A stretch of DNA of 44,514 nucleotides from assembly GCA_004431415.1 (NCBI GenBank), contig QPMI01000646.1, positions 1 through 44,514 on the forward strand, written 5' to 3'. Numbering within the stretch: position 1 is the stretch's first letter; the number at the start of each line of letters is the position of its first letter. This document shows, piece by piece, positions 1 to 44,514 of the stretch. Position numbers and translations under genes: made by a program. Under the pieces are notes generated by a model, which made no database searches, had not been told where the DNA came from, and saw nothing but the letters and a program-made list of their open reading frames with translations. Origin of the DNA: Cyanophora paradoxa CCMP329. Its lineage: Eukaryota; Plantae; Glaucophyta.

Positions 1-1398
1 CCTAACCCTAACCCTAACCCTAACCCTAACCCTAACCCTAACCCTAACCCTAACCCTAACCCTAACCTAACCCTAACCCTAACCCTAACCCTAACCCTAA
101 CCCTAACCCTAACCCTAACCCTAACCCTAACCCTAACCCTAACCCTAACCCTAACCCTAACCCTAACCCTAACCCTAACCCTAACCCTAACCCTAACCCT
201 AACCCTAACCCTAACCCTAACCCTAACCCTAACCCTAACCCTAACCCTAACCCTAACCCTAACCCTAACCCTAACCCTAACCCTAACCCTAACCCTAACC
301 CTAACCCTAACCCTAACCCTAACCCTAACCCTAACCCTAACCCTAACCTAACCCTAACCCTAACCCTAACCCTAACCCTAACCCTAACCCTAACCCTAAC
401 CCTAACCCTAACCCTAACCCTAACCCTAACCCTAACCCTAACCCTAACCCTAACCCTAACCCTAACCCTAACCCTAACCCTAACCCTAACCCTAACCCTA
501 ACCCTAACCCTAACCCTAACCCTAACCCTAACCCTAACCCTAACCCTAACCCTAACCCTAACCCTAACCCTAACCCTAACCCTAACCCTAACCCTAACCC
601 TAACCCTAACCCTAACCCTAACCCTAACCCTAACCCTAACCCTAACCCTAACCCTAACCCTAACCCTAACCCTAACCCTAACCCTAACCCTAACCCTAAC
701 CCTAACCCTAACCCTAACCCTAACCCTAACCCTAACCCTAACCCTAACCCTAACCTAACCCTAACCCTAACCCTAACCCTAACCCTAACCCTAACCCTAA
801 CCCTAACCCTAACCCTAACCCTAACCCTAACCCTAACCCTAACCCTAACCCTAACCCTAACCCTAACCCTAACCCTAACCCTAACCCTAACCCTAACCCT
901 AACCCTAACCCTAACCCTAACCCTAACCCTAACCCTAACCCTAACCCTAACCCTAACCCTAACCCTAACCCTAACCCTAACCCTAACCCTAACCCTAACC
1001 CTAACCCTAACCCTAACCCTAACCTAACCCTAACCCTAACCCTAACCCTAACCCTAACCCTAACCCTAACCCTAACCCTAACCCTAACCCTAACCCTAAC
1101 CCTAACCCTAACCCTAACCCTAACCCTAACCCTAACCCTAACCCTAACCCTAACCCTAACCCTAACCCTAACCCTAACCCTAACCCTAACCCTAACCCTA
1201 ACCCTAACCCTAACCCTAACCCTAACCCTAACCCTAACCCTAACCCTAACCCTAACCCTAACCCTAACCCTAATAACCCTAACCCTAACCCTAACCCTAA
1301 CCCTAACCCTAACCCTAACCCTAACCCTAACCCTAACCCTAACCCTAACCCTAACCCTAACCCTAACCCTAACCCTAACCCTAACCCTAACCCTAACC

Positions 1399-1439
<41 letters not shown>

Positions 1440-4344
1440 CCCTAACCCTAACCCTAACCCTAACCCTAACCCTAACCCTAACCCTAACCCTAACCCTAAC
1501 CCTAACCCTAACCCTAACCCTAACCCTAACCCTAACCCTAACCCTAACCCTAACCCTAACCCTAACCCTAACCCTAACCCTAACCCTAACCCTAACCCTA
1601 ACCCTAACCCTAACCCTAACCCTAACCCTAACCCTAACCCTAACCCTAACCCTAACCCTAACCCTAACCCTAACCCTAACCCTAACCCTAACCCTAACCC
1701 TAACCCTAACCCTAACCCTAACCCTAACCCTAACCCTAACCCTAACCCTAACCCTAACCCTAACCCTAACCCTAACCCTAACCCTAACCCTAACCCTAAC
1801 CCTAACCCTAACCCTAACCCTAACCCTAACCCTAACCCTAACCCTAACCCTAACCCTAACCCTAACCCTAACCCTAACCCTAACCCTAACCCTAACCCTA
1901 ACCCTAACCCTAACCCTAACCTAACCCTAACCCTAACCCTAACCCTAACCCTAACCTAACCTAACCCTAACCCTAACCCTAACCCTAACCCTAACCCTAA
2001 CCCTAACCCTAACCCTAACCCTAACCCTAACCCTAACCCTAACCCTAACCCTAACCCTAACCCTAACCCTAACCCTAACCCTAACCCTAACCCTAACCCT
2101 AACCCTAACCCTAACCCTAACCCTAACCCTAACCCTAACCCTAACCCTAACCCTAACCCTAACCCTAACCCTAACCCTAACCCTAACCCTAACCCTAACC
2201 CTAACCCTAACCCTAACCCTAACCCTAACCCTAACCCTAACCCTAACCCTAACCCTAACCCTAACCCTAACCCTAACCCTAACCCTAACCCTAACCCTAA
2301 CCCTAACCCTAACCCTAACCCTAACCCTAACCCTAACCCTAACCCTAACCCTAACCCTAACCCTAACCCTAACCCTAACCCTAACCCTAACCCTAACCCT
2401 AACCCTAACCCTAACCCTAACCCTAACCCTAACCCTAACCCTAACCCTAACCCTAACCCTAACCCTAACCCTAACCCTAACCCTAACCCTAACCCTAACC
2501 CTAACCCTAACCCTAACCCTAACCCTAACCCTAACCCTAACCCTAACCCTAACCCTAACCCTAACCCTAACCCTAACCCTAACCCTAACCCTAACCCTAA
2601 CCCTAACCCTAACCCTAACCCTAACCCTAACCCTAACCCTAACCCTAACCCTAACCCTAACCCTAACCCTAACCCTAACCCTAACCCTAACCCTAACCCT
2701 AACCCTAACCCTAACCCTAACCCTAACCCTAACCCTAACCCTAACCCTAACCCTAACCCTAACCCTAACCCTAACCCTAACCCTAACCCTAACCCTAACC
2801 CTAACCCTAACCCTAACCCTAACCCTAACCCTAACCCTAACCCTAACCCTAACCCTAACCCTAACCCTAACCCTAACCCTAACCCTAACCCTAACCCTAA
2901 CCCTAACCCTAACCCTAACCCTAACCCTAACCCTAACCCTAACCCTAACCCTAACCCTAACCCTAACCCTAACCCTAACCCTAACCCTAACCCTAACCCT
3001 AACCCTAACCCTAACCCTAACCCTAACCCTAACCCTAACCCTAACCCTAACCCTAACCCTAACCCTAACCCTAACCCTAACCCTAACCCTAACCCTAACC
3101 CTAACCCTAACCCTAACCCTAACCCTAACCCTAACCCTAACCCTAACCCTAACCCTAACCCTAACCCTAACCCTAACCCTAACCCTAACCCTAACCCTAA
3201 CCCTAACCCTAACCCTAACCCTAACCCTAACCCTAACCCTAACCCTAACCCTAACCCTAACCCTAACCCTAACCCTAACCCTAACCCTAACCCTAACCCT
3301 AACCCTAACCCTAACCCTAACCCTAACCCTAACCCTAACCCTAACCCTAACCCTAACCCTAACCCTAACCCTAACCCTAACCCTAACCCTAACCCTAACC
3401 CTAACCCTAACCCTAACCCTAACCCTAACCCTAACCCTAACCCTAACCCTAACCCTAACCCTAACCCTAACCCTAACCCTAACCCTAACCCTAACCCTAA
3501 CCCTAACCCTAACCCTAACCCTAACCCTAACCCTAACCCTAACCCTAACCCTAACCCTAACCCTAACCCTAACCCTAACCCTAACCCTAACCCTAACCCT
3601 AACCCTAACCCTAACCCTAACCCTAACCCTAACCCTAACCCTAACCCTAACCCTAACCCTAACCCTAACCCTAACCCTAACCCTAACCCTAACCCTAACC
3701 CTAACCCTAACCCTAACCCTAACCCTAACCCTAACCCTAACCCTAACCCTAACCCTAACCCTAACCCTAACCCTAACCCTAACCCTAACCCTAACCCTAA
3801 CCCTAACCCTAACCCTAACCCTAACCCTAACCCTAACCCTAACCCTAACCCTAACCCTAACCCTAACCCTAACCCTAACCCTAACCCTAACCCTAACCCT
3901 AACCCTAACCCTAACCCTAACCCTAACCCTAACCCTAACCCTAACCCTAACCCTAACCCTAACCCTAACCCTAACCCTAACCCTAACCCTAACCCTAACC
4001 CTAACCCTAACCCTAACCCTAACCCTAACCCTAACCCTAACCCTAACCCTAACCCTAACCCTAACCCTAACCCTAACCCTAACCCTAACCCTAACCCTAA
4101 CCCTAACCCTAACCCTAACCCTAACCCTAACCCTAACCCTAACCCTAACCCTAACCCTAACCCTAACCCTAACCCTAACCCAACCTAACCCTAACCCTAA
4201 CCCTAACAACCCTAACCAACCTAACCCTAACCCTAACCCTAACCCTAACCCTAACCCTAACCCTAACCCTAACCCTAACCCTAACCCTAACCCTAACCCT
4301 AACCCTAACCCTAACCCTAACCCTAACCCTAACCCTAACCCTAA

Positions 4345-4380
<36 letters not shown>

Positions 4381-4538
4381 CCCTAACCCTAACCCTAACC
4401 CTAACCCTAACCCTAACCCTAACCCTAACCCTACCCCTAACCCTAACCCTAACCCTAACCCTAACCCTAACCCTAACCCTAACCCTAACCCTAACCCTAA
4501 CCCTAACCCTAACCCCAACCCTAACCCTAACCCTAACC

Positions 4539-4579
<41 letters not shown>

Positions 4580-5454
4580 CCCTAACCCTAACCCTAACCC
4601 TAACCCTAACCCTAACCCTAACCCTAACCCTAACCCTAACCCTAACCCTAACCTAACCCTAACCTAACCCTAACCCTAACCCTAACCCTAACCCTAACCC
4701 TAACCCTAACCCTAACCCTAACCCTAACCCTAACCCTAACCCTAACCCTAACCCTAACCCTAACCCTAACCCTAACCCTAACCCTAACCCTAACCTAACC
4801 CTAACCCTAACCCTAACCCTAACCTAACCCTAACCCTAACCCTAACCTAACCCTAACCCTAACCCTAACCCTAACCCTAACCCTAACCCTAACCCTAACC
4901 CTAACCCTAACCCTAACCCTAACCCTAACCCTAACCCTAACCCTAACCCTAACAACCCTAACCCTAACCCTAACCTAACCCTAACCCTAACCCTAACCCT
5001 AACCCTAACCCTAACCCTAACCTAACCCTAACCCTAACCTAACCCTAACCCTAACCCTAACCTACCTAACCCTAACCCTAACCCTAACCCTAACCCTAAC
5101 CCTAACCCTAACCCTAACCCTAACACCCTAACCCTAACCTAACCCTAACCCTACCAACCCTAACCCTAACCCTACCTAACCCTAACCTAACCCTAACCCT
5201 AACCCTAACCTAACCCTAACCCTAACCCTAACCCTAACCCTAACCCTAACCCTAACCCTAACCCTAACCCTAACCCTAACCCTAACCCTAACCTAACCCT
5301 AACCCTAACCCTAACCCTAACCCTAACCCTAACCCTAACCCTAACCCTAACCTAACCCTAACCCTACCCTAACCCTACCCCTAACCCTAACCCTAACCCT
5401 AACCCTAACCCTAACCCTAACCCTAACCCTAACCCTAACCCTAACCCTAACCTA

Positions 5455-5490
<36 letters not shown>

Positions 5491-5528
5491 CCCTAACCCT
5501 AACCCTAACCCTAACCCTAACCCTAACC

Positions 5529-5569
<41 letters not shown>

Positions 5570-5645
5570 CCCTAACCCTAACCCTAACCCTAACCCTAAC
5601 CCTAACCCTAACCCTAACCCTAACCCTAACCCTAACCCTAACCCT

Positions 5646-5677
<32 letters not shown>

Positions 5678-5714
5678 CCCTAACCCTAACCCTAACCTAA
5701 CCCTAACCCTAACC

Positions 5715-5755
<41 letters not shown>

Positions 5756-6238
5756 CCCTAACCCTAACCTAACCCTAACCCTAACCCTAACCCTAACCTA
5801 ACCCTAACCTAACCCTAACCCTAACCCTAACCTAACCTAACCCTAACCCTAACCCTAACCCTAACCCTAACCCTAACCCTAACCTAACCCTAACCCTAAC
5901 CCTAACCCTAACCCTAACCCTAACCCTAACCCTAACCCTAACCCTAACCTAACCCTAACCCTAACCCTAACCTAACCCTAACCCTAACCCTAACCCTAAC
6001 CCTAACCCTAACCCTAACCCTACCCTAACCCTAACCCTAACCCTAACCCTAACCTAACCCTAACCCTAACCCTAACCCTAACCCTAACCCTAACCCTAAC
6101 CCTAACCCTAACCCTAACCCTAACCCTAACCCTAACCCTAACCCTAACCCTAACCCTAACCATAACCCTAACCCTAACCCTAACCCTAACCCTAACCCTA
6201 ACCCTAACCCTAACCCTAACCCTAACCCTAACCTAACC

Positions 6239-6279
<41 letters not shown>

Positions 6280-7680
6280 CCCTAACCCTAACCCTAACCC
6301 TAACCCTAACCTAACCCTAACCCCTAACCCTAACCCTAACCCTAACCTAACCCTAACCCTAACCCTAACCCTAACCCTAACCCTAACCCTAACCCTAACC
6401 CTAACCCTAACCCTAACCCTAACCCTAACCCTAACCCTAACCTAACCCTAACCCTAACCCTAACCCTAACCCTAACCTAACCCTAACCCTAACCTAACCC
6501 TAACCCTAACCCTAACCTAACCCTAACCCTAACCCTAACCCTAACCCTAACCCTAACCCTAACCCTAACCCTAACCCTAACCCTAACCCTAACCTAACCC
6601 TAACCCTAACCCTAACCCTAACCCTAACCCTAACCTAACCCTAACCCTAACCCTAACCCTAACCCTAACCCTAACCCTAACCCTACCCTAACCCTAACCC
6701 TAACCCTAACCCTAACCCTAACCCTAACCCTAACCTAACCCTAACCCTAACCCTAACCCTAACCCTAACCCTAACCCTAACCCTAACCCTAACCTAACCC
6801 TAACCCTAACCTAACCCTAACCCTAACCCTAACCCTAACCCTAACCTAACCCTAACCCTACCCTAACCCTAACCCTAACCCTAACCCTAACCCTAACCCT
6901 AACCCTAACCCTAACCCTAACCCTAACCCTAACCCTAACCCTAACCCTAACCCTAACCCTAACCCTAACCCTAACCCTAACCCTAACCCTAACCCTAACC
7001 CTAACCCTAACCCTACCCCTAACCCTAACCCTAACCCTAACCCTAACCCTAACCCTAACCCTAACCTAACCCTAACCCTAACCCTAACCCTAACCTAACC
7101 CTAACCCTAACCCTAACCCTAACCCTAACCCTAACCCTAACCCTAACCCTAACCCTAACCCTAACCCTAACCCTAACCCTAACCCTAACCCTAACCCTAA
7201 CCCTAACCCTAACCCTAACCCTAACCCTAACCCTAACCCTAACCCTAACCCTAACCCTAACCCTAACCCTAACCCTAACCCTAACCCTAACCCTAACCCT
7301 AACCCTAACCTAACCCTAACCCTAACCCTAACCCTAACCCTACCCTAACCCTAACCCTAACCCTAACCCTAACCCTAACCCTAACCCTAACCCTAACCCT
7401 AACCTAACCCTCCCCCTACCCTACCCTACCCTCACCCTATCCCTAACCCTAACCCTAACCCTAACCCTAACCCTAACCCTAACCCTAACCCTAACCTAAC
7501 CCTAACCCTAACCCTAACCCTAACCCTAACCCTAACCCTAACCCTAACCCTAACCCTAACCCTACCCCTACCCCTACCCTACCCCTAACCCTCCCCTAAC
7601 CCTCCCCCTACCCCTACCCCTACCCCTACCCCTTTCCCTAACCCTAACCCTAACCCTAACCCCTCCTCCTGACCCTGACC
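1..7680 (+). repeat. Telomeric repeat array (CCCTAA)n = (TTAGGG)n, chromosome left end
   Basis: Continuous CCCTAA units from base 1 with scattered 1-nt indels; variant units (CCCTAC, CCCCTA, CCCTGA) cluster at about 7410-7680 next to unique sequence. Confidence 0.99.
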
Positions 7681-7781
7681 TGTGCTCTAAGGCTTCTGGT
7701 GGTTGTTGCGCTTCGACCGTCCGTTTCAGTGGCTTGAGCCCTCATAAAATTGTTTCAGCCTGAAGTTGATTCACAGGCTGA

Positions 7782-10700
7782 CTAACGACCTCTGCCTCGT
7801 GCCCTCCGGCCTTTGGAGAAGCCAGCCCCTCGCCGACGCCGTCCACTTCTCTGTTCTACAACCTTGATGTCAACTTTGAAGAAAATGAAAATGAAAATAA
7901 TGCACCTTCTGAAGGATCATAGTCTTCTGAAGTCTCATCTTCAGAAGATTGTGAATCATCATCGTTCACTTTTCGCTTTTTGCCACCATGCAAAGGATCT
8001 TCTTTGGCTGCAAGAGAATCTTTGTTTCTGACTTGGTCGACGACATCGTCATCTGATGACATGGCAAGCTCGAGCTTCATGGCAAGCTTAGCATCATCAC
8101 CCTGCCAGATCACCCTTCATTTATGCTGCTATACCTTCCATTGGCTTGCATTTGCTTACCTCTGATTCGTCATTGTCCTCTGTTAATGGAATCGGGCAGG
8201 GTGGTTCCAAATCGGGACGGAATCCAGTTGGACTGCAACACAGAGAAAGAGGGCAACCAATGAGGATAATAATGGAACCTGTTAATCCAGGTAGCTTTAA
8301 ATAATGGAACCTGTTAATCCAGGTAGCTTTGACCTGCTGGGACTTTCCAGGGTCACCAGTTGGAGAGCTGAGGTCAACCAACGCGCTACCCTTGAAACCT
8401 GATGGTCGCCCATCAGTTGGAAGTTGGAAAAACCAAGATTGGTTTCTTTATTTCATGGCGATCATAGGGCGATCATTAGGCAAACTTTCATCACCATGTT
8501 CAAGTTCCTGATGGCCGCCCCCTGTAGAGGAATGTCAGCTGATTGGTGCAACAAAAGCAAAAATAAGAACATCATGCATCATCAACCTGACGAAGGAGCC
8601 TCGAAAGCGTCAATCACTACGTAAAGGACCTCCGGGGGCAAAATCTCGGTCTCCTGCACACAAATAACATTAGCAATGAGCTAAGAAAACCTGCCTTTAG
8701 CCCTCGAACCTTCAATGTGACACCATCACCACAGGGTACTTCGATCCCTGACTCACGATAGAGTTTCATGCGACGTGGGTCTCGCCACTCCTAGAAATAT
8801 GTGAGAACCGAAACAATCGCTTCGTTTTCACATACTGGCAATGCTTGTGCAATCTTCTGCCGGAATTCCTCCACAGTCTCGAAGGAGCTCACTCCTGGCA
8901 CCTTGACCCGCCCTGAGGTGAAAGTTTGTGGACCAAACAAGCAATACAAAGAACAAAATACCATGCTGACGGCGTGGCCTGCTTGCAAGCATGACACCAT
9001 TTCCTCCTGTGGTTGAAGCACTCCCACTTGCATCACCAAGCAGATCATTCGTTTTGCGAAGCTCGTCATCGAGCGAAGAGCCCGGATAAACAGGCTGAAA
9101 AATAGCTCTTAGCAGCAAGGCAAGCATTTCGTGCACCAGTGATTTTACCTTCACGAGCATTTCCTTGTCAAAATAGGACAGTGCATCGTCTTTCTCCTTT
9201 CTCTCTCGCTTAGCAACACAGTCTAAGCAACAAGATGGGTGCTGCCGAACAGCTGCACACAAGATAGGGATGGTTAAAACACAGTTCAAATAATGCGTGT
9301 GAACGAAAAGGGCTTGCCAAAAGGAGCGTTTTTAGCGGGTTGGTCGCTGAACTGCGTCTCGACTTCCTCTTTCGGGCCTTCGTGTTCCAGCTGAAACGAT
9401 GGGCCAGGGGCACTCTGCGGGTTGACAGCAGAAATTGCTGACGACATGGTGGTTGCTCGAGTGCTCGCCCTTCTCGATTTTGTTGGAGACGGAGCACTAG
9501 CAGGGAGTGCACGTTTCCTCCCCGCAGGTTTGCCGGTGACAGCCTGTAAACACTGGACTTGCACTTTAATCTCGTTTGCTCCTGCGAGACCAGGATGCCT
9601 GGATCACGCCAGCCATCAGCTTACACACTGCAACATTTTAAAAATAAACACCTCTCTGCCAGGTATTCCCACTGCTTGACGGGGACAAACTGCAGCCCAT
9701 CTTTCAAGACCTCCTGGAGTTGAAATGGATCTCCGTACTTTGCCGGGCCAAAAGTCAGATGGAGAGATAGAGAAATGAGTGAAGGAGATGACGAAGGCAA
9801 GACCTTCTTAGTCCAGTTCAGATCGTACATCAATTGTCCATGTTCGCAAAGAAGACCATCAATTGTAAGTGGAGCAGGCTCGTCAGCCTGTGCACTATTG
9901 TAAATAATCACGTTTCAATACCACACCATAACTTGCTACCTGGGCATTCTGAATGTAGACCGCCCAGACCCTGAGCCATGATGTGGGGAGCACCCTGAAT
10001 TCACGCTCATCCCCAGCTTTCATCTGTGCTTGTGTTCGCCATGAAAAATACAAAGCTTGTGTCTTCACGCACATCTTCCAGACGAAGTGGCACGACCTTC
10101 CCTGCAGACACAGCACGGAACAAAGGATCCACAAAGCTCTGATTGCGAAGCAAATTCGTCAATGTGACCGTAAACAAAAAGGTGCCCTACGAGAGGCGCC
10201 CTACCCGCTCTATGGCCTCATCTCTCGACGAGTGTCAAGCTCCCCAGATGTTCTCTGTTCACACTCTGAACAGGTCAAACAGCCTGGCACTTGCCAGAAG
10301 AACTCGCTTGTAAGTGGATATATTTTTTTGATGAGTGACCATGCCTGCACTGCGATGAGAAGATAGATGCATGATTTTTGAAGTGTAAGATGACCTCCAT
10401 TGTGACCGTGGCAGTTGCTTGTCGTAGGGATTCCCGAAAGCCCTTTCTTTCACACAAGCAAAACAAGCCCTCGTTCATGTCAGCCGGAATCTTGGGATTT
10501 CGTGCTGTCTTCAGAGCTGCTAAGATCTTAGTATCTATCGGAGGCGTGATAATGAGAGAGTTAGCAAACCTCGGAAATACTTGGCAGGTATCAAGTATCC
10601 CGGTTCCGATGCTGTGTGACTGACACCAAGTGCCTCCTGTAGTTGCATTCTCAGAGCACCTAGTCCTGTTACGCTCCGCATGTCTGGCGCACTGGTTAAA

Positions 10701-13700
10701 AATTGAGGCATGTGGCCAGAGATGACGTTCTTGAAGCAGACCGTCTATTCTCTGAGAGATGCATTTCGGGCAGATTGAGGCGTTGTTTAAAGCGGGTATG
10801 TCACTCTTATAGCACGCTTCCCATTCCCGCCACACTACCTGCAATGGTGTGAGGAAGAGAGGCATGCATCTAGAGAATCAACTTGAAGGGACCGGATTAA
10901 CACGCTTCGCATCCACAGCTGCACAGATGGGGTCGAGGAAGTAGAGGCCTTCAGGAAAGGAAATTTCAGAATGAACAACCTGGAGACCAAAGGGTCAATT
11001 GTAATCGAACACCAAACGAGCACACTTGTTTACTTCCGCAGCTGCAGGAGCACTCTGCAATGCTGTGCTTTGTGGAAGGCCTTCTTCCACAACGCAAGAG
11101 GCCCCTTGGTTGCTAGCAGGTTCATCAACAATGATGGGCTCAGAATCGCTTCCAAGACCCCGAAGCGGTGGAGCCGGAGGAGCAGGGGCATCAATTGATG
11201 ATGTGACCGCTTGCTCTGCTCTGCGTTGCCGGCGAAGACTTGCGCCACCGCCACCAGGACTGTGTTCACAGGTGAGCTCATGGAGAGGTATCTTCTGAGC
11301 TACACTCTCTTCCCCAGCTATCCAAGTTCGCAACCATGCCGTGGGAACCCAGCATGCGTCATCCTGCAAAGCAGTTACACTAAAAAAACGAGAGGAAAGC
11401 ATCAAGCACAACCTCGGTGCCAACAGGAGCGAGACTCCACAGCCGCTGGTATTCATTCTTGCGTTTTTCAATTGCTGCTTCCACTTCAGATTTCGATCTA
11501 CGATACTCCTCGATTTGCTTCTCCAGATCCTGTTCATACGTGAGGACAGCCAGACACCTCACATCAAACAATTGCACGTACAAGATTGTGAGCGACAATC
11601 TCTTCGACAAGATGAGAAGGGGCGACAGGACTCTGATGAACTCGTCGATTTTCAAGGGTGTACACAAGCATATATGCTCCTGTCGACTCGCACCTGCACA
11701 AAAATAAGCCTTACGTATGGAAAAAGGAAAGGGCTGACGTTTTCTCTTTGCTGTGTTTGGGAGTCTTTTCCTTGTCGGAGCAGCGACTTGTTCCAGCTGT
11801 TTTCTTTGTGAAGCCTGCTTTGTCTGCTCTTGGTCGGCCTCTGCCTCTAGCTGGCTTTGGCTTCGGCACATCGATTGCGGCCCTCAAGTCCGCCTGAGCC
11901 TCATCGATAACGACCGTTTTTGCTGTGGCAGCAGAAGCCTCTTCGAGCTTGCTGTTGGATGGGTCCACACGAAATCCTTCCCCCTGGATATCGGTCACAG
12001 TCTCGTCATCAAACTTGTACCACTTGTTCGTTCTGTAAAAAGTTAACAAGAATGAGAACCGATCCGAAGCAGCACAAACCTCTCATCACGGATGTGAGCA
12101 ATGTAATGCCCACTTGTCGCACCAGCTCCAAGGTGGATGAGAACTGCAGTAAGCTTGTATGACACCGAACTGAAGAAAAGGTCAAAATCAAAACATTCAT
12201 AAAAAGAAGGCGCTGCACACTGTTCAGGGCGCTTGGCCAGAAACTGTGACATGTCAAGAATTTCAGGAAAGGCGAACTTATCAGTCAGCTTTTTGCGCTG
12301 CCAAGTCTTTGTGTCGTACACAAATCTGTCACAATTTTTGAAATATTAGTTTCAATTTATGGGCAGAACGTGGTGTTGAAAAAACCTCATCAGTTGGAAG
12401 TTGAGAACCTAAACAGCTGGAAGTTGGAAAAACAAGACAGGGCGACAAGCATTCATGAGAACACAAACCTCTGGGAGCTCCTCGAGTTTGATGGCCCGCC
12501 GAGCATCCTGCTTGCAACCACAGCACTCGCACAGGTACTGAGACCAGATAAGCACAATGTAAAGCTCAAAAATGAGAGATCGACTGCACCTGATTGTCCC
12601 CATCCAAGTGCTCATCGGCAAGGAAACTCTGCAGGCTTGCCTCAAGGTCCTCAAGATTCTGCAAGAAAGTGAGGAGGAAATTCCCCTTCAGCAATTCGTT
12701 TGAAGAACCTGAATGCTGAGATTTAACTCGTAGAACGACGTCTTTTCCCTTGAAGATGCTGACTGTGTGCCACATTTCAGGCACTGTGTTTCGTATCGAT
12801 AGAATCCTCTGAACTGCGAGCAGGTGTCTCAGTGATAGTCGGGCGTTTCGTCAAACAACAGCACACTTCTCGCTGAACAAGCTGGCGTATGCTCTCGTTC
12901 TCACTTTTCGCGAAACGTCTCTCCAACAATTGCAACAGCAGTTTGTTGAACCTTATTTGCAGTTAGAGAACCTCAACAACTACCAATACAGACCACGTGA
13001 GCTCACTCTTGCACGTCTTGCTGCACTCCAGTTGCTATGTTGAGCGCATCCGTGAATGGCTTTGGGTTGTACTCGTTGCTCCGAAGCTCCTGCAGATTTG
13101 CGAAAAGGCGCTGCAAGTGCTCGATGATAGCCACATCCTGGCTGGACTGCCCCCCTGAGCCACACTGGAATGAAGTCAGTCCAGCACATAGCTCCACTTC
13201 GGCAACAGCCCCGAAGACCTGTGCACTTGACCATTCGAAAACTCCCTGCCTGAAATTCGTATTCATAAACAAGGTCTGCCGTGCACACACATATCAGACT
13301 AAGGCCCCCGATAATGGATAACCGCACACCTGCAACAGGCTGTTCATGTAGCACGTCGCCCCAAGGTTCTTCAGTCCGCAGAACTCCCCCTCCTTCCGGA
13401 TGTGCCACTCGGGGCTTTTCTCCTCCAAAGTTTTCAGCTTTGGAGGAACTTTTGCCCAAACGCCCTTTCTTCGCTCGCCGAGCCCGTACAGGCAGTTCGA
13501 ATTCTCCTTGCAATTCTTCGTGCCTGAATTCGTGTCAAGAGACGCGCACCAGCCCCTCGGCGAGCGAGCAAGCGGCAGGCGCAAAAGATACATCCGTCGC
13601 TTTCTTTGCATGGGGGCGCGTCGAACTTGTAGATGCGCTTCGCGTACAGGCGAAGGCTTTCGTCGGACGAAACGATAGCGGTCACGTCCTGGTCAGGAAG

Positions 13701-13739
13701 CGGGTCGAAGGCTTCCTGCGTATCTTTTTTGCGACTCAT
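7782..13739 (-). CDS. USP48: Ubiquitin carboxyl-terminal hydrolase 48-like deubiquitinase (peptidase C19 with DUSP-like and UBL-like regions), multi-exon
   Basis: Exon translations: N-terminal CTKNCKENSNCLYGLGE, Cys box GLKNLGATCYMNSLLQ, QQDVQE, YLCECCGCKQDA, His box YKLTAVLIHLGAGATSGHYIAHI, WYKFDDETV, DUSP-like WVPTAWLRTW and LLCEHGQL, and GFKGSAL near the end. Many short GT-AG introns. Start (MSRKK, 13739) and stop (after GRGR, TAG at 7784-7782) are inferred from my own splicing. Confidence 0.85.
8270..8330. repeat. 31-bp tandem duplication inside a USP48 intron
   Basis: AATAATGGAACCTGTTAATCCAGGTAGCTTT occurs twice in tandem. Confidence 0.85.
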
Positions 13740-14067
13740 GTCGAGGTCCGCGCGCAGGACCGCGCTCCCCGCAAGATGCTTTTCAAGCTCCAACAGGTCC
13801 GGATCGAACGATGTACACGCGCTGCAGCTGCTCGAGATGCCGGCAAGGGCTACTGCGCGGCTAGACGGGTACACTGCGCACTGTCATCTGAAAATTAGCG
13901 AGTGCTGTCGTAGGCGCACTGCCAGCTGCGGCGCTAGCATAGCCGACTCTAGCTAGTTGGCAGCGCACTGCCAGCTGCGGCGCTTGCATAGCTAGAGACG
14001 CTAGCGTTGACTCGACTTTTTGGTCGCTTGGCAGATTGTCGCTTGGCAGTTGTCTAGAGTAGCTGAG

Positions 14068-15377
14068 ATGGCTTCTCCGGCCGAGCGAGTGACTGGTTTA
14101 CGCGAGCGGCTAGTTTTATCATGTGGCCTCGACGGATCCTCAACTGCATACAGGACGATCGACGTCGCCGTGGCGCTCGGGGACCCACGCACAGACACAC
14201 TCGTCGCCGTGCACGTACATGATCAGAGTGCCAGGTAAATATTCTTCAGCGTTCTCGCGGTGATGCATATCCGCTCACAGTCCAGTACGCCGCAGCTTGA
14301 AGAAGGAGATTGGCGATTGTGCTTCAATCGCAGCCCACAGGGCGGGTTTCAAGGATAAGCAATTCGTATTCTGCCCCAGTGGGAAAAACTACGGAGAAAG
14401 TACAAAGGAGGCTGTCCTCCGAATCGCAAGCAGTCAGGAGTGCGTGGTCGCTGAGCAGTCAGGAGTGCGTGGTCGCTGAGCAGCCTGTCCTCCGAATCGC
14501 TGAGCAGAACGGACATTCTATTTCTCGGGTCGATCGGTCGCAAGAAAGAACACGCCAACGTAAATGTGGTAGAGGTCATGGTGTGTGCCTGCCCGACTTT
14601 TTTGACACTTCTATTCTGCGATCGATCTTCTTTTTTGCCCAGGGGTCTGTCTGCGATCTTTCTATTCGAGGGTTCGCGGCAAGCTCGGTGAGTGCACACT
14701 TATGTGCACTCATCACTCAATGCAATAACCGCACTGTCCCAGGCTATCGTGAAGCAAACGGCACCTCCCATCAAGCCGGACGACCCGCACAAGTTTCTCG
14801 TGGCCTTTGATGGCTCTGTCGCGTCGACAAAGGCATTGGATGTGCGAGTTCTGTGTCGAACTTGTTTTGGTGACATATGCTGAAGGTGCTCTGCAGCTGG
14901 CTCTACGTTTCGCCAAAGAGGCAGACGAGGTCTTTGTCTACCTCGTGACGGACTACCTTTCGTTCTCTTCATTCTTTGAGAAGCGGATCGACGAACTTAT
15001 TAAACAGCGCCAACGAAGGGGTTGGTTCATGTGGCGAAAAAATCCAAGAAGAGCATCGCTGACCAGATTCTGGATTTTGCGGATGCAAAAGGCCCCATGA
15101 CGTTCTTGTTTCTTGGGGCTGGTGCGTGTCACTTTTTTTGCACTCGTGTGCATGCACAAACTTTGAACTTAGATGGTATGGGGAAAAGCCATTCGAAAGT
15201 GGATTCCACTGGCAAGGAGGTCGCAGCCCTCCCACCCTTGCTAGCAAGTTGCTTTGGGCTGACCCCTTCGCCCTAGACTCCTGTTCTGGGCTCGGTTGCC
15301 GACTACTGCATTAAACACTCGACGACCCCGTCATCGTGGTCAAGGCCACTGACGATTACGTGTTCAAGCTTTTGTAA
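14068..15377 (+). CDS. Universal stress protein A-like protein with two Usp domains, multi-exon
   Basis: Domain 1: LSCGLDGSSTAYRTIDVAV..LVAVHV..TDILFLGSIGR..GSVCD. Domain 2: KFLVAFDGSVASTKALD..IADQILDFA..LGSVADYCIKHSTTPVIVVK. GT-AG introns. This copy has 1-nt homopolymer deletions relative to the duplicate at 29057-30017, probably sequencing errors. Confidence 0.85.
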
Positions 15378-15866
15378 CACATTTGGACATGTACTTAAAC
15401 GCAGGTCCAGGCTACAAGTGTGGGAATGTACACTGCGGCCGCCGCAGCCACGGGCCCAGCCCACTGAGCTTGCGCCCGCCCAGCCAAGCCCTGCGTTGCC
15501 CTCTGAGGGGTGTAATGCGCCTCCCCTCGGACACTCTAGCTAGCTATAGCTACATGTGCCCTTACAGCAGGTGCGGCATCGCGTCTTGGGGAGGTGGGGT
15601 CATCTTGGGGTGGTGGCCGGAGCCCCTACGGGCTCTGGGGACCCAACATGGAGTCAGCCTGCGCCAGGGGCGCAGGCGCAAAGTGGCAACAAGCAACCAG
15701 CCCGCACCCGATAGACGTTGACGTTTGTCCCTGGGGGCCTAAAGCAAGGAGCAATCTGTGCGCCACTGCGCGTCCCAGCTGCAGTGACTGCGCTTCTAAA
15801 GCTTTACCATTAACACTAATACAACGTTAAGCGTTTTACATTAATATTGTTGAATTAGAACCCGGG

Positions 15867-17066
15867 CTAATCAGGCGAAGCCTCTTTCTCAAACCCAAAA
15901 ACCGCCGATATAAATTCCTTTTTTAACCTTTTTTTCCACTCAAGATCCCCCCTGCTAAATAATTTCCGCGTCGCACTCCCTCGAGGACGAATTATTAATT
16001 CTGCCTCGACACGGACGCGATTGCCGCTAATGACTCAGCTACCCTAACCCCACAGACCTCTCTAGATCCATTTTTAGCGTCGTGGCTCCCCTAAGACGAC
16101 CGCTCGCCCGTGGGCGTCGCGCGAAAATCGAATTTCCCTCTGGATCAATTCCGGTACTTAACCTCCGACAAATGCAGTCCGAGTCAGAAGGTGGGACCCG
16201 GTCCCGCCCGGTCCCGCGACGAAATCGCGCCAGGGACGCCCCAGAACGATACAGAATGCCGCGCGAGGGCGAGCGCATCGCCGCAAGCTCGATTTCAAGC
16301 GCCGTCGACGCTCCAGTGCGAAGAGTCGGCCGAAAATTTGATCCAGCGCTAGCCGGTCCCGCCCGGTCCCGCGACGCGCGCAATCGATGCGTACTGGCGC
16401 GCATGGACATAGCAGGGCCTGCGCACCCCGAAATCCGCTTTTCGGAGCCGGAACAGCGCAGGAAGGTACCGACGGCCAAAATTCGATCCTGCACGCGCCC
16501 TGACATCTTTCCGCGCGCCCACGCCGCGGCGCATGCGCGGAACGATAGCATAAGCATTTAAGATGTAGGCAAAGTCTTCCGCACGCTTTGCGTATGCGAC
16601 GGGCCGCGAGGACCCAGCCGACCCCGAAAATTCGATCCTGCATGGACCTGCACATCTTTCCGCGCGCCCTCGCCTCGAGCTCCGCAGCCCCGCACATCGA
16701 TGCTATAGCTATATGCATTCAAGATTCTGTTTAAGCGATTCGCAAGCTCTGTGCATGCGCCTGGCCGCGAGAACCTTGCCCCTCCCGGGCCTCCCTCTCA
16801 ACAATATTATATATAATTCATCTCCTCTAATCTCAACCTGCTCCGGCCTCCCTTTATTTCCTCAGTACATTAATATTCCTCTAGTTATATTCCTCTAGCC
16901 GGCCAGCGGTAGCTGGACTGGCCGTCAGCCGGCCAGCTTCCAACCAGAAAGCTGTTCGCGATCGGCCAGGCCGCTGGCCAGTGCCCTATAGGCCTACTGT
17001 GACAGCCGCGAGGGCGTCCGCGAGGCTTCGCCGTACTTAGTGCTCCGCAGGAGCACGGATCTTGTT
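15867..17066 (+). mobile_element. Non-autonomous Helentron-type element (HINE/DINE-1-like), copy A
   Basis: 5' subTIR GGCGAAGCCTC at 15874-15884; inverted 3' subTIR GAGGCTTCGCC at 17022-17032; hairpin GTGCTCC-GCA-GGAGCAC at 17040-17056; ends CTTGTT. Internal core repeats AAAATTCGATCCT..TCTTTCCGCGCGCCC. No TSD seen. Confidence 0.75.
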
Positions 17067-17095
17067 ATATAAGTGATCATGAGGCCTAGCGCTAG

Positions 17096-17096
<1 letters not shown>

Positions 17097-17171
<75 letters not shown>
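17097..17171. repeat. (TA)n microsatellite
   Basis: About 37 perfect TA units between the 3' ends of HINE copies A and B. Confidence 0.97.
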
Positions 17172-17174
<3 letters not shown>

Positions 17175-17623
17175 GCCCCCCCCATAATTTTTTCCCAGGT
17201 GCGCGTGCGAAACTCCGACCGGATTCGAACCCGGGTTTTTTTGATACTGCTAGACGGCGACCCCCGACACCCATTGGACGCCCTTTACCCGAATTCCCCC
17301 CTCACAACAGTGATGGAAACTTTATTCATAACCTTTTTTATTAGCTAATTAATAACTAATTAATAATACGTTATTAATAAGGTCCCAGAACAGCCACTCT
17401 TATTAGTAACGTTTACAAGATCCGTGCTCCTGCGGAGCACTAAGTACGGCGAAGCCTCGCGGACGCCCTCACGTCTGTCACAGCAGAGGGGCCGGCACTG
17501 TTGAGCGCCCGGAGAGTAGGCGGCCAGCTCCAGCCCCGCCCAGGTGGCCCGGCTTGGAAAGCTTCTTCTACATCTCAAATGCTTATGCTATTGTTCCGCG
17601 CATGCACCGCGGCGTGGGCGCGC

Positions 17624-18149
17624 AGCTCAGCTTGGCGCAATGTCTCCAAACAATAACCTCGCGCGACCACACGATCCACCGTAACAGCATCGAATCTTTT
17701 CGAAAATCACCGTAAGGCTCAGTGTCACGATCGAAAAATTAATCGATAAAATACAACTTCATCGAATCACCACACGATCCACCGTAACAGCATCGAATCT
17801 TTTCGAAAATCACCGTAAGGCTCAGTGTCACGATCGAAAAATTAATCGATAAAATACAACTTCATCGAATCACCGCACGATCCACCGTAACAGCATCGAA
17901 TCTTTTCGAAAATCACCGTAAGGCTCAGTGTCAAGATCCAAAAAAATACAACTTCATCGAATCACCACACGATCCACCGTAACACCATTTTCTATGCAGT
18001 GTCTCCCACAATTCCACAAGATTCCGCACGATAAACAGTAAGACTTTTTTCGCGACTCTTCTACAAAGATTCCGCACGATTCACAGTAACTTTTAACCAA
18101 AAGTTTAATAAAAATAATTCATGCTCGACTTCGACTTCTTAGATTATAC
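17624..18149 (+). repeat. Left TIR of the virus (526 bp) with an internal 103/103/92-bp tandem array
   Basis: Reverse complement of 27521-28058 apart from a 12-bp indel; ACGATCCACCGTAAC recurs at 17671, 17774, 17877 and 17969. Confidence 0.95.
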
Positions 18150-19177
18150 TTTCGTCTCACGATGTTACTACGATTAGGTTTAATGCCTTCTTTCTTTAAC
18201 TTTTCATTAACTTTATTCGTTTTCTTGACTCTCTCTATTCGTTTCTGTGATGGAATTTTAATAATTTCGGATTCTTTCACTTTCTGTAATTCTTGCTTTT
18301 TGAAACGTCGCTTTACTTCCTGTACTTCTCCGTCCATGTCCTCCAATACTTTAAACCGGTTACCGTCAGGTCTTCCAACTTTAAAGACCTTCTGACTGAA
18401 TCGCGCACCTTCCTTTTCAAACGCACTTTTTTTACCTTCAAACACTCGAACAGTATCACCTGGTTTTACATTGACCTTCTCATTTCCCTTTACGTTGTTA
18501 TTGTGGACAGTATCCCGAAGGTAAATGTATAGCTGTTTATCTTCATCAGAATACACAGCATTTGGTGAGTCATTTTTCAAAGCACTATGAGGCGAATTAT
18601 TATAAACATCGAGAACTTCACTTAATAGATCGATCCATTTCGTTGTCCCCTTTGCTGTCATTGCCTTCCTCAAATATTGCTTGAAAGTCCTTGTGAATCT
18701 ATCGATAATTCCGAGTTTATCACCAACTGTAATATGTTCATCCTTAGCAACATCGGTATATAGTCTGACTCCATGTTCTCCGCACCAATTGCGATAAATT
18801 GCATTGGAAAACTCATTATCTCCCGATAGAGCGGCGACCTTTCCGGCGTCCTGTTTGAACCGATTAAGAATACTTGGGATATCTTGGTTTGTTTTGAAAG
18901 GATACACGTACGCCTTCCGACTTAATATATCAATAAAACTTATCATCTTAAAAATTCCATTGTTTGCTGTTTGATATCCTTTAAAATACATAATGTCTAC
19001 TTGAAATGATCGTGGCTTTGCGACAATTCTTAGAAATGTTTTAGGCTTTGGTGGTTTCTTAAATATCTGGTGAACTTCTGAGTTTAAAAATCGTTTTTTC
19101 AATTCTTCTTCATCAAAATTAACTTTATCATTTATCAATTTCTGGCGATACTTCTTGTAAGATAACACGTTATCCAT
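18119..19177 (-). CDS. Retroviral-type (rve) integrase, 352 aa
   Basis: SFQVDIMYF..FIDILSRKAYVYPFK..LSGDNEF..GIIDRFTRTFK..YNNSPHSAL..VKPGDTVRV matches Polinton/PLV integrases; basic C-tail; no chromodomain seen. Confidence 0.92.
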   Translation of the reverse strand: MDNVLSYKKYRQKLINDKVNFDEEELKKRFLNSEVHQIFKKPPKPKTFLRIVAKPRSFQVDIMYFKGYQTANNGIFKMISFIDILSRKAYVYPFKTNQDIPSILNRFKQDAGKVAALSGDNEFSNAIYRNWCGEHGVRLYTDVAKDEHITVGDKLGIIDRFTRTFKQYLRKAMTAKGTTKWIDLLSEVLDVYNNSPHSALKNDSPNAVYSDEDKQLYIYLRDTVHNNNVKGNEKVNVKPGDTVRVFEGKKSAFEKEGARFSQKVFKVGRPDGNRFKVLEDMDGEVQEVKRRFKKQELQKVKESEIIKIPSQKRIERVKKTNKVNEKLKKEGIKPNRSNIVRRKYNLRSRSRA

Positions 19178-22100
19178 TATTGAGCAGCGCAGTTACACTT
19201 AATATGGGACAGGAAACAATTTTTAGTAGTATGGGGTAACGCGTTATTGATCCGATCCACCGAAATTACACTTAAATCGAAATCCATACCACCGTAACAG
19301 CGCAGGCAATGACCATATTGTTTGCCGTAACGTTTCTTAATCCATTCCCAATTGACATAATCTTTTTCATCAAATGGTCGATTTGCCTTTCGGTCTTGCT
19401 CCTTATACAATTCGAGTCTCTCGTTAAACTTCTTCATGTTAACGACGAAATCCGCCCACTCGTAGCCATCATGGTAAATCTTCACACGGCTTAGTTCGGT
19501 CGTTCGGGTGATTGCGGTATAGAACCATTCCGCCGAAACGTATGGGGCGCCCGATTCGTAGATGACGATGTTACCGTTTTCGCATTCGATGGTATCACCT
19601 TGAACCACGTGACAAGTGTAAGCGTATGGAAGCGCAAAGTATCGCATTGCCGGCGGGTCTAATGTGATTACCTCATTTGTCGCGACGTCTTCGATGACGA
19701 ACTCTTTATCATCGAACGCCTTAATGGTGTAAGTGAACCCATTGTGAATTGTCACGCCACTCTTCACGATCCTTTGTTTTGCGACAATTTCCACACCCTT
19801 CGCGTAGATCGGGACGTCTTCGCCATGGTTCATTTTGTGGAGTTGTAGGTTCACTTCCGCCGCCTTGCGATTGGTGTAAACTATCGCCCTGTCATCCTTC
19901 CCCAAAGTATTAACTGTCTCAAACTTGTACTTTTTGATGACATCCGGGATGCTCATACCATTCTCGAATAGATCTTGTTTGATTTCCTCGACAGTGTCTT
20001 TATCCTTCTGGGACTTGTGACGCTTATTGACCTTCAATACTAATTCGTTCTGGAATAGAAGACGAAGAATGTACGAATAGTATTGTTTCTGGTCTACTGT
20101 CATATCTTGGATGGGTGGATTTTGGTAAGGATCGCCCGTGGCGATGTAAACCTTATCAGGGAATAGCACTAACATAATGTGAGCAAGCGCCGCCAACTCC
20201 GAAACTGTGAACTGACACACTTCGTCAATAAAGATACCATCATATTCAGCCAATCCCGCAGCATTTCCACCTACAACTTCGTCCATGTTTGAATCGTCAA
20301 CTTTCAGATGTAGGGCATCATAAATGGTCTTAACATTTGGTAGACCATGTTGTAGTTTCATGTCGCGAATTCTCTTGTTAGTCGGAACAATGAAAAGTGG
20401 ATTTTTGAAGCGTTTCGCAAGCTGAGTGGCTATGAATGTCTTACCAACTCCTGGAACGATTCCGAGAATGATACAACGTTTAAGAGTTTCGAGAGTATCG
20501 CAAATCGCGGGAGTGTTGTATTCATCAACCACTGAGTGAACTATGTAGTTTAACTTTTCCAACTTCACGAAATCCTCATCTCTCTCAATCTTTCCATAAT
20601 GCAACTTCTTAAGTTCAAACTCCTTGTTCTTCCCGGTAAACTTCTTAATGAAATTGGGGCAGTGGTTCACACTGAACTTTCCGATGTTGTCGTAGTTGTT
20701 GCGATCGAAAGTATAAGTTTCGATGGGATCACACGAGATTGTGTACACACAGTCAGTATTAACAGAGATCGGATAGGACCCTTTCTTACTTAGCTCCACG
20801 GTTTTCTCGTAAAGATTCATTCGCATGATGGAATACATGAGATTGTGGAAAGGTAAGAAACCATCAGTAAGGTACTTTTCGGCTTCTTGATTCACATAAT
20901 AGAAGTGTGGCTCTGTGATATTTTCCTCAGCAACGACGTAACAAGTTGGGTCATACGTTGTAGGATCTTTACCAAAAACGTATAGTTTCACCTCTCCGCC
21001 ATGTTGCTTTTGGAATTCAACGGCATCATCGCGCTTGTTAAAGATCGTGGTTTTTACTTTGTGGTTCTTCTGTTTTCCGATTTGCCCAATGTTTGATACA
21101 AGCATTTGCTTTTTATCTGTTGGGTGAAGGTCAGACTCCATGATTTGCTTGATCACATCGCCTGAGTAGTTAGGAACCAATTTATATGGTCTGAGAACCG
21201 CCTTAATGGTAATATCATCTTTCAGATCCTCGTAGTGTTTTTTGAGAACCAAACCGGGGATGACATTGTAACGTGAATCAATCAGCATTCGCTTATAGAG
21301 ATTGTAAATGTTCAGTTCGTACGTAGTTCCATCCGAATTTTTCATGGTTTTGAAAAACTTGGACTTCAATTTTACGTAGTAGAAGTTATACTTTTCGATC
21401 TGATCCGCGGAAGTTACGACTGTCTTTTGGAAATAATCGAACTTACCCACAACTGGAATATTTTCTATCTGTTTCGCGATGATCGCAGCGTATTCCTTAC
21501 ATCCATCATTTTCGTAAATATTCCTGTTCCACCAAATCTCTTCAATGGTCTCCTTATCCAAATCGAAAAATCCACGTAGGGCAGTCTGTGAACCAATGCG
21601 AAAAGCTGTAGCGGTTTGATCATTGTACGTACTCTTATTATTAGTGTTCACGAGACTCAGATACATTAAAAGATTCAGACGCTCGAACTTATCGCGATAT
21701 TCAGCATCCTTAAAGTTAATCTGGTAGGCTGTCTCTACGTCTGTATCTGAACCGGGTGGTGTGATCGTAATACTCTTTTCGCCATAGGTGAAATGAATGT
21801 GTGTAACCTTGCGCATCGGCGATAGTCCGGCGTGAACTTGGTAATTAACATCGACGATGAATGTTTTAAGGAGATCGTCAAGGTATCCACTGTAACAAAT
21901 CGAAATTTTGCTCTGGTTCTTCATCTCCTCCGAATTAATGATTTTCACAATATCCTCGGGAGTTGCCGCAAATTCGCGATGTTTTCTTTGCTTGATAATC
22001 TTGAATCGCGAACCCACCGAAAGGTTTGTGTCGGAATTCGACTTCGAACCATTGAATGAGTGAGTGAGAGATTTGAGATTTTCATTAAGAAGGTATAAGT

Positions 22101-23265
22101 GTCCACTTTCGATTTTCACGTAGGCAACCGATGGTGTGAGGTGGGTATTTCTGGTGTTTGGTTTATAGGTAAGTTCGGGTATTTCGGTCTTGTCGTCTTT
22201 GTCGATTGTGACAAAGCCAAGACGGTAAGGAGTAAGAACTTTTTCTACGATTTCCTCGAAAGTAAAGCCCCAATCATCACCCTCAACAGGTTCACGCCCA
22301 CGAATCATTTTAAATATACCTTCATGCGACCAATTCACGGATTTATACTTACCTTTCCCTTGCGCTTTCTGAAATGCTCGGGCAAAGTGCATAACAAGGA
22401 CATCGGGAACACAACGACCCACTTTAAATTTATCGCCCCGGATAAAGAGTTCCTCCAACGTTTTCGCTTGTGGGTTAGTCTCATTGCGAATATACTTCGA
22501 AATAATCATCGGAGCATATTGAGTATCACGAAGTGGTTGTAGTTGTCTCGGTGTATAAGTTTGGTTGTCCGTAGTAATGATTCGCTCGAATGTCACGATG
22601 TCACCATAAGTATTATCTTGAACTTTAACGAAGAACCGAAAATCACGATTTCCTGCATTTGATTGTGCAATGGCTAACATGAATTCCTGAATATTTTTAG
22701 CATCAAAAAGCGCTGGGAAGGTATTAAATGTTCGTATGATTTTGTCAAGCGACTTCACCAACAGATCCTCTTTTGAACACTGAATCGCGAGAGGTTGGTT
22801 AGAGCTTGTCTTTTTCATCTCGAAGTAGAACATACCATCTTCCTCGACTACATTAGAGTTAGCGGGAAGGGTTCGGATCTCAAGGGGTGAGATTTCCTTG
22901 TAAATGCGGACATGCAGAGTAACCATGTTTCCTGGTGAGTTCTGGATATACTCACGAAGGTTCGCCATCATTTCTTTGAAGGGATCCGGACGCTTGCGCT
23001 TCTCACGCTTCTTGATATTCTTAGCTGTCCTCTCCGCCCTTGCCACCTTCTTCTGTTGCTTACGCTCGAACCGTTGGTAAAGAACACGATTCAGTTCAGT
23101 AATGGTATTATCTAACTTCTCCTCTCTCGGACGCTGGTAAGTGATCAGATCAAGGTACTCCTCAAACTTCTCACGAGTGATTTTATCGGTCACAAAGGCT
23201 TCCATCGCCTTCGCCACCGTCTCTTGCTTCTTCTTTCGCAGTCTCAGATTCGATGCTCGGGGCAT
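19177..23265 (-). CDS. Putative divergent family-B DNA polymerase - SF1 helicase - HNH-like nuclease fusion, 1362 aa
   Basis: Helicase motifs are clear: GIVPGVGKT, IVPTNK, IFIDEVCQF, TGDPYQNPP, YAYTCHVVQGDT, FYTAITRT. PolB-like motifs are divergent: ENDGCKEY (A), KQMLVSNIGQIGK (B), VNTDCVY (C). C-terminal CLRC..SVDRINNALPHTTKNC..HIKCN. Confidence 0.75.
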   Translation of the reverse strand: MPRASNLRLRKKKQETVAKAMEAFVTDKITREKFEEYLDLITYQRPREEKLDNTITELNRVLYQRFERKQQKKVARAERTAKNIKKREKRKRPDPFKEMMANLREYIQNSPGNMVTLHVRIYKEISPLEIRTLPANSNVVEEDGMFYFEMKKTSSNQPLAIQCSKEDLLVKSLDKIIRTFNTFPALFDAKNIQEFMLAIAQSNAGNRDFRFFVKVQDNTYGDIVTFERIITTDNQTYTPRQLQPLRDTQYAPMIISKYIRNETNPQAKTLEELFIRGDKFKVGRCVPDVLVMHFARAFQKAQGKGKYKSVNWSHEGIFKMIRGREPVEGDDWGFTFEEIVEKVLTPYRLGFVTIDKDDKTEIPELTYKPNTRNTHLTPSVAYVKIESGHLYLLNENLKSLTHSFNGSKSNSDTNLSVGSRFKIIKQRKHREFAATPEDIVKIINSEEMKNQSKISICYSGYLDDLLKTFIVDVNYQVHAGLSPMRKVTHIHFTYGEKSITITPPGSDTDVETAYQINFKDAEYRDKFERLNLLMYLSLVNTNNKSTYNDQTATAFRIGSQTALRGFFDLDKETIEEIWWNRNIYENDGCKEYAAIIAKQIENIPVVGKFDYFQKTVVTSADQIEKYNFYYVKLKSKFFKTMKNSDGTTYELNIYNLYKRMLIDSRYNVIPGLVLKKHYEDLKDDITIKAVLRPYKLVPNYSGDVIKQIMESDLHPTDKKQMLVSNIGQIGKQKNHKVKTTIFNKRDDAVEFQKQHGGEVKLYVFGKDPTTYDPTCYVVAEENITEPHFYYVNQEAEKYLTDGFLPFHNLMYSIMRMNLYEKTVELSKKGSYPISVNTDCVYTISCDPIETYTFDRNNYDNIGKFSVNHCPNFIKKFTGKNKEFELKKLHYGKIERDEDFVKLEKLNYIVHSVVDEYNTPAICDTLETLKRCIILGIVPGVGKTFIATQLAKRFKNPLFIVPTNKRIRDMKLQHGLPNVKTIYDALHLKVDDSNMDEVVGGNAAGLAEYDGIFIDEVCQFTVSELAALAHIMLVLFPDKVYIATGDPYQNPPIQDMTVDQKQYYSYILRLLFQNELVLKVNKRHKSQKDKDTVEEIKQDLFENGMSIPDVIKKYKFETVNTLGKDDRAIVYTNRKAAEVNLQLHKMNHGEDVPIYAKGVEIVAKQRIVKSGVTIHNGFTYTIKAFDDKEFVIEDVATNEVITLDPPAMRYFALPYAYTCHVVQGDTIECENGNIVIYESGAPYVSAEWFYTAITRTTELSRVKIYHDGYEWADFVVNMKKFNERLELYKEQDRKANRPFDEKDYVNWEWIKKRYGKQYGHCLRCYGGMDFDLSVISVDRINNALPHTTKNCFLSHIKCNCAAQ

Positions 23266-23282
23266 TTTGCTTGTTTTCTTAT

Positions 23283-23317
23283 TATATATACAAGAAAAGA
23301 ATTCTTTAAGTCATTTT
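23283..23317 (-). promoter_or_regulatory. Putative viral promoter upstream of the Pol-helicase gene
   Basis: Minus strand AAAATGACTTAAAGAATTCT..TATATATAA; a near-identical motif lies at 23759-23790. Confidence 0.55.
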
Positions 23318-23459
23318 ATTCCATGAGATTTTTTTGACCGATCGGGAAAATTTACCGGTCAAGCAATTTTAAAAATAACAAAGGGGTCGACCATCATTTG
23401 ATGATTCTAAAAATAACTCGAAGCAAACCTATAAAGTTTCAGCGCGATTACCGCGGGTT

Positions 23460-23495
23460 TTGGTCTTCTCAGAGCAAGCGCGCTGAGAAAACCAA
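23460..23495 (-). terminator. Putative 3' hairpin (termination or polyadenylation signal)
   Basis: TTGGTCTTCTCAGAGC-AAGC-GCGCTGAGAAAACCAA: 16-bp stem with 2 mismatches abutting the stop codon at 23496. Confidence 0.5.
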
Positions 23496-23735
23496 TTAAC
23501 AATATATCGGCGGACGTCCTCGATTGGTACGTGGAACACCATACAGATATTTGATGAAAGATACCGCATTAGCGATATAAGCGCTTTGAGAACTCTTCAC
23601 AATCTTCATAGATCGATAGCATTCATCGGTCTTATAGAGTTCTTTTAGAGCATTCTTGTATTTTGTAAGGTATGCCTTCCCATTCTCAGTTTTCAGATAA
23701 CGCATTGTTGCTTTCTTATGCGCTTCGCTTACCAT
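23496..23735 (-). CDS. Small basic hypothetical viral protein, 79 aa
   Basis: ATG-started ORF with the same upstream motif as the Pol-helicase gene and a hairpin directly after the stop. Confidence 0.65.
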   Translation of the reverse strand: MVSEAHKKATMRYLKTENGKAYLTKYKNALKELYKTDECYRSMKIVKSSQSAYIANAVSFIKYLYGVPRTNRGRPPIYC

Positions 23736-23758
23736 TGTGTCTCTGTTGATCCTCTTCT

Positions 23759-23790
23759 AATATATAGCGAGAAATCTTTAAATCATTTTT
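23759..23790 (-). promoter_or_regulatory. Putative viral promoter upstream of the 79-aa ORF
   Basis: Minus strand AAAATGATTTAAAGATTTCT..TATATATT. Confidence 0.55.
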
Positions 23791-24075
23791 TGTCTCGTAT
23801 GTATGATGTTTCGGAACATTGCGCATCGTTAATAAGAAGATGCCCGGAAAAATAAGCTGAAGGTCTTCGCCTCCTCGATTCTACGAATGAACCCCGTAGA
23901 ACAGGTGATGAAAAAGCGTGATACATGGATATCACAACTTATCTACAACGCCGCTTAAAAAAAATTAAGCAAAACGTGAGCGCTAAAATTCGGAGATGGA
24001 TGTTTAACGCTATTCTTTGTAAAGAAAATTTTAACGTTAGAATGATGCTTAACGCTGGGCTTCGCAAATGTCGGG

Positions 24076-24681
24076 CTATGCCCTCATGTATCCCGGACGG
24101 ATGCGCAATTTAGCGAATCCTGAAAGCATCGGCGCACCATTTGGAATCGAGTTAATCGGGTCAGATTGTGATGTAGCAACCCTTAGTATATTCTTGTTAA
24201 GCACCGGCAAATCCGTTTTATTGGATTCTTGGTAATCAATCGTTTTAGCGATTAATTCATTTGTTGCGGTCTTTTCTTCTTTGATTGGATCCGGTAGGAC
24301 ATCGAACGTAACATCGGGTTTCTTTGCTACCTTCTTTTTGGTTATCGGTTCCTCCGTTATCTTCTTCTCTTTCTCTACCTCTTCTGCGATACCATCAACG
24401 AGACTTTTAGCATGTCTGTATGGTACTGTTCTTAGATTACCTTTTGTTGATCTAATAAAGTAGCGGTTCCGGCGGTCTTTTTCTGAATAAGTTGAATATA
24501 GACGCTCACCACCATCGAGAAGTTTAAGAAGAGTCGATTTTTTCGCTACTTTATCAAGCGTTGCGCTTTTGAATTGCCCCTTTTTGATACCACGCTTAGC
24601 GCCCGGCATCTTGTTTAGCGGGACTTGATCAATAAGAGCGTTAGAATCGTTAGTATCATCTACCGGCGCCGTTTTGTTCAT
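24076..24681 (-). CDS. Hypothetical Lys-rich viral protein, 201 aa
   Basis: Open ORF overlapping the penton 3' end by 26 nt; no family recognised. Confidence 0.6.
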   Translation of the reverse strand: MNKTAPVDDTNDSNALIDQVPLNKMPGAKRGIKKGQFKSATLDKVAKKSTLLKLLDGGERLYSTYSEKDRRNRYFIRSTKGNLRTVPYRHAKSLVDGIAEEVEKEKKITEEPITKKKVAKKPDVTFDVLPDPIKEEKTATNELIAKTIDYQESNKTDLPVLNKNILRVATSQSDPINSIPNGAPMLSGFAKLRIRPGYMRA

Positions 24682-25381
24682 GAATGATCATAGAGTTATT
24701 GGTAGAATCATATTTTAGAAGATGTCCTACCTCTTGGTCAATCTCAATTTTAGCGAGCGCTTTGTCATCGCTGGTGTTCTTGCTTACGTAATTACCTTTG
24801 AGTGGATCGACATGTAAAAGGATGTACGAATTAAACAGGAGATCGACCGCTATGACGCTGTCAATGTAATTGGTATATGTGTAAGCACCAACGGTTACCG
24901 GTAAATCAAACAGAACCGATGGGTAACCTTCCGCTGACTCTTGCGGTACCGTTTCTGGAAATCCGAGGAAATTGGCTAAAATAAGACTACCAAACTTAAG
25001 ATTGAATTCAGACTCTCCCATAATTCTAAGTCGCATTGATGTGGGGTTATATGAGACATTGAAGTGACGGGTATAAGTTGTTCCCGCTGTACTATACACC
25101 TGTGTTGATATCGTAGCATTTAGAAGATTTACTAAACTATCTATGGTATATGATCCTTTCGCAATGAGATTATTTTTATTTTTAATAACACCTCCTGCGT
25201 CATATGTTGATGTTGTGAGTACTCCATCCTCGCTTAGATTGTAAATGTTATTGAACATTTCGAAATTAGTAACACGACACGCTTTAACATTTTGGATTGC
25301 ATGGGGAAGTTTATAAGAATAGTTTGTGGGGGTTCCTTCGTCCCGGTCTCGGGAATCAATATTTAGATAATAACGCGTCAT
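24656..25381 (-). CDS. Minor capsid protein (penton), 241 aa
   Basis: YLNIDSRDRD..YSYKLP..IQNVK..NNIYN, IAKGSYTIDSLVNLLN and LANFLGF are typical of PLV/virophage/NCLDV penton proteins; divergently adjacent to the MCP. Confidence 0.82.
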   Translation of the reverse strand: MTRYYLNIDSRDRDEGTPTNYSYKLPHAIQNVKACRVTNFEMFNNIYNLSEDGVLTTSTYDAGGVIKNKNNLIAKGSYTIDSLVNLLNATISTQVYSTAGTTYTRHFNVSYNPTSMRLRIMGESEFNLKFGSLILANFLGFPETVPQESAEGYPSVLFDLPVTVGAYTYTNYIDSVIAVDLLFNSYILLHVDPLKGNYVSKNTSDDKALAKIEIDQEVGHLLKYDSTNNSMIIHEQNGAGR

Positions 25382-25434
25382 TCTGTTTAATAAAGTAAAT
25401 TAAAATTTTCTTTTCGTATTTTAAACATAAGATC

Positions 25435-26661
25435 ATGTCGATTTCAGGCACAACTTTAAAGGAACTCCTCGTTACTCCCGGATCGGATCAAATTTATCTA
25501 TCTCCCGGTCTTCAAATCGGAACCAACGCCAAGTATAAGCCGTTCCTTGAACAGGTTCGCCCACGCGGTAACACTTTCGGATTCAAAACAACCGCTTATT
25601 TTGATCTACCACGCAAGCAACTACTAAGTGGCGTTTCGCTTTACTTTAAGGTTGCTACCGGTGGTGGTCAGGAATGCACACTACCCAATGGCGGCGCTTC
25701 TTACATTAAAGAAGTTCGTTTTACCCATGGTGGTTTTAAGTATATGATTCCTGGCGATTGGATCACTGTAAACACTCTGATCGATAATGATTACGCCACG
25801 CTTAGTAGCATGTATATTTCGCTTGGACTTGATACCGAGACAAACCGCACATCTACAAATTATTCATCTGAGTACGTAGTGAAAATTCCCGCTGCTTTCT
25901 GGGATGATGCGTACTTCCCCCTGTGTTGCCTGGCGGAAATGCCCGCTATTGAGGTAGACTTCCGCGAACCTTCGATTGTAGAAGTCCCCGCTGGTGGATC
26001 TGTCGCCATGACTGATTGCGGGCTAATCTGTCAATTCGTTAATATCGCTTCTGCGGAGGCGGAGACTCTCATTAAAATGGCGAATGAACAGGGAGGTATT
26101 CGTATTCCGATTACGGAAGTCATCCACAAAAAGACGCGATCGCTGAAAACCGCCGATTCTGGTGAGGCGGTCGAGGTTTCACTCGCTAACGTTTCCGGTC
26201 TGGTTCATTCAATTATTATGACTGTTCGCGATGTCAACAAACTGGAGAAATACACTCATTCTGATTTCCGCGGTTACACTTCTGCGGTTAAAATCGATGA
26301 ATTCCAAATTTTCCATAATAACCGATCGCTTGAAATCTCTAATAAACCCATTTCTGGTTTCCTCTCCGCTGCTAATCATATTCCTACACATTTCAAGGGT
26401 TGCACTGTTGGAAACAATGACTTTGGATTCGAAAATGCTTGTATCTACGGTGTTGTTCTCTCTAAATCTGGGAAGGATTCGCTCCATAATTCAGTCATGG
26501 GTTATCAAGATTTCTTCAACTCTGCAAGTTCGTACATGGATCTGACCGTTTCCGGTTGCACAGATGCTGCGCCGGTTCAGGTTGACATTTATTCCTTACG
26601 TCATAATGTCATGATTCTTAATGGGTACAACATTAGTACGCTTAAGGTGTCAAATTTCTAA
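25435..26661 (+). CDS. Double jelly-roll major capsid protein, 408 aa
   Basis: Motif order resembles NCLDV-type MCPs: LLVTPGSDQIYLS, FGFKTTAYFDLPRKQLL, YIKEVRFTHGG..GDWI, IPAAFW..FPLCCL..IEVDFR, GLVHSII, VDIYSLRHNVM. Lies between penton and ATPase. Confidence 0.85.
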   Translation: MSISGTTLKELLVTPGSDQIYLSPGLQIGTNAKYKPFLEQVRPRGNTFGFKTTAYFDLPRKQLLSGVSLYFKVATGGGQECTLPNGGASYIKEVRFTHGGFKYMIPGDWITVNTLIDNDYATLSSMYISLGLDTETNRTSTNYSSEYVVKIPAAFWDDAYFPLCCLAEMPAIEVDFREPSIVEVPAGGSVAMTDCGLICQFVNIASAEAETLIKMANEQGGIRIPITEVIHKKTRSLKTADSGEAVEVSLANVSGLVHSIIMTVRDVNKLEKYTHSDFRGYTSAVKIDEFQIFHNNRSLEISNKPISGFLSAANHIPTHFKGCTVGNNDFGFENACIYGVVLSKSGKDSLHNSVMGYQDFFNSASSYMDLTVSGCTDAAPVQVDIYSLRHNVMILNGYNISTLKVSNF

Positions 26662-26763
26662 GCATTATTCTTTTCTTTCCTAAGAATAGGAACCCCCGAA
26701 AGTTGCGTATTGGTTAGCGCATTATTTTGTTTTTTATCTTATTACTGTAACGGACACACAGTA

Positions 26764-27516
26764 ATGGATATAGATTTAAATGATATTCCCGAATTCGAGC
26801 CGGCAAAAACAGCTAAATTACCGTCGCGTTTCTTACTGGCTGGTAGGTCTAATTCTGGAAAAACGACATATTGCAAATATCTACTTTATGAACTGCGTGA
26901 TAAGATCGATCAAATCGTAGTGTTTAGTTCCACTGCTTTTACGGGTCAATTCAAAGATATAACGCATCCTGGAAATATCTATGAGGAATGGGACGATAAT
27001 GTGGTGATAAAACTAATTAGTATGCAAAAGAAACGAATCGAAAACAATGAGAAACGTAATAGTTTGGTAATAATTTTAGATGACATGATCGGTTCCACAC
27101 TGAATATGGAAACAAATATGACCTTAAAAAAACTTGTTACAAGTGGAAGACATTATAATATTACCGTAATTTTCAATGTTCAGCGTTTATGTTCTATTTC
27201 TACTACCATTCGTCGTAATGTGGAATTCGTGGTTTTCTTCAATATTTTAGGGAATGAGAAAGAGTTTCAATGTGCTTATGATGAATATAACGCTGGAATG
27301 GATAGGAAGACCTACAAAGAACTACATAGACTTTGGGGTTACAATTATCAGACCGTCATAACTGGATTGCAAGGATACGATATAAAGACCTATACCGATC
27401 GCGCAATATTGACAGATGATGACATGAAAGCATTCCGCAAGTTTGTTAAGAAACGAGCGATAAAAAAGAGAGAATCGGTAAGAATTAGTAATGAACCCAC
27501 GACTATTATGGTTTAG
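26764..27516 (+). CDS. A32-like (FtsK-HerA superfamily) genome packaging ATPase
   Basis: Walker A AGRSNSGKTT, Walker B LVIILDDM, SGRHYNITVIFNVQ, IRRN. The ATG at 26764 is preferred to the TTG at 26710. Confidence 0.93.
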   Translation: MDIDLNDIPEFEPAKTAKLPSRFLLAGRSNSGKTTYCKYLLYELRDKIDQIVVFSSTAFTGQFKDITHPGNIYEEWDDNVVIKLISMQKKRIENNEKRNSLVIILDDMIGSTLNMETNMTLKKLVTSGRHYNITVIFNVQRLCSISTTIRRNVEFVVFFNILGNEKEFQCAYDEYNAGMDRKTYKELHRLWGYNYQTVITGLQGYDIKTYTDRAILTDDDMKAFRKFVKKRAIKKRESVRISNEPTTIMV

Positions 27517-27520
27517 GTTT

Positions 27521-28058
27521 GTATAATCTAAGAAGTCGAAGTCGAGCATGAATTATTTTTATTAAACTTTTGGTTAAAAGTTACTGTGAATCGTGCGGAA
27601 TCTTTGTAGAAGAGTCGCGAAAAAAGACACAACGGGCTTCTTACTGTTTATCGTGCGGAATCTTGTGGAATTGTGGGAGACACTGCATAGAAAATGGTGT
27701 TACGGTGGATCGTGTGGTGATTCGATGAAGTTGTATTTTTTTGGATCTTGACACTGAGCCTTACGGTGATTTTCGAAAAGATTCGATGCTGTTACGGTGG
27801 ATCGTGCGGTGATTCGATGAAGTTGTATTTTATCGATTAATTTTTCGATCGTGACACTGAGCCTTACGGTGATTTTCGAAAAGATTCGATGCTGTTACGG
27901 TGGATCGTGTGGTGATTCGATGAAGTTGTATTTTATCGATTAATTTTTCGATCGTGACACTGAGCCTTACGGTGATTTTCGAAAAGATTCGATGCTGTTA
28001 CGGTGGATCGTGTGGTCGCGCGAGGTTATTGTTTGGAGACATTGCGCCAAGCTGAGCT
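27521..28058 (-). repeat. Right TIR of the virus (538 bp)
   Basis: Reverse complement of 17624-18149 plus a 12-bp insert ACACAACGGGCT. Confidence 0.95.
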
Positions 28059-29056
28059 CGCGCGGAAAGATGTCCGGGCCCGTGCAGGATCGAATTTTTG
28101 CCGCCGGCTGGGTTCTCGTGCTCTTTCGCGTCTTCGAAGCTTGTGGAAGGCTTAGATAAAATCCCAAATGAATATAGTAGCGATGGGCTCGCGTGAGGAT
28201 GCGAGGGCGCGCGGAAAGACGTGCAGGTCCGTGAAGGATCGAATTTTCGGGGTCGGCTGGGTCCTCGCGGCCCGGCGCATCTGCAAAGCGTGGGGAACGC
28301 TTTGTCTACATCTCAGATGCTTATGCTATTGTTCCGCGCATGCGCCGCGGAGCGGGCGCGCGGAAAGTTGCCCGGGTCTGTGCAGGATCGAATTTTTGCC
28401 GTCGGGTACCTTCCTGCGCTGTTCCGGCTCCGAAAAGCGGATTTCGGGCGTGCGCAGGCCCTGCTATGTCTATGCGCGCCAGTACGCATCGATTGCGCGC
28501 GTCGCGGGACCGGACGGGACCGGCCGGATCAAATGTTCGGCCGACGCTTCCCACTGCAGCGTCGAGGGCGCCCGAAATCGAGCTTGCAGCGATGCGCTCG
28601 CCCTCGTGCATCATTCTGTATCGTTCTGGGGCGTCCCTGGCGCGATTTCGTCGCGGGACCGGGCGGGACCGGGTCCCACCTTCTGACCCGGACTGCATTT
28701 GTCGGAGGTTAAGTACCGGAATTGATCCAGAGGGAAATTCGATTTTCGTGCGATGCCCACGGGCGAGCGGTCGTCTTAGGGGAGCCAGGCCGCTAAAAAT
28801 GGATCTAGAGAGGTCTGTGGGGGTTAGGGTAGCTGAGTCATTAGCGGCAATCGCGTCCGTGTCGAGGCAAAATTTATAATTCCGTCTCGAGGAGGTGCGA
28901 CACGGAAATTATTTAGTAGGGGGGATCTCGAGTGGAAAAAAAGGTTAAAAAAGGAATTAGGGTCGTCGGTTTTTGGGTTTGAGAAAGAGGCTTCGCCTGA
29001 TTAGTTTAGGGGGGTACTCACAGACACACCATTTCTTGCACTCTATGACCGTCGGA

Positions 29057-30017
29057 CGAATCGCAAGCAGTCAGGAGTGCGTGGTCGCTGAGCAGTCAGG
29101 AGTGCGTGGTCGCTGAGCAGCCTGTCCTCCGAATCGCTGAGCAGAACGGACATTCTATTTCTCGGGTCGATCGGTCGCAAGAAAGAACACGCCAACGTAA
29201 ATGTGGTAGAGGTCATGGTGTGTGCCTGCCCGACTTTTTTGACACTTCTATTCTGCGATCGATCTTCTTTTTTGCCCAGGGGTCTGTCTGCGATCTTTCT
29301 ATTCGAGGGTTCGCGGCAAGCTCGGTGAGTGCACACTTATGTGCACTCATCACTCAATGCAATAACCGCACTGTCCCAGGCTATCGTGAAGCAAACGGCA
29401 CCTCCCATCAAGCCGGACGACCCGCACAAGTTTCTCGTGGCCTTTGATGGCTCTGTCGCGTCGACAAAGGCATTGGATGTGCGAGTTCTGTGTCGAACTT
29501 GTTTTGGTGACATATGCTGAAGGTGCTCTGCAGCTGGCTCTACGTTTCGCCAAAGAGGCAGACGAGGTCTTTGTCTACCTCGTGACGGACTACCTTTCGT
29601 TCTCTTCATTCTTTGAGAAGCGGATCGACGAACTTATTAAACAGCGCCAACGAAGGGGGTTGGTTCATGTGGCGAAAAAATCCAAGAAGAGCATCGCTGA
29701 CCAGATTCTGGATTTTGCGGATGCAAAAGGCCCCATGACGTTCTTGTTTCTTGGGGCTGGTGCGTGTCACTTTTTTTGCACTCGTGTGCATGCACAAACT
29801 TTGAACTTAGATGGTATGGGGAAAAGCCATTCGAAAGTGGATTCCACTGGCAAGGAGGTCGCAGCCCTCCCACCCCTTGCTAGCAAGTTGCTTTGGGCTG
29901 ACCCCTTCGCCCTAGACTCCTGTTCTGGGCTCGGTTGCCGACTACTGCATTAAACACTCGACGACCCCCGTCATCGTGGTCAAGGCCACTGACGATTACG
30001 TGTTCAAGCTTTTGTAA
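29057..30017 (+). pseudogene. 5'-truncated duplicate of the Usp gene
   Basis: Begins late in exon 2 (CGAATCGCAAGCAG), lacks the start and exon 1, and ends ..VIVVKATDDYVFKLL*. Confidence 0.85.
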
Positions 30018-30873
30018 CACATTTGGACATGTACTTAAACGCAGGTCCAGGCTACAAGTGTGGGAATGTACACTGCGGCCGCCGCAGCCACGGGCCCAGC
30101 CCACTGAGCTTGCGCCCGCCCAGCCAAGCCCTGCGTTGCCCTCTGAGGGGTGTAATGCGCCTCCCCTCGGACACTCTAGCTAGCTATAGCTACATGTGCC
30201 CTTACAGCAGGTGCGGCATCGCGTCTTGGGGAGGTGGGGTCATCTTGGGGTGGTGGCCGGAGCCCCTACGGGCTCTGGGGACCCAACATGGAGTCAGCCT
30301 GCGCCAGGGGCGCAGGCGCAAAGTGGCAACAAGCAACCAGCCCGCACCCGATAGACGTTGACGTTTGTCCCTGGGGGCCTAAAGCAAGGAGCAATCTGTG
30401 CGCCACTGCGCGTCCCAGCTGCAGTGACTGCGCTTCTAAAGCTTTACCATTAACACTAATACAACGTTAAGCGTTTTACATTAATATTGTTGAATTAGAA
30501 CCCGGGCTAATCAGGCGAAGCCTCTTTCTCAAACCCAAAAACCGCCGATATAAATTCCTTTTTTAACCTTTTTTTCCACTCAAGATCCCCCCTGCTAAAT
30601 AATTTCCGCGTCGCACTCCCTCGAGGACGAATTATTAATTCTGCCTCGACACGGACGCGATTGCCGCTAATGACTCAGCTACCCTAACCCCCACAGACCT
30701 CTCTAGATCCATTTTTAGCGTCGTGGCTCCCCTAAGACGACCGCTCGCCCGTGGGCGTCGCGCGAAATCGAATTTCCCTCTGGATCAATTCCGGTACTTA
30801 ACCTCCGACAAATGCAGTCCGAGTCAGAAGGTGGGACCCGGTCCCGCCCGGTCCCGCGACGAAATCGCGCCAG
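29057..30873 (+). repeat. Direct segmental duplication of 14420-16233 (Usp 3' part, downstream flank, element 5' end)
   Basis: Appears identical to 14420-16233 except for 1-nt homopolymer indels; substitutions begin at 30874/16234. Confidence 0.93.
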
Positions 30874-31098
30874 AGAGACCCCAGAACGATACAGAATGCC
30901 GCGCGAGGGCGAGCGCATCGCCGCAAGCTCGATTTCAAGCGCCGTCGGCGCTCCAGTGCGAACAGTCGGCCGAAATTTGATCCGGCCGGTTCCGCCCGGT
31001 CCCCGACGCGCGCAATGCATGCCTACGGGCGCGCATAGACATAGCAGCGCCTGCGCACCCCGAAATCCGCTTTTCGGAGCCGGAAGAGCGCAGGAAGG

Positions 31099-31750
31099 TA
31101 CCCGACGGCAAAAATTCGATCCTAGACAGGCCCGGAGATCTTTCCGCGCGCCCACGCCGCGGCGCATGCGCGGAGCAATAGTATAAACATTTGAGATGTA
31201 GAAGAAGCCTTCCGCACGGTCTCTAAATGCGCCGGGCCGCGAGGACCCAGCCGACCCCGGAAATTCGATCCTGGACGGACCTGCACAACTTTCCGCGCGC
31301 CCTCGCATCCTCACGCGAGCGCTTCGCTACAATTTTCAGTTGACTCCTTTTTAAAGCTTTTCGCAAGGTCTGCAGGCGCGACACGGCACGAGAACCCAGC
31401 CGACGCAAAAATTCGATCCTGGACATACCCGACGGCAAAAATTCGATCCTAGACAGGCCCGGAGATCTTTCCGCGCGCCCACGCCGCGGCGCATGCGCGG
31501 AACGATAGCATAAGCATTTGAGATGTAGAAGAAGCCTTCCGCACGGTCTCTAAATGCACCAGGCCGCGAGGACCCACCCGACCCCGGAAATTCGATCCTC
31601 GACGGACCTGCACAACTTTCCGCGCGCCCTCGCATCCTCACGCGAGCGCATCGCTACAATTTTCAGTTGACTCCTTTTTAAAGCTTTTCGCAAGCTCTGC
31701 AGGCGCGACAGGGCACGAGAACCCAGCCGACGCAAAAATTCGATCCTGGC
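31099..31750 (+). repeat. Tandem repeat, ~327-bp unit x2, built from AAAATTCGATCCT core subunits
   Basis: CCCGACGGCAAAAATTCGATCCTAGACAGG at 31101 and 31428. Confidence 0.88.
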
Positions 31751-31912
31751 CACGCCTGCACATCTTTCCGCACGCGCTCGCCTCCGCAGCCCCGCACATC
31801 GATGCTATATGCATTCGAGATTCTGTTTAAGCGATTCTCTGTGCATGCGCCTGGCCGCGAGAACCTCGCCCTCCCGGCCTCCTTCCCAACAATATTATAA
31901 AATAAACTCCTC

Positions 31913-32495
31913 AAAATTCGATCCTTCACGGACGCGCACGTCTTTCCGCGCGCCCTCGAGATCTGCACTGCCAGATAATTATTAATTAGATCTTCCCCAG
32001 ATCGATCTTCGAGTATATAATTATAGTTATATCCCGTCTCAGCAGCCCGGCGCCCTTCCTCAGTTCTCGATCGAGACCTCCGACGACGCGACAGGGCGCA
32101 AGAATCCAGGTGACCCCGAAAATTCGATCCTTCACGGACGCGCACCGCGGCGCACGTCTTTCGGCGCGCCCTCGACATCTGCACTGCCAGATAATTGTTA
32201 ATTAGATCTGCCCCAGGTCGATCTTCGAGTATATAATTATAGTTATATCCCGTCTCAGCAGCCCGGCGCCCTTCCTCAGTTCTCGATCGAGACCTCCGAC
32301 GACGCGACAGGGCGCAACAATCCAGGTGACCCCGAAAATTCGATCCTTCACGGACGCGCACCGCGGCGCACGTCTGTCGGCGCGCCCTCGAGATCTGCAC
32401 TGCCAGATAATTATTAATTAGATCTGCCCCAGGTCGATCTTCGAGTATATAATTATACTTATATCCCGTCTCAGCAGCCCGGCGCCCTTCCTCAG
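31913..32495 (+). repeat. Tandem repeat, 216-bp unit, about 2.6 copies
   Basis: ATCTGCACTGCCAGATAATT..TCTTCGAGTATATAATTATA recurs at about 31960, 32176 and 32392. Confidence 0.9.
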
Positions 32496-34238
32496 ATTTG
32501 CCAAGATCCTGAATACAAAAAACAATTTCGCGAACACATTGGCAAGATCTGTCAAGATCTTGAATTAAAAAAAGATCTCACCGATCTCGCGCCATTGACG
32601 ATTCGATGACGGATTTAGTTGTGATTAACAGAAGCCTTGAAGATCTTGCGATTAACAGAAGCCTTCAAGATCTTGTCACTGAGTCGTCAAATCTTGAATG
32701 AAAAAAAGATCGAGCAGAACCGAAACATCGCCATTGAGCAATCCATTGGTTATGCCAATGCACCGATCGCGATTCGCGAGTGGACCGGCCGGCCAAGCTC
32801 CGAGAATAGCCTAGCCTAGTAGTAGCGCTCAGACAGACTGATGAGACAGTACGTATACTAGTGCGAAGCAGCTACAAACGTGAACCAGGCCGCCGCACTG
32901 CCAACCGGGCCAACTATCAGTCTACTACTATAGCTAGCTGTGCCGCCTGTGCCCCTCTGCCAGTGCTCAGAGGCTAGGTATAGCTATACCGCAATCTCCA
33001 ATGCTGTAGTTCTGCAAGAGAGCACTGCGGCAATAGCTATAGCGAGCCGGCCGGCCAGCCAGTATACGTAGTTATAGAGCGCTTACTAGCTGTGACATTG
33101 CCAGTTCGAGTCAGTACGTATATACAGTCCGGCGTAGTGTACGCGCTGTGCTAGGCAGTGCTCAGAGGCTAGCTAATAGTAGCTATACCGCAATGCTGTA
33201 GTCCTGCAAGGGAGCTATAGCTATAGCGAGCCGGCCGGGCAGCCATTATACGTAGTTATAGAGCGCCTACTGTGACAGTGCCAGTTCGAGTCAGTACATA
33301 TATACAGTCCGGCGTAGTGTACGCGTGCAATCCGTACTAGCGGCGCATGCGCAGTCTGGCGCTGTACTATAGCGCTCTCTAGCGCGAATCTGAACCTGGT
33401 ACTGTCAAGTCCGGCTAGCCTAGTAGGTAGCGCTAGACCGCGGTCAAAAGTTATAGAGCGCACACTGTGACTATAACGCTGTCTAGCGCGAATCTGAACC
33501 CGGCACTGTCAAGTCCGGCTAGCTAGCGCTAGATCTACAGCGCGTATTCGCGAATACGTATACGTACATATACGTAAGCGTTGACATCCGTACGTATACG
33601 TACATATATACATATATATGTACGCGTTCACATCCATACCGTGTGCAGAATTGCAATTACAGTACGCGAACGTGTGGAACTTTTCGTGGACACAACCCTA
33701 TGCGTATAATCAAGAAGCCGGGACTCTATGCGCCGATTGCGCGCGTCCGCTGGCGTCGTAAACGTGCACGCCAGCGAAACATCTTGAAATGCATCTTCTT
33801 CGTGATTGTACAGCAGTTCCGGGCGATATCATTGTCGTCCGGTATTGCGTGGAGTCTGCTAGAAGGTTAGCATCCCCGCCCTGCTATTGGCCCTGCACGC
33901 CCGCTGTCTCCGAGGCTCCGCGTCGCCCAACTACGTATACGCTGTGAACAGATGCAAGCGCCGCCACCGACATGCCGTGCTGCCTCTCGTCATCCGTGGC
34001 TGCAGGTGGCGCCGCAGCAAGTACGCCGGAACGACATGCCAGCGCCGCAACAGACGTGCACCACTGCCCCGTCTCATGCTCACTGTCGCGCTCTGCCCGT
34101 GCATGGAGTCTGCTAGAAGGTGAGGATTGCTGCTATTTAAGATGCGGGCCCGTGCCTGCCACCTCGCCGAACACCACCGACAGCAGATACAAGCACCGCA
34201 CCGCCCGTCTCCCCCTGCGTGTCCTCGTCCGCGACTGC

Positions 34239-34762
34239 AGCAGGCGATAAACCTGGCTCGAAATGCGTCACATGCTGGGCGTTAAATCCAACTGCCGCAG
34301 CGGCTGTCGTGGGGCTCCGACGAGGCCCATCGGAGACTTCATGCGCCGCATCAGCAATTCCTCTCTCCCTGTCGTCATCCGCGAGTCGATCGAACGTGCT
34401 AAAAGGTCAGCCTCGCGGTATTGATGCTGCACGGCATGGTAGAAAGTGCCGTATAATTATAATAAACCCGCTCCTGTACCGACCCGGACATCTTTCCGCG
34501 CGCCCACGCCGCGCCGCATGCGAGCAGGCGATCAACCTGGCTCGAAATGCATCACATGCTGGGCGTTAAATGCAACTGCCGCAGCTGCAGCGGCTGTCGT
34601 GCGGCTCGGACCACGCGCATCGGAGACTTCATGCGCCGCATCAGCAATTCCTCTCTCCCTGTCGTCATCCGCGAGTGGATTGAACGTGCTAAAAGGTGAG
34701 CCTCGCGGGTATTGATGCTGCACGGCATGGTAGAAAGTGCCGTATAATTATAATAAACCCGC
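34239..34762 (+). repeat. Direct repeat, ~235 bp x2
   Basis: GCAGGCGAT(A/C)AACCTGGCTCGAAATGC..TATAATTATAATAAACCCGC at about 34239-34471 and 34523-34762. Confidence 0.88.
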
Positions 34763-36663
34763 ATACATTACTCGCAATACGGTTTTTGAACCCAGTCGAT
34801 CACAGACATGAACTTAATGGGCACTCCATCTCTACAATTTCTGTACGGTACCGAACTGGTTATTCTGATATTTGCAGTTCTTGGTACGCGGATTTAGCGA
34901 CTGATATTGGCAGTCTTGAACTCGAATACAATAACATATTTGCAACAGAGGCAGTTGGCATAGCTTTGAAAAAAAAGAGAACTGCGAAGAATACATCGCT
35001 TCTCATTTTCACTTCCACAAATTCCCGCACGATGATGGAAACGGACAACTATCGGAATTCCAGTATATGCAACCGCAATAACAACCATAATTCACGTCTC
35101 GATTATATGCAACTCTCCGTTCATTATCACCTGCACAACAATTATATCAGGCATTTAATCTCGCATTTATGAACATGATTACGTTACAGACGTCAGTGCA
35201 GGAATTGGTATCATGCTGTTCAAGCGATACTGCCAATGGCATCTCAAGAAAACCGATTCGTTTGTCTTATCAGACACCGGCACTATTTCCGTGGCGACAG
35301 ACGCAGATTTGGGACTTGCATTGACACTTTTACTCGACATGTATTCGTCCACGTCCGCAAAAAGAAACCGTCTTTATCGAGGTAAGAATATAAAAGCGGT
35401 AATACGGACATTCATAAACGCTGTCTGAGACGTATTTACTCCCAGAATTGCGTGCCGTAATTATAAACGCCCGTCGTCATGAACGATACTGCACATGGAT
35501 TAAACAAATGCGATCGCGGATGTCAATATGTACGCATATATCTGCAGTCTAACAACGCGATTGTAAATAACGAATCTTGCGTCGTTGTCACAATTTCCAG
35601 TGCGGTGTACAGCAGCTCTGTTATTTTCTCCATCCATTACTGGCATATGGATTACATTGACGCTGTCAGGGAATCAGAAAAATCTTGCATTTGCCCTCCC
35701 TGCGGATGCGCCGTATGTTGAGCATATCCAGACCCCAGCACCTCACTGGACATTACCGGCTGCAGTCGGAATATTGTTGCTCTGTCTCTTCGTCTATATG
35801 GTCATAATTCCCACCTCTGCAAGTGCGCATTGAAATTCCTTCTAAATAACCACGAGCACAAATTACTGAAAATTTACAAGCGCATGTGTCGAACCGTGCC
35901 CATCCCATGGCCATCACGGAGCCAGTCAGAGATGATCGCAGACCGGAGCCCAATGCAGAAGAACCATCGGAACATGACGCAGATTTGATGGCACGCAGAC
36001 GTCGTGCACGCACTCTATCACCACCGCGTGTTCACATTGATCGAGAAATGTAGACATTGAAAATCGATCTACGCGTGAAGACATGACAATTCCGAGGGTT
36101 CCTGCAACAGAAAAGGGTATACATATTATGTAAGTTAATTGCATAACTCTATACTCTTAACTCGGTTTTAGAACGCGAACAACCATCAAAGTCAACGTTG
36201 CTGCCCGCATCCCCTACATCTGTTACATCAAATGCTGCCCGTGTGCAGCGCAGCAGAGCAAAGAGAGCAGGTACAAAAATATTTTTCAAATTTGCACCCC
36301 GTCATTGAGATAATTCTCGAAACAGTCAATCGCGAACATGCCAGTGACTCAGAGGCAATGCCAGTACGACATGTAAGCCAGGCGGCACAGTCACGAGCTT
36401 TGCGTGAACCTGTAAGCGTAACGCAGGTCATCATAGATTCATAGACATGTGCTCACCTTCCACGCAGCCTGCCGATACCACGTCCCCGGGAATAGTCGGC
36501 AATGTTGTGTGCCGCGAATGGAAATGGAACTCCACTGCAGTGGATCTCTGCGGACCTGAACTCAATGTCGAGCTTGCACTCGAAATTCCAACAGCCCATG
36601 AGGGCGCAGAATCAAGCCCCATTTCTCATTTGTCCAGATCTGCACTCGCGACGCATAAATCAA

Positions 36664-37119
36664 TTGATAGCACAGCATCAGCATTTGTGAAGCAGTACTA
36701 TCAACTTCTGCTCTCTCAACCGCATCAATTATATAGGTGTTACCGCGACGCCAGTGTCCACATGTGGATCAATGATGAACGATCCCATCGGAGCGCATAC
36801 GCTATCGGAATTCAGGTCATCCTTTTCAGATAGAACTCATTCGTTTCGGAAGTCAAACATCATGTCTTGCAGGCAATTGAGAAACGTATCGCTCGATTGC
36901 GCTTGGATCGTGCGTGGGCGCGTGTCGCAGCGGTGACAGCACATGAGGGACGCGCGCACAGCATCAATGTAACCGTTACCGGCTGGATGGGACAATCAGC
37001 TGCAACGGCACGATTATTCACGCAGTCTCTCGTGCTAGCACCGCTGAAAAACGGTTATTACATTGCGTCCGACGTGCTCTGCTTTCATCGTATACTTAAA
37101 GCGTCACCATCACATGAAG
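36664..37119 (+). CDS. NTF2-like domain (G3BP/Rasputin/Bre5 type), two exons; gene boundaries unresolved
   Basis: ASAFVKQYYQLL..PHQLYRCY..GIQ | intron 36816-36872 | AIEKRI..INVTVTGWM..RLFTQSLVLAPLKNGYYIASDVLCF. Confidence 0.8.
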
Positions 37120-37668
37120 GTCAGTTTCGTCTTGCCTGCCTATAATTGTCATTGCATACGCATCACTCACAGAAAATCAGGCGCGTCAACAGCGATTTCG
37201 CTGCAGAAACTCCGTCACGTGCTTCCATCTGTAATATCAGCCGGCACGATAACGCAGACTCTCGAACTCCTCAACATACCGTCTCATTTGCGTTACTCGC
37301 ACTGTGCAACGGTAACCGGACTAGCAGGAGGTGCAACTGTAATGGCGCTTGCAGCCGTCCATGGGGCGCCTTTTGCGGCAGTCTGGCACCTTCAACGAAC
37401 GTCAATAACGACGTTCACAGTCGTCGACGTACATGTGCACATGTGTAAACCGACGGTGACAACAACTTCAGCATTGCAATCGTCTATTCCGTGGCAATTA
37501 CCGTCCGAACTCCTAGCACCTCGTAAAGAATATCCACCTGGCCAGCCCGCTGTCACAGCCCCGGTGCATCACTTATTATCCAACGTAACTGGCCACATGT
37601 CGGTTCACAATTCACAATTGGCAGTCGAACTGTGCGTGCTACACTTCATACCTTGTCCATGTGCATAG

Positions 37669-40600
37669 TACATGCATCTGGACGTGAAGCGCTTCCTCTC
37701 GACGAGAATTTCACAGATAGTACCCGCTTCGCTCCAGGCACAATTCAAGGTGTCCCTGCTGGACGTCCGGCACGTCCTCTTCCTGCCGATCACGAATGGC
37801 TCGGCACCATACCGGTTTTTATTCCTCCTCGACCTACATTTCTCCATGGAGAAACGGACCTGCGACCTATAGCAGATACTGATCCGTGTAATTGTTACGA
37901 GCACACCGCTGTACGACGCGAACATTTACCTGCAAGACCGTCTGCATCTCGGCGTCCACTTGAACAGACAGGACATGCAGACGCAGATGCAGAGGCACGT
38001 GCAAAGCATACACACGGCCAACGGTCACAAGAACATGATCGTCGTGCGCGGCGATACCAGGACGAGAAGAATACCAAACCATTACACAGTGATGCGGGTC
38101 GCGACAGACGTGCAGCTATCCGTTCGGCCAAAAATGAACGCTCTCTCGCGTTCAAACTGAAATGCGTAAACACGTGGATCAGCGACTACGAGCACCCGAA
38201 TGAGCTACTGCACGACGTAATTGACGCAATCGCAAAAAAGCGGAGTAAATTTCCGCAGTTTCTTGAGGCGCTCAAGGACGCTATCATCGACATGCTGTAC
38301 AGTATGTGAATTTCAGTTCGGTTATGTGCATTTCGCCAGTAATGCTGTCCGCAGCTCTGTACCAGCCGATGGTGCCGTGTGATTGCTGCGGCGTCCGGGA
38401 CTACATCGACGATCTCCACCCCGAGACGCACCTCAACATATTGAAGCCCCACGGGATCGACGACGCCGCGATACGGCGCATTCAGGAGACGGAGGATTAC
38501 ATGCACAAGCTGGAAACCGGAACGTCAAAACCGCGGAAACCGTTGCTCTGCGCAATGTGCCACAGACACCGCGCAGAGCAAGGTGTCGATATCTGCGGGC
38601 TTTCAAAAGAGGTCCGAGTGTGTCTCTACCGGTCTCCAGTATGGTCATTGACCATCCCCGCACAGAACGGCATCCACCCGACACCGCCGTCGGAAGACCT
38701 CGCCAGGGAGGCAGCAGGCCTCACGTTTCCAGAGGCTGTCGTATGCAGTCCGGCCGTGTCGTTCGTGAACATCGCAACCACGCGCATCGGTCGGCAGCAG
38801 GCCGCGCACCCGAAGGTCACCATGGTTTACTCGCAGCCCGCCGAGCTCGTCGAATCGATGAAGCCCCTCGCGCCGCGAGACGCGATGATGTACGTGAACA
38901 TGGAGAAACCGACGGCGCCCGGGCACGACCGCAGGTTCACGAACTACTGGAGTTCAGCACTTCCAAGGTGAGAAGCGTCATGAAGCTGCTCGTCGCGGCC
39001 GGCAACAAGTGGTACCAGAAATGCGGATTCGACAAGCTCGACGACGCCTACTGGGACGAGGTCACTGCCAAAGAGACGACGTGGAAGCAAGAACTTGCGG
39101 AGGAAGAGCTGCGCGACCGCACCCCCGCACCGCCGCGAGTCGCCCGCAAGCGCGGACGCCAGCCCCACGTACCCGGAACCGGCGAGTCGGTGGACCTGAC
39201 AGCGGTACCGCACGCGGCGACGGGAACCGAGCCAGCAATCAGCGACGAGGAGGCGGAAGTTTCGGAAGAACCCGAAGTGCACGACGACGTTGGATACGAA
39301 ATCGCCAGTTCCGGAGCCCGTCGCCTGTTGACCGACGTAGGAGATCCCGTGTTGAAGCAATTCATGGAGTCGTCCTTGAAGCTCGCAATGTCAGCACGCC
39401 CTCCTCTGCCAACAGCAGAGCCGGAGGTCGGGCCGACACGTGACGCGTCAACAGCAAGGTCGACACGCGACACCGGATCCGAGGACGAAGCCGAGGACGC
39501 GCCCAGACGCGCCCCTCCCGATCTCGTCGACCTCGACAAGCTCGCGCAGATCAACAACAAGGACGTGGACGAGTTCGTGCAGCTTGCACGTGCTACGGCG
39601 CACGACGTCGATACAGAGGCCGCAGTGTACAGCGACCCCACCGGATTCGACATGCCTCAACAGCCGGCGACGCCCGCAGTCGTGCAGTCCGAGTATCACC
39701 ACAGGCTCATCGACGTTGCCACGGCGTTCGGCGAAGATGTTGCCGAACGTACTCGCACGTTGCCAATCCTCGATCGCGTCCACTTAAATTTCAGCAAGGG
39801 TGCAGAGTACTGCACAGCCCCATTTCCATTTGCGTTTCCAGACGGTGAGCACAGTGCACCGGCACCGCCGTCGATTTGTGATTTCGTGCAGACCGACATT
39901 GACCCTTTCTGAACACAGGCCGGCACGGACGGATAGGCGACCCTGCAGACCCTCTCGATCAACGCAAAGTACCGCTGTCGATCAGCAAGTACAACAAGTG
40001 GTTCCTGCTGTCCGACAAGGCACGCGCCCTTGTCGCCGACATCGGATTCTTCTTCGTCCAGGCGACGGATTATCTCAACCTCAAGGCTTACCAGAAGAGC
40101 AACTGTGCAATTCAGAGTCTCGAGCTCGACAAGTTGGAGGCGGCCGGTCACCCGGTGACGGCCGCGCACGTCATGGACCACCTCACCACCGCCGTCGATG
40201 ACCCCAGCGTTACCGTAGACTTTGTTAAGCGCCACCTCGTCCGCGCGACGCTGAATGCGGTGAGTCCGCAGCACACCCTTGACAACAATTTGCACATTAT
40301 TGCGTAACGCGCCCATCTCCAGGTGCCGGGATCGCACCAGCATCTCGAGACCGGTCACGGCCAGCTCATTGCTGCCGCACAGACGTACGGCCCGCCGCAG
40401 ATATGGTACACTATGAGCTTCAACGATCACGGTGACGCGAGTCTGTACAGAGCCATCGACCGCGAGAGGTTCCACAACCAGGCCGCAATCGATGCGCTAA
40501 GCGCAAACGAGAAGGACACGATCCTGAACTCGGAGTCCGGAATCGTTGTCCGTCACTATCAGCGGCGCTGGAACGCGTTGATCAAGCTGATGTACTCCGA

Positions 40601-43600
40601 AGGCGCGAGGGCGATGTTCGGCGGTTACAAGATGACAGGTCATTTCATCCGTCACGGCGAGCAGCAGCGGCGGACGTTGCATGGGCACCTCATCGGCTGG
40701 TGCGAAGGCATGCCTATGTACGACACGTGCGAGAAGCAGCACATGAAAGAGTACCTCGAATTCTTTGACAGCATCGTCAAGGCGGAGATCCCTCGACCTC
40801 CGAAGCCCGACGACCCAGCCGTCGAGGACAACCTTCACGTGCCCGATGCCCTTCGTCATGATTGGGCGACCGCGTTTCTCCGGAAGGTCATCCTCACGTT
40901 CAACATTCACCGACACAGCGGCACGTGCCGCATGACGAAGGCCAAGCAGGCACAGCACTATTCATCTTCCACGCGCAAGCGTCACGAAGAGCTCTTCGCC
41001 GCTGCAGCGCAGTTCAAGCCGACTCAGGAGTACACGAACCCGTTGCTCGAAGGATGCCAGCCCATCCACGGTGCTTCCGACAAGGACGCCCAGGAACTTG
41101 CCGACCTCGTCAAGAAGCTGAACAACGCCTGGTGGAGGGCGAGGAAGTGGTGCCGCTTCGGACTGCCAGGGCGCGCGTCCCGATACGCGAGACTCATGTG
41201 CGTGCTCAAGTTCTGCGATGACGTGCCCCCGGAACGATTCCTGACGAATACAAACGCACAGGTCGACGCCAGAACTCAAGAACGCGCAACGGGGCGACAG
41301 GCTACTGGTGCCGATGCGACGCACAGTAGAAGACTTGTTTGTGGCGCTGTTCAACGAGTGGCTGTCCCGCATTGCGCACTCCAACCTCTTCTTCGATCTC
41401 GTCGCGGACTTCGAAGCGATGGGAGCGTACATGTTCAAGTACGCACTGAAGGTACGGCCGTGCTCACGCGTCCCTGACAGACGTAGAACGTACTGAAACT
41501 CATTGTGCGCCCGCAGGTCGAACCGCAGGCATTGGAGAGCATATACGCTGCGCTCGCAAAGGCGGCCGAGAAGGGAGGCACCCTACGGAGCGCGATGGCG
41601 AAAGCGATTCGGAAGTCGCTCTCCCACCGCGAACTCGGCAGCCGGAGGCAGCTTTCCATATGCTCAACTACCCCATCTGGCACTCGTCGTTTCACGCCGC
41701 ACCGTACCGTGCATCCCTCCGGACAAGCGGACAAGACGTTCGTACCAGCGCGGCTTCATGCGACCGATCGCAACCGCAATCCTGGCGAGACGAAAATATT
41801 CGCAACAACGACATCGACTGGTACATGGAGAGGCCTGACGACCACTTCTGGAACGTGATGCCGCTGTACAAGTTTCTGCAATGGTTTGCTGTCGTCGCCA
41901 AGAAAGACGGATTCCAGCGACAAGATCGACATGTCTCCTTGGCACCAGCCACGTTGGAGACAGACGAACCGAATCGCATCACACCGACTCGCAACACAGT
42001 GGCGACGAGCCGGAGGATGACGAGGATGACGACGACGACATCCTGACTCAGACGCCCCGGAGTACCCTCAGCGCCAGATCGAACGCGAGCACCGCGAGGA
42101 GAAGCACGGCAGGCCAACGACGTGGTATGGACCCGCTCTGCAGCGATGGCTGCGTGAAGACGCTCTGTCGACGAAGAGTGGCGACAGCTACAGAAGACGC
42201 GCCGCTCTGATCCCGACGGAGAGAGGTGCACGCCGTGCTTCAACACCGCGAGCGCAAAAACAGCTACGGATGCGACGGCAACCCATGCCAGTTGTGATGC
42301 CGTTCAACGTCCACTCCGCAAGTGCCAAGTACGCGCCGCTCCTCTTCTACCACCCGTTCCGCAACGAGTGACGACCTGCTCGACATGCCGCTCGTGCGGA
42401 AGTCACCGACGCATCCTTGCGGCGCGATGACAAAAGCACGGAAGCAACAATCACGCGCCACGCCTCGCTGCAAGCGACAACATCCGCGTGCGCATGGAAG
42501 AATCATCAGCCGATCACCGACATTCCAACATGACGGCGACGGGCGCAATCGTGACGGAACACGCGGAGCCCGCACCATCAGAAACGCAGCGAGCAGCTTG
42601 GGAGCGGACTCCCGCCCATCGTTTCAGCCTGCATCCGTTGAAACGAACAGGCGTCCTACGAGCGCATGTGTCATTCACCCTCCGCTGAAGCGGGACCGCG
42701 ACCGTCCGTTCAGGCAGCCCCACCGTCATCCCGAGCTCCACTCGTGTCGCCCGACGACCTGAAGCCGAGCAACGCGAAATCTACGACAAGATGGTGAAAT
42801 ACTTCCAGCTCAGACGCAAAGCGGAAGCGCTGAGGCAAGAGCTATGCGATACAGGCGCGATGCGGAGGGCGGCCAAACTGCCGGAGATTCTCAAGTGCTG
42901 TACATGCCTGCGGCCGCGCTTCTTCGTCACAGGAGAGCGGTGCGGAAAGACCGTCCTACTCCGCTGCATCGAACACGCTGCGAACCAGTACAATTTGTGA
43001 TGCGGACAGGAGCCCTCCCTCACGCCGCTGCACCGTTGCAGCACCGTTCGTTCCGCAGGCTTCAACGCAGGTGGGCACCATGCACACCCGCTTCCACCTC
43101 CAGACGCACCTCTCCGGCAAGCGCGACCAGATCAAGCACAGCAGCTTCACAATCGACAAGCTCGACTCGAGCTGCAGAAGACTACGTCCTGCAGATCGAC
43201 GAGATCATGTCTGCTGGACGAACATTCTTCTACTCGTTCAAGACGGCCCTGGAGGACGCCATGTGCGGACGAGAAGCCGTCGGCGACCCGGAGACTGGTT
43301 GCACCGCCCTCTTCCGCAGTACCAGGTCGGACCCGACGGAAGGACCCGTGATGCAACGCTACCCATTCGGAGGCTTGGCAATCATCACGTACGGGACGCG
43401 CCCAGTCCGCGTCATGTCGCAGTCGTTGTGGGAACATTGTTGCGGCACGGAAGGACATTACGATGCAGAATGACGTCAAGTGGCACACCCCAAACCTGCA
43501 CACCTTCCTCAGCTACTTCACGGCTCACGTCCTGCCCTCGTCGATGCGGCACCTGGCGGATCCAGAACTTGGCCAAATCCTCAACTGGTTTCGAGACGGG

Positions 43601-44514
43601 GATCCGGACCACGTCGACGACGTCTACCACTACCTTCTCCGCCGGTGCCTGGACCTCAACAACGATCTCGGCGACGACAACGAGAATGCCATCCACAACA
43701 CGCTGACCAAGAACCAAGACCCCACGTGGGACGAAGCGTACCACATGTTCCTCACGAACAAGCTCGCAGAGCAGCACAACGACGCGATGATCCGACGGCA
43801 CCACGCCCAGTACCGCGACCCTGTCCTCAAGATCGTCGCCAAGGACACGCATCCGCGCGAGCACATCAAGAAGTGCGAGAGCGTGGACGCGTACGGCGAG
43901 AGGATCCCATGCACGAACGAGCAAGGAAGCATCCCCCACAAGGTCATGGTGACGGGGGGCATCAAGGTCATGCTTAGACAGAACCGCGACACGGACGACG
44001 GCCTCGTCAACGGCGCCATCGGACTGCTTGCCGGTTACAAATGGCGAGACCACACGGAGACGCCCGACTACATCAGTCAGCACGCGACGGAGTTCACACC
44101 GGACACGCCGCTCGTGCTCGAACACGCTGCACCGGATCTCGTCCAGCACGAGCTCGACACTGCGGACCGTGCCCCCAAGCCCGAGCCGGAACCCGAACCT
44201 GAACCCGAGCCCGAGCCAGGACCTTCGGACCGGAAGAAGAGCAAGCCAAAGGTCAGCAAGGACAACATTGTACGGGCCGCAGCGGCAGCGACGAGGCAGA
44301 AGAAACAGAGCATAGAGGCGAAGGTGGAGCAGCTCCCGCATCCGCACCTCATGCCCCCCATGACGTACTACATCTACTTCCACGATGACCGCGTCGGCCG
44401 GCGTGCAATCACGGAACGCTGCCAGCTCCCCGACGGTCGAATCGTCGACGCCGTCGAAATCAACGTCGAGCCCAGAAATGCTGGTGAGCCGCTGCATTCG
44501 TCAGCACGATCGTG
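37669..44514 (+). pseudogene. Helitron/Helentron RepHel gene (DUF6570-like region, HUH Rep, PIF1 helicase) with introns and multiple frameshifts; truncated by the window end
   Basis: CDCC..LCAMC..NG..LTFPE; KVRSVMKLL..NKWY; FPFAFPDG; YGPPQIWYTMS; HUH motif EQQRRTLHGH; HRHSGTC; CRFGLP; YMFKYALK; helicase FFVTG..GKT, LQIDEI, PFGGLAII, KVMLRQNRDTDDGLVNGAIG. Frameshifts may be assembly errors. Start coordinate is approximate. Confidence 0.85.

What the first reader, a model, noticed from the sequence alone, without database searches (positions are those of the whole stretch)
19177..23265. Single-chain replicase: divergent PolB + SF1 helicase + HNH-like nuclease
Seen: unambiguous SF1 (RecD/Pif1-like) helicase motifs in the C-terminal third. 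Upstream are correctly ordered but non-canonical PolB-like motifs: DGCKEY for DxxSLY, KQMLVSNIG for KxxxNSxYG, and NTD for DTD. The two essential catalytic Asp positions appear retained. No clear exonuclease motifs are visible. The protein ends in CxxC..DRINN..H..NC..CN. Inference: polymerase, unwinding and nicking/resolution in one polypeptide, with the N-terminal ~500 aa possibly acting as terminal protein or origin binder. This implies a replication mode different from canonical pPolB Polintons.
Basis: partly seen in the sequence, partly recalled or inferred. Interest (0 to 1): 0.85.

Follow-up and report, generated by a model that had tools for sequence, protein, structure and literature searches.

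The report
Polinton-like virus polymerase-helicase fusion gene
This is the unbroken replication gene of a 10.4-kb virus-like element inserted near a chromosome end of a eukaryote: one protein joins a protease fold, a protein-primed DNA polymerase fold, a helicase and an HNH-like tail and likely copies the element's DNA, but virologists already described this fusion in 2016 and 2024, so it is a new member of a known family.

Summary
The 1362-aa ORF has the quoted motifs. The polymerase part folds like phi29 protein-primed PolB (Z 14.8). D587 and D838 are kept in 123 and 124 of 124 full-length homologs. The helicase is SF1B.

The gene lies in a 10,435-bp element with 526/538-bp terminal inverted repeats, AG...CT ends, a 5-bp target duplication, an rve integrase, an A32 ATPase and a probable capsid gene: an endogenous Polinton-like virus.

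The architecture (variable N-terminus, vOTU, palm, SF1 helicase, HNH) is the published 'Tlr1-like helicase' or pPolB-S1H fusion (PMC5499653, PMC11161782). 931 sequence clusters match it. This scan also met the fusion on other DNA.

The nicking or resolving role of the HNH tail is unsupported: Arg replaces the usual catalytic His. Whether the palm is active is disputed in print, and my searches found no assay. Conservation here favours activity, and this unbroken copy is a good test substrate. Verdict: new member of a known kind, interest 0.28.

The parts
19177..23265 (-). pPolB-S1H ('Tlr1-like helicase') replication gene, 1362 aa, unbroken
   Evidence: 931 clusters at E<=1e-3 for residues 231-1362
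22516..23265 (-). Variable N-terminal region, residues 1-250: basic helical start, then an alpha/beta domain at ~95-232 in the position of the terminal protein (function inferred from position only)
   Evidence: only 31 of 124 homologs cover >=60% of it, median identity 13%; pLDDT mostly 46-78; no listed PDB row covers it
22069..22512 (-). vOTU-like cysteine protease, residues 252-399, Cys285/His389
   Evidence: OTU rows Z 6.6-4.6 over model 163-317; C 123/124, H 124/124
21646..21987 (-). Probable catalytically dead remnant of the exonuclease domain, residues ~427-540
   Evidence: aligns to phi29 polymerase residues 5-185, Z 4.8, rmsd 3.9, 93 residues, tied with glyoxalase rows; no conserved acidic residue
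20620..21633 (-). Protein-primed-type PolB palm/fingers with insertions at the TPR1 and TPR2 positions, residues ~545-882; motif A D587, motif B K719..G727, motif C T837-D838
   Evidence: Foldseek phi29 E 1.2e-8; VIA Z 14.8 versus <=8.1 for RNA-primed PolBs
19471..20523 (-). SF1B (Pif1/RecD/Dda-like) helicase, residues ~915-1265
   Evidence: family profile hits PDB 5ftb E 4e-17, RecD2 1e-12, Dda 2e-12, Pif1 entries; motifs invariant
19180..19413 (-). HNH-like zinc-finger tail, residues ~1285-1362; Arg at the usual catalytic His position
   Evidence: Pfam HNH weak hits in 2 of 36 homologs (E 0.0018 and 0.036); PacI E 0.083; Atlas look-alike cluster 84% HNH
18119..19177 (-). rve (retroviral-type) integrase, 352 aa; its ATG overlaps the replicase stop by one base; its last 31 nt lie in the left TIR
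   Evidence: Pfam rve E 0.0034, IS481 E 6e-7, integrase structures E 0.011, 30% identical to the gene behind the replicase in L004
17624..18149 (.). Left terminal inverted repeat, 526 bp, starts AG, holds a 103-nt tandem repeat x3
27521..28058 (.). Right terminal inverted repeat, 538 bp, ends CT; no mismatch to the left copy apart from one 12-nt gap
17619..17623 (+). Target-site duplication CGCGC, left copy
   Evidence: empty sites of the same host repeat near 16513, 31146 and 31473 and joint 17618->28059 in runs X1 and X15
28059..28063 (+). Target-site duplication CGCGC, right copy
25435..26661 (+). [quoted passage not shown]
   Evidence: Atlas look-alikes at 0.98 carrying Capsid_N/Capsid_NCLDV, but recognition 1831 is below the 2300 mark; no Pfam, PHROG or PDB sequence hit
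24656..25381 (-). Possible minor capsid protein, 241 aa (inferred from position and a recalled N-terminal pattern)
   Evidence: no significant family hit; weak choice-of-anchor hit; not tested by fold
26764..27516 (+). A32-like genome packaging ATPase, 250 aa
   Evidence: Pfam Pox_A32 E 6e-15, above cut-off
24076..24681 (-). Basic ORF of 201 aa, no assigned family
23496..23735 (-). Small basic ORF of 79 aa, no assigned family

Best explanation
The ORF is a pPolB-S1H fusion ('Tlr1-like helicase') encoded by a 10.4-kb Polinton-like element integrated in a eukaryotic chromosome, and it likely copies the element's linear DNA by protein-primed, helicase-assisted strand displacement. Shown: the domain order (variable N-terminus, OTU fold, phi29-type palm, SF1B helicase, HNH-like tail), the conservation of the catalytic residues, and the TIRs, target duplication and integrase of the element. 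Inferred steps: (1) after excision, the N-terminal alpha/beta domain serves as terminal protein and is linked to the first nucleotide at a TIR end; (2) the vOTU protease (C285/H389) cuts it from the enzyme; (3) the palm (D587, D838) extends the strand without proofreading; (4) the SF1B helicase, moving 5'->3' on the displaced strand, travels the same way as the polymerase and opens the duplex; (5) the HNH-like tail is an appended homing-endonuclease-derived zinc module that probably binds DNA and is not needed as a nickase; (6) the rve integrase inserts new copies with a 5-bp duplication, and the ATPase and capsid genes would package them.
For: Fold: all 7 Foldseek PDB hits at E<=0.001 are phi29 polymerase. 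VIA-align gives phi29 Z 14.8 over 360 residues against Z<=8.1 for RNA-primed PolBs, and many OTU rows at residues 252-399. Among predicted viral structures the named top hits are pPolBs of bidnaviruses/densoviruses, mavirus and tectiviruses. Conservation: 122 of 124 homologs keep all eight core residues C285, H389, D587, K719, D838, K942, E1015 and R1254, at a median identity of 25% in the palm. Motif C lacks the first Asp in 124 of 124; the 2024 paper says this Asp is also absent from active PolBs. Helicase. Selection: 25 of 33 differing codons in run X17 and 12 of 20 in run X2 are synonymous, against 22% expected (only the 40 of 94 rows that one search printed, mostly in the helicase half). 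Element anatomy. The same architecture and the same predicted mechanism are in PMC11161782 sections 8 and 9.
Against: No activity was measured, and my paper searches found no assay of this family. The 2016 paper read the palm as inactive, and a 2025 preprint still does. Motif B of this copy lacks both the usual Asn (Val here; Asn in 112 of 124 homologs, Val in 9) and the Tyr. The terminal-protein role of the N-terminus rests on position only: it is poorly conserved, has modest model confidence, and no conserved Ser/Thr/Tyr linking residue was visible in the alignment. The capsid assignment rests on a language-model look-alike with low recognition.
Confidence: 0.65

Rival explanations
1. The palm is an inactive scaffold (the 2016 reading). 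The protein works as a helicase and origin-binding factor and leaves synthesis to a host or helper-virus polymerase.
For: The first Asp of motif C is absent in 124 of 124 homologs. Motif B is degenerate in this copy. The exonuclease is dead. Stated in PMC5499653 and repeated in bioRxiv 10.1101/2025.10.09.676808.
Against: D587, K719, G727 and D838 are near invariant at 25% median identity, which is hard to explain for a dead site. The same authors reversed their view in 2024.
Confidence: 0.15
2. One reading: the HNH tail is an active nickase or resolvase that starts or resolves replication at the TIRs, so replication is nick-primed and not protein-primed.
For: The tail is kept with its Cys/His/Asn pattern in most homologs (109 of 124 keep the core plus five tail residues), so it is under constraint and is not a decaying passenger.
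Against: Arg stands where HNH nucleases have the catalytic His (R1338 in 113 of 124; the HNH consensus is recalled). About 8 of 124 homologs lack the tail. Tlr1 has GIY-YIG in its place. An intact vOTU and a phi29-type palm point to protein priming.
Confidence: 0.12
3. The palm is active but primes without a terminal protein (primer-independent or host-primed). The vOTU then acts as a deubiquitinase against host defences and not as a self-processing protease.
For: The N-terminal domain is not conserved and shows no clear linking residue. Viral OTUs also act as deubiquitinases. Pipolin polymerases share the missing motif C Asp; their primer independence is recalled.
Against: The fold is closest to phi29 protein-primed polymerase. 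The genome is linear with near-identical TIRs. Variable terminal-protein folds are described for this family.
Confidence: 0.08

Closest known systems
pPolB-S1H fusion proteins ('Tlr1-like helicases') of Polinton-like viruses, incl. Bigelowiella natans PLVs (PMC5499653; PMC11161782)
   Same: Length 1,000-1,400 aa; order variable N-terminus, vOTU, palm with TPR1/TPR2, SF1B helicase, C-terminal HNH; first Asp of motif C missing; no working exonuclease; linear genome with TIRs, capsid genes and A32 ATPase.
   Different: Motif B has Val for the family's Asn (a subclade of 9 of 124 homologs). One zinc Cys is His. A folded domain between vOTU and palm looks like an exonuclease remnant, whereas the text I read says the domain is lacking. 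The element is small (10.4 kb) next to the 14-40 kb quoted for PLVs in the abstract of PMC12220804.
Tlr1 element of Tetrahymena thermophila
   Same: rve integrase plus pPolB-S1H plus MCP, mCP and ATPase, no maturation protease, integrated in many copies.
   Different: Tlr1 carries a C-terminal GIY-YIG domain; this protein has an HNH-like tail.
Transpovirons of mimiviruses
   Same: pPolB-S1H fusion, linear DNA with TIRs.
   Different: Transpovirons (~7 kb) lack structural genes; this element has an A32 ATPase, a probable capsid gene and an integrase.
Canonical Polinton/Maverick pPolB and mavirus pPolB
   Same: TP-vOTU-palm layout and rve integrase; mavirus also keeps only an exonuclease remnant and lacks the first motif C Asp.
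   Different: Polinton pPolB has a full exonuclease and no fused helicase; mavirus has a separate SF3 helicase. No maturation protease gene was found among the ORFs here.
OmPLV helicase SF1-pPolB of Oxyrrhis marina (PMC12721341)
   Same: SF1 helicase and pPolB in one chain in an endogenous PLV.
   Different: Reverse order (helicase first) with a complete exonuclease; an independent fusion.

Membership tests
pPolB-S1H (Tlr1-like helicase) | SF1B helicase domain in the C-terminal part of a 1,000-1,400 aa protein | tested here: met
pPolB-S1H (Tlr1-like helicase) | Family B palm of the protein-primed type upstream of the helicase, with motifs A-C | tested here: met
   phi29 best; motifs; insertions between motifs A/B and B/C in the model
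pPolB-S1H (Tlr1-like helicase) | vOTU domain with catalytic Cys and His before the palm | tested here: met
   OTU rows Z up to 6.6 (rmsd 3.9, 111 aligned) on residues 252-399; C285 123/124, H389 124/124
pPolB-S1H (Tlr1-like helicase) | No functional exonuclease domain | tested here: met
   no conserved acidic residue in 428-547; the best Asp columns are 46/124 and 26/124; a fold remnant is possible
pPolB-S1H (Tlr1-like helicase) | C-terminal HNH (PLVs) or GIY-YIG (Tlr1) domain | tested here: met
   weak but concordant: Pfam HNH in 2 of 36 homologs, PacI E 0.083, Atlas cluster 84% HNH, conserved Cys/His/Asn; the tail was not folded
pPolB-S1H (Tlr1-like helicase) | Terminal-protein-like alpha/beta domain before the vOTU | tested here: inconclusive
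   alpha/beta domain predicted at 95-232 with pLDDT 46-78; no listed row covers it; the domain was not folded alone
pPolB-S1H (Tlr1-like helicase) | Monophyly with Tlr1, transpoviron and PLV helicases in a tree | not tested
   no named reference sequences were returned by the tools
Polinton-like virus (endogenous) | A32-like packaging ATPase | tested here: met
   Pox_A32 E 6e-15
Polinton-like virus (endogenous) | [quoted passage not shown] | tested here: inconclusive
   Atlas 0.98 to Capsid_N/Capsid_NCLDV clusters but recognition below the mark; no sequence hit; not folded
Polinton-like virus (endogenous) | Minor capsid protein | tested here: inconclusive
   241-aa ORF beside the probable MCP; no significant match
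Polinton-like virus (endogenous) | Linear element with terminal inverted repeats, integrase and target-site duplication | tested here: met
Canonical Polinton/Maverick | [quoted passage not shown] | tested here: not met
   fused to a helicase; exonuclease residues not conserved
Transpoviron | No virion morphogenesis genes | tested here: not met
   A32 ATPase present; probable MCP
Active HNH endonuclease | Catalytic His of the D-H motif (consensus recalled) | tested here: not met
   Arg in the query and in 113 of 124 homologs; activity itself is not testable with these tools

The most novel reading that the evidence does not exclude
The element is a near-minimal, still mobile Polinton-like virus whose single-chain enzyme is a self-sufficient replisome: it primes on its own N-terminus, cuts itself free, unwinds and polymerises using an active site that lacks the usual motif B Asn and Tyr. 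It also keeps a dead exonuclease fold and a His-less HNH module as repurposed DNA-binding parts. That would settle the 2016-versus-2024 dispute on palm activity and give a one-protein, helicase-coupled strand-displacement polymerase.
Probability: 0.3. Interest if true: 0.55.

Novelty: new member of a known kind. Interest (0 to 1): 0.28.

Why it matters
The fusion itself is known. What remains open is whether these palms synthesise DNA: the family was called inactive in 2016 and predicted active in 2024, and my searches found no assay. This locus offers an unbroken gene inside a complete element with near-identical ends, an empty-site control and sister copies with mostly synonymous differences, so it is a convenient substrate for that test. 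A working single-chain polymerase-helicase would explain how many Polinton-like viruses and transpovirons replicate, and could be useful for isothermal amplification.

Tried and rejected
No whole genome is held for the window, so copy number was not counted and the host was not identified. It is a eukaryote with (CCCTAA)n telomere repeats.

Single-protein pattern scans of viral contigs with the replicase, the probable capsid protein and the ATPase found no relative. Deep alignments could not be used for pattern scans. The word-index search found no capsid homolog. BLASTP of the probable major and minor capsid proteins against the matching genes of L006 was not significant, so no capsid alignment or fold was made.

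PHROGs, the phage collection and the plasmid collection gave nothing useful for the replicase. The isolated 415-560 domain had no Foldseek hit at E<=0.001, and the phi29 row is tied with glyoxalase rows. No row covers residues 90-250, which shows nothing about novelty because that part was not folded alone.

No RNA holder was listed on record. Runs guessed to be RNA cover the integrase and the 3' half of the replicase gene, but this is not used as evidence of expression. The top viral-structure hit H6WBE3 has no name in the tool and appears in no searched paper. A candidate linking residue (Y220-G221) was considered and dropped because the homolog alignment there is unreliable. No complex prediction was run.
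Full report
Observation. A search of 1.84 billion cluster representatives with residues 231-1362 found 931 clusters at E<=0.001 and 221 at E<=1e-30, at 25-33% identity among the 150 listed. I aligned the query with the 124 proteins of 1100 aa or more among the 151 then held (27 shorter ones dropped). D587 is kept in 123 of 124, K590 in 111, Y592 in 119, K719 and G727 in 124, T837 in 113 and D838 in 124. None of the 124 has Asp at 836. The helicase motifs G939, G941, K942, E1015, T1217 and R1254 are invariant. The motifs are real and far beyond chance.

Fold. An AlphaFold2 model of residues 90-930 from 58 sequences had mean pLDDT 80.2 and pTM 0.81. All 7 Foldseek PDB hits at E<=0.001 are phi29 DNA polymerase (best 1.2e-8). 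The wide VIA search ranks phi29 first (Z 14.8, rmsd 4.9, 360 residues), well above RNA-primed PolBs (Z 8.1 and below). Among predicted viral structures the named top hits are protein-primed polymerases of bidnaviruses/densoviruses, mavirus, phi29-like phages and tectiviruses. The polymerase part is therefore of the protein-primed type. A profile of 116 family members hits Pif1-like, RecD2, Dda, RecD and TraI helicases (best E 4e-17), so the helicase is SF1B.

One search lists many OTU proteases (yeast Otu2 Z 6.6, OTUD3 6.0, a viral OTU 5.9) on residues 252-399. C285 (123 of 124) and H389 (124 of 124) are the only near-invariant catalytic-type residues there. This is the vOTU domain. Residues ~427-540 form a separate alpha/beta domain (model pLDDT 85.8). 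It aligns to phi29 residues 5-185, the exonuclease domain (boundaries recalled), with Z 4.8, rmsd 3.9 and 93 residues, but that row is tied with shorter glyoxalase rows, and Foldseek gave no hit at E<=0.001. Its position and coverage make an exonuclease remnant likely. It has no conserved acidic residue, so it would not proofread. Residues 1-250 are variable (31 of 124 homologs cover 60% or more, median identity 13%). A terminal-protein role is inferred from position only.

The tail. C1320, C1323, R1338, H1345, N1349, C1357 and N1358 are kept in 106-115 of 124 homologs; H1354 is Cys in 111. Support for HNH is weak but concordant: Pfam HNH in 2 of 36 homologs, PacI at E 0.083, and an Atlas look-alike cluster with 84% HNH. 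By the recalled HNH consensus (D-H ... N ... H/N), R1338 sits at the catalytic His. About 8 of 124 homologs lack the tail. A nicking or resolving role is therefore unsupported, though the conservation shows the module does something.

Surroundings. The gene lies in a 10,435-bp element at 17624-28058 with 40.5% G+C, against 51.5% and 55.8% in the flanks. Its TIRs are 526 and 538 bp with no mismatch and one 12-nt gap; the ends are AG...CT, flanked by CGCGC on both sides. The interrupted host repeat occurs empty three times elsewhere in the window, and contigs of two runs join 17618 to 28059 with a 5-base overlap. Run X20 has a different flank behind 28059, which points to another insertion site with the same end. 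The element encodes an rve integrase, an A32 ATPase, a probable major capsid protein (low recognition; no sequence hit), a possible minor capsid protein and two unassigned ORFs. The window starts with about 7.6 kb of (CCCTAA)n, so the site is subtelomeric in a eukaryote. Of the ten loci fetched, L004 has the same replicase-then-integrase order, L003 also has an integrase match, and L006 shows ORFs that look by eye like integrase, ATPase and capsid genes (not tested).

Copies. Fourteen DNA runs of one organism hold 0.80-0.82 of the element's words. Differences from the window copy are mostly silent: 25 of 33 differing codons in X17 and 12 of 20 in X2, against 22% expected. This used only the 40 of 94 difference rows that one search printed, most of them in the helicase and tail, so it says more about the helicase than about the palm. 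One X17 contig has a net 55-base loss in the helicase region, so some copies are broken.

Mechanism. Shown: domain order, folds, conserved residues, and integration with a target duplication. Inferred: terminal-protein priming at the TIR ends, release by the vOTU, synthesis by the palm, and unwinding by the helicase. SF1B helicases move 5'->3', which on the displaced strand is the direction of the fork, so polymerase and helicase in one chain can move together. I put this whole scheme at 0.65, an inactive palm at 0.15, nick-priming by the tail at 0.12 and priming without a terminal protein at 0.08. Family membership itself is about 0.95.

Comparison with what is known. PMC5499653 (parts 1-3 of 5 read) describes 1,000-1,400 aa SF1 helicases of PLVs, Tlr1 and transpovirons with a pPolB domain, no exonuclease, and a C-terminal HNH in PLVs, and judged the palm inactive. 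PMC11161782 (sections 6, 8 and 9 and passages) gives the order TP-vOTU-palm-S1H with HNH or GIY-YIG and predicts activity despite the missing first Asp of motif C. PMC13215967 (passages) reports many such fusions from genome and metagenome mining. bioRxiv 10.64898/2026.06.19.733378 (passages) lists polB-SF1 genes among typical PLV replication modules. PMC12721341 (abstract and section 15) describes the reverse-order fusion. bioRxiv 10.1101/2025.10.09.676808 (passages) still calls the domain inactive. Figures and supplements were not seen; they may already show the exonuclease remnant or this motif B variant. Searches for an enzymatic test (listings only) returned none. Four earlier notes of this scan reach the same family on other DNA; my reading was recorded before I saw them, and they are not evidence.

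Verdict. Small additions here are a complete 10.4-kb integrated element, a motif B variant without Asn and Tyr (Val in 9 of 124 homologs), a likely exonuclease remnant and a His-less HNH tail. Novelty: new member of a known kind. Interest 0.28, mostly because the locus makes the open question of palm activity easy to test.

Noticed in passing
window 1-7660: Telomeric (CCCTAA)n array, 1196 exact hexamers, so the window starts at a chromosome end.
   Followed up: partly
window 40323-44512 (+): Helitron-like Rep/helicase gene pieces: Helitron_like_N E 3e-9 and a weak Pif1 2B hit in separate ORFs.
   Followed up: no
window 18119-18149 and 27521-27551: The last 31 nt of the integrase gene lie inside the left TIR and are mirrored in the right TIR just behind the ATPase stop; both outermost genes end at the TIR edge.
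   Followed up: partly
window 19175-19179: The replicase stop codon overlaps the integrase start codon by one base, which may couple their expression; in L004 the two genes are 22 nt apart.
   Followed up: no
window 18119-19177 (-), residue 159: The integrase has Asp where DDE integrases have Glu (IIDRF; ERF in the L004 homolog).
   Followed up: no
window 17666-17988 and 27738-28016: 103-nt tandem repeat, about three copies, inside each TIR; a candidate origin or protein-binding array.
   Followed up: no
window 25382-25434: A 53-bp AT-rich spacer separates the two divergent gene arms (five genes leftward, two rightward); possible two-way promoter.
   Followed up: no
window 14420-16765 versus 29057-31398; 16048-16676 versus 28198-28822: Host subtelomeric repeats occur as a direct duplication about 14.6 kb apart and as inverted copies around the element; the element sits in one unit of a ~149/178-nt repeat family.
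   Followed up: partly
window 20178-20240: A contig of run X17 skips 61 bases with 6 other letters between, a frame-shifting loss in the helicase region of a sister copy.
   Followed up: no
L003 9839-12672: A related replicase gene is split into two ORFs in a 66-kb viral contig whose other ORFs look fragmented.
   Followed up: no
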